64,000 nucleotides of DNA, taken from positions 32,001-96,000 of IMG/VR virus record IMGVR_UViG_3300028364_000018, one strand, 5' to 3'. Shown piece after piece: positions 1-64,000 of this stretch (positions within the stretch are counted from its first letter, which is position 1; every line of letters starts with the position of its first letter). A model generated the notes under the pieces. It was not told the origin of the DNA. It was given only the letters and a program-made list of their open reading frames with translations, and made no database searches. The position numbers were made by a program, and so were the translations under genes. The DNA is from a virus.

Positions 1-56
1 ACGATCTGCTAGGGGAGAAAGTTGGCGGGTTCCCCTCTATCTGGTTCGAAGTTGGC

Positions 57-395
57 GTGTTTGCGCTGGCCATGGACCAACAATTAGCAGGCGAGTGGAG
101 CATAGGAGCCCGGGAGTTCATAGATGACGTAATGGAGCTGACCCGCGATTGGATAACCCTCTGTCTGATGAACGGGACCTTCGTTACCTTCGACCACCTA
201 TGGGATACACGCCTGGAACGTTTTAAGGTAGTGGTAGAGAGTACCACGACCTTGACGCATACAGTCTGGCCCTTAGCACCCAGAGGGGACGTGTCACAGG
301 CACGGGCCTTGGCGTTGAAGGAGGTGCGGGACACCTGCGGAGCTCTAGCTAATCTCAGGGTTGTAGAAGTCAAGAGGGCCGCAGGTCGACCATGA
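57..395 (+). CDS. hypothetical protein (start uncertain)
   Basis: 112-aa ORF from the track; its stop overlaps the ATG at 392. Confidence 0.45.
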   Translation: MFALAMDQQLAGEWSIGAREFIDDVMELTRDWITLCLMNGTFVTFDHLWDTRLERFKVVVESTTTLTHTVWPLAPRGDVSQARALALKEVRDTCGALANLRVVEVKRAAGRP

Positions 396-523
396 AAACC
401 TATAAAACGATGGATAGCCTTCTAAGGCGTTTGGCCTACAAAGGTCGGTCGAAGAAGTGGGAAAGGCGCAGAACGAAGAAAGCAACAAGATTACCCAAGG
501 ATAAACATGCAGTACGTAGTTGA
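392..523 (+). CDS. small basic hypothetical protein
   Basis: Hand-translated MKTYKTMDSLLRRLAYKGR... (43 aa); ATGA coupling to the upstream ORF. Confidence 0.35.
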   Translation: MKTYKTMDSLLRRLAYKGRSKKWERRRTKKATRLPKDKHAVRS

Positions 524-797
524 GATAGATAAATTGGACGACTCATTAGAGGCCTCGTATGTAGCTCGTAAACGGGGGGAGGTGGGGGGCACCTACCGCT
601 CTGAACACCCGATGGTGTTCCGTAATCAGAGCGTGGCATCCAAGGTTCGCCGTAAGTGGAATAGGCAGACAGGCACCATAGCCACGGAGCGACCTTATGA
701 CGCCCTGATACATCCGAACGTGGTGTTTGAGAAGGTGGTGGAGTTGGACCCCTATAGATTTGTTAAAACTGAAAAACAAATGGAGAAAATTAAATGA
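507..797 (+). CDS. hypothetical protein
   Basis: 96-aa ORF with AAGGA SD; coupled to the next ORF. Confidence 0.6.
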   Translation: MQYVVEIDKLDDSLEASYVARKRGEVGGTYRSEHPMVFRNQSVASKVRRKWNRQTGTIATERPYDALIHPNVVFEKVVELDPYRFVKTEKQMEKIK

Positions 798-979
798 CAA
801 TATTATGCTTTTGCCCCTCGTGTGACCGCATCTACGCAGATGAAGACTTTTGCATAGATTGCACATATGAAGGTCATCCAGATGACGACGTTGAGCTTGA
901 GGTTATAGGTGACTTTTCTTCCGAGCAACTAATCAACGCAAAAGCTGGCGGGATTGCCGACACAAAGGAGAACGTATGA
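794..979 (+). CDS. small CxxC...CxxC zinc-ribbon-like protein
   Basis: CPSC and CIDC motifs; ATGA overlaps at both ends. Confidence 0.6.
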   Translation: MTILCFCPSCDRIYADEDFCIDCTYEGHPDDDVELEVIGDFSSEQLINAKAGGIADTKENV

Positions 980-1206
980 AAAATGAGAACGATAAAAGCA
1001 ATTCCGCTGATTTTATGGTTGAAGTAAACGCAGATGACTTAATATCTGTTTTGCGCGGGATCACTCAAGGGAACTATATGGAGTTTTTAGTTGCCCAAAA
1101 CTACTACATCACAACAGGCCAGCACTCTTCGGTGCAGTCACTCATGGAGGCGTGGGTTAAGCACAACGCCGAAGTCCACCGGATCGACGAAGGAGAAGAG
1201 GCATGA
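976..1206 (+). CDS. hypothetical protein ending in an attC-like element
   Basis: 76 aa, GGAG SD; C-terminal HNAEVHRIDEGEEA is encoded by the repeat. Confidence 0.6.
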   Translation: MKNENDKSNSADFMVEVNADDLISVLRGITQGNYMEFLVAQNYYITTGQHSSVQSLMEAWVKHNAEVHRIDEGEEA

Positions 1207-1598
1207 AAAATGGAAACACTGCCTCAGATTGGATGGATGCGACAAAATCCGCGCCGCCAAGAAACAATGAATTTGAGGTTCTTCACTTCGGAGACCTTGC
1301 CGAGAAACATTGGCTAATCCAAAAGGGGAAATGGGATGAGTTTGGATTTTGCGGGGTGGAAAATGAGGAAGGTGAGCACTGCAAAGTTTCTACAATTACC
1401 CACTGGCGCATTTCTAACGAAGAGTTAGCGGGACGTGATTCTGAGCGTTCCGCTGATTGTATTATTGAAATACCCCCAAACCAAGATCGGTCATACGTTG
1501 ATTTATTAGATGCTATAAAACGCAATCCTTTTATGTTTTCGCCCAACTCCGACTTGTGCGGATCGACGAAGGAGATTCGCACGGAGGACTCGTTGTGA
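1203..1598 (+). CDS. hypothetical chimeric protein reading through one element and ending in another
   Basis: 131 aa; contains SNEELAGRDSERSADC. Confidence 0.6.
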   Translation: MKNGNTASDWMDATKSAPPRNNEFEVLHFGDLAEKHWLIQKGKWDEFGFCGVENEEGEHCKVSTITHWRISNEELAGRDSERSADCIIEIPPNQDRSYVDLLDAIKRNPFMFSPNSDLCGSTKEIRTEDSL

Positions 1599-1618
1599 TT
1601 ACAATCGAGGAATACAAA

Positions 1619-2083
1619 ATGAAAAACTGGTATGAAGTCCATGAAGATCGTCGGAATTATCACGGCAACGGAAACGCAAATGGTTGTACCAATCGTTTCC
1701 ACACAGGGCAGTACGAAACTGCCGAAGAGGCGTTTGAATACGTCGAGAAAAGTAGAGGTTATGGATTTCACCGTCTTGTGGTGGTAAAATGTTCGGCTGA
1801 AATAATTAACGCAGAGATAGCGGGACGCGATTCTGAGCGTTCCGCTGATTGTCTGGTTGAAACGGATTACAGTAATGCCGTTGAACGTGCAACGAGGGCT
1901 GAAAACATATTGAGCCGTTTACTGTCAGGATTTTGGGTCCACATGATGAACGAAATTGCACCCGAGGAGGCAATGGGTGATCAGGTAACGGCATACTGGG
2001 AAAAATATAACGCCGAAACTGACCGGATCGACGAAGTAGATTCGGGCGAGGGTCTTGTTGAGACTAAAAAGGATAAGTCATGA
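1619..2083 (+). CDS. hypothetical chimeric protein reading through two elements
   Basis: ATG at 1619 with GAGG SD; contains INAEIAGRDSERSADC. Confidence 0.6.
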   Translation: MKNWYEVHEDRRNYHGNGNANGCTNRFHTGQYETAEEAFEYVEKSRGYGFHRLVVVKCSAEIINAEIAGRDSERSADCLVETDYSNAVERATRAENILSRLLSGFWVHMMNEIAPEEAMGDQVTAYWEKYNAETDRIDEVDSGEGLVETKKDKS

Positions 2084-2343
2084 GTCACCCTGAACCAAAT
2101 AATATCCATGACAGCTTACTAAACTGTGTGGCTTTTTGCTCCCGCGATTGGTCGCAGAACAAGCGGGACGCATGGATTTATGGAATAGTTTGCGGGTGGG
2201 AAGACGCCATAGAAGACGTGGCCCAAGATCATAACTGGACTCCTGAAGCTGTTAAACGCTTAGAGATGCTTCACGAGCAGTTCGAAGGCCTCAACACCGA
2301 ATTGGCTGGATCGACGAAGGAGAAGAGGCATGAGTCTGGTTGA
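2080..2343 (+). CDS. conserved-looking phage hypothetical protein
   Basis: 87 aa; SRDWSQNKRDAWIYGIVCGW segment. Confidence 0.65.
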   Translation: MSHPEPNNIHDSLLNCVAFCSRDWSQNKRDAWIYGIVCGWEDAIEDVAQDHNWTPEAVKRLEMLHEQFEGLNTELAGSTKEKRHESG

Positions 2344-2361
2344 AAATGATGGAGGTAAATT

Positions 2362-2709
2362 ATGAAATCTATTTATGACAAAAAAGGGAGACCTATCCAC
2401 GTTGGTGATGTAATTAAAATCTACCATTTTACTGCGGCTTTAAGGCGTGAAAAAAACTACATGTACAAACATGTTAAATCTATAACCGAATATGATTTTG
2501 GCACTATGTACGTCCTAGACCATTTGGAAGAAGATCCAAAAACATTTGCGGTGAGAGCAGAGGGTGAAATTGTCCCACATTGGGAAGTCATTCAGGGATT
2601 TAACGGAGGCCACTTTAGCGAGAGACGAAAGCTCAACGCCGAAGTCTGCGGATCGAGCCATAGCGAAGACTCGCCCAATTGTCTGGTTGACCATAAGGAC
2701 GGTGAATGA
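2362..2709 (+). CDS. YopX-like hypothetical protein
   Basis: DKKGRPIHVGDVIK N-terminal pattern and WEVIQG near the end; GGAGGT SD. Confidence 0.5.
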   Translation: MKSIYDKKGRPIHVGDVIKIYHFTAALRREKNYMYKHVKSITEYDFGTMYVLDHLEEDPKTFAVRAEGEIVPHWEVIQGFNGGHFSERRKLNAEVCGSSHSEDSPNCLVDHKDGE

Positions 2710-2843
2710 TGCAATATAAAATCATTACAGCATTCGGCGTTAACCGCCTTGAGACTTTAGTGCGGAGGTGTTTGGATAAAGGCTGGATACCTAAAGGCGG
2801 ACCTTTTGTCCTCGGTGTGGAGATACTCCCAGAAGCCATTTAA
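2706..2843 (+). CDS. small DUF1737-like protein
   Basis: Hand-translated MMQYKIIT...LDKGWIPKGG (45 aa). Confidence 0.45.
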   Translation: MMQYKIITAFGVNRLETLVRRCLDKGWIPKGGPFVLGVEILPEAI

Positions 2844-2901
2844 GTACCTAACAGTGTTTGGAAGTGTTAAAATTAAACACAAAATAAAATACAAACAGGG
2901 G

Positions 2902-2930
2902 TTGACAGTATCGCAATAAGTATGTAAGGT
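2902..2930 (+). promoter_or_regulatory. sigma70-type promoter for a leaderless transcript
   Basis: TTGACA-N17-TAAGGT, then 6 nt, then ATG at 2937. Confidence 0.6.
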
Positions 2931-2936
2931 ATAACC

Positions 2937-3080
2937 ATGAATCAAGTAAAAAGAATGATGAGCTACCCCCGACGCATGTTCGAGCGCCTAACCCGGTTTT
3001 CGAACCACACAGGTCTGGCGCTGACAGAGATAGTCCGCCGGGCTGTTGATGAGTACCTGGATCGTAACGAAGTAAAATGA
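2937..3080 (+). CDS. ribbon-helix-helix (CopG-like) DNA-binding protein
   Basis: Hand-translated MNQVKRMMSYPRRMFERLTRFSNHTGLALTEIVRRAVDEYL (47 aa); ATGA overlap with tnpB. Confidence 0.7.
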   Translation: MNQVKRMMSYPRRMFERLTRFSNHTGLALTEIVRRAVDEYLDRNEVK

Positions 3081-4459
3081 AAGTCACACGCATCATAAAC
3101 GCCGAACCTAATCAGGCCTTGCTACCTATATGCAAGGCCACAGCGTTTATGCGTGCTGACATCTGGCGGCGTTACGGCGCACTAGGCACAGCCGGTAAAA
3201 GGTTGAACACCGTAAAACCCGAGCTGCCTGCGTTGTACAAGTACCTAGATCTGGACGGTACGATTCGGGCAGAGACTGCCAAAGACGTACTCAACGATAT
3301 ATACTCATACAAAGAGGCGGCCAAGGAGAGGGTGCGAAAGTCTGTTAGGAAGAGGGCCGAGACCGACGAGGAGTTGAAACGGTTGTACACCCTGCTTAAG
3401 AAAGATGAGTGGTTGGACGACAACTTCCTACACCGGCAGATGCGTAAGCACTTCAAGCACGGCGTAGCCCATTGCGCGAATCAATTTGTGGTTCGTAGTG
3501 ATAGGGTGCTGACCGAGGTAGTGGAAGGGCGCCTAGTTGTAATCCTAAAGATTGCACCAAAATACGGGAACTCTATAAGGCTGACTACCACAACAAGTGG
3601 TAAGAACGTAGACCTCAAGGGCTCGAACCTGCGAGTAATTGTGAAAGATACGGGGGTGGAGATCCACTACTGCGCAGACAAACAACCCGGACGAGCGCCA
3701 GGAGTGGGTAAGATTGGGGTGGATAAGGGTTACACTGAGGCGTTTGCCGATAGCCGGGGAGGTCTACACGGACAGGGTTTCGGGCAGACCATGACCAAGT
3801 TCAGCGACCGGGTTAAGGAGACGGGTAAGTCCCGTAACAAACTCCGCGCGTTGGAGGAGAAGCACCGGGAAGCCGGTAGGGTGGCTAAAGCAGACCGGAT
3901 TAATAAAAACAACTTAGGAAATAAGAAGATTGAGAGACGAAAAGAACGGACACAAAAGAGACTGCGGACAATCGCTTTCAAAGCGGCTCACGCAGTTGTT
4001 GACCATGCCTCCCATGTGGGAGCAGAAGATTTGAGTTCTCCGATATGCTCCAAGCATAAATGGAGGAATTACAATCGGAGAATGAGTTCCTGGGCCAAAG
4101 GCGTTTTAGCCGAGGCATTGGAAAACGTCACGCAACAGCGTGGCTCGAAGTTACAGCTTGTTGCTTCGGCCTACACATCGCAAATTGATTCACAGACGGG
4201 CTTGCTGGAAGGCCAGCGCGTCGGGGATCGGTTTTACCACGTAAGTGGGGATGTCAGTCAGGCCGACACCAACGCTGCACGAGTGATTGAGCGACGGATG
4301 GATGACCCGGAGATAGGGCGTTACACGCCCTTCAAAGACATCCGTCTGATACTACTCAATCGCTCTCCGGCGCAACTGAGCGTCAATAGGGTCGAGTTGG
4401 GATCTTTGGATCGTCAACCGACTGCGGATAAACTCAATGCGCACTTATACGCATACTAA
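3077..4459 (+). CDS. tnpB: TnpB-family RNA-guided RuvC endonuclease
   Basis: IGVDKG (RuvC I), AEDLS (RuvC II), AYTSQ and ADTNAA (RuvC III). Confidence 0.85.
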   Translation: MKVTRIINAEPNQALLPICKATAFMRADIWRRYGALGTAGKRLNTVKPELPALYKYLDLDGTIRAETAKDVLNDIYSYKEAAKERVRKSVRKRAETDEELKRLYTLLKKDEWLDDNFLHRQMRKHFKHGVAHCANQFVVRSDRVLTEVVEGRLVVILKIAPKYGNSIRLTTTTSGKNVDLKGSNLRVIVKDTGVEIHYCADKQPGRAPGVGKIGVDKGYTEAFADSRGGLHGQGFGQTMTKFSDRVKETGKSRNKLRALEEKHREAGRVAKADRINKNNLGNKKIERRKERTQKRLRTIAFKAAHAVVDHASHVGAEDLSSPICSKHKWRNYNRRMSSWAKGVLAEALENVTQQRGSKLQLVASAYTSQIDSQTGLLEGQRVGDRFYHVSGDVSQADTNAARVIERRMDDPEIGRYTPFKDIRLILLNRSPAQLSVNRVELGSLDRQPTADKLNAHLYAY

Positions 4460-4476
4460 ATGAGGCAGGATTCAGC

Positions 4477-5058
4477 ATGACCATATTCTTCGCGTCCGAC
4501 ACCCACTTCGGACATAAAAACATTGTGGAGCTTGGGGAGGGTAAACGCCCGGGGATCTGCTCGGAAGAGCATGACGAGATTCTAGTAAACAACTGGAATC
4601 GACAGGTGCCCAAGAAGCGTTCAGTCACGTATCTCCTCGGAGATGTCTCTATGTCCGCTGAGGGCTGGCACCACCTAACCAGGCTCAATGGAGATATCCG
4701 GATAATACTGGGCAATCATGACGACCGTTGGCTAGACCACCAGGGCATCCGGGACTTGGATAAGTGGTTGCCAGCTAACATCCAGCTCGAGCCTGTCAGC
4801 CTCCTACGCTACAAGCGTATGTGGTTAAGCCATTGCCCGATCCACCCGGACGAGATGCGTAAGTGCCTATGTAACATGCACGGACACATCCATAATCACG
4901 TTATTGACGACCCTCGGTACATGAATGTCTGTATGGAGCAACTGCCCGGCTTCTGTCCTATATCATTGGATGATGTACGGGCGGAGTTCCGCCGACGCGG
5001 GATTGAGTTGATGAGCGAGAAGTGGCAGGCTCTCCAAGGAAGTTTAAGTGCCAAGTAA
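4477..5058 (+). CDS. calcineurin-like metallophosphoesterase
   Basis: SDTHFGH, LGD, GNHD, SHCP and HGHIH motifs. Confidence 0.9.
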   Translation: MTIFFASDTHFGHKNIVELGEGKRPGICSEEHDEILVNNWNRQVPKKRSVTYLLGDVSMSAEGWHHLTRLNGDIRIILGNHDDRWLDHQGIRDLDKWLPANIQLEPVSLLRYKRMWLSHCPIHPDEMRKCLCNMHGHIHNHVIDDPRYMNVCMEQLPGFCPISLDDVRAEFRRRGIELMSEKWQALQGSLSAK

Positions 5059-5091
5059 ATATTAAGGTCGCAACTTAACAATAGGAATTAG

Positions 5092-5259
5092 ATGAAAGAT
5101 AACGAAAGAATGGAATGGATAGAACGTGCTAGGGAGATCCACGAGAAGGAGGGGCGGGTCGAGATCGATGATAATGCGGAGGTCTCCAAAGGAGATGACC
5201 CGGGAGTGTACGTCCAAGCTTGGGTTTGGGTGGCTGCTCCTGAGGAGGCAGATCAATGA
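5092..5259 (+). CDS. small hypothetical protein
   Basis: Hand-translated MKDNERMEWIERAREIHEKEGRVEIDDNA...YVQAWVWV (55 aa); AGGA SD. Confidence 0.55.
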   Translation: MKDNERMEWIERAREIHEKEGRVEIDDNAEVSKGDDPGVYVQAWVWVAAPEEADQ

Positions 5260-5795
5260 TGGGCCAATACTTTGCTGAGGAGTTCCTGGAGTACGCTGGA
5301 CGACTCCTAACTACGATGGCCTACGCCAGTGCCATGGAGGAGGAGGATGCGCCTGAAGGGCCTGTGGCACGGATGGGAGCGGATTGGATGGACACGATGC
5401 CAGACTGTATCCCCATCTGGCCTGCGTCCGTTGAGGTGGCGTTGGTCGTCGCCAATCTGGATATGCGAGGTAATTACCCGAATATCCCAGACTTTATCGT
5501 ACGCACCCTGCAACATAATGAGGCCCTCCCCGAGGATTTCGATCCAGCAGAACCCTGCTACGAGCTAATAGAAAATATGGAGAGCCCAGACGGACGGCAC
5601 ACAAGCATAGTCGGGTACCTCGCCAGCAACTTCGCCCATCACATGGTGGGATCAGGAGTTGGTCTTTTTGACGAGGGTTGGGAGTGGCCACCCGAGTGGG
5701 ACGCTGTTATCTCACACAGCTGCGAGGCTTATATGGATAGTCTTGTACCGGACTGGCGAGAACGATTAAAGGGGTGGGGACCACCGGATGAATAA
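5256..5795 (+). CDS. acidic hypothetical protein
   Basis: 179-aa ORF coupled on both sides. Confidence 0.6.
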   Translation: MMGQYFAEEFLEYAGRLLTTMAYASAMEEEDAPEGPVARMGADWMDTMPDCIPIWPASVEVALVVANLDMRGNYPNIPDFIVRTLQHNEALPEDFDPAEPCYELIENMESPDGRHTSIVGYLASNFAHHMVGSGVGLFDEGWEWPPEWDAVISHSCEAYMDSLVPDWRERLKGWGPPDE

Positions 5796-5964
5796 AGAAC
5801 AGGCTCTTAAGATATTCGCGGAACTAGGGATACCCCCATCCGAAGCGCTATACGCTTTGGAGGACTTTCGCCGGGCTCGCACGAATTTCGCCGAAGAGGA
5901 ATACACAACGAAGGAGCACACTCGGCGCCTCGAAGCGGCTTACACCCTGCTGAGGACCAAATGA
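5788..5964 (+). CDS. small helical hypothetical protein
   Basis: Hand-translated MNKEQALKIFAELGIP... (58 aa); fills the gap with overlaps at both ends. Confidence 0.45.
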   Translation: MNKEQALKIFAELGIPPSEALYALEDFRRARTNFAEEEYTTKEHTRRLEAAYTLLRTK

Positions 5965-6476
5965 CGGACGCACAGAAAGCCAGGATCTGTACCAACGCGA
6001 TACTGGAGGATAAGTATAGGCGTAGCTTGTGCTGTCCGCGGTGCATACCGGCGTTCTGGACTGAGTGTGACGTACTGCAGGTGACCAAGGCTGGTTACTG
6101 GGTGGAGTATGAGATAAAGGTGTCGCGCGCTGACTTCAAGGCAGATGCTCGCAAGCAGGTGACAGCCGGTAGGTACAGCTCCCGGCACCGGACCGCACCC
6201 CTTAAACACGATCTCCTCCGTACAGGATCTACGAGAGGACCAAACCGGTTCTACTACGTGACACCCCTGGGCCTCATTACCCCGGAAGAGCTTCCGGAAT
6301 TTGCGGGATTAATTGAGGTCAACATTGATTGGGATAAACGCAGGAGATGGCCGCATCCCCGGGAGGTGGTGAAAGCCCCTCGCCTACATACAGAGAAGTT
6401 GGATAAGAAAGAGGTGGATCGGATGATGGTTGGTTTCTACCACCGTTACATGCAACAACAATTAAAGAAGGATTGA
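5961..6476 (+). CDS. PD-(D/E)xK nuclease-fold protein, MmcB-like
   Basis: ECDVL...EYEIKVSRADFKAD and RFYYVTP. Confidence 0.7.
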   Translation: MTDAQKARICTNAILEDKYRRSLCCPRCIPAFWTECDVLQVTKAGYWVEYEIKVSRADFKADARKQVTAGRYSSRHRTAPLKHDLLRTGSTRGPNRFYYVTPLGLITPEELPEFAGLIEVNIDWDKRRRWPHPREVVKAPRLHTEKLDKKEVDRMMVGFYHRYMQQQLKKD

Positions 6477-6477
6477 T

Positions 6478-7275
6478 ATGAGTATGATCGACGAATTAGA
6501 AAAACAACTGCGAGAGCTCCGAAAGAAAGGAGAGGAGCAGGAGAGGCTGGATCTGGAAGAGGCAGTCAAGCCCTACATGAAACGCAGTTTCGTAGTATCC
6601 GGACCTTCTAGGAATCTGGATACTGTTCGGGTGGACCACGGGCTTATCAAGCTCAAATCATTTAAGCAGGATAAATGGAAGAACCTGGCCGTAGATGTCA
6701 GTATCAAGTATGTCGACTTCGCCGTTTCCCGATCCGGCCACAACCCGTTCGTTAGAAATGGGTTGTACACCCGGACTGACACTTGCAGCTTCTGTTTGAG
6801 TGATTGGAAGTCTTTCATCAGCGAGCTTGGCGACGAGGTAAGTAGCAGTGTGTTCGACCGGGTATTCCGGACAGTGGATGACCTCGGGTTGCTGGCTTCC
6901 CAAGAACTATGGGAGAAACACGGGTTGGAGACACTGGAGCAGAACGCAGGTCTCGTCGCATCAGAAAGTCGCAACTCCCTTGTTTGTAAGAAAAAGATGG
7001 CGTTGGACATACCGCATATCCAACTGGTAGGGGGCGACTCCTCTTACCTAGGCGGGGATTCTAACATCTTTATCCACGGAGATCTATACCTCATTAGCCG
7101 CGGCAGTCTGGAGCTGGCAGAGGAGCACCTAATCAGAAAGAGCGGGTTTGGGCTGAACCTAGCTACTACGAATCTCCTGGATGGAGAATACGGATACCTT
7201 GAACGCAGATCCTCAGACGTTAAGAGTTTGCGTGCGAGATTACAGGAAGCCGGTAAACAATTAAATAAGGATTAA
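6478..7275 (+). CDS. hypothetical protein
   Basis: 265-aa ORF with coiled-coil ends. Confidence 0.65.
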   Translation: MSMIDELEKQLRELRKKGEEQERLDLEEAVKPYMKRSFVVSGPSRNLDTVRVDHGLIKLKSFKQDKWKNLAVDVSIKYVDFAVSRSGHNPFVRNGLYTRTDTCSFCLSDWKSFISELGDEVSSSVFDRVFRTVDDLGLLASQELWEKHGLETLEQNAGLVASESRNSLVCKKKMALDIPHIQLVGGDSSYLGGDSNIFIHGDLYLISRGSLELAEEHLIRKSGFGLNLATTNLLDGEYGYLERRSSDVKSLRARLQEAGKQLNKD

Positions 7276-7276
7276 G

Positions 7277-8548
7277 ATGAAAGAATTACAGATTAAATGT
7301 CCGATTTGTGAGCAGTCGGGCGGGATCGAAGAGGTTTTGGTCAACGCGGTGGTGGTGACGCGCATGACGTTGCGGGAGGATAGCGACGGAGAGTTGGAAC
7401 CCGTGTACGAGCACCACAACGTGCTCTCAAGCGATGTAGAGCGCTACCAGTGCTTTTTCTGCGGTGGATTTCTGGCCGCTGATATGGAGAATCTCAAGGA
7501 GTTGGCGAGGGAGAATACCGAACTCACAACAAAGGAAAAGATGAATTTTAAACTAAACAAGAGCGGGGGTTGGATCATTCCCGCTGATACGCGCATCGAA
7601 CGTGACTGCGTTATACCCGCCCACAGTCAGCTTGGGGATGAGTGTGAGCTCGGGGATGAGTGTAAGCTGGGAGCGTGGTGTAAGCTGGGAGAGAGGTGTA
7701 AGCTGGGAGCGTGGTGTAAGCTTGGAGATGAGTGTGAGCTGGGAGTGGGGTGTAAGCTGGGAGAGAGGTGTAAGCTGGGAGAGGGGTGTAAGCTGGGAGA
7801 GAGGTGTAAGCTGGGAGCGTGGTGTAAGCTTGGAGATGAGTGTAAGCTTGGATATGAGGGTGAGCTGGGAGCGGGGTGTAAGCTGGGAGCGTGGTGTAAG
7901 CTGGGAGCGTGGTGTAAGCTGGGAGCGTGGTGTAAGCTTGGAGATGAGTGTGAGCTGGGAGAGTGGTGTGAGCTGGGATCGGGGTGTGAGCTGGGAGCGG
8001 GGTGTGAGCTTGGAGAGAAGTGTGAGCTTGGAGCGTGGTGTAAGCTTGGAGCGGGGTGTGTACGGCCGTTTAAGGGACCTATGCTCAAGTTAGTAGCTAC
8101 GGAGCTTGACGAGGACCTGGAAGTTCCTGAAGATATCAATTGGTCTATGTACGGACCCTTTATAAAGATGCATCTTGTTGAGGCGGGGCTAACCGAAGAG
8201 CAGGCAGACAGCGGTATAGCTCGTAGGTCGTTCTTAGCAAGGGCAGCGTTAGCGGGGTACTTGAGTAAAACCGAACCCAAGGTTAGTCAGAGGATAAAGG
8301 AACTTAGGCGGGAAACCAAGACCGCGGCAGAACAACTGGTTGAGACCGTGAACGTCACGGGCGGCCTAACACACCCACCAGCTGGCGGACCCGCAATTCA
8401 CGACTCTTGGTTGGACTTGGGCGAGGCTTATTTACAGGCATGCGCCGAGTTGGGCGTCGAACCACAATATGAGGAACAAGATGAACATCGAGGAACACCA
8501 GTTAGCGAACATGAGGAAAACCATCATAAACCACTGCGCCGAAACTAA
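7277..8548 (+). CDS. multi-part protein: zinc ribbon, hexapeptide repeats and C-terminal domain
   Basis: CPIC...CFFC, then about 24 LGxxCx hexapeptides. Confidence 0.7.
   Translation: MKELQIKCPICEQSGGIEEVLVNAVVVTRMTLREDSDGELEPVYEHHNVLSSDVERYQCFFCGGFLAADMENLKELARENTELTTKEKMNFKLNKSGGWIIPADTRIERDCVIPAHSQLGDECELGDECKLGAWCKLGERCKLGAWCKLGDECELGVGCKLGERCKLGEGCKLGERCKLGAWCKLGDECKLGYEGELGAGCKLGAWCKLGAWCKLGAWCKLGDECELGEWCELGSGCELGAGCELGEKCELGAWCKLGAGCVRPFKGPMLKLVATELDEDLEVPEDINWSMYGPFIKMHLVEAGLTEEQADSGIARRSFLARAALAGYLSKTEPKVSQRIKELRRETKTAAEQLVETVNVTGGLTHPPAGGPAIHDSWLDLGEAYLQACAELGVEPQYEEQDEHRGTPVSEHEENHHKPLRRN
7630..8060 (+). repeat. 18-bp coding tandem repeat (LG[ADE][WER]C[KE])
   Basis: Units such as CTGGGAGCGTGGTGTAAG repeated back to back. 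Confidence 0.95.
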
Positions 8549-8726
8549 ACTAGGTATTGCGTGGGCGGTGGATCTGTATTACGAAATCACGCTTAATATG
8601 GATTACCAACGCGTGTCAGCGGCCTCGGAGGATATAAAACATACACTGAGAAGTATGCGGAAGGAACCAGACGGGATGTATAGGGCGTCGCACGCGTATA
8701 TAGACAGGAGCATTAAAGGTTTATGA
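8481..8726 (+). CDS. hypothetical protein
   Basis: ATG at 8481 after GAGGA; overlaps the end of the previous ORF. Confidence 0.5.
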   Translation: MNIEEHQLANMRKTIINHCAETKLGIAWAVDLYYEITLNMDYQRVSAASEDIKHTLRSMRKEPDGMYRASHAYIDRSIKGL

Positions 8727-8884
8727 ATAAAACACTGTATATTCTCAGAGGAATCCCCGGTAGTGGGAAGTCAAGTCTGGCACAACTGCTTGTGGATGGA
8801 CCCCTGCAGATATATTCGGAAGATTCACGCCGGATATTGGCAGACATCGATAGTTTGCGGACATGGTTAGAAAACAATTATTAA
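8723..8884 (+). pseudogene. truncated P-loop kinase fragment (duplicate of the 5' end of the 9539 gene)
   Basis: 8723-8808 matches 9539-9624 at 83 of 86 nt; MNKTLYILRGIPGSGKS followed by an unrelated tail. Confidence 0.75.
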
Positions 8885-8895
8885 AGGAGTCTATA

Positions 8896-9153
8896 ATGGT
8901 AGCAGTAAAAGACGGGATATGTACTGGACGTAACGGTACGGTAGAGATTAAGGGCGTGCAGGTAAGTAGCTTTGCTAACACCATCCGGCTTGACTACGTA
9001 AGCCGGGCCAGAGGTACGGTGCTCAACGCCGGCTTCAGCATGGATCTGGAAGAGGCGAAGGCCGTAGCGGAGGAGATCATCAGGCGGGTGTTAGATCAGG
9101 AATTTGAGAAGAGTTTCCCAACAACCCCAAAACTGGGCGTAACCTATGATTAA
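8896..9153 (+). CDS. hypothetical protein
   Basis: ATG at 8896 after AAGGAG. Confidence 0.6.
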   Translation: MVAVKDGICTGRNGTVEIKGVQVSSFANTIRLDYVSRARGTVLNAGFSMDLEEAKAVAEEIIRRVLDQEFEKSFPTTPKLGVTYD

Positions 9154-9334
9154 AAAGGGTACGCGCCTGTACTTCCGACCGGAGTTCTGCGACGGACGCG
9201 AGAATGACTACCCCCACCACGCGGTGGACGACGAGTATGCAGGTCGTGTACTCGTCGCATCGGAGTTACCAGGTTGGAGCTTCAGACCAACAGAGGTTGT
9301 AAAGACCTTGATGCTAACAAAGGAGAAACCATGA
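9146..9334 (+). CDS. small hypothetical protein
   Basis: 62 aa, coupled overlaps. Confidence 0.5.
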   Translation: MIKKGTRLYFRPEFCDGRENDYPHHAVDDEYAGRVLVASELPGWSFRPTEVVKTLMLTKEKP

Positions 9335-9546
9335 GTTTTACACTGAAGTTACTAGAAAAAAAGGATGGTTGGATTGAACCAGACACGAGACACGAGATGG
9401 GTGGAACGGATTCAGAGCAGTTCCACGCGTTCTTACACCTTACCAGAGGCGCATACATCATCGCACCACTAGACTTAGATGAGTTGGACTTCCTGGCACG
9501 ACTGCACGGATGGAACGTAACACTTGAGGCATCGTCAGATGAATAA
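9331..9546 (+). CDS. small hypothetical protein
   Basis: ATG at 9331 after AAGGAG. Confidence 0.55.
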   Translation: MSFTLKLLEKKDGWIEPDTRHEMGGTDSEQFHAFLHLTRGAYIIAPLDLDELDFLARLHGWNVTLEASSDE

Positions 9547-9937
9547 AACACTATATATTCTCAGAGGAATCCCCGGTAGTGGGAAGTCAAGTCTGGCGCA
9601 ACTGCTGGTGGATGGACCCCTGCATGTGGTGGAAGCTGATGATTACTTCACAGACCCCCAGACAGGCAAGTACCACTTCCAAGGGCGTCTAATAGGGGAG
9701 GCGCACAAGTACTGCCAGGAGAGGGTAGCCCGACTACTGTCTAACGGAGTAGAGCGGGTAGTGGTGTCGAACACCAGCCTACGACCGCAAGATGTAAGGC
9801 TCTACACCAAGATGGCGGAAGACGCGGGCTACACCCCGTTCGTTATTAGGTGTGAGAATGACTTTGGTAACATCCATGGTGTCCCAGAGGAAAAGATGGA
9901 GATGTTTCGGGAGTACGCCAGATGCGCATCTCGTTAG
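9539..9937 (+). CDS. AAA_33-type P-loop kinase (polynucleotide-kinase-like)
   Basis: LRGIPGSGKSS Walker A, EADDYF, VVVSNT and HGVPEE. Confidence 0.85.
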   Translation: MNKTLYILRGIPGSGKSSLAQLLVDGPLHVVEADDYFTDPQTGKYHFQGRLIGEAHKYCQERVARLLSNGVERVVVSNTSLRPQDVRLYTKMAEDAGYTPFVIRCENDFGNIHGVPEEKMEMFREYARCASR

Positions 9938-10215
9938 ATTATGATGGGACGTTCACGGAAGATCCGGATCTCTGGCTTTCTTTCGTAAGGCAGGCCAAGC
10001 TATCTGGACACACAGTGTACTGCATCACAATACGGACACCTGAAGAAGGAAAGGAAGTACGACATCACCTTCTCAACGCGGTGGATGAGATCTACTTCAC
10101 AAGCAGGCAGGGTAAGATGAGTTACTGTGCGGAGAACTATATTAAGGTGGATGTTTGGATTGACGACCAGCCGTATTTTATTACAGGCAACGCGCTGGAT
10201 ATAACAAAGGAGTAG
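9922..10215 (+). CDS. HAD-superfamily phosphatase
   Basis: LDYDGT motif I, ITIR, GK and WIDDQP. Confidence 0.8.
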   Translation: MRISLDYDGTFTEDPDLWLSFVRQAKLSGHTVYCITIRTPEEGKEVRHHLLNAVDEIYFTSRQGKMSYCAENYIKVDVWIDDQPYFITGNALDITKE

Positions 10216-10218
10216 TGT

Positions 10219-11025
10219 ATGAAAGATGATTTTGGAGATCGTATGAAAGGTTATGAGCGCTTAAGTGAGCCCTGTTTGATGCCGTTGCTGCCAACCTTCG
10301 CGCGCATAGACGGGCGGGCGTTTCATACCTTTACACAGGGGTTGCAACGTCCCTACGACGAGCGGTTGTCACAGGCCATGGTGGAGACCACAAAACTTCT
10401 GGCAGAAGAGACGGGGGCGTGCATGGCCTACACCCAGTCGGATGAGATTACGCTGGTTTGGTACACAACCAATCCCAAAATACAGATATGGTTTGGTGGT
10501 AAATACTCTAAGATCGTATCGCAGGTAGCGGCGCTGACCACTCTCTACTTTTACCGGGAGTGTTGCCAGCACCTACCCCAATACAACCAGAGACTGCCCT
10601 CATTTGATGCGCGCGTATGGCAGGTTCCTAACTTAGTGGAGGCCTCTAATGTGTTTCTATGGCGTGAGCAGGACGCAACACGCAACAGTATCCAGATGGC
10701 TGCCCAAGCGGTTTACTCACACAAGCAACTGCACGGAAAGAACACAAGTGAACAGCAGCAGATGTTGTTTGAGTCTGGTATCAACTGGAATGACTACCCT
10801 GCTTTTTTCAAACGGGGCACCTACGTGCAGCGTCAGAAGACGTTTAGGACTTTTTCATGTAATGAACTAGAGAGGCTCCCATCGAAGCATGCGGCGCGCA
10901 CCAACCCAGGGTTACAGGTAGAGCGTCAGGAGTATCACGAACTGAGTCTCCCACCGATGGGGTCAATACAGAATAAGGTTGGTGTTATCTTTGAGGGTCA
11001 GACGCCTAGTAATGAGAATTTATAG
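10219..11025 (+). CDS. thg1: tRNA(His) guanylyltransferase, Thg1-like protein
   Basis: RIDGRAFHTFT, YTQSDEITL, FDARV, WREQDATRNS, INWNDYP and FKRG. Confidence 0.92.
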   Translation: MKDDFGDRMKGYERLSEPCLMPLLPTFARIDGRAFHTFTQGLQRPYDERLSQAMVETTKLLAEETGACMAYTQSDEITLVWYTTNPKIQIWFGGKYSKIVSQVAALTTLYFYRECCQHLPQYNQRLPSFDARVWQVPNLVEASNVFLWREQDATRNSIQMAAQAVYSHKQLHGKNTSEQQQMLFESGINWNDYPAFFKRGTYVQRQKTFRTFSCNELERLPSKHAARTNPGLQVERQEYHELSLPPMGSIQNKVGVIFEGQTPSNENL

Positions 11026-11308
11026 TAGTAAACCCAACTTACGTGGCAGACCGCAGCATCTGATAATGCTGGATGATCAGAGTTTTGTGACATCAACGAA
11101 CCCGAGGAAAAAGATGAGTATATTAAACAGACTGAGAATGTGGTGGACCAACTTTGGTACAACCGACGAGGCGCAGCGCGAGGTTCTGATCAGCACCCAG
11201 ACCAACCCTATTGAGGATCGTCTAAATGGAGGTGCTTTATGAGCATGAGCGATTGTGGTAGATGCTGGAGCGCCCCCGAGAAGCACCAAGCTAAATTAAA
11301 GGAAGAAT

Positions 11309-11533
11309 ATGAATCCCATATCCACGTCTGATGATAATATGTTTGTCCCAGACCACACGTTTCACGACTGGGGGATAGATATGTCGGGCCTGCTACGAGC
11401 CACTCTTATAGACGAGCTGTTCAATAACCAGCGAGAAACTAACCAGGGTCGGAAGCAGGTTAAGCGTGTGAGGCAAAATAAGAGGCGACGTAAAACCACT
11501 AAGCGTTCAAGAAAATTGAACAGAGGTAAATGA
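11309..11533 (+). CDS. small protein with a basic tail
   Basis: 74 aa, AAGGA SD. Confidence 0.55.
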   Translation: MNPISTSDDNMFVPDHTFHDWGIDMSGLLRATLIDELFNNQRETNQGRKQVKRVRQNKRRRKTTKRSRKLNRGK

Positions 11534-11715
11534 TGAACGGCGCAGCACAGCACTTAAAGTCCGGCAGTCCGGCAGTCCCAACCCCCGGTTCCATACCTAA
11601 GGCCGGGATGACACGACTACTACCAGAGGGTACCACGGGCCTATTTGTAGCAATGGAGATGGACCCCGAACAATCATTAAAAAGAATCAAGGAACTGTAT
11701 GAAAAAATCAAGTAA
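11530..11715 (+). CDS. small hypothetical protein
   Basis: 61 aa, GAGGT SD. Confidence 0.45.
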   Translation: MMNGAAQHLKSGSPAVPTPGSIPKAGMTRLLPEGTTGLFVAMEMDPEQSLKRIKELYEKIK

Positions 11716-11917
11716 TTTTATGAGATTCGCAGAGGTCATGGTCGACAGCATCCCCCCACCTTGGGTCATCCACCAGATCAATGCGCACGACCCAGCGCAA
11801 GACATTGAGATCATACTGCGACACCCGACAACAGGGGTGGTCGACAGCGCGCTGTACTTCGACCGTCAGGAACAGACCGTTAGAGGTCCTTGCTACTGGT
11901 CGGAGGTGCAGATATAA
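11699..11917 (+). CDS. small hypothetical protein
   Basis: 72 aa, coupled to the next ORF. Confidence 0.45.
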   Translation: MKKSSNFMRFAEVMVDSIPPPWVIHQINAHDPAQDIEIILRHPTTGVVDSALYFDRQEQTVRGPCYWSEVQI

Positions 11918-12171
11918 TGAGGCTATTTAAAAGAAAATGTAAGTGCGAGACGTGTCAACGCGGGTGGGGATATCTGAATCAGGCTAAGCAAGACCACCTG
12001 CGGCTAAGGTGGGCACCCGAATTCAAGTACTGCCCTTGGTGCGGGGGTCGTGTACCAATTGAGGCCTCCCCCCAGAAAGAAAATGAAGAGGTCATGCTCC
12101 GGGCGTTAATGGAAATCATGTTCCCCACCAGAAGGAAGCAGGTAATATGCAAAATAAGGAAATTGATATGA
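11917..12171 (+). CDS. small zinc-ribbon protein
   Basis: CETC and CPWC; GGAGGT SD before ATG 11917. Confidence 0.55.
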   Translation: MRLFKRKCKCETCQRGWGYLNQAKQDHLRLRWAPEFKYCPWCGGRVPIEASPQKENEEVMLRALMEIMFPTRRKQVICKIRKLI

Positions 12172-12413
12172 GTAAGAACAACGTAGAGTTTCTAACGGAA
12201 ATAATGGAGTGCAGCAAGCATGGGGCGTTGATGCAGGCGTTTGTGTTGGACGCCCTAGATCATTGGTGTAATCACCTCCTTAAGGATGAGGAGCAGACGC
12301 TCCAGGCGTTGGAGAGCTCGATGGTGAGTGGTCCAGCTTGGTTGGGCTGTGCTCGGGAATTGAAAGATAAGTTGGATAAACGATATGAAATACCAAAGGA
12401 GGCTTTAGATTAA
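12168..12413 (+). CDS. small hypothetical protein
   Basis: NVEFLTEIME...HGALMQAFV; AAGGA SD. Confidence 0.6.
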   Translation: MSKNNVEFLTEIMECSKHGALMQAFVLDALDHWCNHLLKDEEQTLQALESSMVSGPAWLGCARELKDKLDKRYEIPKEALD

Positions 12414-12574
12414 TGGATAAATTACAGAAGAAGATAGAAGAGAAGCAGGTCGTGATTATGGAGTTGGAGCAAAAATTACTGGTTCAACGGATGCTGTTGC
12501 AGGAGTTGATCAAAAAGTCAGATAAACTCCATTATCAAGAACAACATCGGATGATGGATGTGGTGGTTCCATGA
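12413..12574 (+). CDS. small coiled-coil protein
   Basis: Hand-translated MDKLQKKIEEKQ... (53 aa); overlaps at both ends. Confidence 0.45.
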   Translation: MDKLQKKIEEKQVVIMELEQKLLVQRMLLQELIKKSDKLHYQEQHRMMDVVVP

Positions 12575-12903
12575 GTGGTAAATACTTAGGGGAGGTAGTG
12601 CCGGATATCAAAGACACAACATTCGCGGACTATAAACCCTCCGACTGGGCGCTATACTTGATAGCAAGCTACGGTCAAATAGACGGTGGACACCACAAGC
12701 AATGGGTCCTAGATCAAGTAGCAAGGGTCCTACACGGGACCCCGGTGATAGTTAAGTTGGCCAGATGGGAGGATGAGCAGGAATGGCGCGTGAACCTCGA
12801 TGAGCCATCTGATGATTATAAAGATTGGGTGGAAGAGCTTAAAGAGTGGGATGAGCAAAGCGACGAGTACATATACAGTTACGATACTGGCATTGCACCC
12901 TGA
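12571..12903 (+). CDS. conserved-looking phage hypothetical protein
   Basis: YGQIDGGHHKQWVLDQVAR and C-terminal YDTGIAP. Confidence 0.7.
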   Translation: MSGKYLGEVVPDIKDTTFADYKPSDWALYLIASYGQIDGGHHKQWVLDQVARVLHGTPVIVKLARWEDEQEWRVNLDEPSDDYKDWVEELKEWDEQSDEYIYSYDTGIAP

Positions 12904-13163
12904 ATAACGGCGATTTTCATGAAGCTAGGTGAATATTCAAACGGTTCATACTCAATCAGCTCGGGTACTGGAAGCAATTAAATATTAATCATTGGGACCG
13001 CCTGAAGCATGAAGCTATAAAGCGGAACCTAGTCATCGAGAGAGTTACCTACCCCAAAGGGAACTATACTTACGAGCTGATCCCGGTAACACCAGATTCT
13101 GAACAGTAAACCTCAGTGGTTTATTATACATAGGGAGTTTATCAACATAAGTAGGAGTAGGTT

Positions 13164-13391
13164 ATGAAAGCAGACGAACACTGGGATTTAGAATCCCAAC
13201 CAGTGGGTACAGCGGTAGAGGCCAACCAGGACACACCCCAAGGACGGTTGACATCCTACCATTTCAAGGCGCCAACGATCTCGGGAATGAACAGCAAGGG
13301 TTGGGGTATCCTCGAGACGCTTTTAAACTACCGCGTGCTACACCAACTTCAGGTGTACCGAAAGATCGACGAGCAGGTGGAAAATGAGTGA
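13164..13391 (+). CDS. hypothetical protein
   Basis: 75 aa, AGGAG SD. Confidence 0.5.
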   Translation: MKADEHWDLESQPVGTAVEANQDTPQGRLTSYHFKAPTISGMNSKGWGILETLLNYRVLHQLQVYRKIDEQVENE

Positions 13392-13671
13392 GCTACGGGC
13401 TAAACGCCTTGCGAAGATTCGGGATGGTGGTAAATGTCTAATGTGTTACCGAGGTGGTGTATGGTCCTTGCATGGGCATCATGTCTATCCGAAGTCGCTG
13501 TACCCCGAGAGGGTGGCGGACATAAACAACATAGCGACACTCTGTCTACATTGCCATTTGGGTATCGTACATTCGGGGCGCATACCGGATGGCGGCGACC
13601 CCGAAGGTAATTGGCGGTTGTGGTGCTTCTGGCTGAAATGGCGCATCCGGATGGAAGATGGCAACTCTTGA
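13384..13671 (+). CDS. HNH endonuclease
   Basis: CLMC...HGHHVYPKS...NNIATLCLHCH. Confidence 0.85.
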   Translation: MSELRAKRLAKIRDGGKCLMCYRGGVWSLHGHHVYPKSLYPERVADINNIATLCLHCHLGIVHSGRIPDGGDPEGNWRLWCFWLKWRIRMEDGNS

Positions 13672-13719
13672 GCGCCGGAGCGGGGCGTCTGATTAGATTG
13701 ATTAAACCAAAGGAAGAAT

Positions 13720-13941
13720 ATGAGCACACAAAAAATACAACGGTATGTGAAGATCACAAACATGATTGCGGGGATGGAACGCCTACGTACGTCCGTCGCG
13801 TTGGAGTTGCTAGAGACCAAGGTAAAGGTTGGTAGTTCGCCTGGCGTGGTTGTTAGCGTTTGTAGGCATGGTTCGGTTGTGCGGTTTACCGATGGTAGCC
13901 AGCGCGTGGTTGACTACCGCGAGCTGAAGGCCTGTCGGTGA
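13720..13941 (+). CDS. small hypothetical protein
   Basis: 73 aa, AAGGA SD. Confidence 0.5.
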   Translation: MSTQKIQRYVKITNMIAGMERLRTSVALELLETKVKVGSSPGVVVSVCRHGSVVRFTDGSQRVVDYRELKACR

Positions 13942-14076
13942 ACGGTAAGATCAAGGGCCTGACATTACAAGAAGTTGCGGAGTTCCTCAAGGAGTTCACA
14001 GGCGCCGCAGCGACTTTCGAGGTTCACCGCATGGGGGACGAGACATTTACAATTGAATTCACAGGAGGGTTCTGAA

Positions 14077-14283
14077 ATGAGAGAACCACTAATTCCAAAC
14101 TTTGGCGAAGAACCGGGGGAGCTGGTTGTGGAGTACCACCCGCCTTACAAACCACCGATCCTCTCCTTCAGACGACCACTCGGTGCGGGCTATAAAGACG
14201 GGGAGGTATTCGAGGATACAGCTGGCACCCAGTACGTGAAACACGGACGAACTATACATAAACTTAAGAAGGAGAGCTCATGA
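14077..14283 (+). CDS. small hypothetical protein
   Basis: ATG at 14077 after GGAGG. Confidence 0.5.
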   Translation: MREPLIPNFGEEPGELVVEYHPPYKPPILSFRRPLGAGYKDGEVFEDTAGTQYVKHGRTIHKLKKESS

Positions 14284-15131
14284 CAAGTAGACAGAACATA
14301 GGCGACCGGAACACAGGCAACCTGAACACAGGCAACCGGAACACAGGCAACCAGAACACAGGCAACCGGAACACAGGCCACCGGAACACAGGCGACTGGA
14401 ACACAGGCCACTGGAACACAGGCAACTGGAACACAGGCGACCGGAACACAGGCCACTGGAACACAGGCGACCTGAACACAGGCAACCGGAACACAGGCCA
14501 CTGGAACACAAGCAACCAGAACACAGGCAACCTGAACACAGGCAACCGGAACACAGGCGACCGGAACACAGGCAACTGGAACACAGGCAACCAGAACACG
14601 GGCAACCAGAACACAGGCAACCGGAACACAGGCGACCGGAACACAGGCAACTGGAACACAGGCAACCAGAACACAGGCAACTGGAACACAGGCAACCACA
14701 GTTCAAGTACTCTATCGACTATCAACGGCCTGGGTTACGCTATATTCAACACACCTTTAGAGTATGGAGACTTGGATAGTAGCGTATTCCCCTCGTGGAT
14801 GTATTTCTCATTAACCGAATGGGTTGATGAAGATCGTATGACAGAACAAGAGAAAATCGACAATCCCAGTTTTCATACAACAGAAGGGTTTCTGCGTCAA
14901 CATGATTACAAAGAAGCGTTTCGGTCGTCATTTAACGGGGCCACAGAAGACGAAAAAAGAGCGGTTATGGATCTCCCTCACTGGGACAATGAGATCTTCA
15001 AAGAGATAAGCGGTATTGACGTAGAGGGGTACTTCAAAAAATCAATGACCAGAAAAATAAAAATAGGGGGTATTGATTACGATGCTGAGGAGGTTGAAGA
15101 AAAATTAAAAGACCTTAAACCAATTAGATAG
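14280..15131 (+). CDS. NTGxx pentapeptide-repeat protein
   Basis: About 27 NTG[DNH][RWQL] repeats followed by FP.WM...HTTEGFL...YKEAF...LPHWD.EIF.EISGI. Confidence 0.85.
   Translation: MTSRQNIGDRNTGNLNTGNRNTGNQNTGNRNTGHRNTGDWNTGHWNTGNWNTGDRNTGHWNTGDLNTGNRNTGHWNTSNQNTGNLNTGNRNTGDRNTGNWNTGNQNTGNQNTGNRNTGDRNTGNWNTGNQNTGNWNTGNHSSSTLSTINGLGYAIFNTPLEYGDLDSSVFPSWMYFSLTEWVDEDRMTEQEKIDNPSFHTTEGFLRQHDYKEAFRSSFNGATEDEKRAVMDLPHWDNEIFKEISGIDVEGYFKKSMTRKIKIGGIDYDAEEVEEKLKDLKPIR
14299..14700 (+). repeat. 15-bp coding tandem repeat
   Basis: Units such as AACACAGGCAACCGG repeated back to back. Confidence 0.95.
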
Positions 15132-15177
15132 CCGTATGTGGCTTGTGAAGTACGGATAAACTTAATAAGGATAAATC

Positions 15178-15555
15178 ATGAATAACATAAAGTTTGAAGT
15201 CGGTAAGTATTACAAAACAGAGAATGGTAACGTCTTTCTGGTGGGGCGGTTCGGGACTCAAAAGATTGCGACATGGATGCATACGGGTGCGTGTATGGAG
15301 TTGAAGTGTCGGCTGGGAGGAGGCGGGGTTCGCGAATGCGATGCGGATGGTAACCTCATCTTACCGAAACCCGCCCACGGTCAAATGTGGCGGGACGCAG
15401 ACGGCGAGCTCCTTACTCTGGTAGAGTACGAAGATCCGGATGGTGACATCTGCTGGTTGATGGTGGACAATGCCTTTACGGTGGTCTACAGTTGCGTCAA
15501 ACAAGATTGGGAAGGTCATATCCCGTTCCACCAGATGGAGCTGATTCGTGAATAA
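15178..15555 (+). CDS. hypothetical protein
   Basis: 125 aa, AAGGA SD. Confidence 0.6.
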   Translation: MNNIKFEVGKYYKTENGNVFLVGRFGTQKIATWMHTGACMELKCRLGGGGVRECDADGNLILPKPAHGQMWRDADGELLTLVEYEDPDGDICWLMVDNAFTVVYSCVKQDWEGHIPFHQMELIRE

Positions 15556-15708
15556 GTACACTGTATGCCTGTTCGCCTGGGCTCTTGACGATGGGTTTCT
15601 GTGTGAATGGGCGAGTTATTGTCGTACCCGAGGCAAACACCGCGTTCTCCAAGCACGACATCAACACCATGATTGAGTTATTGATGCAACATAATGCAGC
15701 TTAACACC

Positions 15709-15750
15709 AAAGGACAAACTGGGCTTGCGAGCCCGGTTTGTCCTTTTCTT
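15709..15750. terminator. probably bidirectional intrinsic terminator
   Basis: AAAGGACAAACTGGGCT-TGCG-AGCCCGGTTTGTCCTTT between convergent genes. Confidence 0.75.
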
Positions 15751-15791
15751 TACATATCAGGTGTTGCAATAGCTCCCAATCCAATAGTATT

Positions 15792-16844
15792 CTATTGAAC
15801 CGAGTATAAAGCAGGAGGGCTATAAACTCCCCTGTTGCGAATGTTGATGGCTGCGTTTAAATCCGCATCCATACGATTATCACAAGCAGTACAAGCAAAG
15901 GCTTTCCCCTTACGGGAGGCCCGGTCTTGTACGCCGCACGCACTACAGGTCTGAGAAGTATAAGCCGGGTTGACCTTCGTAAAGGTCAACCCAGCTTCTT
16001 CACAAACAGATGCTAGCTTGCCCAAAACCTTTGGGTACGACCAGCGCTGTAGTTTGTTATTAAATTTCTTACTCATCTGCCCTCTGGATTTGTGCTTGAC
16101 CGACTTCAGGTCTTCAACCACAACCTCCCGTACCCCCGCCAAGTCCAACTTATTCACCACCCGGTTAATCAGGTTATCCCTCTCTGTCAGCGCCCGCTTG
16201 AAGGCCTGGGAGCCTTGTTTCTTACGTGCGATCTTTTCGTATTGAGCTTCAAGTTCCTGCCCATGCTCCACTCCTTCGGAGTCTGCGAGCAGCGTCTTGT
16301 AACCGCAATCATAACCAACGGACTTACCTTTCTTGACAGGAAGGGGCTCTACCTTCTCAGCATAAAGGTCCAAGTAATACCTATCCCCGGCCTTGCGTAG
16401 CCGGGAGCTCTGCTTGATTAAAAACCCTTTGTCCAGCAGGTCGAGCATATGACGATGCTTACGGCTAGGAAGATTTAGTATAATCTTAGATCCAAGACAG
16501 GAGAGTCTAAACCACACATCATATGAGTTTTGATCAAGTTTTATGTCTAAGAACCTAGCATCTAAGTTTATGGTCTTGCGTGTTAAGGTCGGTTTAGACT
16601 TCTTGCGCTTCTTACGTTGCGACTTAACGATCTCCAACGCTTGCTTACCCAGAGCCTGCTGTAATCGCGCGGATAACCATGTTGGGACTTTATAAGTAAC
16701 GAACTTGGAAGAAAAGTCCCGCTCATCCCACAACCTGTCAATAAACAGATTCACAACTTTAACCGACTCTTCCAGCACCCGGTCAAGCTCCAGTAGCTTT
16801 CCATGGTTGGAGTCTGCCAGATTAAATTGTATACGTCTAATCAT
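15792..16844 (-). CDS. tnpB: IS607 TnpB RNA-guided endonuclease
   Basis: GYDCG, VVEDL, AYTSQTCSAC, CTAC and DADLNAA; RuvC D-E-D triad intact. Confidence 0.9.
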   Translation of the reverse strand: MIRRIQFNLADSNHGKLLELDRVLEESVKVVNLFIDRLWDERDFSSKFVTYKVPTWLSARLQQALGKQALEIVKSQRKKRKKSKPTLTRKTINLDARFLDIKLDQNSYDVWFRLSCLGSKIILNLPSRKHRHMLDLLDKGFLIKQSSRLRKAGDRYYLDLYAEKVEPLPVKKGKSVGYDCGYKTLLADSEGVEHGQELEAQYEKIARKKQGSQAFKRALTERDNLINRVVNKLDLAGVREVVVEDLKSVKHKSRGQMSKKFNNKLQRWSYPKVLGKLASVCEEAGLTFTKVNPAYTSQTCSACGVQDRASRKGKAFACTACDNRMDADLNAAINIRNRGVYSPPALYSVQ

Positions 16845-17406
16845 TACTAAGCTCTTTTATTAATTTTTCCGTTTTTCGCTTAGTTCTTCTAAGTCCGTAA
16901 AGTCTGGCACAAAAAGAGGTGACTAAAGACACAAAGTCTTGCATCAGATCTTGCTTGTCGTCCTCTACCTTATTGACCACCACCAATTCTGCATTACGCT
17001 CATCCATCAATACTTCAAGATACTTAAACCCGAACCTTGTTAGCCTGTCTTTATGCTCTACAATGATGCGCGTGTAAGTCGGATCTTTTAATAACCGCAG
17101 TAACTTAGGTCTTGCATCATTTAACCCGGAGCCCACCTCTTTTACTACAGCATCAACACCCCAACCTCTCGCGTTAGCGTATGCGACGAGTCTGCTGGCC
17201 TGCCCTTCTAAGTTAGATTCGTTCTGCGAGGAGCTAACTCTAGTGTAAATAGCAGTTTTTTCCGGGCGTTGTGGTGCATCCTCCGGTATAAGAATCTTAC
17301 CTAGGTCATCCTTAAACGCGCCGGGTATTTTGCCAAGGTTAAACCTGTTCCACGCAGCTCGGTACTGTATACCGTGCTGTTTTGCATATTTACTTAGTGT
17401 CAACAT
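16837..17406 (-). CDS. tnpA: IS607 serine-recombinase transposase
   Basis: N-terminal HTH, IYTRVSS, EVGSGLN and HKDRLTRFGF. Confidence 0.92.
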   Translation of the reverse strand: MLTLSKYAKQHGIQYRAAWNRFNLGKIPGAFKDDLGKILIPEDAPQRPEKTAIYTRVSSSQNESNLEGQASRLVAYANARGWGVDAVVKEVGSGLNDARPKLLRLLKDPTYTRIIVEHKDRLTRFGFKYLEVLMDERNAELVVVNKVEDDKQDLMQDFVSLVTSFCARLYGLRRTKRKTEKLIKELSND

Positions 17407-17412
17407 ACTACC

Positions 17413-17440
17413 ACGATAGTCTATTATTTACTATTGTCAA
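17413..17440 (-). promoter_or_regulatory. promoter for a leaderless tnpA transcript
   Basis: Minus strand TTGACA-N16-TATCGT, then 6 nt, then ATG. Confidence 0.6.
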
Positions 17441-17574
17441 GGGTAAATAAAGAGATACGCAGAAACACCTGTTATGCTCCTTCCATGAATCGCACATGCC
17501 CTACATTACATCTCTATTGCCTACCCCCACCCGGAGTCGGTTGATACTGCTGTAGACACGTGCTGTCCTGTATC

Positions 17575-17605
17575 ACCCGATCTCCCAACAGAGGTCGGGT
17601 TTTTT
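17575..17605 (+). terminator. intrinsic terminator
   Basis: ACCCGATCTC-CCAACA-GAGGTCGGGT followed by a T run. Confidence 0.7.
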
Positions 17606-17622
17606 GTTCTTTAAATTTTAAA

Positions 17623-17700
17623 CTCTCTAAGGGCCATTTGGTAGGCCACTCCGTTTGGGGCGGAGAAATCGTACAGGTTCGACTCCTGTTAGAGAGACCA
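17623..17700 (+). tRNA. tRNA-Pro(UGG)
   Basis: Acceptor CTCTCTA/TAGAGAG, anticodon arm CTCCG-TTTGGGG-CGGAG, TTCGA T-loop and CCA. Confidence 0.9.
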
Positions 17701-17706
17701 TTTTAC

Positions 17707-17795
17707 AGGAGTTGTCCCTGTCGTCGGTCTGTAAAACCGAAGTCTTTAAACCGACAGGAACTTGACGAGTGGCGGGATACCACCAACTCCTACCA
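17707..17795 (+). ncRNA. atypical tRNA-Tyr(GUA)-like RNA without a D-arm
   Basis: 8-bp acceptor stem plus A-CCA; TCGGT-CTGTAAA-ACCGA arm; 4-bp T-like stem; extra helix CCTGTCG/CGACAGG. Confidence 0.6.
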
Positions 17796-17797
17796 AT

Positions 17798-17871
17798 TTG
17801 GCTGTAGCTCAAAATCAGAGCGGGGAGCTGTGACCTCCCAGACCCCGGAGAGTTACCGGGCAGTCAACCCA
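17798..17871 (+). tRNA. tRNA-His(GUG), no encoded G-1, non-canonical D and T loops
   Basis: TTGGCTG/CAGTCAA acceptor, C73, CCA, GGGAG-CTGTGAC-CTCCC arm; T-loop AGAGTTA. Confidence 0.75.
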
Positions 17872-17878
17872 TTTTAAA

Positions 17879-17949
17879 CACTCGGTGACCGAGAGGCTAG
17901 GTACCAGCTTGCAACCCTGGTTACGTCAGTTCGATTCTGACCCGCGCCA
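17879..17949 (+). pseudogene. degenerate tRNA-Cys(GCA)
   Basis: GCA anticodon loop and GTCAG-TTCGATT-CTGAC T-arm, but only 4 of 7 acceptor pairs and no CCA. Confidence 0.6.
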
Positions 17950-17964
17950 CTTCCGCCATTTTTC

Positions 17965-18041
17965 GCCCTTGTAGCTCAGTTGGTAGAGCACCCCACCTGT
18001 ACTGGGGATGTCGTCGGTTCGATTCCAGGCCAAGGGCTCCA
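17965..18041 (+). tRNA. tRNA-Thr(UGU)
   Basis: GCCCTTG/CAAGGGC acceptor, canonical D-arm, CCCCA-CCTGTAC-TGGGG arm (C33) and CCA. Confidence 0.8.
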
Positions 18042-18082
18042 TTTATACTTCCCTTTGACCTCCGGGCATGCTACGGATCTGT

Positions 18083-18214
18083 ATGGCCTTACTACTCAAA
18101 AACAGCGTGTTCCTGCATATCCCCAAAACAGGCGGGAACTATGTCCAGGCTATCCTAGAAAGGATTATGCATCAGGAAGAATGGGCAATGACGTACTTCG
18201 ACTACCAAAGTTAG
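18083..18214 (+). pseudogene. sulfotransferase N-terminal fragment
   Basis: Hand-translated MALLLKNSVFLHIPKTGGNYV... (43 aa); HIPKTGG is a PAPS-binding motif. Confidence 0.6.
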
Positions 18215-18252
18215 TTCTTCCATTCCCACCATACTTACGCTATAACAACCGT

Positions 18253-19308
18253 ATGCCAGATAAAGCCCTATTCCAGATGTTAGCCGCCAAGAACGACAGT
18301 GACCAAGGTCAGTACAAAGCCAAGGCGGACAAGATGTTTAAGCTCCTGATGACACAACCGGATGAGTTTGAGGTGGAGGACGATCCCAAAGGTGGGCATC
18401 CTCTCCTCACCCATCGCCCCACCCACTTCAAGATGCACCTACCTAAGCGGTACATCCCGGCACGTGTATGGGACTCCCCGCACGAAGCGTTGGTTAGCAG
18501 GGAAGTGATAGATAAAGAAAAGGAGGCGAGCACTAAGGAGGACCGAGCGGTCCCTGCTTACGTAGCCAAGCAAGCTGGACTCCCCAGGAGTGTGAAGATG
18601 ATACCTTACATTCGGAATTACGCAGACGAGGGTATGCGGCAGATTCTATCACGACCCCGATGGCCAGCTACCCTACGGGAGCCACTACCATGGGGTAACT
18701 TTGCCGCATACGCGCCGGAAGGTACAAATGCTTACAACGTGATAGGCTCTGACATCCCCAAGGTACTACAAGGGATGGGTTACGGTCGGAAAATGTATGG
18801 AGCAGCAATACGTACAGCGTATGAGGACTACCTAAAAGGGGGTCCTCGGTGGTTTGGGTCAGATAGCAGTGGGCGGACCACTACTAAGGCTTGGCACCTG
18901 TGGGAGAGCCTACAGAGAAGAGGTTACCCGGCTAAACAGATGCCGATGGATTTCCCCAGAAAAGGTTACCACTCACGATGGGCCATCGACTTAGATGACA
19001 TGAAGAAATTTTACAAGGATGTTAAACCCAATGGTCCGGCTACGGGCAAGCCCGTGACACGCGTAGGTCCCCCGGTTAAGGAAGCAAGCGTCCCGTCCGA
19101 CAAACAACTGCTGTCCCAGACCGACCTGAACCCCAGTGAAGCTCAGCAGGAAGCCGGTAACTACCGGAAGGCCCATATCAAACTACATGGGTTGGACATC
19201 TCAATCGAGAATCCCCGGGGAAGTACCAGGAGCGGGGTTGGTCCAGATGGTAAAGAGTGGAGCCACAAGCTCGATCTACACTATGGATATATCAAGGGCT
19301 TCAGCTAA
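18253..19308 (+). CDS. polyvalent protein: unknown domain, GNAT-like domain and N-half of an InPase domain
   Basis: QGMGYGRKMY GNAT motif; PSEAQQEAGNYRKAHI...SIENPRGS...HYGYIKG. True start is probably 18253, because the track start overlaps tRNA-Thr. Confidence 0.7.
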   Translation: MPDKALFQMLAAKNDSDQGQYKAKADKMFKLLMTQPDEFEVEDDPKGGHPLLTHRPTHFKMHLPKRYIPARVWDSPHEALVSREVIDKEKEASTKEDRAVPAYVAKQAGLPRSVKMIPYIRNYADEGMRQILSRPRWPATLREPLPWGNFAAYAPEGTNAYNVIGSDIPKVLQGMGYGRKMYGAAIRTAYEDYLKGGPRWFGSDSSGRTTTKAWHLWESLQRRGYPAKQMPMDFPRKGYHSRWAIDLDDMKKFYKDVKPNGPATGKPVTRVGPPVKEASVPSDKQLLSQTDLNPSEAQQEAGNYRKAHIKLHGLDISIENPRGSTRSGVGPDGKEWSHKLDLHYGYIKGFS

Positions 19309-19338
19309 GCTCCAGCCTTCCTTTTTTTAGCTATGACC

Positions 19339-19367
19339 TTGACCAACGCCCCTTTAAATACTACCAT
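19339..19367 (+). promoter_or_regulatory. promoter for a leaderless transcript, between the two InPase halves
   Basis: TTGACC-N17-TACCAT, then 6 nt, then ATG at 19374. Confidence 0.65.
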
Positions 19368-19373
19368 CCGAGG

Positions 19374-22300
19374 ATGAATACCAAACTACAGGCCATAGAC
19401 GGAGACGCCCCAGATTGCTTTATAGGACCTAACCCTGAATCTACCAAGGTTTGGGTGGTAGACCAATGCAAACCCAATGGGAAGTTTGACGAGCCCAAGG
19501 TACTACTGGGGTTCGACACCCAGAAGGAAGCTACGGACGGATATCTCAGTGCTTACGATGAAGGCTGGAAGCTGGGGCCGGTCACTGCCTGCACCATAGA
19601 TGAGTTAAAGGGTTGGTTGGGGGATGGGTGTGTGCCCCATGAGTTTGCTGAGTATAAGAAGGGGGTGAAGTCGGAAGGAGAGAAGGAAGCGGCTAGTAAC
19701 TCAGTAGCCCTCATCAAGGGTAACCCTAAGCACATCAAAGACAATCCCAACGCTACGTCCTTCTATGAACAACTAGAAGGGTTACTACAAGAACAAGGCT
19801 ACGACGTAACTATGGATGACGGAGAACCCTTCACACAACCCGGAGAAGGGCACTCAGCATGGATCGGGCATAGTAGAGGTGGGGATAGGTTAAGGTTTGC
19901 GCCTGAGGGTGTAAGCACCCTAAGGTTAGACGACTACGAGCCAGAAGACTCACATGGGGAGGATGGTGTTCCTAATGACAACCACTATATGATAACAGAT
20001 GAGATGCGTGAAGCTATACTCGGGTTGTCTAAGAGTGGCGAGAAGAGTGCTAACGGCGGGCGAGCTGTGGGGTTGGATAATTTTGACGGCTCGACGCAGG
20101 ACCCAAACCTAGGCACACCCCAACCCAACCTTGCTCTCGGCATACGGGATTTGGCGAAGCAAGCTGGCCAGGCGCCGACCACAGGGACCCCCACTCCATG
20201 GGCGGGGCAAGAACAGATGCTCAAACACCTGTGGAACGCCGAGAACAACATACGCGACGGTTACAACCCGCAGTCCGGGACTTGGACAACCTACGATGAC
20301 AACGGCACGCCCGCTGTAGGACCCGGAGTACGTGTACCAGGTAAACAAGGCCAGACTTGGACGGATCAGCAGGTACAGGAGTTGGCGATTACCTCGATGC
20401 AAGAACACCTGGAACGGACCCGCAGGCGTTACCCACAGTTCGATACACTACCCATGCATTATCAGATGGGCTTGGTGGACGCCACCTACAACAGCGTGCG
20501 AACACCCCTGATGTACCAAGCGATGTTGGATGGGGATCATCGACGTGTGCTCGGAGAGAACTCAACACATTGGACGGATAAACATGGTGTTCGGCAACCG
20601 CATACCCGTCGGGATGGACTCAGACAGGAACTGATGGCACCTCCGGGCGGTGTACCAGCCCTTCCCACTCCACAACCCACGCCTACTCCAACCCCAGTGC
20701 CTACTCCCGCCCCAGCTGTTGCCCCAGCTGCAACCCCCGCACCCACAGGTCCCACGATGGCCCCAGGGCCGGGCGTACCTGCTCCTGCTGGGTACATGCC
20801 AACCACTGACAACCCCCCTACAAGCTACCATCAGGGTGCTGACGGTGCTGTGAGCTACATGGTACCCAAGAGCGGGGCTGTCGTGGAAAGGGCTGTGACC
20901 GGCCCCAGGGCGCTGGCTGAGGCCCTATCCGAGTTAGATCTGGATAAGCTGGAGGCCGAACAACGGGAGATCATCAAGAGCGGTAGTCGGAGTAAACGCT
21001 CTAAGGCTGTGCAGATCCTGGGCGCTATTGAAGGCCTCCGCCGTAATGAACTGACACCCAATCAGCTGATGATCAGCCGTGTGCCGGTCTTGCCCGCGCA
21101 ATTCAGACCTTTCAGCGCACAGGGCACGACCTTCATCCCCGGAGATGCTAATGTACTGTACAAAGACCTGTTTAACCTGAAGAAGGCCTATGCACAGGAG
21201 AGTCAGGTGTTTGGCGAGGACCAGGCAGGGGAAAGCCGGGGGTCGCTCTATGATGCGGTACGCGCTGTCTACGGTTACGGACCTCCGACCAACGATAAGG
21301 CGCGGGCCAAGGGTGTGAGCGGTTTCATGCAGAAGGTGCTGGGTGCTGGGTCCCCGAAACACAGTTTTTACCAACGAAACCTGATTAGCAAGACCCAGGA
21401 CAGCTCCGCACGCTCTGTGATTGGGGTGGACCCAGAGTTGGGCATGGATGAGATTGGTATACCCCAGGAGATGGGTTGGACTTTGTATGGGCCTTGGGTG
21501 CAGCGACGGCTCGTGCAGTCAGGGATGAATCCGGGCACGGCGTTGGAGAATGTCCGGGATCGGACGGACTATGCTGTGCGAGCTTTGGAGAAGGAGATGA
21601 GGGAGAGGCCGATTTTGGCGACGCGTAGTCCTGTATGGTGGAAATTCGGCGTGCTAGGCCTTACCCCGCACCTAGTAGATGGTGATGCGATTATGTCCAA
21701 CCCTTGGATTGAAACCGGCCTGGGCGCGGATCACGATGGTAATTGCGTCATAATCGGAACCAAGTTGATGGTGAAAGTACAGGATGTAAGGCTCGTGGCT
21801 GATAGGTCAGGAGATTGTGTCATAATCAGCGTTGACAAGGATAGGGAGACTGGTTATGATAGGCGTTACATGAGAATACCTAAAGGCGCCAAGGTTCTTT
21901 CCCAGCTCGGAACCGATACCATCATTGAGCTACCTATTGAAAACTTCCCACGCATGGGAGAGGCGCACACCGCTAAAGACGGAGGACTAACCTACGAAGT
22001 CCCGCCAGGAGTCCAGGTCCTGACCAACGCCCCGGACGGTCTGGGTGTGCGCTGGACACCGGTCACGACCTTCACGGTGGATGGAGTTAAACCCATACGC
22101 AGGCTTACCAGCAGCTCTAAGAAGGTGGTGGAGGTTAGCAACAATGAGTCAGTGGCAATCTACAACAAAGGTGGAACCATCGGAAGGACCAGCCCGGATG
22201 AACTCCGACCCTGGGATATGGTACCAACCATCCGTAACCTACCGGAGCCTGCTGAATCACGTTCATGTCCTTGGGCGTGGTTCTACGGAGCGTTCGTATC

Positions 22301-23600
22301 CGACGGCTGGGTTAGCGAGGGTAAGACAGTTGGTTACACCAAGGTAGATGCGGCTAAGCGTCGGCGTTTCCTGAAAGAGGCGGTGGAGTTCATCGGCATG
22401 GATGTGGACGTCAAACACTACTCTGAGACTCACGAGGCCCTGACCAACTCCGGCATTGGCGGTGAAAGCACTAAGATACATATCAACCTACGAGAGGATT
22501 CCCCGCAGGGTGTTCGGGACATGATCGAGGCCTTGGAGCGTTGTTACCACCCGAGTGTAAAGGATCGGGAGCCCGACCAACGCAGTTGCCTATTCAAACG
22601 ACTTCCTCCCGGTTATTTGGAATGGGACCAACCCAGTCGCATGGATTTGTTCTCCGGACTGCTGGATGGGGACGGTTGTATATCAATCAACAACTCCAGA
22701 GCCAAGCCCCAGGTGCTGGTTAACTTCAGTACCAGCTCCCCCTTCCTCAGGGACGACGTCTTCAAGCTATGTCTATCTCTGGGCATCCGGTGCTCCACCT
22801 CAGTGGGAGAGGCCAAGAAAGAGCGGGTACAGACACACGAGAGTTATGTGATGAACATCAGTACCCCGGACCTACTACCACTCGCGGGTCAACTGAACAT
22901 GGTGGAGAATAATAGGGGCCTGCAGATGCTACGAGCCTGCCCCAGCTTGAAGGATGACCGGGATACTCTACCTGTGGAGGAACCACTCCTGCACCAAGCC
23001 TGTGTACTCGGCGCGTTAGACCCCAAGGGCTCTAGTAACAGAGTGACTCTGATGGACTTGCGGTCTAAAGCTCGTCGTCAAGAGGGTTTGGTGGGAGTCA
23101 CCCGTAATCTTGCACGCAATCTCCTACAGGATTACCTGGGCGAGCGTGATGAGCGCTGGGAGGTGTTGGAACGCCTTGTTCAGGACACATCCCTTGGTTG
23201 GGAGACCATCAAGACCGTGGAGGACACGGGAGAGGCTGAGGTATTTGATATCGGAGTACCGGAGACCAAGGTCTATGCCTTGAGTAACGGCCTCATCATC
23301 TACGACACCTTCAACGTACATCTCCCAGCCTCTGCGAAGGGTGTGGAGGAGGCGCGGACCATCTTGAAGCCCAGTAGCATGCTGTTCCAAACCCGGGATC
23401 CCGGTAAAATTTTGCCGGTTCCCAAACATGAGCAAATTTCGGGAATTTCTTCAGCCATGCGACGCCCTGCCCGGAACTCCCACGTGTTTACCTCGGAGGA
23501 GGAGGCGATTAAGGCTATCAACAGTAAGCAGGTGAGCATGTCGGATGAAATAACGATTAGTGCCTTGCCAAACCCAACTCAAACCCCTACAATACTCTGA
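19374..23600 (+). CDS. polyvalent protein: InPase C-half, GxSxG hydrolase-like domain, lysozyme-like domain, Pro linker and RNA polymerase beta-prime catalytic segment with intein
   Basis: DGDAPDCFIGP...DEPKVLLGF; GHSRG; AENN...DNGTPAVGPG...LVDATYN; VPVLPAQFRP, SARSVI, RSPV and GADHDG...TFNVHLP. Confidence 0.85.
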   Translation: MNTKLQAIDGDAPDCFIGPNPESTKVWVVDQCKPNGKFDEPKVLLGFDTQKEATDGYLSAYDEGWKLGPVTACTIDELKGWLGDGCVPHEFAEYKKGVKSEGEKEAASNSVALIKGNPKHIKDNPNATSFYEQLEGLLQEQGYDVTMDDGEPFTQPGEGHSAWIGHSRGGDRLRFAPEGVSTLRLDDYEPEDSHGEDGVPNDNHYMITDEMREAILGLSKSGEKSANGGRAVGLDNFDGSTQDPNLGTPQPNLALGIRDLAKQAGQAPTTGTPTPWAGQEQMLKHLWNAENNIRDGYNPQSGTWTTYDDNGTPAVGPGVRVPGKQGQTWTDQQVQELAITSMQEHLERTRRRYPQFDTLPMHYQMGLVDATYNSVRTPLMYQAMLDGDHRRVLGENSTHWTDKHGVRQPHTRRDGLRQELMAPPGGVPALPTPQPTPTPTPVPTPAPAVAPAATPAPTGPTMAPGPGVPAPAGYMPTTDNPPTSYHQGADGAVSYMVPKSGAVVERAVTGPRALAEALSELDLDKLEAEQREIIKSGSRSKRSKAVQILGAIEGLRRNELTPNQLMISRVPVLPAQFRPFSAQGTTFIPGDANVLYKDLFNLKKAYAQESQVFGEDQAGESRGSLYDAVRAVYGYGPPTNDKARAKGVSGFMQKVLGAGSPKHSFYQRNLISKTQDSSARSVIGVDPELGMDEIGIPQEMGWTLYGPWVQRRLVQSGMNPGTALENVRDRTDYAVRALEKEMRERPILATRSPVWWKFGVLGLTPHLVDGDAIMSNPWIETGLGADHDGNCVIIGTKLMVKVQDVRLVADRSGDCVIISVDKDRETGYDRRYMRIPKGAKVLSQLGTDTIIELPIENFPRMGEAHTAKDGGLTYEVPPGVQVLTNAPDGLGVRWTPVTTFTVDGVKPIRRLTSSSKKVVEVSNNESVAIYNKGGTIGRTSPDELRPWDMVPTIRNLPEPAESRSCPWAWFYGAFVSDGWVSEGKTVGYTKVDAAKRRRFLKEAVEFIGMDVDVKHYSETHEALTNSGIGGESTKIHINLREDSPQGVRDMIEALERCYHPSVKDREPDQRSCLFKRLPPGYLEWDQPSRMDLFSGLLDGDGCISINNSRAKPQVLVNFSTSSPFLRDDVFKLCLSLGIRCSTSVGEAKKERVQTHESYVMNISTPDLLPLAGQLNMVENNRGLQMLRACPSLKDDRDTLPVEEPLLHQACVLGALDPKGSSNRVTLMDLRSKARRQEGLVGVTRNLARNLLQDYLGERDERWEVLERLVQDTSLGWETIKTVEDTGEAEVFDIGVPETKVYALSNGLIIYDTFNVHLPASAKGVEEARTILKPSSMLFQTRDPGKILPVPKHEQISGISSAMRRPARNSHVFTSEEEAIKAINSKQVSMSDEITISALPNPTQTPTIL
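21744..23306 (+). mobile_element. intein with LAGLIDADG homing endonuclease in the beta-prime active-site motif (521 aa)
   Basis: Starts CVIIG after ADHDGN; FYGAFVSDG and FSGLLDGDG; ends VFDIGV...NGLIIYD before Thr+1. Confidence 0.85.
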
Positions 23601-23616
23601 CAACCACGGAACCCCT

Positions 23617-24069
23617 ATGACACCTAAAGAAATTCTAGCCTCCTTACAGACGTTCAACAAAACCGCGTTTCAACCACAGATGGCACCCCAACAAGGACCA
23701 CCCCAACAAGGACCACCCCAGGGTGGACCACCTCCAGGCATCGACCCGCAGACAGGTCAACCCATGGGACCACCTCCAGGCATCGATCCACAGACCGGAC
23801 AGCCTATGGGTCCTCCGATGCAAGGCCCTCCCCCAGGAGTAGATCCGATGACAGGCCAACCCATGGGTGGGCCTCCAGGCCAGCCTGGTATCCCTCCAGA
23901 GGAGCTGGAAGGGGTCATTAGTCAGCTAATGCAGGGGATGGACCAACTGGCACAGCACGCACAACAATCTCAGCAGCAACTTGCCCAACAGCAAGAGCAG
24001 ATGATGGCACAGCAACAACAGTTAGAGGAGTTTAGACAGGCGATCATGGCGCCTGGAGGGTTAAGCTAA
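23617..24069 (+). CDS. Pro/Gln/Gly-rich low-complexity protein
   Basis: PPPGIDPQTGQPMG repeats and a Gln-rich coiled coil. Confidence 0.7.
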   Translation: MTPKEILASLQTFNKTAFQPQMAPQQGPPQQGPPQGGPPPGIDPQTGQPMGPPPGIDPQTGQPMGPPMQGPPPGVDPMTGQPMGGPPGQPGIPPEELEGVISQLMQGMDQLAQHAQQSQQQLAQQQEQMMAQQQQLEEFRQAIMAPGGLS

Positions 24070-24356
24070 TGGCGAGTATTAAGATTAGAAGAAGCAAGGT
24101 ATCCCCCCGTAACCCCGGTAAGGGCTACATCAACATCTGGTTCAACGACCAGGGCCTGCTCATGTTTGAGAACGACCAGGGTCATACCAAAGAGATAGAT
24201 ACCTCATCCTTTGAGTTCGAACTACCGGCACCCACCCCAACAACCACGGGCGACCAGCGGGATGTACGTGTAGCTGGGAATTTTATGTACATCTGCTATG
24301 AGCAGAACAAATGGGGTAGAATCCCCTTCGCAAAAACATATTCATTAGAGGACTAA
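24069..24356 (+). CDS. small fiber-type structural protein
   Basis: PTPTTTGDQRD...NFMYICYEQNKW, a motif seen in phage fiber proteins. Confidence 0.55.
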   Translation: MASIKIRRSKVSPRNPGKGYINIWFNDQGLLMFENDQGHTKEIDTSSFEFELPAPTPTTTGDQRDVRVAGNFMYICYEQNKWGRIPFAKTYSLED

Positions 24357-24359
24357 ACT

Positions 24360-24776
24360 GTGAACTTATACCGCAAGATCAAAGACAAGTTGCACCGCGC
24401 GTTCTTCTGGACAGAGTACGAGGACGAACGCCGTGTCCGTGATATCGGTCGCACTATAGGCAAACGCCGGCGTCCAGATGATGCGGTTGACATCACTGCA
24501 GGACCGCACGCCGGATACCCAGAGACCGCGATCTTAAGCGTTGTCGAACCGAACAACGCGCGTAAGGCCGGGACCACCTTTAGCTTTGGCCTGCTTAAGG
24601 GCTGGGGAGATAGCACCATCTGGCAGCAGCAGGATGGTATGGTACGGCACGTGGGCGTACTACCAGAAGGTAGCATTACATTCTACGGCGTACTACCCAG
24701 CACCAGCGGTGTGTTTTATCTGATAAGCACCCAGCTGGGTCAGCGCACAAATGGGCTGAAATTTAAACAAAACTAA
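24360..24776 (+). CDS. hypothetical protein
   Basis: 138 aa, GTG start. Confidence 0.5.
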   Translation: MNLYRKIKDKLHRAFFWTEYEDERRVRDIGRTIGKRRRPDDAVDITAGPHAGYPETAILSVVEPNNARKAGTTFSFGLLKGWGDSTIWQQQDGMVRHVGVLPEGSITFYGVLPSTSGVFYLISTQLGQRTNGLKFKQN

Positions 24777-24791
24777 ACTAGGAACACGACC

Positions 24792-26009
24792 ATGGCTGAC
24801 AAAGACTTAAAATTCATTCAAGAAAATGTGGACGGACTGTTTGAAGAACGCACAGTAACGCCCGTATCCGGACAGGCGTTGATGTTTGACTCAGAGGGGT
24901 TTCCCGTGAGTGGAAATGCCGCTGAACCTTTCACCCTCCACGACGTAACCAACGCCCAACGCCTCGCAGGAACACGCAACGACGACACCACGCCTCTTGT
25001 CGCTGGTGACACGGTGCGGGTGACTGACCTGCCTGATGACCCGATCATGCTTATGCTGGGTACTGGTGATTGGACTACGATTTCAGAGCCGTTACAGATG
25101 CCATATTTCACGGCCCATACTTTTGTAACAACCGCAACGGATACGGTAGAAGCTTACAACGGAGATATCCCCGACGACTTTGCTTCAACAAATAGTTTAG
25201 GAAGCGCAAAAGCCCTTTCTTTAGGTAATTCAGTTACATCTATTGGCAGTGAGGCTTTTTATAATTGCTCAGGATTTACAGGATATTTAAATATTCCTGA
25301 TTCCGTTACATCTATTGGAAATAATGCTTTTAGGAGTTGCTCAGGATTTACCAGTTTAACAATTCCTGATTCAGTTACAACAATTGGAAATAATGCTTTT
25401 AGGAGTTGCTCAGGATTTACCAGTTTAACAATTCCTGATTCAGTTACATCTATTGGAAGTTATGCTTTTGCTGGTTGCTTAGGATTAACAGGAAGTTTAA
25501 CAATTCCTGATTCCGTTACATCTATTGGAAATAATGTTTTTGCGTATTGCACAGGCTTCACAGGAAGTTTAACAATTGCTGATTCAGTTACAAGTATTGG
25601 AAGTTATGCTTTTTATACTTGCACAGGATTTACAGGAGATTTAAATATTCCAGATTCAGTTACATCTATTGGAAGTAGTGCTTTTTGGGGTTGCACAGGA
25701 TTTACAGGAGATTTAAATATTCCTGATTCAGTTACATCTATTGGAGGTCAGGCTTTTCAGGGTTGCTCAGGCTTCACAAGTTTAACAATTCCTGATTCAG
25801 TTACATCTATTGGAGGTGGTGTTTTTAGGGATTGCACAAACCTTACAAACGTAAATTGCTATGTAACCAAAACTATATTTAATCAAAGTAATGTTTTAGC
25901 AGGAACAGGAGTTACAACCTTACACGCCCTTGCAAGTGATGGAACATGGACAGCAGGTGCCGACACAATTGGTGGAAAAGCATTAACAGTAATTAAGGAT
26001 TTGGTGTAA
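24792..26009 (+). CDS. BspA-type leucine-rich-repeat (LRR_5) protein with a fiber-like N-terminus
   Basis: About 9 LTIPDSVTSIGxxAFxxC repeats. Confidence 0.9.
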   Translation: MADKDLKFIQENVDGLFEERTVTPVSGQALMFDSEGFPVSGNAAEPFTLHDVTNAQRLAGTRNDDTTPLVAGDTVRVTDLPDDPIMLMLGTGDWTTISEPLQMPYFTAHTFVTTATDTVEAYNGDIPDDFASTNSLGSAKALSLGNSVTSIGSEAFYNCSGFTGYLNIPDSVTSIGNNAFRSCSGFTSLTIPDSVTTIGNNAFRSCSGFTSLTIPDSVTSIGSYAFAGCLGLTGSLTIPDSVTSIGNNVFAYCTGFTGSLTIADSVTSIGSYAFYTCTGFTGDLNIPDSVTSIGSSAFWGCTGFTGDLNIPDSVTSIGGQAFQGCSGFTSLTIPDSVTSIGGGVFRDCTNLTNVNCYVTKTIFNQSNVLAGTGVTTLHALASDGTWTAGADTIGGKALTVIKDLV

Positions 26010-26010
26010 T

Positions 26011-26808
26011 ATGAAAACTGTTCATTATACATCGGGACTTCCGAGAGCTTGCTCCAGCCTCCTCCAAAACCTCCTTGCCCAGAATCCTCAAGTCCATGCC
26101 ACGGCCACAAGCGGTGTGCATGAGATAGGGTATATCGCCCGTGGGTTCTTTGACACGGAAGAGTTCAAGACTTTCAAGAACCCACTTGACGGAGAACAGC
26201 AATACTATGACTTCCTCCGTGGCGGTATTCAATCCGCTTTCGACTCCCGTACAGACAGACCGATTGTGGTTGATAAGTGTCGTTCGTGGGTGGGGCACCT
26301 AGACCAACTCTTCAAAGTCTTTCCCGATGCAAAGGTGCTTGTTCCTGTTCGTGATGTCCGTGGAATCCTGACTTCCCTTGAGAAGAAACGAGCGCAACAC
26401 CCTTCACGATTTACGGGAGTGGAAAAAGCTAACCCGCAAAACTGGACGACCGTTGAAAAGCGGGCACAAGGTTGGCTTTCGATCCCACCCCTTTCAATCG
26501 CTCTTGAGCGCATTCATGATGCGGTGCGTACCCATAAAGGCAGGCTTCACTTTGTACACGCTGAAGACCTGACAAACGATCCACAAGAAACGATGAACAA
26601 GGTCTGGTCGTATCTGGGGATGGATCCATTTGTACACAACACCAATAACGTGGAACAATACACCACCGAACATGAGCTTGGATTCCCCTATGGGGACCAT
26701 AAAATAAGACCCAAGATCGAACCGCTTAAAAAAGAGTGGAACGAGGTATTGGGCAGAGATTTATCAAGCGCAATCGCAACAAAATTCCAATGGATAAACG
26801 AATTATGA
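26011..26808 (+). CDS. sulfotransferase-family protein
   Basis: SGLPRACSSLL, VDKCRSW, VRDVRGILTS and VHAEDL. Confidence 0.85.
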   Translation: MKTVHYTSGLPRACSSLLQNLLAQNPQVHATATSGVHEIGYIARGFFDTEEFKTFKNPLDGEQQYYDFLRGGIQSAFDSRTDRPIVVDKCRSWVGHLDQLFKVFPDAKVLVPVRDVRGILTSLEKKRAQHPSRFTGVEKANPQNWTTVEKRAQGWLSIPPLSIALERIHDAVRTHKGRLHFVHAEDLTNDPQETMNKVWSYLGMDPFVHNTNNVEQYTTEHELGFPYGDHKIRPKIEPLKKEWNEVLGRDLSSAIATKFQWINEL

Positions 26809-27362
26809 AATACGCAATAACAGGACCAAGAGGACGGATATTTAATATCCTAGACGAAGAACCGCAACGGGAGCATTCTTCTCTTACGGACGAACAAGCG
26901 GTGCAAGCCTCCGAGGGTATCTGGTTCATCGTCGAAGGTGAGTTAAAAACACAGGCGGAGTTCCGTGTAGTGGCACAGGCACAGAGACAGGCTGAACGCA
27001 TGACTGAGCTGTATGCTCAAGACCCGGCCCAAGCCAAGGCACACAAACGCCAAGCGCTATCGGATGCACGCTACCAAGCGGAGATAGGAGGCACGACCTT
27101 CAACGGCATCCCCCTCCGCACGGACAGGCAGACGCAGGCAACGCTCACAAGCGCGATGCTCTTTGCGCAAGCCGATGCAAACTTCACGACTGACTGGAAG
27201 CTGGGCGATGGGCAATTTATCACGCTGGATGCCGCGACTGTCATCGGCCTTGCGGGTGCGGTTCTCTCCCATGTGCAGACGCAATTCACGCGGGAGAAAG
27301 ACCTAAATGCCCTTGTCGATTCCGCGACTACCGCCGAAGAACTTAACACCATCACTTGGTAA
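26805..27362 (+). CDS. DUF4376-like tail-fiber-associated protein
   Basis: RYQAEIGG...TDRQTQA...WKLGDGQF.TLDA...HVQTQF.RE. Confidence 0.75.
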   Translation: MKYAITGPRGRIFNILDEEPQREHSSLTDEQAVQASEGIWFIVEGELKTQAEFRVVAQAQRQAERMTELYAQDPAQAKAHKRQALSDARYQAEIGGTTFNGIPLRTDRQTQATLTSAMLFAQADANFTTDWKLGDGQFITLDAATVIGLAGAVLSHVQTQFTREKDLNALVDSATTAEELNTITW

Positions 27363-27372
27363 CAAATAAATT

Positions 27373-27762
27373 ATGACAAAATTACTACTAACGATTTGCA
27401 TCCTGACTTTTACAGGGTGCTCAACTCCTACCCCGTCTGACTCCAAACCTGTACCGGAAAACTACATGGGGCATCCTACGCTCACGCGTGGGCTTTTCCG
27501 AGAGCTACATGGCTCCTACTTTAACGAGACCGCTGAAAGTCGTATGGTGGTGCGGGTTGAGATGGGCACTGAGTATCAATACGAGTACTCCTCACGCCTC
27601 TACGAAAATAAGCTTACCTATGAGTTCCGCGTTTGGATCGGTAATACGCAAACGGATTTTGATCGAGCGGTAAGCGACATCATGGCGACGATTAAAACCC
27701 TGCCAGAAGAGGATTGGGGTAAGCTTGATGTCGGTCTAAATTATGATCGGGGTCAGCTATGA
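27373..27762 (+). CDS. lipoprotein, paralog of 34715
   Basis: Signal peptide with FTGC lipobox; C-terminal PEEDWG.LD..L.YDR shared with 34715. Confidence 0.75.
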   Translation: MTKLLLTICILTFTGCSTPTPSDSKPVPENYMGHPTLTRGLFRELHGSYFNETAESRMVVRVEMGTEYQYEYSSRLYENKLTYEFRVWIGNTQTDFDRAVSDIMATIKTLPEEDWGKLDVGLNYDRGQL

Positions 27763-28736
27763 CGTTTCGGGTCGATGATCATGGGGCATCTACCCCGCCT
27801 GATGTAATTCGGGTTTTGGTTAATGATACCTGGGGCGGAGAATTGCACCCCGCGCAAGCCAAGCTGTTTCCTTGGGCAGATGTCCGTCGATTGGACTACA
27901 AAGCTCTACGCAATCCGCACGGTCACATGGTTCTTGTAGAGTTTCTGCTTGCTTTAAAACGTGCACACATCGAAAAATACGGGATACTTCCAAACCGCGT
28001 AGAGGTTGATATGTTTCCGTTTTTAGAGATGCAACGCAAGTATCCAGATAGCTGGTTTACAAATATTGCAAAGAAAAAGTATCATGCCGTAATCAATTCT
28101 TGGGGGGATGCCTCTCGCTCCATTTTAGACATGGCCTTTGCCAAATCTAAATTTGCTCAATCCGATAAGCGTAAACGCATTGAGGATGCTGTAGGTGACA
28201 CGCTCCTTTTTTGGGCTTCGGGAAATTCGGATGTTTCGGAGCGTGGAAAGCCTGATGTCCAGTTAAATCTAAATTATACGCAATACCTTTTACGGAGATT
28301 TATCGAGTCCTCAATCATTGTGGGCAGCTGCGATCAGGTTGGATTGCCGTCAACTTTTTCGTCCGATGGCTGGGTGGATGTCGCGTACCGCGGCGAAAAT
28401 ATCTTGTTGTACAATCCGATCAACCGCAAATACCAAAAGGGTCAGGGCACAAGCTTTTCAAATCCTGCGGCCTCCGGTGACTGTGTAGGCCGTGGCCTGT
28501 TTACTGCTGAGGGCGTAAGAGCCTATTTCAAGGCTCGAGCAACCTCTCATCCATCTTGGGATGGGGACAAGTTGCATCCTAAATTTGGTGAGGGTGTGAT
28601 CGTTTTTGATGGTGAGAAGCAAGTCACGAGTGATGTGCTGGCGATGCCGCTATCGTGGCACGATAATAAAAAACTGACCGTGTTTAACCACCGCCGATTT
28701 ATTAGCGGTTTGAAACTTCGTCGGGTGAGTCGATGA
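27759..28736 (+). CDS. subtilisin-like (S8) serine protease lacking a pro-domain
   Basis: VNDT (Asp), PHGH (His), ASGNS (oxyanion Asn) and GTSFSNP (Ser). Confidence 0.8.
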   Translation: MTFRVDDHGASTPPDVIRVLVNDTWGGELHPAQAKLFPWADVRRLDYKALRNPHGHMVLVEFLLALKRAHIEKYGILPNRVEVDMFPFLEMQRKYPDSWFTNIAKKKYHAVINSWGDASRSILDMAFAKSKFAQSDKRKRIEDAVGDTLLFWASGNSDVSERGKPDVQLNLNYTQYLLRRFIESSIIVGSCDQVGLPSTFSSDGWVDVAYRGENILLYNPINRKYQKGQGTSFSNPAASGDCVGRGLFTAEGVRAYFKARATSHPSWDGDKLHPKFGEGVIVFDGEKQVTSDVLAMPLSWHDNKKLTVFNHRRFISGLKLRRVSR

Positions 28737-28945
28737 AGCTTAAGCTCCTTTGTATGGCTGCTTTAATCCTGCTTACTAGCGGATGCGTCTATGTTACGAT
28801 ATCAATCGTTGGTGTCCAGAATAGAAGCAACACCCTTTTACCGTCGGGCGAAGCGTTGACCACCTCGGATACTGATAGTACCGGCGGTGGTTCGGTAGAC
28901 GCAAAACTTTCGCCTTTAGATGAACCCTTGGAGATTGAATTATGA
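28733..28945 (+). CDS. small lipoprotein
   Basis: LLTSGC lipobox. Confidence 0.6.
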   Translation: MKLKLLCMAALILLTSGCVYVTISIVGVQNRSNTLLPSGEALTTSDTDSTGGGSVDAKLSPLDEPLEIEL

Positions 28946-29112
28946 AAAAGAAAATAAATAATTGGTACACCTTTGTAATTTGCTTTGTCTTACTGTTGCT
29001 CTGTCTGCTACCCCTTAGCGGATGCCGAACCTATTACAAATACTCTGATTGGGCCGAGGAGACTTTCGACCCTGATTTTACTCACCCTCAAATTGAAAAC
29101 CCAGCGGAATAA
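28942..29112 (+). CDS. small lipoprotein
   Basis: Hand-translated MKKKINNWYTFVICFVLLLLCLLPLSGC... (56 aa). Confidence 0.6.
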   Translation: MKKKINNWYTFVICFVLLLLCLLPLSGCRTYYKYSDWAEETFDPDFTHPQIENPAE

Positions 29113-29114
29113 TT

Positions 29115-29762
29115 ATGAAAAATAAAAATGGATCTACAACTTTTGAATGGATCGCCCTAATCCTAATCGCGGTCTTTGGCTTCTTTGTGCTTACAGCTTG
29201 CGCCCTAACACCAGACCAGCGGGACTCGTTGAATCGGTTATTCGCATTTGGCGAAGACGTATTCGAGGTCTATGACCAATTTAAAGACAACGGTGAAGAA
29301 GTACCTCCTACTCCCAACCCCGATCAGCCAGACAATGACCTTGGGGAATTTGTGGATTGTACTAAACATGGCAATTTCCTGTATAAGGTGGAGGGCGGTA
29401 AACGATACCAAAAAAGCGCATCTAAAGAGAAATGGTATCTAGTTGACTGCGAGGGGGTACACTTGCCTTATAGCAACTGGTGGCTATTAAAACTGGATTC
29501 GGAAACGGGCGGTCAAATGGCCTTACTGGTCCCATATAAATATAGAGGTTTAATTGCTTCTGTATCTGTAAATGGGGTAGGTGCAAATGTCCGTAACAAT
29601 ATTGCCAATGGTGGTCGGAGCCACTACTACTTCCCAGTCACAAAGGGCCCTTATGCGGTAGTAGTAACCCTCAAAGATGGTACTGTATTAACACATACTG
29701 TACCTGATGGCGCAATGCGTAGTGACAGACCCGGGCAAGCGGGTGAGGTTTGGGCAGACTAA
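29115..29762 (+). CDS. secreted or lipoprotein with a beta-rich C-terminal domain
   Basis: Hydrophobic N-terminus ending in LTAC. Confidence 0.65.
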   Translation: MKNKNGSTTFEWIALILIAVFGFFVLTACALTPDQRDSLNRLFAFGEDVFEVYDQFKDNGEEVPPTPNPDQPDNDLGEFVDCTKHGNFLYKVEGGKRYQKSASKEKWYLVDCEGVHLPYSNWWLLKLDSETGGQMALLVPYKYRGLIASVSVNGVGANVRNNIANGGRSHYYFPVTKGPYAVVVTLKDGTVLTHTVPDGAMRSDRPGQAGEVWAD

Positions 29763-29978
29763 TGGCCACACGATTATTTGTGTGACGTGCTTCCTAAACT
29801 TTGCACATCCAAGCAAGCGGCTGAGGTCTTCAAAGAGTTTATGATTTTGGATGGGGTACCAAAACGCATCTGGTACCCAAAATACAAAGGTGTGCAGCAT
29901 TTCGGGCCTCAGTTTGGCCGGGCTAAAGATCTGGAGGCGTTGGGCAGCCAGCCGGAGCCTGTTGTGATGTTGGGGTAA
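29763..29978 (+). pseudogene. 5'-truncated DUF1353-like remnant
   Basis: WPHDYLCD...AEVFKEFM...HFGPQF aligns with the C-half of the 35892 protein; no ATG start. Confidence 0.55.
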
Positions 29979-29991
29979 ATTTTTTTGACCG

Positions 29992-30102
29992 CTAAATTTC
30001 GCTAATGAGATCGGTAAGAAATTGAGTCTTGTTCATCCCGCTTTTTTTAATGGCGATCATTAGCTTTTGATTTAAATCTTCGGGGAGCGTGAAAGAATGC
30101 CG
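29992..30102 (-). pseudogene. ribbon-helix-helix remnant without a start codon
   Basis: Hand-translated RHSFTLPEDLNQKLMIAIKKSGMNKTQFLTDLISEI*; in-frame stop just upstream. Confidence 0.5.
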
Positions 30103-30191
30103 ATTGTGGTTGGGACCATCTGGCTAGATGGGGCGGTTGTTGGAGAGGACCAGAACATACAGGTGGAGTTGGTGGTCATCCCATAAAGGCC

Positions 30192-30220
30192 TTGACAAAC
30201 TGCTGACTCTAAGGCAATCT
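30192..30220 (+). promoter_or_regulatory. promoter for a leaderless transcript
   Basis: TTGACA-N17-CAATCT, then 6 nt, then ATG at 30227. Confidence 0.55.
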
Positions 30221-30226
30221 GCGTAG

Positions 30227-30466
30227 ATGCCTATCCAACTCCGAACAACCGATAATAAGGTCCAGATTCTCACCCCGCAAACGCGGTTTGTGGAGGTTGT
30301 GGATGACCAACAGCATTTGGTATCCCTGGTCTGGCAGGACCAGGAGGGTCTAACTTGCGTGGCTAGTACCCCGGATAAGATGATCGACCGTTATTGCCGG
30401 ATGTTCGGACTGACGCCCTGCGAATCGCGAACACTACCCAACCACATGTTTCAGGACTCCCAATGA
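30227..30466 (+). CDS. hypothetical protein
   Basis: 79 aa, directly behind a promoter. Confidence 0.6.
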   Translation: MPIQLRTTDNKVQILTPQTRFVEVVDDQQHLVSLVWQDQEGLTCVASTPDKMIDRYCRMFGLTPCESRTLPNHMFQDSQ

Positions 30467-31140
30467 GCTTAATTCAGGGATTACAGGATATAGCAGATGC
30501 GCAGGATGAGCAGGTGGTGGTGTTCGACACCCCATTGACGGCACCCCCGGAAGTGATACTGGCTGTGGTGGAGAACACATCAGCAGACTCCCTTAAACTC
30601 GCTATATCAGCGGAGATCACCAGTAAATCCACCACGGGCTTCACCGCCTCCCTCAGTCAGACGACCAACAGTGCGAACTACAAGCTGAGTTGGTACGTAT
30701 CAGACGCCGGGGCGCTCGCGGCGCTGGTCAATACAGCGTTGGGTGGCCGGCGTATATCAGAGTTACCGACCGCCCCCACCCTGGAGGAGGGTGATACGCT
30801 GACGCTTATACGTCCCTACCCCTACCCGCATGCCATGCAGGTTCAATGGGGATCTACTGCCAATGGCTTGCTCAGGCGTACTGACGTACCGGTCTCAGAG
30901 GTAAGCCCGGGTACAGTAGGAGATTGGGCGGCGACTTCCAGTGGCTTCTGGTTCTACGGAGACAGTGGTTGGGTCCTGTATGAGGGTCAACCCGCTGTTC
31001 CACGCCTTAATTGGGTGGAGAGCGTACCGGCTGATAGCGATGCGCCTGGGACGGAGCGGGATGTGGTTTATGACGGCAACTACCTGAATCTTTGCGTTGG
31101 GCCCAACACCTGGGTACGCTTCCAGGGCCTCACTTTCTAA
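30463..31140 (+). CDS. fiber-like structural protein
   Basis: TSKSTTGFT lectin-like motif; PADSDAPGTERD...YDGNYLNLCVGPNTW. Confidence 0.6.
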   Translation: MSLIQGLQDIADAQDEQVVVFDTPLTAPPEVILAVVENTSADSLKLAISAEITSKSTTGFTASLSQTTNSANYKLSWYVSDAGALAALVNTALGGRRISELPTAPTLEEGDTLTLIRPYPYPHAMQVQWGSTANGLLRRTDVPVSEVSPGTVGDWAATSSGFWFYGDSGWVLYEGQPAVPRLNWVESVPADSDAPGTERDVVYDGNYLNLCVGPNTWVRFQGLTF

Positions 31141-31168
31141 TTGACAACCACCAGTAACTACCTATACT
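31141..31168 (+). promoter_or_regulatory. promoter for a leaderless transcript
   Basis: TTGACA-N16-TATACT, then 6 nt, then ATG at 31175. Confidence 0.65.
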
Positions 31169-31174
31169 CCGATT

Positions 31175-31492
31175 ATGAGCTACATTACTACAATCCCATT
31201 TGGTCCCGCTGTTTTCACCCTTGTGAATGGGGTGGGAAGCGGTAGTGGCATACCCCTTCCTGCGCTGGGATCCTCCGCAGAACCCCTGACAGAGGTCGAG
31301 CCCGACTTTAGTGGGTTGTACGAGGCCGCGGGAGAGGTACGCAAGATGTACCACCAAGCAGCTTCCTTCGTTCCTCCCAGCACTTGGGTGTTGATCGGCT
31401 CTGGCGCATACGAAGCCGGGGTGTTGAACATCATCTACTTTGAGAAGGTAGGTGCTCGGGTGGAGTACTGGGTAGCACAAGAGGAAGAGTAA
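31175..31492 (+). CDS. hypothetical protein
   Basis: 105 aa. Confidence 0.6.
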   Translation: MSYITTIPFGPAVFTLVNGVGSGSGIPLPALGSSAEPLTEVEPDFSGLYEAAGEVRKMYHQAASFVPPSTWVLIGSGAYEAGVLNIIYFEKVGARVEYWVAQEEE

Positions 31493-32970
31493 TGAGTTAT
31501 CGACAGGCATTACTACAGAATGGTTACTCGCTTGACCCTTTGTTCTTCCGTGATTTTTTCCCAAACGGATCGGCAATTCTTTCGACGCGGGTTTTGAGTT
31601 CGGACTTTGTAGGCTCCGACCTATTAACTTCCCGCCGCTCCAGTGACAATGCGGAACTAGGTTTTACCGCACCGGCAATCGCAGATGGGACGCTTACAAC
31701 TTGGGCAGGCGCGAATGATGGACTGGTTCCTACTTGGTACGACCAGAGAGTGCCTACTAATAAGGACTATATGTATTTTGGAGGTGCAAGTTCAGGGGAC
31801 AAGGTTGTTTTTGGTAGTCGTATAGAATTAACTGTAAACAATTTTATAATTAAATATAAAAACCTTATCGTAGACACTCCTAGTGATATTGATATTCTAA
31901 ACTTTGACACAGTGAGCAATGCACAAGCTGTTTGTTATCACAACACGACAAACGTCAGGGTCAGGGCATACAACTCTCCCTTTAATTTGTATAATATAAG
32001 TTTATCAACAGCTTTACCAGTAGGAACAGAATTTGATTTTGAATTGCAAAGAGTTAGCAATACTGTAACTGTGTTTTTGAACGGACTATCAGTAGGAACT
32101 CAAACTGTTGACTCGGGAGATAACTTCGGCTTTGATAGAGTAAATGGAGATTTGACTAATAGCAGTATGTGGAAAGGATATCTTCGTAAACTAGAAGTTT
32201 ATGAGGGTGCTTCTGATGTTTTAACTCATAGTTATCCCGCAGATGGAAATAAAAACTCAAACTGGACAGACCAAATCGGTTCAAACAACGGAACAGTTTA
32301 TGGTTCTCCTGCTAGAGTTTTAAAAACAGATTTTACAAAAACCTCAAGAGACTTTTCTCAATCAACAGCAGGTTCACAACCTTTAATTGTAGAAAATGGT
32401 ACTTTGATAGTTGAAAACACAAAGCCAATGATTGATTATAATGGGACAACAGACCATTTGAGATGTCCTGCTTCTAGTTTTATAACTCCAACAACAGCTT
32501 TGCAGGTGTCAGTTGTGTGTAAAAATGATAGTGCTACTTTAAGTGCTTTTGAAATTTTAATAGGTCAATACGACCACGGTTCAAATCAAAGAAATTGGTT
32601 TATGGGTGTTAATGCTGATGAAAAACTAGAACTAGCTTTTGGAGACCCTAGTAACGGAACTCTTGAAGGTAATTGGACATCAGATGCAGTCATATCTCCA
32701 GCAAATTTACAAACTGTTGGATTTACATATAACGCAGGAATAGTTCAATTAAAAGTAAATGGTTCTAACGTCGCAGGAAGTATTAGTGGCGCTATCCCAG
32801 CCACGTTATACAATTCAAATGTAGATGCAACGATTGGCTGTGTACTTTCTTCAAACTCCCCAGTTTCTCATTGGAACGGACAAATCCTAGAAGTATATGT
32901 CGCAGACAACCTAACCGACAACTTGGACGATATTCAGGCGGCGCAGATGGAAGCATTTAACATTACATAA
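31492..32970 (+). CDS. LamG/concanavalin-A-like lectin-domain protein (adhesin or fiber)
   Basis: Two beta-sandwich units ending WKGYLRKLEVY and WNGQILEVYV. Confidence 0.75.
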   Translation: MSYRQALLQNGYSLDPLFFRDFFPNGSAILSTRVLSSDFVGSDLLTSRRSSDNAELGFTAPAIADGTLTTWAGANDGLVPTWYDQRVPTNKDYMYFGGASSGDKVVFGSRIELTVNNFIIKYKNLIVDTPSDIDILNFDTVSNAQAVCYHNTTNVRVRAYNSPFNLYNISLSTALPVGTEFDFELQRVSNTVTVFLNGLSVGTQTVDSGDNFGFDRVNGDLTNSSMWKGYLRKLEVYEGASDVLTHSYPADGNKNSNWTDQIGSNNGTVYGSPARVLKTDFTKTSRDFSQSTAGSQPLIVENGTLIVENTKPMIDYNGTTDHLRCPASSFITPTTALQVSVVCKNDSATLSAFEILIGQYDHGSNQRNWFMGVNADEKLELAFGDPSNGTLEGNWTSDAVISPANLQTVGFTYNAGIVQLKVNGSNVAGSISGAIPATLYNSNVDATIGCVLSSNSPVSHWNGQILEVYVADNLTDNLDDIQAAQMEAFNIT

Positions 32971-32975
32971 TAATT

Positions 32976-33458
32976 ATGATATACCTCCCATTAACCGCGC
33001 TCCCTCCGCAAACACTCTCTGCTAGTCTTTGGGCCTTGTCTCGACCAGATGCACAAGATAACGATACTCAATTCTATTGCGGGTGGATCACACACCCCAC
33101 GACTGATCAAAAAGCTATCGCGCTTGACCGGCTGGACACCCAGCCAATCCACGCAGACGCGGAACCAGCTATCGACGCACTCACACAGGGACTGGCTCCG
33201 TTTCTACCTGCAAACGAACTGACCGCATTGCAATCTGCTTTGATGGATGCACGAGGCGGGCGAATCAACATCGTGGACATTTTGCCCACCACTTTTACCG
33301 ACAGTCTTTTAACGCGCGATCAAGCTGAATTTGCTGGTTGGTTTCCAAAGGATGACTTGTTCACCATGCTCTCGGCTGCTGGATCAACCTATCAGGGCCG
33401 GATGCTTTCTATCCCGCAATTTCATCGGGAATATCCGATAAAACAGGAAGAGATTTGA
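32976..33458 (+). CDS. hypothetical protein
   Basis: 160 aa. Confidence 0.6.
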   Translation: MIYLPLTALPPQTLSASLWALSRPDAQDNDTQFYCGWITHPTTDQKAIALDRLDTQPIHADAEPAIDALTQGLAPFLPANELTALQSALMDARGGRINIVDILPTTFTDSLLTRDQAEFAGWFPKDDLFTMLSAAGSTYQGRMLSIPQFHREYPIKQEEI

Positions 33459-33628
33459 TGCCCGATCCCACAACACCCAAACCCCAAGCCATCGATCCCA
33501 AGACGGCGTTGACCGTCCTGAAGTTCATATGGAAGTACGCGAAGACCCCTTACGCTAAGTACGCGGCGCGTCGGGCCTGGAAAGAGCAGAAGGCTATCGA
33601 TACACAAGACACCCAAGGCGGAGCATGA
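33458..33628 (+). CDS. small hypothetical protein
   Basis: Hand-translated MPDPTTPKPQAIDPK... (56 aa); coupled at both ends. Confidence 0.45.
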   Translation: MPDPTTPKPQAIDPKTALTVLKFIWKYAKTPYAKYAARRAWKEQKAIDTQDTQGGA

Positions 33629-33810
33629 AGACCCTCATACTACTCGCATTACTCAGTACCGGCTGCACCAGTACCCAACGCCTATTCATTTGGAGTAAGT
33701 CGGGCGAGGCTGTTGACAAAGAAGCGTACGACCGGGAATGGCAGAGGTTGGAGGATCAGGAGCAGGAGCAGAATTTACTGGACAAACCGGTTGTACCTGA
33801 GTTAGAGTAG
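33625..33810 (+). CDS. small lipoprotein (spanin-like candidate)
   Basis: MKTLILLALLSTGC. Confidence 0.55.
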   Translation: MKTLILLALLSTGCTSTQRLFIWSKSGEAVDKEAYDREWQRLEDQEQEQNLLDKPVVPELE

Positions 33811-33848
33811 GTTGATGTCAAACCACACTCAAACATTAGGAACTTAAA

Positions 33849-34238
33849 ATGGATTTACAAGCATTAACACAGATGAGCGCCGCCGGACTACTGGTTATCC
33901 TTGTTGTCTATGTCCTAAAGTACATGGTGAAGCAGCAGGATGCCAAAAACACCTATATGTCTGCGCAAATCGAGTCCAAGGATAAGCTATTGGAGGCCCA
34001 ACGTCTGTACATCGATGACCTCCATCGTGAGGCACGTGTGGATGCGGTCAACACCGTGGGAGTCCTTGATAACGTGATGAAGGTTGTGAGGGAAACATCA
34101 GCCAATCAAACCAATCTCAGCGGTGACATACACAACCACTTCAGTTCTATAGGTGGGGCACTAACCAAACTCATGGAGAGTCTGGATCAGCGCTTTACCC
34201 ACCTTCAAGAAATGTTAGGAACCCCAAAGAAGGATTAA
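33849..34238 (+). CDS. holin-like single-TM protein
   Basis: N-terminal TM segment AAGLLVILVVYVL followed by a coiled coil. Confidence 0.5.
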   Translation: MDLQALTQMSAAGLLVILVVYVLKYMVKQQDAKNTYMSAQIESKDKLLEAQRLYIDDLHREARVDAVNTVGVLDNVMKVVRETSANQTNLSGDIHNHFSSIGGALTKLMESLDQRFTHLQEMLGTPKKD

Positions 34239-34242
34239 TCAG

Positions 34243-34731
34243 ATGAACGCAGTATGCGAGAAATATCACGACCCTGAACTCCAAGCATTAAGAACGGAGG
34301 TGCGAGCGAAGTCCGATTCTATCAAAGCCCTAGTTAGAGGGGTGTACGTCCCTCTTTCTGAGGGGTGTGTGACAGTCACAGCCATTCAGTGGGCGCTCAC
34401 ACCCTCTGCCAACGTCAGGATGCGCCTCTGCGCCCTAGACCTCGAAGACCCGGAGCACACAGTCGTAAACGTGGTGTTTGATGCGGAGGGCACCTTAGGT
34501 CTTCATCACCAACCAGAGCAGCTGACCCTATTCTGCCTATCCGGATCGGTGCTGGAAATGATTAGTGGTAAGATTGTGAACGAGGGAGAGGTGTTATCAA
34601 TCGGACCACACCAGAAGATCGAGTTGGCGTCCACCCGAGCATACCTGACCCTCACATGGAGGCCCCCATTGGAAACTGCTGAAGTAGTCAACCCATATAA
34701 CCCCCGGAATTGCAATGCTAAGACTTCTTAG
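34243..34731 (+). CDS. cupin-like hypothetical protein
   Basis: HHQPEQLTLFCLSG...EGEVLSIGPHQK pattern. Confidence 0.45.
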   Translation: MNAVCEKYHDPELQALRTEVRAKSDSIKALVRGVYVPLSEGCVTVTAIQWALTPSANVRMRLCALDLEDPEHTVVNVVFDAEGTLGLHHQPEQLTLFCLSGSVLEMISGKIVNEGEVLSIGPHQKIELASTRAYLTLTWRPPLETAEVVNPYNPRNCNAKTS

Positions 34732-35095
34732 AACCCAAACTAGATATCTGATACTGGCCCTCGCCCTGGGCCTTCCGGCGTTCACCAATACCGGTTGTAC
34801 GCACGTCGAGATCCCCGCCGCAATAGAGGGGGAGGCCGATCTCTCCAGAGAGGTCTATACAAGACTCAGAGGCACGTACTTCAATTTGGCGGTGCATACA
34901 CTGCACATCGAGCACGGAGCACCTCCAGAAGTACGGATGATCGGTCAACGCCTAGAGGTGCAGATAGATGGGTCGGAACCGCAACTTGATTGGGCGGTGG
35001 ATGAGGTGGTGCGCCTCATCCAACTAAACACCCCAGAAGAAGATTGGGGAGAACTCGACCCTGCGCTGTTCTACGACCGGAGTTGGGAACGATGA
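34715..35095 (+). CDS. lipoprotein, paralog of 27373
   Basis: NTGC lipobox; L.R..Y..L.G.YFN and PEEDWGELD..LFYDR. Confidence 0.75.
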   Translation: MLRLLRTQTRYLILALALGLPAFTNTGCTHVEIPAAIEGEADLSREVYTRLRGTYFNLAVHTLHIEHGAPPEVRMIGQRLEVQIDGSEPQLDWAVDEVVRLIQLNTPEEDWGELDPALFYDRSWER

Positions 35096-35892
35096 GGCCT
35101 CGGGTACTGGTGGCAGACACCTGGAGTAAGGATGTGGATAACCGCCTTAAACGGGCTTTCCCCAATGCCCGCTTCATCCCCTTGGGAACACCCTCTGGAA
35201 ACCATCCGCACGGTCATATGGTGACGGAGGCTCTCCTTACCCGATTCGGGCAGGGTGAGATCGATATCTACCTCTATGCACACCTAGAAGAGCAACAGCA
35301 ACATACTCAAGGCTGGCTTGAACAAGCACGGAAGCATCAAATCCCATGGATCAACAATAGCTGGGGGGCGACCGCCCGTGGATCCTATGTTGTACCGCAA
35401 CACCGGGATATGGAGGGGCTCCTCGCATTGTTTGCGGCTGGCAACAGCGATAGGTCGCGCAGAGGTAAGCCCGACACTACTTGGGATGTGAATGAGCCGC
35501 AGAGGAGTCTGGCTCACCTGCAGGGCACCGTAATAATTGGTAGTTGTGATGCACGGGGTCTCCCCAGCACCTGGTCTTCTGATGGACTGGTGGATGTGGC
35601 CTACCGTGGTGAACGTCATTGGTTATTCAACCCACTCACAGGGTTCTACGAGTGGGTGGATGGTACGTCCTTCGCCTGCCCGTTGGCATCGGCAGACGCC
35701 GTAAGAATGAACCTGCGTACCGAAGAGCAACTTAAAGAGTGGTGGAGTCAACCCGGGGTTGCAACCCGCGCACCTGGTTGGCCACAGAACATCCTACACC
35801 CGAAAACAGGAAGAGGCTTTATATCTGATGCCCTACCCAAGGCCCCGCACGTGGCCTCACTTTCTTATAGTGAGTATACTCGGGTCTCCTGA
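35092..35892 (+). CDS. subtilisin-like (S8) serine protease, paralog of 27759
   Basis: VADT, HPHG, AAGNS and GTSFACP; ATG at 35092 overlaps the upstream stop. Confidence 0.8.
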   Translation: MRPRVLVADTWSKDVDNRLKRAFPNARFIPLGTPSGNHPHGHMVTEALLTRFGQGEIDIYLYAHLEEQQQHTQGWLEQARKHQIPWINNSWGATARGSYVVPQHRDMEGLLALFAAGNSDRSRRGKPDTTWDVNEPQRSLAHLQGTVIIGSCDARGLPSTWSSDGLVDVAYRGERHWLFNPLTGFYEWVDGTSFACPLASADAVRMNLRTEEQLKEWWSQPGVATRAPGWPQNILHPKTGRGFISDALPKAPHVASLSYSEYTRVS

Positions 35893-36350
35893 TGTACTAC
35901 AATAGCCTGTCTAACACGTACTTCGGTAACGATGGTAAGCTAGAGTGGCACGGTTGGCGGGATGTCCCATGGGTTTCCGTGGGAGATGGACCTCTGTCCT
36001 CCAGACCCTTCACATTGGTACGCCCTGCCCACTTTTATAGTCGCACGGTCGACCGTTGGATAGATCTACCAGACGGCTTCTCCACCGACTTCTTTAGTAT
36101 ACCAAGGCCCTGGCGCTGGTACTTCCAAACGATGGGTCCCGGGAGGACAGCCGCGCTTCTACACGACTTCCTAGTGGAAGACCGCCCTGATTGGTGTGAT
36201 ACCCACCTAGCCTCCGCCATTTTCATGGAGGCCTTGACCCTAGCCAAGATTGGTGGTTGGCGCGTCCAAGCTTTTGGTTGGGCTACTGAGCATTATGGCC
36301 CCCAATTTTCTAAGAAATATCCGTATAATACACAACCCAAGGGACGGTGA
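35892..36350 (+). CDS. DUF1353-family protein
   Basis: PDGFSTDFFSIPR...AALLHDFL. Confidence 0.8.
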   Translation: MYYNSLSNTYFGNDGKLEWHGWRDVPWVSVGDGPLSSRPFTLVRPAHFYSRTVDRWIDLPDGFSTDFFSIPRPWRWYFQTMGPGRTAALLHDFLVEDRPDWCDTHLASAIFMEALTLAKIGGWRVQAFGWATEHYGPQFSKKYPYNTQPKGR

Positions 36351-37522
36351 TGAAAACAGAAAAGATAGTTAGGCACCAAGGTGGGGTACTCACCGAACGA
36401 CAACAGGAGGTGCTAGACACCTACCTGACCTGCATGTGTAAACAGGAGACAGCCAATAAACTAGGTCTTAGTAGGAGCTCCGTACGCTCTCACCTACAAG
36501 TGATAGAGCGCAAGGGGCAAGCCCCATGGTTATCAGGAGCTCCCCAACCTGAGCACCTTAAGATGGTGAAGACCACAGTCCAGTACGACGCAGGCGGTAA
36601 TGTGGTTCAGGAATGGCGACGGAATATCCCGGACGTGCAATTTATGGAGGATGTGATAGAGGCCTGCGCTGCCCGACTTAAAGGTCTGGGTAAGGCCAAG
36701 GCCCGACGCGGGCGTAACCGTAAAGATAAAGGACGGCTGGTCGAGATCGATATCTACGATCCACACATTGGGATGTACGCAGATGCGAGGGAGACCAACG
36801 ACGAGGACTATGATACGGATAAGGCCAGTATCCGGATGGTACAGGCCGTAGAGAACCTACTAGAACGAACACCCCAAGCGGAAGAGCGAGTTCTGGTGTT
36901 CGGAGGAGATATCCAACACAGTGACAACCGTTCTAACACCACGGAGATGAGTAAAAACGTGCTGGATGTGGATACGCGGTATTTCCGGGTGGTGAATCAC
37001 GTGGCGAGGACCTGTGTGGATTGTGTGCATATGGCGGCCGCCAGTTGTAAGAAGCTTACAGTGGTGGTCATCCCCGGTAACCACGATTACCACGCTGGTA
37101 TATGGCTCCAGACCCTGCTACGAACCATATACGAGGGACAATCGAATGTAACGATCCTCGATCAGTACAGTTCCCGCAAGGTCATGGTCTGGGGAGAGAA
37201 CATGCTTTGTTGGGCACACGGTGACGGCGTGCGCGGTAATAAATGGGCACCTGTGATTGCCGCGGAGTTTGCTAAGGAGTGGGGAAACACCACCTTCCGA
37301 CACCTGAAGCTAGGTCACATCCATCATGCCAAGACCGTCGCACCGGTAGTGGTGGACGAACAAGCGGGGTTACTGGTTGAACACCTAGAGGCCCTTTGCC
37401 CTTCCGACGCCTGGCACAGCCACTCAGGCTTTGTCGGCACCCAGCGTGGGGCCTCCGCCTTTGAGTACGACAAGAAGTACGGACTCTACACCAGGCATTA
37501 TCACAGCGCCACCCGCGTTTAA
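36347..37522 (+). CDS. HTH + metallophosphoesterase-fold protein
   Basis: LTERQQ...ETANKLGLSRSSV HTH; DPHIG, GGDIQH, PGNHD, HGDG and GHIHH. Confidence 0.75.
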   Translation: MMKTEKIVRHQGGVLTERQQEVLDTYLTCMCKQETANKLGLSRSSVRSHLQVIERKGQAPWLSGAPQPEHLKMVKTTVQYDAGGNVVQEWRRNIPDVQFMEDVIEACAARLKGLGKAKARRGRNRKDKGRLVEIDIYDPHIGMYADARETNDEDYDTDKASIRMVQAVENLLERTPQAEERVLVFGGDIQHSDNRSNTTEMSKNVLDVDTRYFRVVNHVARTCVDCVHMAAASCKKLTVVVIPGNHDYHAGIWLQTLLRTIYEGQSNVTILDQYSSRKVMVWGENMLCWAHGDGVRGNKWAPVIAAEFAKEWGNTTFRHLKLGHIHHAKTVAPVVVDEQAGLLVEHLEALCPSDAWHSHSGFVGTQRGASAFEYDKKYGLYTRHYHSATRV

Positions 37523-37588
37523 CACATATTTGTCTCGACAGAGTGGGGGATGATCCCCTATTCTGTCTAGAACACCAAAGGATATTTT

Positions 37589-37897
37589 ATGAGCCAAAAC
37601 GGAAACATCGCATTACTATTCAAAGATAACACCAGCACCTCTGAGCTGGAGAGCCCCGCTCTTAACCGGGTGAGCTACGGATCCAACACCTTCTATGTGA
37701 AGAATCCGAATGGAGTGTCAATCACCTTGGAAGTCAGCCCCGACGGTAACTTCTGGGTACCCCTGCAAGATGCATCCACTGAGGAGGCGTTTATCGTCCA
37801 CTCCCTGTTGAACAGCAAGTTCATACGGGCCACACGCTCGGCTGATGCCGGGACAGTCACTGTCTGGGTCATTAGCGGCGGACTCGCACACCTGTAA
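37589..37897 (+). CDS. hypothetical protein
   Basis: 102 aa, beta-rich. Confidence 0.6.
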   Translation: MSQNGNIALLFKDNTSTSELESPALNRVSYGSNTFYVKNPNGVSITLEVSPDGNFWVPLQDASTEEAFIVHSLLNSKFIRATRSADAGTVTVWVISGGLAHL

Positions 37898-37900
37898 GCT

Positions 37901-40144
37901 GTGAAAGCCGTACAACTACTCATTGAATCCCGGCTTCCTCCAGAACTGCGCGATTATAACCGGGAGTACACAGCTAAGTCCATAGGGAATCTCCTATCGG
38001 ACTTGGCAGTTTCGTACCCAGATAAGTACGACGAGGTGAGCAGGCTTATCGGTGACACTGGGCGTAACAGTAGTTACTGGCAGGGTGACACCATCAAACT
38101 GTCTGACCTGAAGCCCGTATTCGACAAAGAACCGTTGTTGGAGCAGATGAAGGCGGAGATCGCGGGCTTACCACGGGATGACCCGAAGTTCGAGGACCAG
38201 CGCCAGGCTGTATGGATCCGGTACAACGAGGAGATGCAGAGGCTCACCAACGAGGCAGGAGCCACGTCCGATAACAGCATCGCACGAGCTGTATTGAGCG
38301 GTGCGCGTGGTAAACCCGACCAGATGAAGATGATGCTGACCGCCCCCGGACTCTACTCCAACAGTAAGGGTGTAGTTCCGTTATTCATCAGTCATAGCTT
38401 TGGAGAGGGCCTGCGCCCCGCTGAATACCTGGCTAGTACCTACGGAGCACGTGATAGTATTGTGAAGATCAAGACCGCTACGGCGAAAGGTGGCGATTTT
38501 GGGAAGCAAATTGCGCAAACTGCTGCTACTACGATAGTTACGACGAAAGACTGCGGTACAGACAACGGGTTGGACTTGGATTTGGCAGACCCCTCGCTGA
38601 GAGGCCGGGTGCTGGCTAAGGCCGTGGGTGGGCTGGGAGTCGGAACTGTTTTAGATCGAAGTGCCTTACAACAGTTGGAGAAGGAGAAGGTCACGACCGT
38701 TATAGCGAGGTCGGCCATGACCTGTAATGCCGGTACTGGTGTGTGCCAGCAGTGCATCGGTAAGTTTCACGATCAACGCTTTCCTAAGATAGGGGAGGCA
38801 GTGGGGGTAACAGCGGCTAACGCATTAAGCGAGCCCGTCACTCAAGGCAGCCTTGGATGTCTAACGGACGATACACTGGTTCGTATGACAGACTTCACTA
38901 CCAAAAGAATCGACCAGATCAAGGTCGGGGACATGGTGTTAGGCTCGGATGTAAAGGCCAGGACCTTCCCGGTCAAGGTCCTACATGTGTGGGATAAAGG
39001 ACTCCAACCGGTCAAGCGTCGGGTTTTCACCCAGCCGGAGCTATCAGTGGACTGTACTGACGACCATATCATGCTCTTGTCGGATGCACAGGGTGTTCTC
39101 AGCAAACAACCAGCTGGAACCCCGGGAGAGGTGTTGGCCCCCATAGTCGGGCTTCCACACCCTCTACCCAGAACAGCTGTGGAAGACCTAGGCCTTCTTC
39201 ACTGCATGGACATCAGCGTCGATCACCCGGATGAGCTGTTTGTCCTAGCCAACGGTTTGATAGTTAAGAACAGCAAACATTCGGGAGGCCAGACAACAGG
39301 TAAAAAAGAGTATTCGGGCTTCAACGTCATCAACCAACTTGTGCAATCCCCAGAGGAGTTCCCAGACAGAGCCCTAGTCTCGGAAGAGAGCGGTACAGTC
39401 AGCTCCGTAGAAGAAGCACCCCAAGGTGGGTTCATCGTGACTGTTGGAGAATCCCAGCATTACGTACCCCAGGGGTATCCGGTGATGGTTAAGTCCGGCG
39501 ACCGGGTTGAGGCGGGTGATCAGCTCAGCGAGGGCCTGATAGACGCGGGTGACATCGTACGCCTTCGTGGTCTAGGTAGCGGACGGCGTTACTTTGCGGA
39601 TCGCCTACACCGTGTACTGGAAGACAGTGGATTCGGAGGGGATAAACGTAATGTGGAGATCGTAAGTCGGTCTGTCATTGATCATGCTCGTGTCGAGGAT
39701 GACCAGAACCTACCCGGGACACTCCCTGACGATCAGATCAGCTACAACCGCCTTAGCCAGACCTACACCCCACCAGCGTCCTCCAAACGTCTTCCAACAG
39801 CAGATACAGTCGGCCAATACCTACAGAGCCCGGCTCTGCACTACTCGATTGGAACCCGGCTAAGCCCCTCCCAAGTAAAACGCCTCCAAACATCGGGCTA
39901 TACCCATCTTGAGGTATCTCCGGAAGAGCCGGGGTTCCGTACGGAGATGCAGAGACTTCGGACATCCACACAGACCAACCCCGACTGGTTGGCCCGGCAA
40001 GGCGCTTCGTACCTCAAGAGTAATTTACTGGAAGGGGCGGTCCGAGGACAGGACACCAATATACAATCTAACATTCATTTTGGACCGAGGCTTGCATTTG
40101 GTAAGGATTTCGGTAAGAATACGGCAACTACAGGAGAATTTTAA
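37901..40144 (+). CDS. RNA polymerase beta-prime subunit, C-terminal part (funnel, bridge helix, trigger loop) with mini-intein
   Basis: SGARG, SFGEGL..AEY..STYGAR, DCGT, RSAMTC...CQQCIG and GEAVG..AA..LSEP.TQ...KHSGG. Confidence 0.9.
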   Translation: MKAVQLLIESRLPPELRDYNREYTAKSIGNLLSDLAVSYPDKYDEVSRLIGDTGRNSSYWQGDTIKLSDLKPVFDKEPLLEQMKAEIAGLPRDDPKFEDQRQAVWIRYNEEMQRLTNEAGATSDNSIARAVLSGARGKPDQMKMMLTAPGLYSNSKGVVPLFISHSFGEGLRPAEYLASTYGARDSIVKIKTATAKGGDFGKQIAQTAATTIVTTKDCGTDNGLDLDLADPSLRGRVLAKAVGGLGVGTVLDRSALQQLEKEKVTTVIARSAMTCNAGTGVCQQCIGKFHDQRFPKIGEAVGVTAANALSEPVTQGSLGCLTDDTLVRMTDFTTKRIDQIKVGDMVLGSDVKARTFPVKVLHVWDKGLQPVKRRVFTQPELSVDCTDDHIMLLSDAQGVLSKQPAGTPGEVLAPIVGLPHPLPRTAVEDLGLLHCMDISVDHPDELFVLANGLIVKNSKHSGGQTTGKKEYSGFNVINQLVQSPEEFPDRALVSEESGTVSSVEEAPQGGFIVTVGESQHYVPQGYPVMVKSGDRVEAGDQLSEGLIDAGDIVRLRGLGSGRRYFADRLHRVLEDSGFGGDKRNVEIVSRSVIDHARVEDDQNLPGTLPDDQISYNRLSQTYTPPASSKRLPTADTVGQYLQSPALHYSIGTRLSPSQVKRLQTSGYTHLEVSPEEPGFRTEMQRLRTSTQTNPDWLARQGASYLKSNLLEGAVRGQDTNIQSNIHFGPRLAFGKDFGKNTATTGEF
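38858..39271 (+). mobile_element. mini-intein (138 aa, no homing endonuclease)
   Basis: CLTDDTLV...IDQIKVGD...CTDDH...CMDISV...ANGLIVKN, then Ser+1. Confidence 0.9.
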
Positions 40145-41025
40145 TGAACCACACACAGAAACTACAAGCAGCGCAATTAATGATGGAGAAAGAGGCCGGG
40201 ATGAAGGCCTTGTTGGGTGGAGCTAAGAAAGTCCTCCCTTTTATGGGACAGGCGTTTAAGGGCGTGCCCGAACAGGTAGGAATTGCTCGGGCTGCGGGAG
40301 GTGCTAAAGGTGTATTGGGAGCTGGTTGGAAATCTATCACGGGAGGCGGGGCAGGTATTCGCAACACCATTGGCGGTTGGAATAACCGTAGACGGGCCAT
40401 GGGCTTAACACGCAAGATGAAAGACCTGCGAGGTCAGTATGCGCTTACTGATAACCCCGCACTCCGTACGACCTTGACCGGTAAAATGGATGATCTAGGG
40501 GTCCAAGCTCGCAAATACCTCAAAATGGATGATGCGCCCAGTTTGGGTAATATGGATGACATTAGCCGGCTTGGAGCTGTTGGCAGGCTGCAGAAGAACA
40601 TGGGGGTGAAGACTATGAAGGCCAACCCATTCGGAACCGCAGCCTTAACCGCTGGTGGTATGTACGGCGGTGCCCAAGGCATTGGCTACGGCGCGGGGCT
40701 CGCCACAGGTGATCGCAGTGGCGAACGCCAGTTTCAGGACATGAGCCAGATGGATACCCTCAGTCGCATTCAGTACCTACTCAACCCCGAGCAGTTCATT
40801 CAGAACCAAGGACAACGCTGGGATGAGAGTGGTAAACAACCTTCGGTCCTGAACTGGGCAATGTCTGGTATCGGTGGATTCCGTAGTGGTCAACGCCAGA
40901 TACAGGACGTGATGGATAATCGAGCTTTACAGACCATGGGACAAGCACCCTGGTACCAACGTCTGGGCTACACCGTAGCACCACAAACAGCTATAGACCG
41001 TGTAAGACAGGGTATGGGACGCTAA
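40144..41025 (+). CDS. Gly/Ala/Met-rich putative internal head protein with shared leader
   Basis: MNHTQKLQAAQLMMEKEAG; glycine-zipper-like segments. Confidence 0.6.
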   Translation: MNHTQKLQAAQLMMEKEAGMKALLGGAKKVLPFMGQAFKGVPEQVGIARAAGGAKGVLGAGWKSITGGGAGIRNTIGGWNNRRRAMGLTRKMKDLRGQYALTDNPALRTTLTGKMDDLGVQARKYLKMDDAPSLGNMDDISRLGAVGRLQKNMGVKTMKANPFGTAALTAGGMYGGAQGIGYGAGLATGDRSGERQFQDMSQMDTLSRIQYLLNPEQFIQNQGQRWDESGKQPSVLNWAMSGIGGFRSGQRQIQDVMDNRALQTMGQAPWYQRLGYTVAPQTAIDRVRQGMGR

Positions 41026-41624
41026 TGACCAACCTTGAGAAACTCCAGGCCGCTCAGGCCCTCCGCGTCAAGGAATCCAGCTGGATTCCCCGGACCGTAG
41101 GCTGGTTGGGCGCCAAAGGCTGGGGGGCCGCCAAGTATTTGGCTCCCAAGGCCCTGAAAGGACCGAAGATCAGTCAAGGACCACGGCGAGCCCTGGGTTG
41201 GTTGGGTCAGAGCTATGGCGGGGCAGCCTCCGGAGTTGGGAACTTTGGTTTGCGCAATTCCAAGCATGGTGGCAAGTTCTTTAAGGCACTCCGCGACCTA
41301 GGCTACCAAGGACAGAACTTTGGGACGCTCCAACGCGATATCATAGGCAATCAAGCGTGGTCCAAGGCATTCGCAGGTGGAAACTACAACCCGGCTAACT
41401 GGGGGCGCCACGCTCTCCGTAACTGGTCCGGTTTTGCCCTAGGTAGTGGTATGATCCCTCACACAGCTATCCCCTACTTTGGGTTATCTCCTATGAACCT
41501 TGTGCTGGGCGCCCAAGACGTAGCCAGTAGAGCTAAAGCACAACCCCGGATTCCGAGGGCTCCTCGCCCGCCAGTGCCGTCCCATAACAACTATACCTAC
41601 GCAACTAACTACCCTAGGCGATAA
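41025..41624 (+). CDS. Gly-rich putative internal head protein with shared leader
   Basis: MTNLEKLQAAQALRVKESS. Confidence 0.55.
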   Translation: MTNLEKLQAAQALRVKESSWIPRTVGWLGAKGWGAAKYLAPKALKGPKISQGPRRALGWLGQSYGGAASGVGNFGLRNSKHGGKFFKALRDLGYQGQNFGTLQRDIIGNQAWSKAFAGGNYNPANWGRHALRNWSGFALGSGMIPHTAIPYFGLSPMNLVLGAQDVASRAKAQPRIPRAPRPPVPSHNNYTYATNYPRR

Positions 41625-41625
41625 A

Positions 41626-42324
41626 ATGAATGATGTCATGAAACCAGAACTGCTAGAAACCAACCTTATCAAGATCTGCACATTAGGCAGCCGTGCCGCG
41701 GTACAGAACAGAACTCCGGGATACTACCAACACGTAATCAGCGGTTGCGACTGGGCTGGGTCTGACTACAAGCTACCTAACACCCCGCCAGATAGCTTCA
41801 ACGCCCACGTTATGTTGGGTATCACCCCTGCGGGTGAGTTTGATATCCTACATATGGATCAGACCGCGGGCTCAGAACGCCAATGGGTCGTGAATTGTGT
41901 CCTGGACGACCATAAACGCTTGGGAGGCACCGCCCTTGCCAGCGACTTCGGAGCCGGAGTGGTTTCTAATGAGCTACTAGGGAAAGTTCTGGACCCCGCA
42001 CAACATACGATCTTTAACTACTGTGGAGCAGACAACCCGGAAGTGCAGGACTCTGAGTTCGGACCCCGTCATGTTAGTATCAACCGCAATGCATCCCTTA
42101 CTGGGTTCTTCGATGCCATAAGAGCAGGGCGTATCCGCTGCTATGATTGGGACGAGGCTGAGGCACTGCTGAGTGACTGCCTGTGTATGTCCCACAAAGA
42201 GACTCCGGCCTTCCGTTATGTCAGAACAGGGTCGGAACCAGTTAACACCATCCACGCCCTGAATTTCGCTTTCACTTTGGGCAAGATCATGCTAGGGGAA
42301 TACCCTAATTACAAAAGGTACTAA
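41626..42324 (+). CDS. stand-alone terminase-large-subunit nuclease-like domain
   Basis: GCDWAG, SDFGAG and IHALNFA; no ATPase domain. Confidence 0.55.
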   Translation: MNDVMKPELLETNLIKICTLGSRAAVQNRTPGYYQHVISGCDWAGSDYKLPNTPPDSFNAHVMLGITPAGEFDILHMDQTAGSERQWVVNCVLDDHKRLGGTALASDFGAGVVSNELLGKVLDPAQHTIFNYCGADNPEVQDSEFGPRHVSINRNASLTGFFDAIRAGRIRCYDWDEAEALLSDCLCMSHKETPAFRYVRTGSEPVNTIHALNFAFTLGKIMLGEYPNYKRY

Positions 42325-42325
42325 T

Positions 42326-42694
42326 ATGAATAACTCAGAAAAACTACAAGCCTCACTATTGGTGAAAGAGGCGATAAACTGGGGAGCTGTACGAAACTAC
42401 GGCGAACGTATGGGGCGCGGAGTGCGTAGATCTGGAGACTGGCGCGAGTTTGGGAAGGGCCTGGTTTCGGCGCCTGCAAACTTAGCAAGCGCCCTCAATA
42501 TAGGTAAAGGTATAGACCCTGTCGGAGCTGCGGGGGGTCTAGGCTCTTACATATCGGGAGCAGGTCTAACAGGTTTGGCGACGGCACCCTTTATACTGCT
42601 AAATAATAAAATACTTGATAAGAAGCTAGCAGAATCAGAAACTAAACCCGGTGCACGAAGCTTCGCTGACATAGTGTGGAGAAATAAAATTTAA
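42326..42694 (+). CDS. Gly-rich putative internal head protein with shared leader
   Basis: MNNSEKLQASLLVKEAI. Confidence 0.55.
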   Translation: MNNSEKLQASLLVKEAINWGAVRNYGERMGRGVRRSGDWREFGKGLVSAPANLASALNIGKGIDPVGAAGGLGSYISGAGLTGLATAPFILLNNKILDKKLAESETKPGARSFADIVWRNKI

Positions 42695-42711
42695 TAACGG
42701 AGAAAGCAAAT

Positions 42712-44835
42712 ATGAAAGACTTATTCAACAAACTATGGAAGAAACAGGCTTCGGCCCAATTCAGCGACAACGACATCGAACGAGCATTTATGGACCAAGC
42801 CTACGGCTTCATCCAGAATAAGGCGGGTAAGCTCCTGAGCGACCCCCATCGCCTGGGCTTCGAAATCGTCTACAAGAATGACAACAGCACCCGCATGGTC
42901 GGTATCTTCGCCTTCCGGGCAGAGAAGCGTTTGTTGTACGCCCCTAGCTTCTTCATCAACGGTGAAATCAAAGGTACGGACCTCCTGTACCAGCATGACC
43001 GCAAACTCTTTACACCCCTGACGGAGGAATGGGCCAACTACCTCCTGAAGGCACAGAACATGAATCAAGGAAGTGGTTACCAAGGCGACGCCCCCCGGAC
43101 GCGCTCTGCCGACCTCTATAAGCTGGTCAGTCCCAGCCAAAGTAATAACTTTAGTAAGTACGCCTCCTACGAGTCAGCACCTGCCACCATCGAGCCCCCT
43201 ATTTCCGAGGTGCTGGACGAGATGTTTAAGCGGGCGGAGCTTCAACCAATTCTCCAACGCTTTATACTGGAGGATGGAGGTAGGCATGCGGTGGAGTCCA
43301 TCGAACGCGCGGTTCACACCAATATGAAGTTCGCACGAGCTTTATCAGAGGTAGATCCCTCTCAATACCTTCCGGAACTCCCGGTTGAGAAGAAGGCGAG
43401 TACCGCACCCGTCCTAACGCTAGTCCGGGGACTGCAACAGGGGGTTAAGTCCGCTTTTGACCAAGCCCGAGTTCTTAAGTACGGCTTTACCCTGCTGGAC
43501 GACCGCCATGACCTGAACACAGTTGAGGTCGATGACCTTCAGCTGGAGAGTGTCGCGGAATCCGGGGTGTATAAGGTGTTGATGGCAGACGGCTCCAGGC
43601 AGGAAATGGTGTGCGTGGTGGACGACAAAGGAGGTTGTGGTTCCGACGAAATGCGGACGACAGCCAACACCAAATGTGTGGACTCCAAAGGTCGGATGTC
43701 TGTAAGACGGGGCGACCCTGTTTACGGCGAGCAACTGATGGACCAAAACCTAGAGAAATACAAGAAGGCACCTACCGCTGGTAAAACCTACCTGTTCTTT
43801 GATGCGCAGAACCCCAGCCGGGGACAACTCTTCAAGGTCAAGAGCATTTCAAAACGCGGAGACATCCAGACTCTGGAACTCGAAACCGAGTACGGGTCTG
43901 AAAGGACCATGACGGTCAACCCCGACCTCAAGGGAGACCTTAAGGACAGTGGTGATGAGCTTCTGGCGGGCGCCGGATATATGTGGATCCCGGTCAAGAC
44001 CAAGTCCACCGACTACGGCTTTGATGTGGAGGATGGAGAGGCGTTGGGTACTGACCAGTCGCTAAATCGTATGGTGGAGAAATCCGGGTCGATCCGGCTC
44101 AAGCTCTCAAACCATCCAGACAACGGCTGGAGCTTGAAGATGCTTGACAAAGTCGTGGGCAAGGACCTGGATGTAACGAGCATGGCGGTTAAGCTGGCTC
44201 GGGATCTACACATAGGCGCAGATCATGTATTTGGCTTGCTGGAGACGGCTCAGCCTTCGGTGGACTTCTGGATGAACGTCGACGGGCTGCGTAAAAGCGG
44301 GTCGATGCAGGTCATGGAAGAACCAGACTTTGAAGACGACTACGACAGCCAGTTCGGTGTGCCGGTTAACTACGGGCATGCACAATCTCTGGAGGTCAGC
44401 ACCCCATTCGAGGAGCTTCCACAACAGCGCGTTGGCGATACGGAGGATCCAAACGATGGAGGAGGTGCGCCGCACGAGATGCTGATGAACGCATCTCCAG
44501 AGGAATTAGCGCAGTACGCCGAGATGAATCAGCTCCCCAACCTCTTCGAGCATGGGATAGTCGGTTCGATGGTCAAGTCCTTCGACTCCCCAGCCATGCT
44601 CGACCGGTATATGCCTGATCTGGAGAAGGCGCTGGATAGTATGGGACGCTCTCTCTTCCTCCTGTTCTGGAAGCCCGGCGAGTTCGACGACGCTTGGGGT
44701 CCTGAAGAGCGTCAGAGCACCGAAGACGAGATGCTGGCCAACTTCAAGAGCTTCGGGGACATGGTTCTCCATCTCCTACATAAATCTAAATCTAATCGAG
44801 GTGTGGTTGGTATCTCCAGTAACGCCACCGCATAA
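42712..44835 (+). CDS. large putative head-associated protein
   Basis: 707 aa; KKQAS near the N-terminus and several K-x-A motifs; in the head gene block. Confidence 0.55.
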   Translation: MKDLFNKLWKKQASAQFSDNDIERAFMDQAYGFIQNKAGKLLSDPHRLGFEIVYKNDNSTRMVGIFAFRAEKRLLYAPSFFINGEIKGTDLLYQHDRKLFTPLTEEWANYLLKAQNMNQGSGYQGDAPRTRSADLYKLVSPSQSNNFSKYASYESAPATIEPPISEVLDEMFKRAELQPILQRFILEDGGRHAVESIERAVHTNMKFARALSEVDPSQYLPELPVEKKASTAPVLTLVRGLQQGVKSAFDQARVLKYGFTLLDDRHDLNTVEVDDLQLESVAESGVYKVLMADGSRQEMVCVVDDKGGCGSDEMRTTANTKCVDSKGRMSVRRGDPVYGEQLMDQNLEKYKKAPTAGKTYLFFDAQNPSRGQLFKVKSISKRGDIQTLELETEYGSERTMTVNPDLKGDLKDSGDELLAGAGYMWIPVKTKSTDYGFDVEDGEALGTDQSLNRMVEKSGSIRLKLSNHPDNGWSLKMLDKVVGKDLDVTSMAVKLARDLHIGADHVFGLLETAQPSVDFWMNVDGLRKSGSMQVMEEPDFEDDYDSQFGVPVNYGHAQSLEVSTPFEELPQQRVGDTEDPNDGGGAPHEMLMNASPEELAQYAEMNQLPNLFEHGIVGSMVKSFDSPAMLDRYMPDLEKALDSMGRSLFLLFWKPGEFDDAWGPEERQSTEDEMLANFKSFGDMVLHLLHKSKSNRGVVGISSNATA

Positions 44836-44849
44836 ACAAAGGAAATACA

Positions 44850-45647
44850 ATGAATAACCTCGACAAATTAACAGCGGAGCAAGCCCTAGCTTTATTAGAA
44901 GATAATCCACGTTTCAAAACTCTTTTCTACCGTAAAGCAGACTCTGACAAAAAAACAAATAAGAAAAAACCTAAAGACAAGACGATGAACAACACAGAAA
45001 AATTAGCATCCGCACAGATCCTAGCAGCCTTTTCACATAAACAAGCGGACGCACGTGCTGAGATGCTCGCAGCGCTCCCCTCGAATATACTGGCATCACT
45101 CATACCCGGACTCACTGGAGGTATGGCTGTAGCATCTGGGGGTATGGCGGGGGGCACCCCCACCTTATCGGATGAAGATTTAGAAAAAATAAACGGTAAT
45201 CCAGCCAAGGCGATGATACCGGGTGTGGCGGGATTTCGGCAGTATAAAAGGCTGGGTAAGACCATGCACGGCGACCAAGCCGGTCCCAATGCCCCCGGAA
45301 ACGCGTGGGGTGAAGTTCTAGGAGCCGGAGGCTTAAACGCTCTACTTATGGGTGGTGCGGGCGCGGGTCTTGGTGCTTTACTCGCGTCGAGAGACGGTGG
45401 TACTTCTACTCAAGACGGGGCAGTTATGGGCGGGTCCTTAGGTTTGGGGGCTGGTGCGACACTGCAAGCTGCTGGTCTTCTAAGAGGGTTGATTGAGAAT
45501 CGTAACAGGGAGTTGGGCGGCCAATCCGAGTACGACCAAGACAATTCATCTCTACGATCAATGCTACTCCCAGGCTCAGCCGGATTAAACTACATGCGTA
45601 GAGTTAGATCCACTGACACTCCTAAGAAGAAGTCTGAAGACATCTAA
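44850..45647 (+). CDS. glycine-zipper-like putative internal head protein with two leader copies
   Basis: MNNLDKLTAEQ, and in-frame MNNTEKLASAQ at 44985. Confidence 0.55.
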   Translation: MNNLDKLTAEQALALLEDNPRFKTLFYRKADSDKKTNKKKPKDKTMNNTEKLASAQILAAFSHKQADARAEMLAALPSNILASLIPGLTGGMAVASGGMAGGTPTLSDEDLEKINGNPAKAMIPGVAGFRQYKRLGKTMHGDQAGPNAPGNAWGEVLGAGGLNALLMGGAGAGLGALLASRDGGTSTQDGAVMGGSLGLGAGATLQAAGLLRGLIENRNRELGGQSEYDQDNSSLRSMLLPGSAGLNYMRRVRSTDTPKKKSEDI

Positions 45648-45669
45648 CCGTGAACTTCCAAAAGATACA

Positions 45670-46797
45670 GTGAACAACATAGGTAGACTTAAAGCTGCGC
45701 AGTTACTAAAAGAGGCCAAATCGCCCAAGATTGATGGTATGACAGGTGCTGCCAAGCCTAACCTCTCCGCTATTCGCCCAAATGCTGAAGACTTGCCTGG
45801 CACAGATAAACAGTGGGTGAGCCCTGCTCCAGGTGGGGAGTTCTCAAAAAAGAAAGAAGTGAGCCCCCAAAAGTTCTTGGGGTCTTACTACGGAGATAAT
45901 CTTAAAATTGAACAAGAGAAGGCGAGAACCTACGCAGTTAAGAACAACCTTCCTTGGAAAGACAACCAGTGGACCACTCCCGGTTCATCCGCGTCTGTAC
46001 CTATGAACTTCAGCGACAAGCCGTTTGCAGGCGCCTCACCCCCGTATGCTCTAATACGCGGCCCAGGCAGTCCAAGAATCGTAATGCCTACAACCAATCA
46101 GAATATAAACCCTCTGTTCAGTTACGAAAACGGCCTTCCCGAGGAACGACCTATGAGTCTTACATCTAAAGGTGTCTTGGGGCATGAGTTGTCGCATGTT
46201 ATGTACCCGTTTGAGAGAGGGGACGTGGAAAGAACGCCCAACCGCGTCTCACGCCCGTGGCGGGCGGCTATGATGAATTTGGCGGATAGACGGGCGGTAC
46301 TATCTGAGCGGAGGATGTACCCAGAGGTAAGTTCCTTTGAGTTCACCCCACCCGCCGCTGCCATCCAACGACACCTCTACAAAACCACTGGGAAAAGGTT
46401 GGAGAGCCCAGAAGACTATGATAAGTGGATACAAAGTATGGAGGGCGTTGGTGAGTCTAAGAGCTGGCAGGATCCGCTACCAACGGAGCTCAGGAGATGG
46501 CTACGCTATAGAGAGAATATAAAATCGCAACCTATGCTGGACTGGCGCAGGGATATGCGGTTAAATAATATGGACAATACTATGAGACACATCATCCCAG
46601 GTATTGTGCAGAACCAGCGTCCTAGTATGCGACCTAAACACGCGTTTATTAATAAAACAAGAATGAACAAAATGAACAACACAGAAAAATCAGCAGCCAC
46701 GCCTTGGGAAGTCTATAAACGTAAAGAGCTAGAGAAGGAGCTAAGTCAGTACCAGAAGCTAGCAGCTGGTAATATGTTACGTCACTTAGTATTTTAA
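45670..46797 (+). CDS. HExxH zincin-like metallopeptidase-domain protein with shared leader
   Basis: MNNIGRLKAAQLLKEA; VLGHELSH followed by a downstream Glu (SFEF). Confidence 0.55.
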   Translation: MNNIGRLKAAQLLKEAKSPKIDGMTGAAKPNLSAIRPNAEDLPGTDKQWVSPAPGGEFSKKKEVSPQKFLGSYYGDNLKIEQEKARTYAVKNNLPWKDNQWTTPGSSASVPMNFSDKPFAGASPPYALIRGPGSPRIVMPTTNQNINPLFSYENGLPEERPMSLTSKGVLGHELSHVMYPFERGDVERTPNRVSRPWRAAMMNLADRRAVLSERRMYPEVSSFEFTPPAAAIQRHLYKTTGKRLESPEDYDKWIQSMEGVGESKSWQDPLPTELRRWLRYRENIKSQPMLDWRRDMRLNNMDNTMRHIIPGIVQNQRPSMRPKHAFINKTRMNKMNNTEKSAATPWEVYKRKELEKELSQYQKLAAGNMLRHLVF

Positions 46798-46808
46798 CAA
46801 CAAGACAA

Positions 46809-47699
46809 ATGAACTTCCAGAAGATACAGCAGCTAAGTTGGTACATGGACTGGGGTGGAGAGCCCGACATGGGGGTTAACTCCCGTATGTCGGGTATCCC
46901 CCACAAAGCCCGGTTAAGCCGCTACCTCCACAACTACTGTAACCTGGAGTTCGGCTGGGATTGGGCAAAGGCCATGGTCGAGTCCGATACACCCCTGCCG
47001 GCCATCCTTGACCACCATGATCTACCGATCTACCGAGCTTATTGGTGGATGAAGGGCGAGCCCGACTCGCTGATAGACACGGTTGCCCAGATCGGGACTT
47101 ATAAGTGTATGGAGTTCACCAAGGCCATACACGGCGCTTGGCACATGGCCCAGGAGAAGACAGGTAGAACCCGGGAGGACCACCTACAGGATCTAGCCTA
47201 CCAACAGAGTGTGAGCATCGAGGTTATAAACGCCTTCGAGAAGCTGTTCTTCAACATCGAGGACAGACGCCGGGACTCAAAGCTTCTGCGTCACATTGTG
47301 TACCCAGAGACCCGCATGGTCGAGACCATGGAGGGTTATGCGGAGCAAGTGGGTATTGACATGATGTTGATGCGAGCCGCCTACAACAACGGGGTGGAGA
47401 ACCTGTTGCAGATGGCGGGCGACCGCGACATGTACAATAATCCGGCATCCGCCGCAGATCTTGCGTCGCAGATGGAGGGGGTGTTGATGGCCCAAGGCCT
47501 GTTCCTAGCCAACAACGGCTTCCTGCATCAACGAGATTCTCAAGGCATCCGGCGTGCAACTCAGATGCTGGCCGCCACCAAGGCGGGCGGTCAGGAGACC
47601 GGACGAGATCAGACTCTGAACTTCCTGGGTGACATGATCCAGGACGAGATGAGGCAGCTTCAGCAGATGGACATGCAGGTTAAGGCCTATACAGACTAA
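46809..47699 (+). CDS. hypothetical protein
   Basis: 296 aa, helical. Confidence 0.65.
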   Translation: MNFQKIQQLSWYMDWGGEPDMGVNSRMSGIPHKARLSRYLHNYCNLEFGWDWAKAMVESDTPLPAILDHHDLPIYRAYWWMKGEPDSLIDTVAQIGTYKCMEFTKAIHGAWHMAQEKTGRTREDHLQDLAYQQSVSIEVINAFEKLFFNIEDRRRDSKLLRHIVYPETRMVETMEGYAEQVGIDMMLMRAAYNNGVENLLQMAGDRDMYNNPASAADLASQMEGVLMAQGLFLANNGFLHQRDSQGIRRATQMLAATKAGGQETGRDQTLNFLGDMIQDEMRQLQQMDMQVKAYTD

Positions 47700-47742
47700 T
47701 TTTTTTCTTGCAAACCACAAACATTGTCTATAATACGGATCT

Positions 47743-49098
47743 ATGAACCACTATACTGCCATCGAAGTACTGGAAACGTTGTTACCTACCATAAAGGAGG
47801 CGGGAGCACCTGAGAACGTACTACTGCAGTACGCGTCGGAGCACAACCTAGCCCCAGCACAGCTGGAGAAGATGGCGCAGGTGTTTAACACTGCTAAGAC
47901 CCTAACCTACTTGGATAAGGCGGCGAACCGTGGAGGTAGCTTTTCGGTGGTGGATACCCAAGACCTTCTTAAACAGTACCAAGCGTATGAGGCGCCTACC
48001 GAGCGTGTGATGGATAAAGCCGCTTCAGCCCCGATCACACACAACCCCCTCCGATTTCCCGGACCTGGGGTGTACGCGCCCACTGTGAAAGCCGCTGACA
48101 TTGATGACGACCTCCAACGCCACCTACGGCAGGCTGAGCGTTGGGCGCAGACCGAACAGCGTAATACCCTCAAGAAAGTTGCGGAGTTCCAGGATGAGCA
48201 ACAGGAGATCGTCCTGGAGTGCGTAGAGAAGCTCGCCCGTATAAGCCGGGTTGTAGACAAATCTTTTAGTAACCAACAGATGCAGATGGATATGGCTTTC
48301 GTCATGGGTAAATCCGCCGCAGAGAGCCTTATTAAGGACGTATGGGGTACGGTTATGGACTTCGATATGGAGGATGTCCACGATAAACGGGCGTTTGATC
48401 AGGGCATGCGCCAGAACTCCGGTCGTCTGGAAGTACTGGAGATCGTATCGGAGCTTTTGGAAGCCCAGGGGATGCGCAAGGACGCAGGGGCCTACGCCTC
48501 GGAATTGATTAAGAGTGCTGGAGGAGTGGAAGGCCCTTTGACATATGAGCAACGCCTAACTACGGACGTCAACACCCACAATATGCAGGAGCTGCTATCT
48601 AAGTTGAAGCCTGGTAAGGGCAAGCCACCAAAGCCTGTCGAATCACACATCCCAGACCCACTGGACATCGGACCGGCAGCGTCCGATATTGAGAGTAAGA
48701 TGGTTCGTCCGATGTCTGACAAACTGAACAAGATCGACCCCTCCCAGATTTTGAAATTATTACACGTTGAACCCTCAAAGTACAACAAGGCGCAGAAAGA
48801 GGTGGACGAGACACGGACCGACACAGAGCGTAGTGTGGTACTCGCCCGTCTGATGCAGAGTGATCCGATCATCAGCGAGGCTGATCCAGATACTGTACAG
48901 GATATCTATAACTCACTACAGGACGCTAGCCCTGAGTTCGTACGCGACCCCTCTAGGTTGCGTATGGCCCTGCGCGAGGCAGTGGAGTACGGAGCTGTCC
49001 CTATCCACACCCTTAACGAACTCACAACCTACCGCAAGAACCTAGCGGGTGCCCGTAAAGACGAGCACACCGTAGATACAGACACCTACGGAATTTAA
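47743..49098 (+). CDS. putative head-associated protein, rich in K-x-A
   Basis: KEAG, KAAN, KAAS, KVAE, KSAA and KSAG. Confidence 0.55.
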   Translation: MNHYTAIEVLETLLPTIKEAGAPENVLLQYASEHNLAPAQLEKMAQVFNTAKTLTYLDKAANRGGSFSVVDTQDLLKQYQAYEAPTERVMDKAASAPITHNPLRFPGPGVYAPTVKAADIDDDLQRHLRQAERWAQTEQRNTLKKVAEFQDEQQEIVLECVEKLARISRVVDKSFSNQQMQMDMAFVMGKSAAESLIKDVWGTVMDFDMEDVHDKRAFDQGMRQNSGRLEVLEIVSELLEAQGMRKDAGAYASELIKSAGGVEGPLTYEQRLTTDVNTHNMQELLSKLKPGKGKPPKPVESHIPDPLDIGPAASDIESKMVRPMSDKLNKIDPSQILKLLHVEPSKYNKAQKEVDETRTDTERSVVLARLMQSDPIISEADPDTVQDIYNSLQDASPEFVRDPSRLRMALREAVEYGAVPIHTLNELTTYRKNLAGARKDEHTVDTDTYGI

Positions 49099-49460
49099 TG
49101 GATATCCGGCGCACTATCACTCTTATTGACAACGCTTACCACGCTCAGGTGGGCGTAGAGAGCCTGTCTGTGGTGGATCAGGATGCTGTAGCTCGGTTCG
49201 GGCAATGGCCCATTGACCTGGGCGGTGCCTTTGATGACGGGGAGGGTCTAGAGTTTGAGCTACCTCTGCAGGTTAGGTACTTCCCAACGCAACGCGTAGC
49301 CAAATCTATTTTTTACATATCAGATGCCCTAGCCGCCGATCGCACACTGTTGTGGGTTGACACCATAGTGCAACGTTTGGTAGAGGCACAGGCCGCTGCC
49401 CTCGGGAAGGACCCGAGAAACATATTGGATACCATAACAACTTACCCAGAGATCGTATAA
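49098..49460 (+). CDS. hypothetical protein
   Basis: 120 aa, coupled at both ends. Confidence 0.6.
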   Translation: MDIRRTITLIDNAYHAQVGVESLSVVDQDAVARFGQWPIDLGGAFDDGEGLEFELPLQVRYFPTQRVAKSIFYISDALAADRTLLWVDTIVQRLVEAQAAALGKDPRNILDTITTYPEIV

Positions 49461-50362
49461 TGCCAGCTCGCGAAGATTTTATGTCACAACTCCAGCAGAT
49501 CCTTCAGAATAAGGACATCACAACCCCGTTACTCGCCGCAGCAGGTACGGGACTAGTAGGCGGTACACTGGCCGCCAGGAGTCCCAAACGCCGCGGAGAA
49601 AGTCAGGAAGAACGCCGGAAACGCATTCTCCGCGATGCGATGCTAAGTGCAGGCGCCGGTGGACTTGGTACAGCCGCCTTACGTTACGGTTACGGCAGTC
49701 TTCAAAACGCGCTACCCGCAGGTTCGGAGAATCCGGCAGCCAAGGGCTTAGGGATTCTCGGACGCGTGGCTGGTGGGGGAGCGGCAGCGGGTGGTACGCA
49801 TTGGATAGCTAAAAACCGGTGGAATGCGAGGGCGATGGACACCATAGAAGGGGCCTCTGAGGCTATACGGGCTGGAGCCCCTAAGAACACCTCCGAAGCA
49901 CGTCTCCGACTCAAGAGTATGGTAGAACGTCTTTCTATGAATGAGAACCCCGCCAAGGCACTAAGCGAGGCTTTCCCGGACAAAGAACTACCAAAACTCC
50001 TAGAGCGCTCGAACATTCGTATGCCCGGATCGGGACCCACAGGTTGGGAAGCTTTTAAAGGTAGTCTGACGGGAGCCTATGGTAAATCCAAGGATGTGAT
50101 TAAAACCGTTAGGCATCAACCAATCAAACAGACTTTGACATCTGTGCGTGGGCGTGTAGCACCCGATGGTGCACGAGCGGCTGCGCGGAGCCTACCAGGT
50201 AAGGCGGAGAAGCAGGTGTTAGAACGCTTAGTACCTTTCGCCCGACGTCACCCCGGATTATCTGCCGGACTCGCAACGGCAGTAGCCGCTCCCACTGCTT
50301 TACATTTGGGTGGTGAACTGCTAGGCTTGGGTACGCCCAACTTCTTAAACTATCAGGATTAA
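49460..50362 (+). CDS. glycine-zipper-like membrane or ejection protein candidate
   Basis: AAGTGLVGG, AGAGGLG and GGGAAAGG hydrophobic segments. Confidence 0.5.
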   Translation: MPAREDFMSQLQQILQNKDITTPLLAAAGTGLVGGTLAARSPKRRGESQEERRKRILRDAMLSAGAGGLGTAALRYGYGSLQNALPAGSENPAAKGLGILGRVAGGGAAAGGTHWIAKNRWNARAMDTIEGASEAIRAGAPKNTSEARLRLKSMVERLSMNENPAKALSEAFPDKELPKLLERSNIRMPGSGPTGWEAFKGSLTGAYGKSKDVIKTVRHQPIKQTLTSVRGRVAPDGARAAARSLPGKAEKQVLERLVPFARRHPGLSAGLATAVAAPTALHLGGELLGLGTPNFLNYQD

Positions 50363-50364
50363 TC

Positions 50365-51864
50365 ATGTTAAAAGTACACTACGACACAGACCAGCAAGAG
50401 CTCTTCAAAGCCTGTGGTGGACACATGGCCACATTGATTGACACCGAACGCGGTGTGAAGTCCGCTGCCTCCGACCTCATTTCTCGCGAGATCATAGAGA
50501 AGTTCCGCCCAGACGATGACCATTTCCTTGTTCACAACATCGCTATGGGGGACACCGAGACATACGGCCCTAATAAAAATTTTGATGGGTGGTCGAAGGA
50601 AGCGTTGGAGACCAGGCATCAGACTTTCGTAACCAACGGGCACCTATTCCGCGAGCACCGTAATCGTGACCCCAAACAGAAGATTGGAGATATCAAGTAT
50701 GCAGCTTTCGATGGAGGTAAGCAGGGTATGCACCGTGTGGAGCTCCTGTGTTGGGGTAACAAGAAGAAGGCCGCTGAGGAGTATGAACTGGCTAAGGCTG
50801 GCGAACCCCTTAGTTTTTCAATGAGCGCCAGAATTCTATTCGACAAATGCTCGGCTTGTGGCAACGAGGCTAAGACCCGGGAGGCTTATTGCGACTGCAT
50901 GAAAAACCACCCAGGCCAATGGATGGCTGAGTTCCAGAAGTATGCGTTCGTAGACAATCCGGACCCGACCTTTTTCGATAACAGTCGCGTTAAGCGCCCT
51001 GCTGATCGTATTGCGCACTATCTGGAATACAGATTTCCTGATGCGGATATGCGTAAAGCCGCGTCGGAAGACCTTGTTATTCTAGGAACGGACTGGGCAG
51101 AGTACGAAGGCTTGTCCATCCCGGAACAACGTTGCGAACTACCTCTACCCACCCGAGACCTGGTCGAGAAGCTGGCGTCCTTAGGTAAGGAGATCCAAGC
51201 TGTTCTTGAACAGGGTGTACCCACTACTTCCGAACGCCAGGACTTCATGAAGAACGCCTCGGGGCGCATCCTTGGCGAGGAATTGACAGACGCTCAGTTG
51301 GATATCGCCCGGTCGGTGCGTCCCGGGACTCTTGCGAGGTTCTTAGCCAAGACCGCATCCATCCTCCCCTTTAAATCCTTTGCGGCCTATGCACTGCAAC
51401 GCCCTATAGACTCCTTGGACAATGACCCAGTATGGGCGAAGGCCGCTTGCGGTATGCCCAACATCATGGATACACTACTGGGTGGGGTTGATACAGAGAT
51501 GCTCAATATGCTACAGGCGGACGACGAGTTCACCTGCGAGCGCGACCCTCACCAGAAAGACCTGATTCAGGGTCTGATGGATAAAGCCGACCAGGAATTC
51601 AGTATCAATCCAGAAAAGAGCAAACCACGGATTATGATGCTGGTCATTAAAGGGGGTAAACATAACTTGTCTAAGATCGCCTCAGAGCTTCCGGCGAAGG
51701 ACGACCAACTATCCCAGGGCCTGGCCCTAGCCTACGCGTCATACCAAGTACAGGCCTTGCAGGACATGCAGAAGCTGGCGGGTGTGGCGCTCGATGAACC
51801 CCTCTTACTCCAGGTAATGCTGGAAAATCGTAAGTACCATTTAAATACCAGCGATAAAAACTAA
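50365..51864 (+). CDS. putative prohead maturation protease with zinc-ribbon insert
   Basis: LFREHRN (His), FSMSA (Ser), CSACGN...YCDC and FFDNS.V.RPADRIA; upstream of the scaffold and MCP genes. Confidence 0.65.
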   Translation: MLKVHYDTDQQELFKACGGHMATLIDTERGVKSAASDLISREIIEKFRPDDDHFLVHNIAMGDTETYGPNKNFDGWSKEALETRHQTFVTNGHLFREHRNRDPKQKIGDIKYAAFDGGKQGMHRVELLCWGNKKKAAEEYELAKAGEPLSFSMSARILFDKCSACGNEAKTREAYCDCMKNHPGQWMAEFQKYAFVDNPDPTFFDNSRVKRPADRIAHYLEYRFPDADMRKAASEDLVILGTDWAEYEGLSIPEQRCELPLPTRDLVEKLASLGKEIQAVLEQGVPTTSERQDFMKNASGRILGEELTDAQLDIARSVRPGTLARFLAKTASILPFKSFAAYALQRPIDSLDNDPVWAKAACGMPNIMDTLLGGVDTEMLNMLQADDEFTCERDPHQKDLIQGLMDKADQEFSINPEKSKPRIMMLVIKGGKHNLSKIASELPAKDDQLSQGLALAYASYQVQALQDMQKLAGVALDEPLLLQVMLENRKYHLNTSDKN

Positions 51865-51883
51865 AAAAAGTCGTCATTAAGGG

Positions 51884-51912
51884 TTGACCTTCAACCCTGT
51901 TTATAGCAGAAT
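51884..51912 (+). promoter_or_regulatory. promoter for the scaffold/capsid genes
   Basis: TTGACC-N17-CAGAAT; AAGGA SD before 51942. Confidence 0.5.
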
Positions 51913-51941
51913 ACCAACATAACCTAATCAAGGAACTATAT

Positions 51942-52994
51942 ATGAGCCCATCTAAAGATTTTGAAAAAATTGCATCCAGCATCCGTAAGTGGAAGAGTGA
52001 TAACGATAAAGCAGCCGCTGACTCCGAAGCACTCAGTATGAAAGACCCGGCAGACAAGGGCGAGAAAGAGATTCCCAGTCACCCCGACGGTGATAGCAAG
52101 AAAAAAACCATGGTTCCCGACCAACAGGCTGAGAACAAAAGCCGCGAAGGGCAGGACGTGACTGATAAAGACACCAAACCCAGTTCAACCGGTGAGAACG
52201 TGCCTGGTCCCGTGGAAGACGGTAATGCCAAGGACGACGCTGCTACATCCCCAGACACCCCGCTGTCTAAAATTGCCAACAAAGTACCGGGCCTGATGGA
52301 TCGCATTAAAAATCTTAGCACCGCAACACCTGAGGGCACACCTGAGGGCAAAGCCGCCGGAGAGCAAGATCAGACCCTGCAGAACATGCAGTTCACTGAT
52401 GCCTTCCACTTGAAGCTGGCATCCATCATCCTCTCCTCAGAAGAAGGTATCAACTTTGCTGAGAAACTGGTAGAGAAAGAAGCTGGATTAGAGGCCGCAC
52501 ACGACCTCATGAAATCCGCTGGCGAGCAACAGTACCTGATGTCTAAGGAAGCGGCTGAGTACGCACAGTGGGCTGAGTACGTAGAGCAGTACGCCGCACA
52601 GTGCGAGGACCAGTTCAACGACCTTACCAAATCTGCGTCTGAAGAAGACATGCAGGAAATCATCAAATTAGCGCAATCTCACGAAGCCATATCTAACAAA
52701 TTTGAGCACGACTTCGAAAAACAAGCCTATGACGTTGGTGCTGCCGACGCCGCTGGCATGGAAGACGTAATGGCCGGTGGTGAGGAAGTTCCGGGCGAAG
52801 CCCAACTCAACCCCGAGGACATCCTGGCCCTTCTGGATCAGGCTGTCCAAAGCGGAGAGCTCGACGAAGAAACCGCCATGATGCTGGCTGAGCAGTTGCT
52901 TGGCGGAGAAATGGGCGGGATGGACGGTGGCGAAGAGATACCACCTGAAGCCATGGCCGCAGAAAAAATGGCCAGTGAAGTACTCTCTGTCTAA
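51942..52994 (+). CDS. putative scaffold protein (acidic, helical)
   Basis: Very acidic, 12 K-x-A motifs; directly after the protease gene. Confidence 0.6.
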   Translation: MSPSKDFEKIASSIRKWKSDNDKAAADSEALSMKDPADKGEKEIPSHPDGDSKKKTMVPDQQAENKSREGQDVTDKDTKPSSTGENVPGPVEDGNAKDDAATSPDTPLSKIANKVPGLMDRIKNLSTATPEGTPEGKAAGEQDQTLQNMQFTDAFHLKLASIILSSEEGINFAEKLVEKEAGLEAAHDLMKSAGEQQYLMSKEAAEYAQWAEYVEQYAAQCEDQFNDLTKSASEEDMQEIIKLAQSHEAISNKFEHDFEKQAYDVGAADAAGMEDVMAGGEEVPGEAQLNPEDILALLDQAVQSGELDEETAMMLAEQLLGGEMGGMDGGEEIPPEAMAAEKMASEVLSV

Positions 52995-53003
52995 GGTAAC
53001 ACG

Positions 53004-53498
53004 ATGGAAACCACCTACAAACAAGCTGAAGTAGACGCTATTCTTAAAGAGACAACTCCTGTAATTCAGGAGTTGATGGAAGAGTGTATAAAACTGGCTG
53101 ACGAAAACAAGGACCTTCAAGCCCGTTTGGAAGCGCAAGCAACTAAAATGGCTGAGAAGCAAGCTGAGTCGGAGAAGGTGGTGCTGGAGAAGGTGGCGCA
53201 GGCTCGTAACGGTATCTTTGATGTCCGGGAAATCCGGGACCTCGTAGATGGTATGAAGCTCGCCGGATACATCGTAAAAGAGGAAGACGCTAAGGACGTG
53301 ATGAACGCGATTAGCAACGACCCAGGGCAGTTGCTTAAGGTGGCTGCCACTATTTTAAAACTTTCTACTCCCGCGCCGATTTCCGGTCAGGGAGTGAATA
53401 AAACCGCAGGACACGCTAACCATGGTTCTAATCAGGGTCTTTCATCCGAATGGGTGGAAGATGGCTGGTTGGATATCATAAGTAGCGGAGAATGCTAA
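53004..53498 (+). CDS. coiled-coil head-assembly protein
   Basis: KQAE, KVAQ, KVAA and KTAG; gene position. Confidence 0.5.
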   Translation: METTYKQAEVDAILKETTPVIQELMEECIKLADENKDLQARLEAQATKMAEKQAESEKVVLEKVAQARNGIFDVREIRDLVDGMKLAGYIVKEEDAKDVMNAISNDPGQLLKVAATILKLSTPAPISGQGVNKTAGHANHGSNQGLSSEWVEDGWLDIISSGEC

Positions 53499-53523
53499 AC
53501 CACAACCGATAGGAGCACGCAAC

Positions 53524-54141
53524 ATGAACGACAATTATGGTCTAGTAAATGAACGTATCGCACCTCGTATTGAGGTTCTCCGTGGCTACCGCCCGGAAAC
53601 CCCGTATGAAATGCGGACGGCGTACCCTGTCGCCTTCGGAGTCACCATCAAAAGTGGACAGGTCATCGCCCCCAAGTGGAACGCGACAGCCCTCACTTAT
53701 GAATGGGTTCTCCCCGGTGCTGGAACTGGCCATGTGGCTGATTTCTACTGGGCTGCAGATGACTCAACGGACGAGGACGTCCAAGAAGCCGGCAAATTGC
53801 CCGCACTCTCATGTGCTGGTCAGTTCGAATTTGAAACCCCGTACTTTGACGCTGACGGCACGTACACCGTTGGGGCACAGCTTACACCTGACCTGGATAA
53901 TCCAGGGGATGTGAAAGTAGTGACACCCAATGATGGCACACTGCCTGTTATTGGTCAGATCTCTCGGGTGAGCCCCGTGGCTTTACAGTCCACCGTAAAT
54001 GGTGTACGCAAAAGTCGCAATTCGAACGTCAAACCCCGAGTCGCAGACCCGGACAACGTCGGTGAGTTGATGGTTAATCCACGTCTCAACGTCATAACCA
54101 TCCGTACCATTAGCATTCCCGCTACTGTTGCCATCGCCTAA
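53524..54141 (+). CDS. putative capsid decoration protein
   Basis: Beta-rich (FETPYF...YTVGAQL...GDV); immediately before MCP. Confidence 0.55.
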   Translation: MNDNYGLVNERIAPRIEVLRGYRPETPYEMRTAYPVAFGVTIKSGQVIAPKWNATALTYEWVLPGAGTGHVADFYWAADDSTDEDVQEAGKLPALSCAGQFEFETPYFDADGTYTVGAQLTPDLDNPGDVKVVTPNDGTLPVIGQISRVSPVALQSTVNGVRKSRNSNVKPRVADPDNVGELMVNPRLNVITIRTISIPATVAIA

Positions 54142-54153
54142 GGAGCCAAGCAA

Positions 54154-55134
54154 ATGAACGAAAACGAAGATATCGAAATCGTTGATGCCGCTAAGGAAGC
54201 CGAGTACTCTCGACAACTCCTGGACGTAATCAACAACGCCGAAAATGGGCAATTGAACAAAGTGGCCAGCGCCGGTACCAGTATGATTCGTCGTCGTCTC
54301 CGTGAAAACGGTTTCACGCGTCGGATTCTGCCACACACTGACGTTGACGACAGTGCCCTCGCCGAACTGCCGAACTCCGACAGACCTGCGATCATTGAAT
54401 ACATGGAACCTGACAGTCCTGGTGCCGTCTCCTTGTCGTTTAACGACTCGGCTGACACGCACTTCTACCGGGCTGACAAGTTCATCGTGTACTTCTCTAA
54501 GATCAGTACGCCGGAGTTCACCAAAAATGTAGATGAGTTACGCACCATGCGTATTCCTTTGCGCGAGGTGGTGACCGACAATGCACTGAAAGACATCCAG
54601 ACTCATGAAGATGAGCGCTTCCTCCAGTACGTGGACCGGATCCTCGGTACATCTGGAATTGTGGGCGCGGCTGGTGCCATTGGTGCTTCTGGTGAACAAC
54701 AGTGGTTCGAAGACCCTGCGTCTATCACCCGTGAATCCTACATCGACAGTATCTCCCACTTGGAAGATGCGGGCCTTAACAACGGTACGTTCTTGCTTAA
54801 CCGCAAAACCGCCTTGGAATGGGTCAAGTTCGCTCGGGAAGAATCTGGTGGAGACCTCGCGGAACGTACGCTAATCGAAGGGCGTAATGCTCTGGTTGGT
54901 GGTAAGTTCGTGGGGATTCCTCATCTGTTCACGATCAAGAAAGATCTGGTGCCCGACGACGCTGTTTATCAGTTCGCCGAACCTGACTATCTCGGTAAAG
55001 CCTACGTCCTGCAGAAAGTGCGTATGTTCGTTGAGAAGAAGGAGGACATCCTCCGCTTCAAAGCCGTAGAAAAACTGGGTATCACCATTGCTAACGTAGC
55101 AGGTGTCGCACGTCATGACTTCAATGTTAGCTAA
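54154..55134 (+). CDS. major capsid protein (HK97-fold candidate)
   Basis: RRLRENGF.RRILP...E.EPDSPGA...FTKNVDELRT...KDIQT.ED..F; followed by a strong terminator. Confidence 0.75.
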   Translation: MNENEDIEIVDAAKEAEYSRQLLDVINNAENGQLNKVASAGTSMIRRRLRENGFTRRILPHTDVDDSALAELPNSDRPAIIEYMEPDSPGAVSLSFNDSADTHFYRADKFIVYFSKISTPEFTKNVDELRTMRIPLREVVTDNALKDIQTHEDERFLQYVDRILGTSGIVGAAGAIGASGEQQWFEDPASITRESYIDSISHLEDAGLNNGTFLLNRKTALEWVKFAREESGGDLAERTLIEGRNALVGGKFVGIPHLFTIKKDLVPDDAVYQFAEPDYLGKAYVLQKVRMFVEKKEDILRFKAVEKLGITIANVAGVARHDFNVS

Positions 55135-55160
55135 ACAGTAACAACGAGTCATGTACTAAG

Positions 55161-55194
55161 AAAGGCGGGTAGTGTAAACTACCCGCCTTTTTTT
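55161..55194 (+). terminator. intrinsic terminator after MCP
   Basis: AAAGGCGGGTAGT-GTAA-ACTACCCGCCTTT followed by a T run. Confidence 0.85.
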
Positions 55195-55229
55195 ATGGAC
55201 AAAATTAAAAAGATTGGCATACTGCGACT

Positions 55230-56279
55230 ATGAAACTAACATCTGACTCTCCCACTTTTATACTGGCGTTTTGCCAAGAATGCGAAGACCATGGTTTGAA
55301 CGAGAAACAAGCTGGTGAACTCTACCACCTATCACGCCTGGATGAGGCTGGAGACAGCCCTGAGTTTGCTGAGGGGTTTAGAGAGGGATTGGAGAAGCAG
55401 GCGGTTAAGCCCTTCATCATGTTTCCTAAGTCTACGGTCGCAAAAACGGTCGCAAAAAGGGTCACTAATGAAGCAGCCCGGGCAGCGCCCGCCGCTGGAG
55501 CAGTAGCGCGCAAGGCCAGGAAACCTACCTTGAAGAAGACCCTGCAGTGGGGCGGAGGCCTCGCAGGCCTCGCAGGAGGTGGTTTGGGACTCTCCGCACT
55601 AGGTGGAGGCCTAGCGTCAGGTGGTAATCCGTTTAAGGCGTTCACAGGGCATTCCAGTAACGTGATGGATGCGTACATGATGCCTAACATCCCAACCTGG
55701 GCTCTCCCCGGACAAGGTCAGACCTCTAACTCCAGAAGCTCCGGCAGGAATGCCTTCAGTCATATAGACGGGTTTGCATCAAACTCTACGGGCGCCCCGG
55801 CATCCAACACCCCCAGTGCATTACTCATAGCCCAACAGGCCAAACAACGTCTAGGAGAGCTTGATAAGCAGATAGCGGGGTTACAAGGCCGTACAACCGA
55901 AACAGGATTGGCCGGAACCCTTCAATCCCGACAAATACAGAGCCAGATCCGGGAGTTGAACAAACAACGAGCCGAAGCCAGCCGTCAGATGGTTGGATCC
56001 TATACTGGAGGGTTCTTGGGCGACCAACGCCGTGGCCTGCGTCAAATCAGCGACCGACTTGGGACCCTTACCTCTCGTCAGGGGCAGTTGGAGGATAAAG
56101 CAACGGGCATGAACGACTACCTGCAAAACAGCGGACGTAAATGGTACGGACGGTCTTGGAATTGGCTGACAGGCGTAGAGAACCGTGCGGAGAGCATTCT
56201 CAGCAGCCAAGCCCAACTTGAGCGTGAGATGGAGTATCTCAGACAGGCTCGCTACAACCTTCATAACCCGGCGATGTAA
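55230..56279 (+). CDS. Gly-rich, coiled-coil putative internal head protein
   Basis: EGFREGLEKQA, GGGLAGLAGGGLG; TGn-CATACT 6 nt before the ATG. Confidence 0.55.
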   Translation: MKLTSDSPTFILAFCQECEDHGLNEKQAGELYHLSRLDEAGDSPEFAEGFREGLEKQAVKPFIMFPKSTVAKTVAKRVTNEAARAAPAAGAVARKARKPTLKKTLQWGGGLAGLAGGGLGLSALGGGLASGGNPFKAFTGHSSNVMDAYMMPNIPTWALPGQGQTSNSRSSGRNAFSHIDGFASNSTGAPASNTPSALLIAQQAKQRLGELDKQIAGLQGRTTETGLAGTLQSRQIQSQIRELNKQRAEASRQMVGSYTGGFLGDQRRGLRQISDRLGTLTSRQGQLEDKATGMNDYLQNSGRKWYGRSWNWLTGVENRAESILSSQAQLEREMEYLRQARYNLHNPAM

Positions 56280-56482
56280 TGAGCTTGAAGTACGAGCAAT
56301 ACCGAGCCCTTCATGCTACTCAAAAGTTATTGAGAGCACTTAATCTCGGCGAGCACGGGGCAAGTCCGGAGTTACAGGAGATGGCACGGCGTTGTCTCCG
56401 ACATTACCCTTTTCTATCCAGGAAAGGTGAGCCACTATTTAGTCAGGACGACTTTGAGTGTCTGGACTTGGAGGACGGATGA
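56279..56482 (+). CDS. small phage hypothetical protein
   Basis: YEQYRAL..T..LL...ARRCLRHYP. Confidence 0.6.
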   Translation: MSLKYEQYRALHATQKLLRALNLGEHGASPELQEMARRCLRHYPFLSRKGEPLFSQDDFECLDLEDG

Positions 56483-56886
56483 ATAATAATGATATACTTA
56501 TAGCGTCTAGGCTCTTAAAGAGCGCCCTTACCGCCTCAGAGCCATTGGATGACCCGGCCTACTTTGAGCTCGGGCGAAGGTCCTTCGAAGGCGACAATCG
56601 CCGGTTGCAGATACTGAACGGGCAGGTCGTTCCGGATCCTCCGTCTAGGTGGGAAACGGCTCTACGAGCGTTGGCGGGAGCCGGTATAGGAGGGGTTACT
56701 GGCAATATGTTTGGTAGGATGTCAGACGACCCGGACTTACAACTGTTATCCACGCTGGTGGGGGCCGGAGTAGGCGGGGCTTTGGGGCAACGTGGATCTC
56801 ATCTACCGAAGGCTCGACAACAACAGGCTGCGGCGGATTACCTGCGACATCTTCACTCCTTAAAATATCAGCAGGAAGAACAATGA
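56479..56886 (+). CDS. glycine-zipper protein with shared leader
   Basis: MNNNDILIASRLLKSA; AGAGIGG and VGAGVGGALG. Confidence 0.55.
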   Translation: MNNNDILIASRLLKSALTASEPLDDPAYFELGRRSFEGDNRRLQILNGQVVPDPPSRWETALRALAGAGIGGVTGNMFGRMSDDPDLQLLSTLVGAGVGGALGQRGSHLPKARQQQAAADYLRHLHSLKYQQEEQ

Positions 56887-57305
56887 GCTATCTAACCGTT
56901 GAAGACGTACAGGACTTTATGATGGACCGAGGAGTGGAGGACAACGACCTGGAGTTGGATCTGGCGTTCGCCCCAGAAGAGATCCAAAAGGCAATGAACC
57001 GGGCTGCCCGGGAGTACAACAGCATCCCGCCTCTGGGTATAAGCAGCGCACACGGCAATCGCCTACCGGACGACACCAACATATTTTTGTATGCGACTTC
57101 AGAGCAACTATGCAGATCGCTGTTGCACAAGCTTCGTCGCAATGATGTGGACTACACCGCGGGCGGGGTGGGAGTGAATTTGGTGGCGAAGCGCATACAG
57201 CATCTCCGAGAGCAGGTACAGGAAGAACGTGCGCTATGGGAGCCTCGGGCTCGTGAATTTAAGATCCGGATGAATCTGGATCAGGCTTTTAGAACATTTG
57301 ATTAA
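56883..57305 (+). CDS. putative head-tail connector
   Basis: Helical, A..EYN..PP...RNDVDY..GGV.V; in the neck gene position. Confidence 0.5.
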   Translation: MSYLTVEDVQDFMMDRGVEDNDLELDLAFAPEEIQKAMNRAAREYNSIPPLGISSAHGNRLPDDTNIFLYATSEQLCRSLLHKLRRNDVDYTAGGVGVNLVAKRIQHLREQVQEERALWEPRAREFKIRMNLDQAFRTFD

Positions 57306-57323
57306 TAACAAAAGGACAAGAAT

Positions 57324-57722
57324 ATGAATAATTCAGATAAATTAATGGCGGCGAAAATATTGAATGGTTTTCAAGAGAAGCAAGCTATGGCAACAATCCT
57401 TGGAACTCTCATTGGGAGTGCCCCTGGAAACAAGAAAAACCGCGACGCCCGTTCTAACTCAGCTCAGGGCGGGGCCCTGAGGGGTGTGGGACGAGGAGCT
57501 CTAACCGGTTTAGGCGCTGACATCGGCGGTGGAGCGTTGATGATGAGCAGATTAAACCAAGCATTTGGGGCAAAATCTATATTGGATAGAATAAAGAATC
57601 CCAAAGCACGTGCACTTGCATCAGTGCTCCAAAGCGTGGGTGCAGTGAGTGGTGGTGCATTCCTTGGTGACCGCATCGGTAAAGGTTTGACTGGTGAATA
57701 CGGGTACAACCCCGAAGGTTAA
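57324..57722 (+). CDS. glycine-zipper protein with shared leader
   Basis: MNNSDKLMAAKILNGFQEKQA. Confidence 0.55.
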   Translation: MNNSDKLMAAKILNGFQEKQAMATILGTLIGSAPGNKKNRDARSNSAQGGALRGVGRGALTGLGADIGGGALMMSRLNQAFGAKSILDRIKNPKARALASVLQSVGAVSGGAFLGDRIGKGLTGEYGYNPEG

Positions 57723-58531
57723 TGCAAATCCTAGACATCAATCTCCAACCGGCCTATGGCCAGCGTCAGGCGCTGGTCCGTTGGAGCTCTGATGTCGCGC
57801 TGGAAGCGCAGAACCCAGTCTACCACATCTACCGCTCTCCGGATGGTGCGGGTGACTGGGAGAGGGCTAATACCGATCCCGTAGACGCCCTAGAATACCT
57901 TGACACCAACTTCCATTTCAACAGCCGGCTGACGGTCCCGCACTACAGGGTTCTGGCAGTCCTACCTAATGGGGATATGATCGACAGCCCAACCAAGGGC
58001 CTATATCAGGACATGAGCCGTCAGGAGTACGCAGCGTGCTCCTACATGATACGACAGGAGTACAAGCAGATACGCCACGATGGATGGAAGATCCTACACT
58101 ACATACCGCTTACCCGAGGGGAGATCCAACCAGGCTGGGACGGCACTACCGGACAACTTCTAAAGGACTGCCCTGGAGAAGACGACGGGTATGGTCAGAA
58201 GTACGTAGGCGGATACCGCGACCCATTCTACACCGTACTTCACCCGGGAGACATGGGGCCTATCATCAAGCAACGCAAGGATGATGGTATTGGTGTGTTT
58301 GACCAGAACAAGATTACAGTCCGAATGCTGGCGTTCCCCCAACCCCAACCTGGGCACCTCATTGTACACCCCTCCACTGATAACCGGTGGATGGTGACAG
58401 AGGCGGTCAAGCCATTCCTCTTTAAAGGGAACTACCCTATAGCGCACGCCTGTCAGTTGGAGCTACTCCGTAGAGAGAGCCCTGCCTACCGCTTGCCCAT
58501 CCCCGATCTTTCTACTTTGAAATTACCATGA
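57722..58531 (+). CDS. putative neck/head-closure protein
   Basis: FN3-like start (YHIYRS) and CP....G..YVGGY..P; gene position. Confidence 0.5.
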   Translation: MQILDINLQPAYGQRQALVRWSSDVALEAQNPVYHIYRSPDGAGDWERANTDPVDALEYLDTNFHFNSRLTVPHYRVLAVLPNGDMIDSPTKGLYQDMSRQEYAACSYMIRQEYKQIRHDGWKILHYIPLTRGEIQPGWDGTTGQLLKDCPGEDDGYGQKYVGGYRDPFYTVLHPGDMGPIIKQRKDDGIGVFDQNKITVRMLAFPQPQPGHLIVHPSTDNRWMVTEAVKPFLFKGNYPIAHACQLELLRRESPAYRLPIPDLSTLKLP

Positions 58532-59181
58532 CCATCCCAGCCTCAGCCCGATCCTACTTTGACTGCGTCTACCACAAGCCGTGGACGCTGGTGAATATCC
58601 GCCAGTTGTTCACCATGGCCTTGCAGACCCATTGGATGCACCCAGAGCATCATCAATCGACCATAGGTACAACCGATCTAGCCTGCCTACGGTACGCGCC
58701 AGACTCTGATAAGGAGATCATCCTGAGCGAACGCCTGACAATCGCTCCCACCCACACCATAGACGAGACACGCCCTACTCAAGGGGTGTACATCGGAGTA
58801 CCGGGTGGTATACAGTTCAAGAAGCTGGTGACGGATAACCTGGCGGGCACCTCTATCGATACCTCAGAAGAGATCTTCGCACACCAAGCTACTGTAGGAC
58901 TGTTGTTCAGCCATCTACATAGTAATGCCGACACGGCGTTGCTCATGATGCAGTCAACCTCAGTGTTTCTCTACGCCCTTCGCAAACACCTAAAACAACA
59001 CCCCAACTTCCTGGGTATGGACCCCGGGCAGGCTTCTGACGCCCGGCTCATCGAAAAAGCGAGCGAGCCGATGTATAGGGTTGACTTATCCTACTCTTTC
59101 AGCTTTAATTACCAGGCAAGCGTAAGCCTGGAGAGTCACCGCCTCAAAACATATGGTGCACAACTTTCAGAAAGTGCTTGA
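58528..59181 (+). CDS. putative tail terminator/completion protein
   Basis: Immediately before the sheath gene; alpha/beta pattern. Confidence 0.45.
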   Translation: MTIPASARSYFDCVYHKPWTLVNIRQLFTMALQTHWMHPEHHQSTIGTTDLACLRYAPDSDKEIILSERLTIAPTHTIDETRPTQGVYIGVPGGIQFKKLVTDNLAGTSIDTSEEIFAHQATVGLLFSHLHSNADTALLMMQSTSVFLYALRKHLKQHPNFLGMDPGQASDARLIEKASEPMYRVDLSYSFSFNYQASVSLESHRLKTYGAQLSESA

Positions 59182-59206
59182 CCTGCTTCATCAAATATAG
59201 GAAACT
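59178..59206 (+). promoter_or_regulatory. promoter for a leaderless sheath transcript
   Basis: TTGACC-N17-GAAACT, then 6 nt, then ATG at 59213. Confidence 0.5.
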
Positions 59207-59212
59207 ACCATC

Positions 59213-61168
59213 ATGACAATTCCAAACTACATCCGCCCACAGCAACGCATCTTCCAATTACTGGACATCACACCCACAGCTACGGCTGGCCGGATTAATG
59301 CCCTCGTCGTGGGTCCCGCCTACTTCGTACAGCGCTACGGACAGGAAGAGCGACAGGCCTCGACCTTCGCCTCCGCCGGACAAGACCTGCTCTACACCTT
59401 TGTGGATGAGATGGGAGGAGTATCGGAGTTAGAGGACACGGACTACACTCTAGACACCGCCTCCGTACGAGTGTTCGCTGAGGATGTAGAGGCGCTGTTA
59501 AGCACGTTTGATGACACGGACCTGACCCTCGATGCCGGGCGCACCAAACTTATCAGCTCCGTAGATGACTTCCTGGGAGCCTCTCTCCGCTCCGAGCTCG
59601 ACAACCGCCCTGTACAGGTGGGAGACGTGGTTGATGTGGAAGTAACTGGCGGATCGGTATTCCGCCGGACCGTCGCGTCTTTTGAGGGTGATAACACCAT
59701 TATACTGAATATGGCTGTACCCGGAGCGGGTCTTGTGGGTTTTAAAACGATTTATATTCACTCTGGCGAACTTGAGGCGTCTCTACTCACAGTAGCGGGT
59801 GCCAAGGTCTCGACCGACGCGTTCATCGGGCTCACCATCGTTGGCAAGGACAGCGCAGCCGCCTTGCAGGATGGTGTAGGTAACTTGTTCGTGCAGTTCC
59901 GGGCCTTAATGAAGCCTCCGGCTGACGAGAGCTACATCAGCATCCGCTCTGCGCAGGACATCATCGACAATCTGGGCACCATTGCCCTCGATAACGATCT
60001 GGCATATGCCGCTAGTCGCGCCCTCAGTGGTTCGGGTGGTAAGCGTATCTATGCCCTGCGTGTCGCTACAGACGACGTCTCGGGCTTCTCCGCCGCCCTG
60101 AATAAGATCAGCTCTACTGATTATACCTACGCCTTGGCTCCCATCACAACCGATACGGGTGTAATGGACATTGTTGCCACCCACGTAGGAAGTATGTCCC
60201 AACCGGATGTCAAGAATTTCCGGCGCGCCTACCTTGGCTACGATAGCCCCGGCGAATACCCGGTGCTTGAGACTGTGGCCTTCACAGCCGCGACCTTTAA
60301 TAGTAACGCCAACCGCTACGTAACCGTCACGAACGGTGGGTTGATTTCAGCTGGTGTTAAATCCGGTTATATCTTCCGAGCTGGTGGAGCCGATTACGAA
60401 GTACAAGAACGCATTTCCGACACAGAGTTAATTCTGACTGGTGTGGGTGCTGCGGCCGGCAACGCAGATTTACTGAGTCCCGATACCGCAAGAGGTCAGG
60501 CAGACGCCGTTATCTCTCGTGCTGGAGCGTTCGATAGCCGTCGGGTAGCACACGTATGGTCTCACAAAGGTACGTCCTTCGTCGAGGGCTCCTACCAGGT
60601 GATTCCCAATCGTTTCGCAGCATCCGAGGCCGCTGGTATACGTAGCGCGCTTCAACCTCAACAAGGTTTGACCCGTACGGAGATCACGACCTTTACGGAC
60701 GTAGCGTCCATGCACACGCTTTTCACCAACGATCTGTTGGACGAGATTGCGGCCGCCGGTACTTTCATCATCACCCAAGACGTGGAGTCTGGATCGGTCT
60801 ATATTCGTCACCAGCTTACGACCGACACCTCTAATGAGAGCCTCTACTACGAAGATAGTGTGGGTACTAACCTGGACGACCTCTCCTTCAAGATTAAAGA
60901 CGCGTTAGAGGGCTTCATCGGTAAGTACAACCTGACACCGCAGACCATAGCACAAGCTCGGGGGGCTGTACGGGATATCCTTCAGGAAGCTACCGAGTCT
61001 GACGCTGGAGCACAGGTGGGTGCACAGATTATCAGCTACGCCGACCTCGTAGTCCAGGCTGACCCGGTTCTTAAAGACCGCTTGCAGATCAGTGTCACGG
61101 TCGAGATACCGCTCCCTCTCAATAACATCGACACCTACATCAGAGCCTCTATTGGCCTGACTATCTAA
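59213..61168 (+). CDS. contractile tail sheath protein
   Basis: 651 aa; starts YIRPQ; ends E.SVGTNLD.LS...D..LKDRL.I.V.V.IPLPLNNI. Confidence 0.85.
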   Translation: MTIPNYIRPQQRIFQLLDITPTATAGRINALVVGPAYFVQRYGQEERQASTFASAGQDLLYTFVDEMGGVSELEDTDYTLDTASVRVFAEDVEALLSTFDDTDLTLDAGRTKLISSVDDFLGASLRSELDNRPVQVGDVVDVEVTGGSVFRRTVASFEGDNTIILNMAVPGAGLVGFKTIYIHSGELEASLLTVAGAKVSTDAFIGLTIVGKDSAAALQDGVGNLFVQFRALMKPPADESYISIRSAQDIIDNLGTIALDNDLAYAASRALSGSGGKRIYALRVATDDVSGFSAALNKISSTDYTYALAPITTDTGVMDIVATHVGSMSQPDVKNFRRAYLGYDSPGEYPVLETVAFTAATFNSNANRYVTVTNGGLISAGVKSGYIFRAGGADYEVQERISDTELILTGVGAAAGNADLLSPDTARGQADAVISRAGAFDSRRVAHVWSHKGTSFVEGSYQVIPNRFAASEAAGIRSALQPQQGLTRTEITTFTDVASMHTLFTNDLLDEIAAAGTFIITQDVESGSVYIRHQLTTDTSNESLYYEDSVGTNLDDLSFKIKDALEGFIGKYNLTPQTIAQARGAVRDILQEATESDAGAQVGAQIISYADLVVQADPVLKDRLQISVTVEIPLPLNNIDTYIRASIGLTI

Positions 61169-61177
61169 GGAACAATT

Positions 61178-61639
61178 ATGGCACAAACAGATATACTCGG
61201 ATACAAACGCGACGTCCACCCCAACGGGCAGATCTTCTCCTCGGAGTTCGCCACCATCAGCTTGGGCTCTAAAATGGCCCTGGTGCAGAACGTGACGGCC
61301 AGCTACGGGCAAACCGTACAACCTAAGTTTGAAGTGGGCTCTCCCACCCTCTACTGGCTTACAGGTCAGCCTATGGGGCAGGTGCAGATTGCACGACTCG
61401 TTGGACGAGGCGGCTTCTTTGATTCCTTTGGCTCATTAGAGAACTCCTGTGCTAAACTCCTTGGCCTTAAGATTGGTTTGGATGGAACGGGCGGCTGTAC
61501 AGCAGCACAATCCTCTGGGGGTTCCGGCCTTAACTTCGACGGAGGGGTTGTGTCCAACCTAACAGCATCTTTCAGCGCCGGCGACCTACAAGTGCAGGAG
61601 GGTGCGACCATCCAGGTAGCATCCATGCGCCGCGGTTAA
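61178..61639 (+). CDS. tail tube protein
   Basis: 153 aa after the sheath; LVQNVTASYGQTVQPKFEVGS. Confidence 0.75.
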   Translation: MAQTDILGYKRDVHPNGQIFSSEFATISLGSKMALVQNVTASYGQTVQPKFEVGSPTLYWLTGQPMGQVQIARLVGRGGFFDSFGSLENSCAKLLGLKIGLDGTGGCTAAQSSGGSGLNFDGGVVSNLTASFSAGDLQVQEGATIQVASMRRG

Positions 61640-61659
61640 TCTCGTTTGTACTTGCCTTT

Positions 61660-61697
61660 AAGGCGTTAGGTGTCATATAATAGACACCTAACGCCTT
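61660..61697. promoter_or_regulatory. 15-bp perfect hairpin with TATAAT in the loop (terminator and/or promoter)
   Basis: AAGGCGTTAGGTGTC-ATATAATA-GACACCTAACGCCTT; TTGCCT 18 nt upstream of TATAAT. Confidence 0.55.
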
Positions 61698-61710
61698 TAA
61701 TGTGTAATTT

Positions 61711-64000
61711 ATGAGTCACCACGCTAAATCTATCTCAAACGAAGCCACGCAACTTGGCCAAGAACAAGCCGTGTCCCTAGTTTGGGGTTCTATCTACTCA
61801 GGGGTAATCGGGGACTACGACCGGGATAGCGAGACTTATATGGTGGATGTCGACGGGCAACCGTTGTCCTGCACCTACGCAGCCCCCACGTTCTGCAGGC
61901 TGATCGGTATCCAGTACAAGCAGATACTTCCGGCAGGTACACAGGTGCGGGTAGTCTACGACACACGCCCGTTTATTATAGGAGCACTCCCCTCGAACCC
62001 AGCAGACCCCGGCAAGCAATCAGCCAACAGTAGTGGTTCAGAAGCCGAACCCAGTTTTACACACCATAGCGGGCACCGGGGTCTGCATGGTGAGCAACCT
62101 GACCAGGACCAGCTCGAAGGCGAGTTGGACATGACCAACATCATGCAGAGTGGTATCAAGCTACTGACCTTTATGGCCCGGTTACAATCGGGGGAGCGGG
62201 CGGTCGTCGAAACCTGTGTGCTGAATGATATGGTGCGTATAGTCAGCGACTGCTTCCGCCACCACAGCGCGTTTGGAGATCAACTGATATACAACGATGG
62301 ACGTCTTAACAACGTGGAACACGGGACATCCTACGACCACGAGGCTTGGGGAGTCCTACCGGAAGAGGGCGAGGCCCTTAAGAAGCTGGATATGGTGGAT
62401 GGTAAAGTTGACTTAGAGAGTGTGGCAGAGACCGGGCGGTGGCGCTACAGCCGCTTTATAGGCTTCCTGGGTGACATGGTCCACATGATGGTCAGTGACC
62501 CGACGGAAACCCTCGGGCAATTAGCTGAGTCTGCGCTGCGTGCAGGTAAGGCGCGTGTACAGATCATGAACGATGGTACACTCCTAGCCCAATCGGTATC
62601 TGAAATATGCTTGGAGCGGGTAAGTCGGGTTATCGTCCCGGTTCAGCTCAAGACAGACGATGACCCAGACGGGGTGTTGTCCTCCGAATTCGAGCAACTG
62701 GAGCAGAAGTTTCTGAAGATCTGGGAGGGGCTTACTGAGGATGCAGAAGGTCCGGATCTGGCTAACATGGCATATCAACTACGGAGCTACGCTAGGTGGA
62801 TGAATAGCTATCACAGCCTGGCGCGATTCCTGCAGATGGGTAAAGATTGGAAAGTACCATCGGAGTCTGCGAGTCCAGACCCGAGCTGGACCAACGCCGA
62901 GAAAGATGTTGAACGCCAAAACGAAGGACGCCAAACGTCGTACGACACCTATGCTTGCTTCCGTATCATGCGGGATGGGTCGATCGTGATATGGGCGGGG
63001 GATGGGAGTAGCATGGTGATGGCCGACCGCGATATCCAACTGCACGCCGCGAGACATCTTGACCTGTTTGGGGCCGGGGATGTCCGTATTCGGGCCGGTC
63101 GCGATCTACACCTGGAGGCCCGGCGCCACACGAACCTGATGTCGGTTGTGGGAGGTCTGCGCCTCAAAAGTCGAACATATTGGGACGCCCTCTGTGAGCA
63201 GGGAAGTCTTTGGATCAAATCCGATGCCGACCCAGATGTGGACCCCCCTGAAGTGCCGGAGGGTGACCCCGAGCCTGTTGTACGCAAGCACGCGATCATT
63301 CTGGACTCCACTAAAGGCAGGGTGTTGGTTAACGGGCAGAAGCAGCTGATGCTCAACACCGAGAGCGCACCCGGCGAGGAGGAGGAAACAGACTTCGGTA
63401 TCACGATTCAATCTGGGCGCGCAGGGCTACGCCTTCGGTCTGGGGACAAGCTGTCATTGATTGGGCGTACGGTGGAGACCCTGGCGTCTAGTATATACAG
63501 CAAGTGCACTACATGGCTTGCTGAGGCTGCCAGCGAGTTTACAGTATTGAATCGTTTTTCACACCAAGGGGGTACGCTTAAGGTGGATCTGTTACGTGCA
63601 CAGTACCTAGACGCCGCGGACGGGTTGATGGGACCCGAGGCTTCCGAGGGTATGAAGCGTCGCGGTATTATGGTTAGAACGACACCCACGACCCAGGACG
63701 ATACTGATGTGGACGCCTACCCCTTCAAAGATCGAGAAGAGTTGGATGATCTGGAATTATCCGAATCGCTAAAAGTAGAAGAGGCTTTTGAGAAAGATGA
63801 GAAGTGGGATTACCTACCCGAGGACTATGCAGAGCGGGTTAACAACCGGGAGACCATCACAGAGCAGTATCTACAACAAGATTTACCAGACTCATTAGGA
63901 GACGACTACGCCAGCGGCAACTGGGGCCCGAACGACACCAAACTCAAGTCCTCAACTCGGACAGGAGCTGGAACTCCGTATAATAACTCGACATCGGAGT
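61711..64000 (+). CDS. putative baseplate hub/central spike protein (runs off the window end)
   Basis: Hand-read open frame from ATG 61711 to the end (at least 763 codons); OB-fold-like start and beta-helix-like IQLHAARHLDLFGAGDVRIRAGRD. Confidence 0.6.
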   Translation, partial: MSHHAKSISNEATQLGQEQAVSLVWGSIYSGVIGDYDRDSETYMVDVDGQPLSCTYAAPTFCRLIGIQYKQILPAGTQVRVVYDTRPFIIGALPSNPADPGKQSANSSGSEAEPSFTHHSGHRGLHGEQPDQDQLEGELDMTNIMQSGIKLLTFMARLQSGERAVVETCVLNDMVRIVSDCFRHHSAFGDQLIYNDGRLNNVEHGTSYDHEAWGVLPEEGEALKKLDMVDGKVDLESVAETGRWRYSRFIGFLGDMVHMMVSDPTETLGQLAESALRAGKARVQIMNDGTLLAQSVSEICLERVSRVIVPVQLKTDDDPDGVLSSEFEQLEQKFLKIWEGLTEDAEGPDLANMAYQLRSYARWMNSYHSLARFLQMGKDWKVPSESASPDPSWTNAEKDVERQNEGRQTSYDTYACFRIMRDGSIVIWAGDGSSMVMADRDIQLHAARHLDLFGAGDVRIRAGRDLHLEARRHTNLMSVVGGLRLKSRTYWDALCEQGSLWIKSDADPDVDPPEVPEGDPEPVVRKHAIILDSTKGRVLVNGQKQLMLNTESAPGEEEETDFGITIQSGRAGLRLRSGDKLSLIGRTVETLASSIYSKCTTWLAEAASEFTVLNRFSHQGGTLKVDLLRAQYLDAADGLMGPEASEGMKRRGIMVRTTPTTQDDTDVDAYPFKDREELDDLELSESLKVEEAFEKDEKWDYLPEDYAERVNNRETITEQYLQQDLPDSLGDDYASGNWGPNDTKLKSSTRTGAGTPYNNSTSE

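Follow-up and report, generated by a model that had tools for sequence, protein, structure and literature searches.

Copies of one hairpin element at the joints of small phage genes: a possible integron-like cassette array without canonical attC sites

It has long been asked how phages acquire and shed small accessory genes, anti-defence genes among them, at the boundaries between genes. One view invokes linker sequences, the other random joins on which selection then acts. The locus described here puts this question in a concrete form. In the window (the whole stretch of 64,000 nucleotides that was analysed, positions 32,001 to 96,000 of IMG/VR record IMGVR_UViG_3300028364_000018), a chain of small genes of an uncultured large phage is joined by copies of one hairpin element. 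The family to which these copies belong is a testable joint with a defined structure, invariant end triplets, a fixed phase and a built-in stop-start signal. Its natural recombinants have edges that can be read to the base. The question is whether these joints are those of an integron, those of another exchange system or passive ones.

The repeat array and its genes

The array spans positions 932 to 2697 of the window and consists of eight copies of a hairpin element of ~55 nt, all on the + strand. The copies were recovered by three methods (repeat search, nhmmer profile and covariance model) and have nhmmer E-values of 7e-6 to 6e-15. All are within 1.8 kb, and neither nhmmer nor the covariance model finds another copy across the 122,487-bp record. 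The six complete elements listed in the original prediction are all recovered by these methods. The two copies that it described as half-elements, at 931 and 1161, are large-loop forms, the second probably so. The element at 932–1029 is whole, with AAC at 935–937, arms at 953–962 and 998–1007 and a 3' box at 1015–1022. The covariance model matches it end to end (positions 1–62 of 62, E 1.9e-4) and the hairpin scan gives a 12-bp stem. Its loop of ~40 nt contains a Shine-Dalgarno sequence and an ATGA overlap at 976–979. The element at 1162–1245 is probably a decayed large-loop copy. It retains the 5' box, the 5' arm and a loop with a ribosome site and an ATGA overlap (1203–1206); the 3' box is gone. 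Its 5' part has an nhmmer E-value of 6e-7, a weak 3' arm read by eye at 1224–1233 forms 8 of 10 stem pairs, and the covariance model does not match this copy.

Two elements are read through by the ORF that contains them. The first, at 1413–1475 within ORF 1203–1598, has a stem of 10–14 bp and a fold z-score of -2.7. The second, at 1805–1867 within ORF 1594–2083, has arms at 1818–1828 and 1837–1847, GTT at 1856–1858 and a fold z-score of -3.45. The reported near-identity of 1422–1460 and 1814–1852, within these two elements, is present in the sequence, as is the decay of GTT to ATT at 1464. The element at 1542–1604 (covariance model match 1542–1603) is a variant shorter by one base; here, the upstream ORF ends in a GTGA overlap with the next start, at 1594. 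In the elements at 2006–2068 and 2632–2697, the upstream gene stops 24 codons past AAC. The stop is in an ATGA overlap at 2080–2083 in the former and overlaps a start at 2706 in the latter, which has a 13-nt loop. The element at 2290–2352 is chimeric and is only weakly matched by the covariance model (2290–2350, 30.9 bits). Twenty-six of its bases (2308–2333) are identical to 1181–1206, as previously noted. An ORF of 11 codons begins at the ATGA at 2330 and terminates in an ATGA overlap with ORF 2362. This element and its 11-codon ORF are an empty joint.

The cassette genes form a chain from 794 to 2843 on the + strand (794–979, 976–1206, 1203–1598, 1594–2083, 2080–2343, 2362–2709 and 2706–2843). 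ORFs 1203–1598 and 1594–2083 contain two gene bodies each, and the peptides said to be shared between unrelated proteins are present. The G+C content of the chain is 0.44–0.46, compared with 0.52 for the genome. No Pfam families were found in 794–2843. The body of 2080–2295 belongs to a family of stand-alone proteins of 68–113 aa that have no element-coded tail. At gathering scores, Rfam identifies two tRNAs in the window and nothing else; a permissive Rfam scan of 700–3100 gives nothing credible (best E 0.036, 19 bits against a gathering score of 40 bits). A blastn search of the same region against 50,697 phage records has zero matches.

Structure and reading frame of the element

The 5' end of the element is AAC in 35/35 family copies, mostly followed by GC and then by 7–8 variable bases. 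The core is a 10-bp helix in which the central G-C, G.U and A-U pairs are constant and the outer pairs covary. The loop is free and is 8–13 nt long, although it can reach ~40 nt. The 3' part contains 8 variable bases and then a near-invariant GTT, mostly inside TGGTTGA; the three GTT columns are conserved in 25–26 of 26 aligned copies. AAC and GTT are typically 47–51 nt apart, or 83 nt in the large-loop copies.

In the aligned copies, 89% of helix cells are paired, and both sides have changed in 7 of the 11 pairs. The covariation score is 0.355, compared with 0.147 in shuffles, and 0/500 shuffles reach the observed value. At most 43% of cells are paired in slid controls. The same helix is predicted independently by RNAalifold. 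The earlier description, in which most copies enclose an imperfect hairpin, understates this covarying helix in the family. The copy at 2290 has no 3' arm. The stem is continuous with zero bulged bases. In 23/26 copies, folding is better for the sense strand than for the bottom strand, and the stem has one asymmetry only: an invariant pair that is G.T in the sense strand and an A/C mismatch in the opposite one. Pairing of the outer AAC and GTT as a covariation-supported helix was rejected. RNAalifold does not include this pairing, and covariation gives no verdict on it because both triplets are invariant. Individual copies in the window fold no better than shuffles, despite the covariation at the family level.

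In every one of the 35 copies examined, a long upstream ORF reads AAC in frame as Asn, which supports the proposal that the repeats are in-frame joints. The triplet is invariant although AAC makes up only 38–63% of phage Asn codons, which indicates a nucleotide-level constraint; GTT is near-invariant although it makes up only 16–23% of phage Val codons. In 29/35 copies, the upstream gene stops 13–32 codons after AAC, and 25 of those 29 stops overlap the next start within an RTGA. In the remaining 6/35, the stop is absent and the two genes are fused in frame. The element supplies the last 13–32 codons of the upstream gene together with a ribosome site, and the RTGA overlap for the next gene is at one of a few fixed places in the element. 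From this arrangement, adjacent genes are predicted to be translationally coupled in whatever order they occur. Intein-like, translational-bypass and RNase III-site readings were dropped on the evidence of the sequence: the peptide ends are inconsistent, the frame stays open across most copies, and a cut would break up the fused ORFs.

Exchange of cassettes among phages

The element family is also present in otherwise unrelated phage contigs, in which similarity to the array is limited to the elements. One gene body of 215 nt recurs in identical form (0–1 substitutions) in 6 contigs. Its downstream joint has five different hairpin bodies past AAC, and its upstream joint has three different element ends before (G)TT. 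A second unit, made up of one element and its downstream gene, is found behind three different cassettes with its edge at AAC; the gene of this unit is also found behind another element with its edge at GTTGA. Contigs G001 and G003 have flanks that are 98–99% identical and arrays that differ in content, with breaks at elements. The left edges of exchanged cassettes are at (G)TT. Exchange takes place at both ends of the element and moves gene bodies separately from hairpin bodies. The original prediction looked to related phages for cassette differences exactly at GTT; among family relatives, such differences have breakpoints at both AAC and GTT triplets. Two contexts depart from this pattern: one copy of the 215-nt cassette has a break a few bases before AAC, without an element, and one cassette has an edge at a bare ATGA. 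Chimeric hairpins are also present, which places some crossovers within the element, as general homologous recombination would produce.

One cassette in the family contains a complete DNA methyltransferase domain (E 6e-74). Together with the stand-alone small-protein family, this domain indicates that the cassettes are, as judged from sequence, autonomous genes. The elements themselves are, on the same kind of evidence, exchange joints and putative translational-coupling joints.

An exact-protein look-up identified the same phage in three other samples. All have the same array, with 100%, 100% and 99.94% identity over the stretches compared. When the downstream phosphoesterase gene was used as bait for close relatives, the matches had 50% identity or less and no arrays. 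Exchange is documented for family relatives only, because no close relatives of this phage with a different array were found. Bacterial and archaeal genomes (596 Gb) contain 116 hits to a 19-base pattern that covers one element subtype, and 0 of these passed the family profile. In 80 unrelated phage loci used as a control (1.14 Mb), there are zero profile hits.

The original prediction called for a search for the integrase IntI. None of the four records (G000, which is this record, and G001–G003) has a match to the integron integrase model TIGR02249. Tyrosine recombinases are absent from this record, which is 63% complete, and from G002, a complete 40-kb genome that also has no serine recombinase. 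The integrase of G001 is a weak match to Xer-type models. The Y1 (HUH) transposase PF01797 has no match in this record, whereas control genomes do match. No tyrosine, Y1, serine or integron-type recombinase is common to the three unrelated array-bearing phage lineages. This absence and that of the integron integrase argue against directed exchange. The three lineages have a near-identical gene module in common and thus probably share a gene pool.

Integron likeness and alternative explanations

Virulent phages are known to carry clusters of attC sites, and IntI1 recombines these sites in an assay (Qi et al. 2023, PMC9892861). DNA methyltransferase cassettes occur in the published phage CALINs, and the validated attC sites of phage H101 (PH101 in that paper) are intergenic (PMC9892861). 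The array resembles such systems in its one-directional run of small promoterless genes, its palindromic sites of 50–60 nt that start with AAC and end with GTT, the variable loop of these sites, cassette edges at AAC/GTT triplets, methyltransferase cassettes and the absence of an adjoining integrase. The proposal of a CALIN-like array holds in that the array is integrase-less and its cassettes are small, but the canonical attC features fail. A canonical integrase-less integron array, in which a host integrase acts on the folded bottom strand of true attC sites and the crossover is only at G|TT, is therefore unlikely. The elements do have the size and end triplets of attC sites (~55–140 nt, 5' AAC, 3' GTT). 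Their length of 53–60 nt, central palindrome and variable loop, the left edges of shared cassettes at (G)TT and the methyltransferase cassette are all points of agreement with a CALIN (PMC9892861). Their ends, however, are not attC R boxes (RYYYAAC/GTTRRRY, complementary over ~7 bp). The RYYYAAC and GTTRRRY boxes that had been reported fit fully in 5/29 and 1/29 copies. End complementarity averages 4.3/7, of which 3 are the invariant triplets, so pairing extends over only ~4 bp, and alignment position 2/61 is unpaired in 19/26 copies. In attC sites, L''/L' have extrahelical bases that set strand choice; the elements have none, and their unpaired spacers (~8 x 8 nt) are longer than those of attC. 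An integron cassette is a gene with its own downstream attC and edges at G|TT. Here, the downstream element is not inherited with the gene: a gene that is itself unchanged has five different hairpin bodies behind it. Unlike attC sites, the elements are inside ORFs in one fixed phase, carry stop-start signals and can be read through. A model built on the elements does not match the validated H101 attC sites, and none of the 116 bacterial pattern hits is a true copy.

The reading that we favour, at slightly less than even odds, is that the stretch is an accessory-gene cassette array joined by copies of one hairpin element, integron-like but without canonical attC sites. Given the fixed phase, the coupling joints and the exchange, it would work like an integron cassette array with a built-in frame and coupling code. 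The hairpin would fold in single-stranded DNA and direct recombination to its base. In principle it would resemble an attC site, with a recombinase supplied in trans. Without bulged bases in the stem to dictate the strand, either strand of the hairpin seems usable. Should an enzyme act on the elements, integron-like recombination would extend to lytic phages in a new form, and the fixed phase would be a natural way to build plug-and-play operons and protein fusions. It is also possible, though we hold it doubtful, that the elements belong to a phage exchange system distinct from integrons, in which symmetric, bulge-free hairpins recombine at both AAC and GTT. Joint bodies would then be shuffled independently of gene bodies, by a recombinase that is either new or taken from the host. 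With fixed phase and RTGA coupling, every cassette order would be expressible and in-frame fusions of small proteins would be combinatorial.

The preference for the sense-strand fold and the invariant G.U pair would also suit an mRNA-hairpin role. Passive joints are thus a conceivable but rather doubtful alternative, in which the hairpin is kept for its role in mRNA (translational coupling, stability or binding by a protein of phage or host) and no dedicated recombinase exists. Because co-infecting phages have the element in common, it would serve as portable homology, used in general recombination or in copy-choice at a polymerase stalled on the hairpin base. The ribosome sites and starts inside the loop or abutting the 3' arm, the chimeric hairpins, the lack of a common recombinase and the probable single gene pool of the three lineages agree with passive joints. 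There is also precedent in the PeSL (promoter-early stem-loop) motifs of T4-type phages, which are intergenic and consist of a sigma-70 promoter and a terminator (PMC2839356, PMC4122927). PeSLs are documented regulatory motifs that drive modular shuffling and form mini-circles (PMC2839356); such circular intermediates can explain permuted arrangements (PMC2839356, PMC4122927). Both systems have repeated stem-loop motifs between small non-essential genes in a hyperplastic region, where the motifs are exchange points for unrelated genes. As with PeSLs, genes are gained, lost or replaced at the motifs between close relatives (G001 and G003). The elements differ from PeSLs in that they are within coding sequence and set frame and coupling. 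Sigma-70-type promoters are no more frequent than expected (4 sites in 1–5000, compared with 5.1 expected) and none recurs across copies; one site, a weak 9-of-12 match at 1576–1605, touches an element. A T-rich run follows one copy only (1423–1458), and terminator-like sites are below the chance count. Homology at the joints is only 4–5 bases (AACG/AACGC), or GTT plus a few, which is very short for homologous recombination, yet at least four such joints have formed around a cassette with 0–1 substitutions in 215 nt. The hairpin is also kept in read-through copies, where coupling is not needed, and AAC and GTT are invariant though outside the helix. The start-associated sequences (SAS) of Cluster K mycobacteriophages and their extended form (ESAS) are conserved repeats that mark the translation starts of some genes; ESAS are imperfect inverted repeats with a variable spacer. 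The function of these motifs is unproven but linked to translation initiation (PMC3203893). They are upstream of starts and outside the frame of the upstream gene, and gene exchange at them is not known to have been reported.

A selfish miniature hairpin (REP- or MITE-like, or an IS200/IS605 end) that inserts at gene ends, possibly aided by TnpB-type neighbours, is very unlikely. The conserved single-stranded flanks around the hairpin, the AAC-to-GTT distance of 48 nt in most full copies (a whole number of codons) and a TnpB-like gene at 3077–4459, directly downstream of the array, are congruent with it. The TnpB-type gene was rejected as a partner of the array, as the arrays of other phages have no TnpB nearby, and this record has no Y1 transposase. 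The constant phase in 35/35 copies is unlike free insertion, because at least two phases stay open. Relatives differ in the neighbours of genes and not in the presence or absence of elements within fixed synteny. Palindromic repeats are also known in Rickettsia, in frame inside protein-coding genes, where they interrupt single genes and are scattered over the genome. The elements here instead link genes that are separate, within a single array, and contain stop-start signals. The Rickettsia palindromic elements are mentioned in PMC10969869. Selection on a conserved peptide (a linker, a tag or a polyprotein protease site), with the DNA repeat as a by-product, is extremely improbable. The constant phase, with a recurrent opening N-A-(E/K) and closing (L/M)-V-(E/D), would fit such a peptide, but most copies have a stop inside or just after the element, and the third positions of AAC and GTT are fixed against phage codon usage. 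The middle of the element is read in two frames among copies, where the peptide is freely variable, and the paired changes preserve the helix and alter the residues.

Anatomy of the junction elements

The elements serve as joints with two roles: neighbouring genes are coupled or fused there in a fixed frame, and the sites of cassette exchange are marked by them. The original observation, an array of repeated hairpin elements at gene joints, is confirmed and sharpened. An independent repeat search recovers the repeat families described in it, and the exact and near-exact identities cited for them are correct. A nucleotide profile built from the eight copies in the window has exactly eight matches in all of G000, the virus record that holds the window (E 7e-6 to 6e-15), all on the + strand and within window 925-2705. 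A covariance model from 26 family members finds seven of the eight copies and nothing more in the window. The copy at 931 (+ strand), described as a half element, is a whole one: the model match runs end to end, and two arms surround a loop of about 40 nt that holds a Shine-Dalgarno sequence as well as the stop codon of the gene before it and the start codon of the gene after it. This large-loop layout is seen twice more in contig L117, with stems of 12 and 16 bp, and the 1161 copy looks like a decayed version of it. The element at 2290 (+ strand) has no 3' arm and forms an empty joint, with an ORF of just 11 codons.

In the alignment of 26 short-loop copies (A1), for which members were gathered from other contigs as well, each element consists of an invariant AAC (mostly followed by GC), 7-8 variable bases, a 10-bp helix, an 8-13-nt loop, 8 variable bases and an invariant GTT that mostly sits in TGGTTGA. 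In most full copies, AAC and GTT are 48 nt apart. Of the alignment cells in the helix, 89% are paired, and both sides change in 7/11 pairs. The covariation score is 0.355 vs 0.147 in shuffles and is reached by 0/500 shuffles; when the partner is slid by 1-3 columns, pairing falls to 43% or less. RNAalifold independently arrives at the same ten pairs. No variation is seen in the three pairs at the centre (G-C, G.U and A-U), and the G.U pair gives the sense strand a better fold than its complement in 23/26 copies. The terminal AAC could pair with GTT, and the positions next outward are mostly unpaired; since both triplets are invariant, nothing is concluded from this pairing.

Reading frame and gene coupling

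In all 35 of 35 family members, a long ORF enters from upstream and reads the AAC as an Asn codon, and in 29 of these the ORF ends 13-32 codons after it. The stops occupy a few fixed positions: within the loop, immediately behind the 3' arm, inside the 3' box or about 7 codons past that box. Most stops (25/29) are the TGA of an ATGA or GTGA that overlaps the start of the next gene, with a ribosome site before it. In the six copies without a stop, two gene bodies form one in-frame fusion. Copies differ in which of two frames reads the middle of the element, and paired changes alter residues yet preserve the helix. Synonymous alternatives to AAC and GTT are never used at the elements, even though the two account for just 38-63% of the Asn codons and 16-23% of the Val codons, respectively, of the phages examined. 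The constraint acts on the nucleotides, not the peptide.

Between the joints lie gene bodies that are autonomous genes of an ordinary kind. A related array includes one that is a complete DNA methyltransferase domain (E 6e-74), and the window 2080-2295 body is a member of a family of stand-alone proteins of 68-113 aa without the element-coded tail.

Related arrays and cassette exchange

Pattern scans of IMG/VR and metagenomes, followed by a profile filter, find arrays in three more virus records and six short fragments (L281, L307, L320, L322, L347 and L369). Two of the records are complete and have terminal repeats, G001 (40.5 kb) and G002 (40 kb); the third, G003, is a close relative of G001. 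By profile there is one array per virus record. Nucleotide similarity between the window array and other contigs is limited to the elements (75-90% over 45-94 nt), and G000, G001 and G002 are otherwise unrelated except for one common gene module. The profile has no match in 1.14 Mb of unrelated phage DNA, and one element pattern, run against 596 Gb of prokaryote genomes, gives chance hits only. In the G002 locus L378, the model finds a junction element outside the main array (10926-10991), and a more diverged one is seen by eye at about 11090-11140; one of the two joins a pair of small domains into an in-frame fusion. The family thus extends beyond what the profile detects.

On either side of the array, G001 and G003 share 98-99% identity, whereas their cassette sets differ. 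A cassette of about 215 nt (5234-5443 in the G001 array, L051) occurs in six contigs with 0-1 substitutions. Its identity starts at the (G)TT of the element before it, for which there are three different element ends, and stops at the AAC(G) of the downstream element, after which there are five different hairpin bodies; in one contig, unrelated sequence without an element follows instead. A second unit, made up of one element and its downstream gene, stands behind three different cassettes with its edge at AAC, and its gene is also found behind another element, where the edge is at GTTGA. There are exceptions: one cassette has an edge at a bare ATGA, and two upstream elements are chimeras that combine arms from different subtypes. 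Crossovers inside the hairpin therefore happen too. The order is permuted between the two relatives: G001 has element b before the cassette and the type-a-like a' after it, and G003 has a before and b after. An excised circle that re-entered at the other box would give permuted arrangements such as these.

An internal joint of the G001 array links the array end to its beginning (L051 3553-3616 equals 4649-4712, and 4491-4658 equals 6581-6748). Such a joint would be expected after a tandem duplication or after the re-insertion of a circle.

Recombinases, known systems and genomic surroundings

G000, a 63% complete record, contains no tyrosine recombinase and no Y1 transposase. Its one serine recombinase is 14 kb away, beside a TnpB-type gene, and appears to belong to an IS607-type element. 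Tyrosine and serine recombinases are both absent from the complete G002. A tyrosine integrase is present in G001 and G003, and the sole NCBIfam matches of the G001 copy are weak and Xer-type. No recombinase is common to the array-bearing lineages. Structure-directed recombination at the hairpin base by a putative enzyme is the most likely mechanism, held tentatively at a little under an even chance. The main rival is passive, a conserved mRNA hairpin used by general recombination or copy choice, and is possible but rather doubtful.

That the array is a canonical integron attC array is improbable. Virulent phages carry attC clusters without an integrase, several with methyltransferase cassettes, and 5/6 tested phage attC sites recombine with attI1 under IntI1 (Qi et al., PMC9892861); the attC idea was reasonable because such clusters recombine in this way. 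The likeness holds for size and end triplets and fails for box consensus, box complementarity and extrahelical bases, and the present elements also break the attC rule that each cassette comes with a site of its own. The integron-integrase model TIGR02249 has no match in the four records (G000-G003). In Pseudoalteromonas phage H101 (PH101 in PMC9892861), the attC sites are intergenic, with short spacers and a bulged stem (one site, by eye), and the model of the present family does not match them. The nearest analogue in behaviour is the PeSL motif of T4-type phages (PMC2839356, PMC4122927), although PeSLs are intergenic promoter-terminator units, unlike the present elements. The SAS/ESAS motifs of Cluster K mycobacteriophages (PMC3203893) are likewise tied to translation starts. 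No description of fixed-phase joints that carry a stop-start overlap was found in the literature.

G000, of which the window covers bases 32001-96000, is a single linear IMG/VR record of 122,487 bp (63% complete by CheckV estimate) that encodes multisubunit RNA-polymerase-like proteins and further large-phage genes. Three more metagenome samples hold the same phage with the same array. The array region has a G+C content of 0.44-0.46, below the remainder of the genome (about 0.52), and matches no Rfam family; as a query, it finds no similar sequence among deposited phage genomes. Directly downstream, at window 2880-4459, a 460-aa TnpB-family RNA-guided nuclease gene (3077-4459) overlaps a 47-aa ribbon-helix-helix gene (2937-3080), which is preceded by a strong sigma-70-like promoter (TTGACA, 17 nt and a -10-like hexamer; by eye). 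A second TnpB-family gene (15792-16844, - strand) adjoins the resolvase-type serine recombinase (about 16885-17253); the arrangement at 15792-17253 (- strand) is that of an IS607-type element within the phage. Many staggered self-matches at window 7626-8000 (blastn against the same phage) mark a tandemly repeated coding stretch in ORF 7277-8548. The module at 24792-27362 encodes a BspA-type leucine-rich-repeat protein, a sulfotransferase and a 208-aa protein, with 81-92% protein identity to G001 genes; the sulfotransferase is 61% identical to a G002 gene. These protein identities suggest a common host or gene pool for all element-carrying phages.

Follow-up and report, generated by a model that had tools for sequence, protein, structure and literature searches.

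The stretch at 18253-23600 of the window (the whole 64,000-nucleotide DNA that was analysed) encodes the beta-prime N-segment, which comprises clamp and catalytic loop, of the sole multisubunit RNA polymerase (RNAP) detected in the contig. Accessory domains form a cassette between a conserved N-terminal module of ~90 aa and the polymerase core of this segment, and the catalytic loop of the segment is interrupted by a 521-aa intein which, judged by its residues, belongs to a conserved atypical class. The explanation that we favour overall, and consider moderately probable, is that the cassette-bearing beta-prime is packaged in the virion, ejected with the DNA, and cut in its linkers by a protease. 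The source is an uncultivated lake phage with a genome of ~200 kb, represented by a 63%-complete contig. The mapped features of the locus and of the partner beta-prime C-segment are all on the + strand.

Gene layout and reality of the fusion

The locus comprises ORF1 (18253-19308, 351 aa) and ORF2 (19374-23600, 1408 aa). The initial annotation gave these coordinates correctly and described two tandem ORFs; the two are instead one gene broken inside its InPase domain, with halves of the PF18823 match on either side of the break. The N-terminal half at the end of ORF1 (19099-19299) covers PF18823 positions 1-54 (E 2.7e-20) and the C-terminal half at the start of ORF2 (19389-19673) covers positions 56-134 (E 1.6e-21), which together make a full-length match split by 89 nt. 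The ORF1/ORF2 boundary, unremarked earlier, therefore cuts a single domain in two. The frame-breaking 89-nt insert (19300-19388) contains the ORF1 stop TAA (19306-19308) and the ORF2 ATG (19374). Its junction DNA is identical across three assemblies, and a second copy was not found elsewhere in the contig. The single proteins of relatives span ORF1 and ORF2 together, and relative P0009 covers both with an unbroken InPase, in which the sequence runs uninterrupted as HYGYIRGSEACDGD.

The two ORFs might still be joined in translation, by a ribosome hop from AGC-TAA (19303-19308) to AGC (19329-19331) or by a frameshift, to give one polyprotein. We consider this quite unlikely; the question is compatible with any reading of the locus. 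As in the T4 gene 60 bypass, the take-off and landing codons are identical, the stop directly follows the take-off codon, and the take-off codon lies in a potential stem, here of 7 bp between two AGCU elements. Translation after landing would run in the ORF2 frame, both InPase halves are well conserved, and the ORF2 ATG has GAGG at a spacing of 0, a value seen in 0/84 genes of this genome, where the modal spacing is 7. However, the gap is 26 nt against 50 in gene 60, the fold of the region is no better than that of shuffles (z = -0.03), a slippery heptamer is absent, and no relative shares the arrangement. Moreover, codon matches within usable range are not rare by chance, the product would still have ~20 extra residues inside InPase, and the ORF1 ATG is also directly preceded by AGG, which may be a tolerated start context.

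The domain order along the gene is N-module, GNAT-like region, InPase, GHSRG domain, GH24 lysozyme fold, Pro-rich linker, and beta-prime N-segment. In the order proposed earlier, the InPase, lysozyme fold, Pro-rich linker, and beta-prime are borne out, while GNAT is a weak lead and the fold search for the GxSxG domain ended in a tie. The accessory domains had also been placed in front of the polymerase, but they are embedded between the conserved N-module and the core. An assembly chimera, named earlier as a possible refutation of the fusion, has negligible probability: supporting evidence was not found, whereas the fusion is present in seven contigs from independent assemblies (each carrying ORF2), identical contigs from other lake samples bridge both intein junctions, and the proposed check in relatives shows that many of them have the fused architecture.

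N-module and accessory domains

The N-module (ORF1 aa 1-88, 18253-18516) is a conserved N-terminal module of the phage beta-prime-N subunit, with 23 homologs by phmmer. It usually occupies the very N-terminus of the homologs, including minimal 477-aa forms in which it stands directly before the core, and it gives no alignment to bacterial beta-prime. Linker 1 (18517-18582), containing EKEAS and AKQAG, connects it to a putative GNAT-like region (ORF1 aa 111-270, 18583-19062). The GNAT assignment is a weak lead: the region has an Atlas score of 0.91 to viral GNAT clusters with 164-168 shared features, under the guide value of 170, and contains a Q-x-x-G-x-G motif (QGMGYG), while a Pfam match is absent even at E 10 and a homolog is absent from the relatives set. 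Linker 2 (19063-19098), with VKEAS, precedes the InPase. The four nearest relatives with this architecture retain the K-x-A site before the InPase, and K-x-A-[SA] is kept at linker 2 in P0007, P0009, and P0042.

The InPase is followed by a small alpha/beta domain (ORF2 aa 109-225, 19698-20048) with 13 homologs in other proteins and a GHSRG motif (Ser167) that is invariant in 14 sequences. In the predicted model (pLDDT 86.5), the motif lies between strand 58-61 and helix 64-71, which is the nucleophile-elbow arrangement G-x-S-x-G. His100 is invariant, and the consensus has an Asp between Ser63 and His100. The fold search of this domain of only ~115 aa does not separate minimal alpha/beta hydrolases from flavodoxin-like folds, both of which reach Z about 8; in VIA-align, the minimal hydrolase 2qjw has Z 8.2 and receiver and sugar-binding folds score equally, and Foldseek gives TM 0.45 or less. 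The earlier "GxSxG hydrolase-like" label is supported as regards the invariant elbow, and the fold matches leave hydrolase and flavodoxin-like folds level. Linker 4 (aa 226-272, 20049-20189) contains AKQAG, and the K of EKSAN lies just upstream of it at aa 224 (20043-20045).

The next domain (ORF2 aa 273-420, 20190-20633) is predicted to have the T4-lysozyme (GH24) fold by an AF2 model (pLDDT 77.7) and Foldseek, in agreement with the earlier description as lysozyme-like. The top Foldseek matches are overwhelmingly GH24 enzymes (7m5i, 8hp8, 1xjt, 8app, 6h9d, and T4 and P22 lysozyme), at TM 0.54-0.62, probability up to 1.00, and E 4e-3 or weaker. A language-model lead also points to PF00959; a Pfam match to PF00959 and a PDB sequence match are both absent. 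Glu290 is invariant in four aligned sequences of the domain, and in the Glu-Asp-Thr triad Ala or Val takes the place of Thr. A Pro-rich linker (20634-20825, 36% Pro) without a K-x-A site leads to the polymerase core. InPase and GNAT are typical domains of polyvalent proteins (PMC5512222), and the combination that defines such proteins is found here, with InPase, the lysozyme fold, and two further domains in one polypeptide.

Beta-prime core and partner subunits

The core begins with the N-extein (20826-21743), which ends in ADHDGN and was recognised by PF00623 (E 1.7e-07), phmmer (872 clusters at E<=1e-30), and hhalign, in which the minimal relatives align to bacterial beta-prime P0035 with probability 100 and E 6e-42 over about residues 253-625. 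The PF04997 match is weak and sub-threshold (E 0.041, 13.7 bits against a cut-off of 39.7 bits). The C-extein (23307-23600), TFNVHLP..., has 97 aa plus the stop codon and is matched by 154 homologs. The partner beta-prime C-segment (37901-40144; PF04998 and Hint) carries in its trigger loop a canonical 138-aa mini-intein (38858-39271; C...TDDH...KN|S), and the partner beta C-part lies at contig, not window, positions 25181-27085.

The earlier identification of a beta-prime catalytic segment stands, but its "active-site region" was described without the 521-aa intein, and the loop encodes DHDGN rather than DxDGD. In place of the catalytic triad NADFDGD, ADHDGN is followed by the intein, with Asn as the third residue. 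This third residue is D in 100/100 intein-free relatives, and the nearest relative, P0004, has DFNGD.

An atypical intein in the catalytic loop

The class-A intein (Cys791 ... Tyr-Asp1311, 21744-23306; PF14528, PF05204, and PF14890) carries a LAGLIDADG homing endonuclease (PF14528, E 2.8e-06) with two LAGLIDADG-type motifs, FVSDGW and LLDGDG. It interrupts the catalytic DxDGD loop precisely after the third catalytic residue and before the next Thr, a site at which intein-free relatives read DFDGD-T.NVHVP. The beta-prime catalytic loop is a strong intein hot spot. Like canonical and atypical inteins, the element combines HINT and LAGLIDADG endonuclease parts at an invariant catalytic site, has nucleophiles at position 1 (Cys791) and +1 (Thr1312), and has intein-free alleles. 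In contrast to them, its -1 residue is always Asn, in place of the third catalytic Asp; its block B reads S-x-N-E-S, without the His of the canonical T-x-x-H; and it ends in Tyr-Asp, with Tyr, Trp, or Phe at the penultimate position across the class, instead of the canonical penultimate His and terminal Asn. The departures in block B and at the intein end are conserved throughout the class. At the same site, inteins of other classes retain Asp at -1, and the second intein of this phage, in the beta-prime C-segment, has the canonical class 1 residue set. Splicing is known for inteins that end in Asp, and Amitai et al. reportedly described inteins ending in Asp or Gln in 2004.

Such departures could also mean that the gene is decaying, and that an intein without the usual His and Asn, an Asn in the triad, and a broken InPase make up a non-functional relic. 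This is very unlikely. The stop and frame change inside the InPase, the DHDGN loop, the block B and Y-D terminus of the intein, and the DFNGD of P0004 fit decay, and we note that parts of the gene may not work in view of the loop and the broken InPase. However, ORF2 is open over 1408 codons, the two-motif LAGLIDADG region is intact, both InPase halves score like intact ones, and the same sequence occurs in several lake samples. Furthermore, the pattern N|C ... [YWF]D|T is kept in 17/17 clusters that share 50% identity or less, as well as in 12 more viral contigs, and in two complete genomes with terminal repeats the intein-interrupted gene is the only beta-prime-N.

The intein would have to exit the catalytic loop before the polymerase could work. 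A speculative proposal, to which we give little credence, is that the class-A intein is a distinct HINT element and that the active-site carboxylate is made only by the intein reaction, from Asn. As a possible route, the Asn-thioester at Cys791 might cyclise to a succinimide, which could then open to a residue with a free beta-carboxylate. The alternative, that a multisubunit RNAP works with D-x-D-G-N, is equally unexpected. If the route from Asn to carboxylate were true, RNAP activity would be licensed post-translationally by intein chemistry, and such licensing would be useful for an enzyme that stays silent until it is assembled or ejected.

K-x-A motifs and candidate cleavage sites

The contig contains K[EQS]A[SGAN] 32 times, where composition-matched shuffles predict 6.8 (~5-fold). 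ORF1 and ORF2 contain six such sites, against 0.08 and 0.15 expected, and all six are in inter-domain linkers. The enrichment and the linker placement claimed in the initial annotation are therefore confirmed. A seventh, looser site, QKEAT, lies inside the InPase. The motif is concentrated in the ORFs at 47743-49098, 50365-51864, and 51942-52994, upstream of a weak Phage_capsid match at 54154-55134. These motif-rich proteins have no family assignment, and their designation as "head proteins" is guessed from where they lie. From the locus, the nearest motif-rich ORF (42712) is ~19 kb downstream and the likely capsid gene (54154) ~30 kb downstream. A prohead protease was not recognised in the 63%-complete contig, in which the only protease found is an S8 subtilase, and the K-x-A enrichment was not found in the partial loci of relatives.

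In the mechanism that we propose, the linker K-x-A-[SAGN] sites, shared with the motif-rich proteins next to the likely capsid gene, would be cut by a head-maturation protease. Cutting would release the N-module and the small enzymes. The earlier picture of an injected kit has to be amended, because K-x-A is absent between the lysozyme and the beta-prime core, and the predicted kit would leave lysozyme, tether, and beta-prime in one piece.

Relatives and exchangeable cassettes

Hundreds of protein clusters from uncultivated phages of ~180-235 kb have variable cassettes at the same place, including InPase, NUDIX, HAD, GNAT, LysM, and glucosaminidase. Among the 150 clusters listed, the start of the core varies from residue 1 to ~1470. 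The 40 long forms carry InPase (12/40), NUDIX (9/40), HAD_PNKP (5/40), GNAT (3/40), and LysM (2/40), and also MazG, 2H phosphoesterase, LigD phosphoesterase, and the kinase-like AAA_18. Lysozyme, LysM, and glucosaminidase represent the peptidoglycan-directed domains in the fusions of relatives, with a glucosaminidase form and a LysM form among them, and InPase, NUDIX, GNAT, MazG, and HAD represent the polyvalent-type enzymes. Each of five complete relatives of 205-235 kb has one beta-prime-N and one beta-C locus. Sequence matches to cultured phages do not exceed 31% similarity.

Proposed virion packaging

Three kinds of virion-delivered RNAP are known: the N4 type, the phiKZ type, and the crAss and P23-45 types. 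It is plausible that the present polymerase is packaged in the virion and injected with the DNA; the plausibility is drawn from the wall-hydrolase fusions, the one RNAP set per complete genome, and the virion RNAP of a distant relative from the same broad clade, Salmonella phage Arash. The Arash RNAP proteins gp206 and gp216 rank with the most abundant proteins of the virion (PMC10585845), in a preparation with 116 proteins detected, for which the authors state that abundant enzymes may be carried over (PMC10585845). Arash is the nearest cultured relative found, and its RNAP is of the same lineage, with the gene beside the portal gene (29% identity over the core, E 2e-28). In contrast to the present protein, gp206 has 1525 aa, is annotated as a beta subunit, and has its beta-prime-N match at the C-terminal end, and the Arash paper reports no intein or cleavage motif (PMC10585845).

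The phiKZ-like phages (phiKZ, SPN3US) also have beta and beta-prime split into several genes, and their polymerase travels in the head and is ejected; in SPN3US, the prohead protease cuts head or ejection proteins at a short motif that is repeated in the propeptides (PMC5694885). They differ in having two RNAP sets and the cleavage motif A/S/G-x-E, against one set in the complete relatives and the candidate K-x-A-[SAGN] here, and no lysozyme or InPase is embedded in their polymerase subunit. The N4-type virion RNAP shares its polypeptide with lysozyme/transglycosylase, peptidase, ART, or RNase modules (Iyer et al. 2017, PMC5512222). However, it is a single-subunit, T7-like enzyme, whereas here the modules lie inside a multisubunit beta-prime segment, between the N-module and the core. 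The tape-measure-fused virion RNAP of P23-45 (PMC10770324) and the crAss-like gp66 likewise place an RNAP related to the cellular multisubunit enzymes within a large delivered virion protein, but their polymerase lineages and fusion partners differ.

Alternatively, the RNAP stays unpackaged, its embedded enzymes act in cis in transcription (on pyrophosphate, in NTP cleaning, or on RNA ends), and K-x-A-[SAGN] is a compositional habit of flexible or helical segments. Most accessory families act on nucleotides or RNA ends, and InPase, NUDIX, HAD, and MazG could just as well assist intracellular transcription; the gene is far from the structural block, and the motif protease was not found. On the other hand, the GH24 lysozyme here and LysM and glucosaminidase in relatives have no obvious cytoplasmic use, the Arash RNAP subunits are abundant in virions, and the motif excess holds against composition-matched shuffles. 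We regard an unpackaged enzyme as unlikely. Under packaging, the preferred reading, the assembled polymerase would be loaded into the head and leave it together with the DNA; the tethered lysozyme would help passage through the wall, and the small enzymes would target host nucleotides or proteins at an early stage of infection.

Implications

The clade concerned consists of large, ~200-kb phages, almost entirely uncultivated, with a single RNAP set. The locus would add another solution to the virion RNAP, in which an exchangeable set of wall-degrading and nucleotide-directed enzymes is mounted on one subunit of a cellular-type multisubunit RNAP. The intein class that has Asn for a catalytic Asp in all its members, including those in the sole-copy genomes, poses a testable question on intein chemistry or on the RNAP metal site. 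If the polymerase is packaged, the clade would offer many natural polymerase-effector combinations for studying the ejection of big proteins and the needs of the first seconds of infection.

Genomic Context of the Polymerase Locus

The locus is located on a viral contig of 122,487 bp from lake-water metagenomes (estimated completeness 63%) and comprises ORF1 (18253-19308, plus strand, 351 aa) and ORF2 (19374-23600, plus strand, 1408 aa). The C-terminal parts of the RNA polymerase (RNAP) subunits beta and beta-prime are encoded elsewhere in the same contig. A megablast comparison of the locus with 50,697 phage records returned zero matches, and a search for the T7-like RNAP family was negative, as was its control. 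In the search for related loci a single-protein query gave no relatives, whereas alignment queries did. Genes for tRNA-Pro and tRNA-Thr lie directly upstream of ORF1, and no link was found between them and the codon use of the Pro/Thr linker. Just upstream of the tRNA genes is an IS607-like pair consisting of a serine recombinase and a TnpB/Cas12f-like protein (15792-17406, minus strand), and a second TnpB-like ORF (3077-4459, plus strand) is present farther upstream. Three short ORFs follow the polymerase gene; beyond them, starting some 1.2 kb past it, the region 24792-26808 encodes a BspA-type leucine-rich-repeat protein and contains a sulfotransferase-like ORF.

Beta-Prime Core and Its Fusion Partners

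The beta-prime portion of ORF2 (residues 485-790 and 1312-1408) contains Pfam Rpb1 domains and has 872 homologous clusters at E<=1e-30. In profile-profile comparison, minimal relatives align to about residues 253-625 of the bacterial beta-prime P0035 with a probability of 100. The first ~90 residues of ORF1 constitute an N-terminal module (N-module) that is found in 23 relatives, usually at the extreme N-terminus, and that gave no alignment with bacterial beta-prime. In the minimal forms of ~480 aa the N-module stands directly before the core, and the accessory domains are thus inserted between module and core.

Judged by sequence comparison, the beta-prime fusion is general among the relatives. 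The arrangement described in the initial annotation recurs, and 40 long relatives carry varied cassettes, including InPase (12), NUDIX (9), the beta C-part (7), HAD_PNKP (5), GNAT (3), LysM (2), and 2H phosphoesterase (2), as well as MazG, LigD phosphoesterase, and AAA_18. One further relative form carries a glucosaminidase. Among the clusters listed, the proteins are 270-2230 aa long, and the start of the core ranges from residue 1 to about residue 1470. The related contigs reach 180-235 kb, and five complete relatives have one beta-prime-N locus and one beta-C locus each. Other RNAP pieces of the relatives bear cassettes too; the related locus L012 (2499-7003) has an 863-aa GNAT-containing protein ahead of the beta C-part. 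Three complete genomes (G002, G004, and G005) have beta-C and beta-prime-N in one open frame of 1481-1958 aa.

A Single Gene Broken within InPase

The initial annotation described two tandem ORFs. The InPase domain (PF18823) spans their boundary, with Pfam profile positions 1-54 ending at Gly349 of ORF1 and positions 56-134 starting at Gln6 of ORF2. The relative P0009 (1332 aa) is a single protein covering both ORFs. At the break position it reads HYGYIRGSEACDGD; the corresponding window sequence is HYGYIKG, followed by 89 nt with a TAA and a change of frame and then by QAIDGD. Because InPase is unbroken in this relative, ORF1 and ORF2 are evidently one ancestral gene, with the break inside a domain. 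The break is genuine rather than an assembly error: three independent assemblies agree exactly in the junction DNA, and ORF2 is present on 7 contigs. The 89-nt insert was also considered as a repeated mobile element, and no second copy was found. No insert-free or intein-free variant was present among the DNA contigs from four lake samples, where cover was patchy.

The ATG of ORF2 is preceded by GAGG at a spacing of 0, compared to a modal spacing of 7 in the genome. Around the ORF1 stop (19303-19334), TTCAGCTAAG and TTTAGCTATG occur 26 nt apart; AGCU is self-complementary, so the copies can pair, and they may represent either a bypass signal or chance. In principle, this AGC-TAA/AGC-TAT pair might allow ribosomes to hop into the frame of ORF2, but expression of ORF2 by such recoding is unlikely, as the junction RNA folds no better than chance (z = -0.03) and the arrangement is common to no relative. 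Otherwise, two proteins are made, and only re-association of the InPase halves would keep the N-module together with the core.

Accessory Domains

The GNAT domain proposed for the middle of ORF1 retains a weak lead and a Q-x-x-G-x-G motif, but Pfam at E 10 was empty. At that threshold none of four unassigned domains had a Pfam match, and the PDB sequence search of three unassigned regions gave chance-level matches only.

For the small domain at ORF2 residues 109-225, 13 homologs were identified in other proteins. The model of this domain is confident (pLDDT 86.5) and places the invariant GHSRG loop between a strand and a helix. The fold search gave no match above background, only generic three-layer alpha/beta folds (Foldseek TM 0.45 or less), and at a Z of about 8 receiver-like folds score as well as minimal alpha/beta hydrolases. 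"Hydrolase-like" is a reasonable but tentative description of the domain.

The lysozyme-like domain (ORF2 residues 273-420) was modeled from four sequences (pLDDT 77.7). The model resembles GH24 endolysins and the T4 and P22 lysozymes (TM about 0.6), a language-model search points to the GH24 family as well, and all four sequences have the helix-1 Glu. Sequence-family matches were zero in Pfam (including at E 10) and in the PDB sequence search, and a profile search found no stand-alone relatives at E<=0.01. The Pro-rich linker (36% Pro) comes after the lysozyme-like domain.

Inteins in the Catalytic Loop

Residues 791-1311 of ORF2, missed by the initial annotation, consist of a HINT domain and a LAGLIDADG endonuclease. 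The junctions of this class-A intein (21729-21746 and 23298-23315) read ADHDGN/CVIIG ... LIIYD/TFNVHLP, and the insertion is exactly in the catalytic loop, where insert-free relatives read DFDGD-T.NVHVP. Intein-free proteins account for 100 of the 182 family members, and all 100 have Asp at the third position. The N-junction is Asn-Cys in 17/17 class-A clusters, Thr is preceded by Tyr, Trp, or Phe and then Asp in 16/16 complete ones, and the block B His is replaced by a conserved S-x-N-E-S. Class-A relatives include P0013, P0014, P0048, P0053, and P0067, and the pattern is repeated in twelve further viral contigs (L095-L106).

The carboxylate of the third Asp is generally held necessary for Mg binding in multisubunit RNAPs, as known from mutants of Asp460/462/464 of E. 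coli beta-prime. According to established intein chemistry, the spliced product is expected to read DHDGN-T and would be without that carboxylate. The interrupted gene might be viewed as a decaying copy; this is very improbable, since no other beta-prime-N was found in two complete genomes that have terminal repeats and carry the class-A-interrupted gene. A simple "swap" of the canonical Asp/Asn was also considered for the Asn at -1 and the terminal Asp, and was weakened by another same-site intein class with Asp at both positions.

Besides class A, the same site hosts at least four other intein types, all with Asp at -1. With at least five types of insert, the DGD/T site is a hot spot for inteins (e.g., P0051, P0087, P0101, P0104, and P0107; L016, L021, and L029). 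One large insert class ends in LSN/T, and its first residue is often non-nucleophilic; the remaining types are SGRF...QD/T, CKSL...HQ/T, and SVDL...HN/T. The nearest relative, P0004 (L005, 4270-8457; 65% core identity), bears a different intein class and reads LDFNGD, the second catalytic Asp being Asn. In several relatives (P0093, P0102, P0119, P0174-P0176, P0183, and P0184; L030, L032, and L033) the gene ends 13-15 residues past DFDGD (e.g., ...DFDGDCQWGHVFVCLRDS, then stop), which looks like either a very short split-intein N-fragment or a division of the gene within the catalytic loop. A canonical mini-intein of 138 aa (38858-39271), with Cys1, TDDH in block B, and Lys-Asn/Ser, is present in the trigger-loop region of the beta-prime-C gene.

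K-x-A Sites and Candidate Protease

Per-protein shuffles predict 6.8 occurrences of the motif K[EQS]A[SGAN] in the contig, whereas 32 are present; ORF1 and ORF2 together account for six, with 0.08 and 0.15 expected. As first noticed, these sites fall in inter-domain linkers, and all six do so: two after the N-module, one before and one after InPase, one after the small domain, and one before the lysozyme-like domain. A seventh site of looser form, QKEAT, is located within InPase, and there are none between lysozyme and core. The four nearest relatives of the same architecture retain the pre-InPase site. No K-x-A enrichment was seen in the relatives' partial loci, which are pieces without structural genes.

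Plain K-x-A peaks in the ORFs 47743-49098, 50365-51864, and 51942-52994, just upstream of a weak HK97-type capsid match (54154-55134). The initial annotation linked the motif to head proteins; PHROG and Pfam scans of about 40 neighboring ORFs named none, and almost none of these ORFs matched a family. The K-x-A-rich proteins without a family match (window 47743-52994 and 42712-44835; contig 5783-7027 and 117085-118203, both outside the window) have 8-13 sites each against 2-4 expected and are candidate scaffold, internal-head, or ejection proteins.

In SPN3US/phiKZ, the prohead protease cleaves head proteins at A-x-E, and the head also contains a packaged multisubunit virion RNAP (PMC5694885). 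By analogy, K-x-A fits a maturation-protease motif. The prohead protease families S78 and S77 were not found in the 63%-complete contig, and a subtilase at 27759-28736 (Peptidase_S8, E 3e-11) is the only protease recognized there. Cleavage at K-x-A is proposed tentatively, as somewhat doubtful.

Relation to Known Virion Polymerases

Virion RNAPs are fused with lysozyme in N4-type polyvalent proteins (PMC5512222), to the tape measure in P23-45 (PMC10770324), and to other modules in crAss gp66, and head-packed split beta/beta-prime enzymes are already described (PMC5694885). In the literature searched, where absence is no proof, there was no description of a multisubunit beta-prime segment with an embedded lysozyme/polyvalent cassette, in line with the initial annotation, which knew of no beta-prime/lysozyme fusion. 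The same holds for the single-RNAP organization of these ~180-235 kb phages and for an intein hot spot in the DFDGD loop. The phiKZ-like phages have two RNAP sets, in contrast to the single set of the complete relatives here.

The nearest cultured relative is the Salmonella phage Arash, with 29% core identity and an RNAP gene that adjoins the portal gene. Its RNAP proteins gp206 and gp216 are among the most abundant proteins of the virion preparation, although its authors caution that carry-over is possible (PMC10585845). Carriage of the RNAP in the virion is moderately probable by analogy, because wall-directed domains are fused to the subunit, each complete relative genome has one RNAP set, and the Arash RNAP proteins are abundant in the virion preparation.
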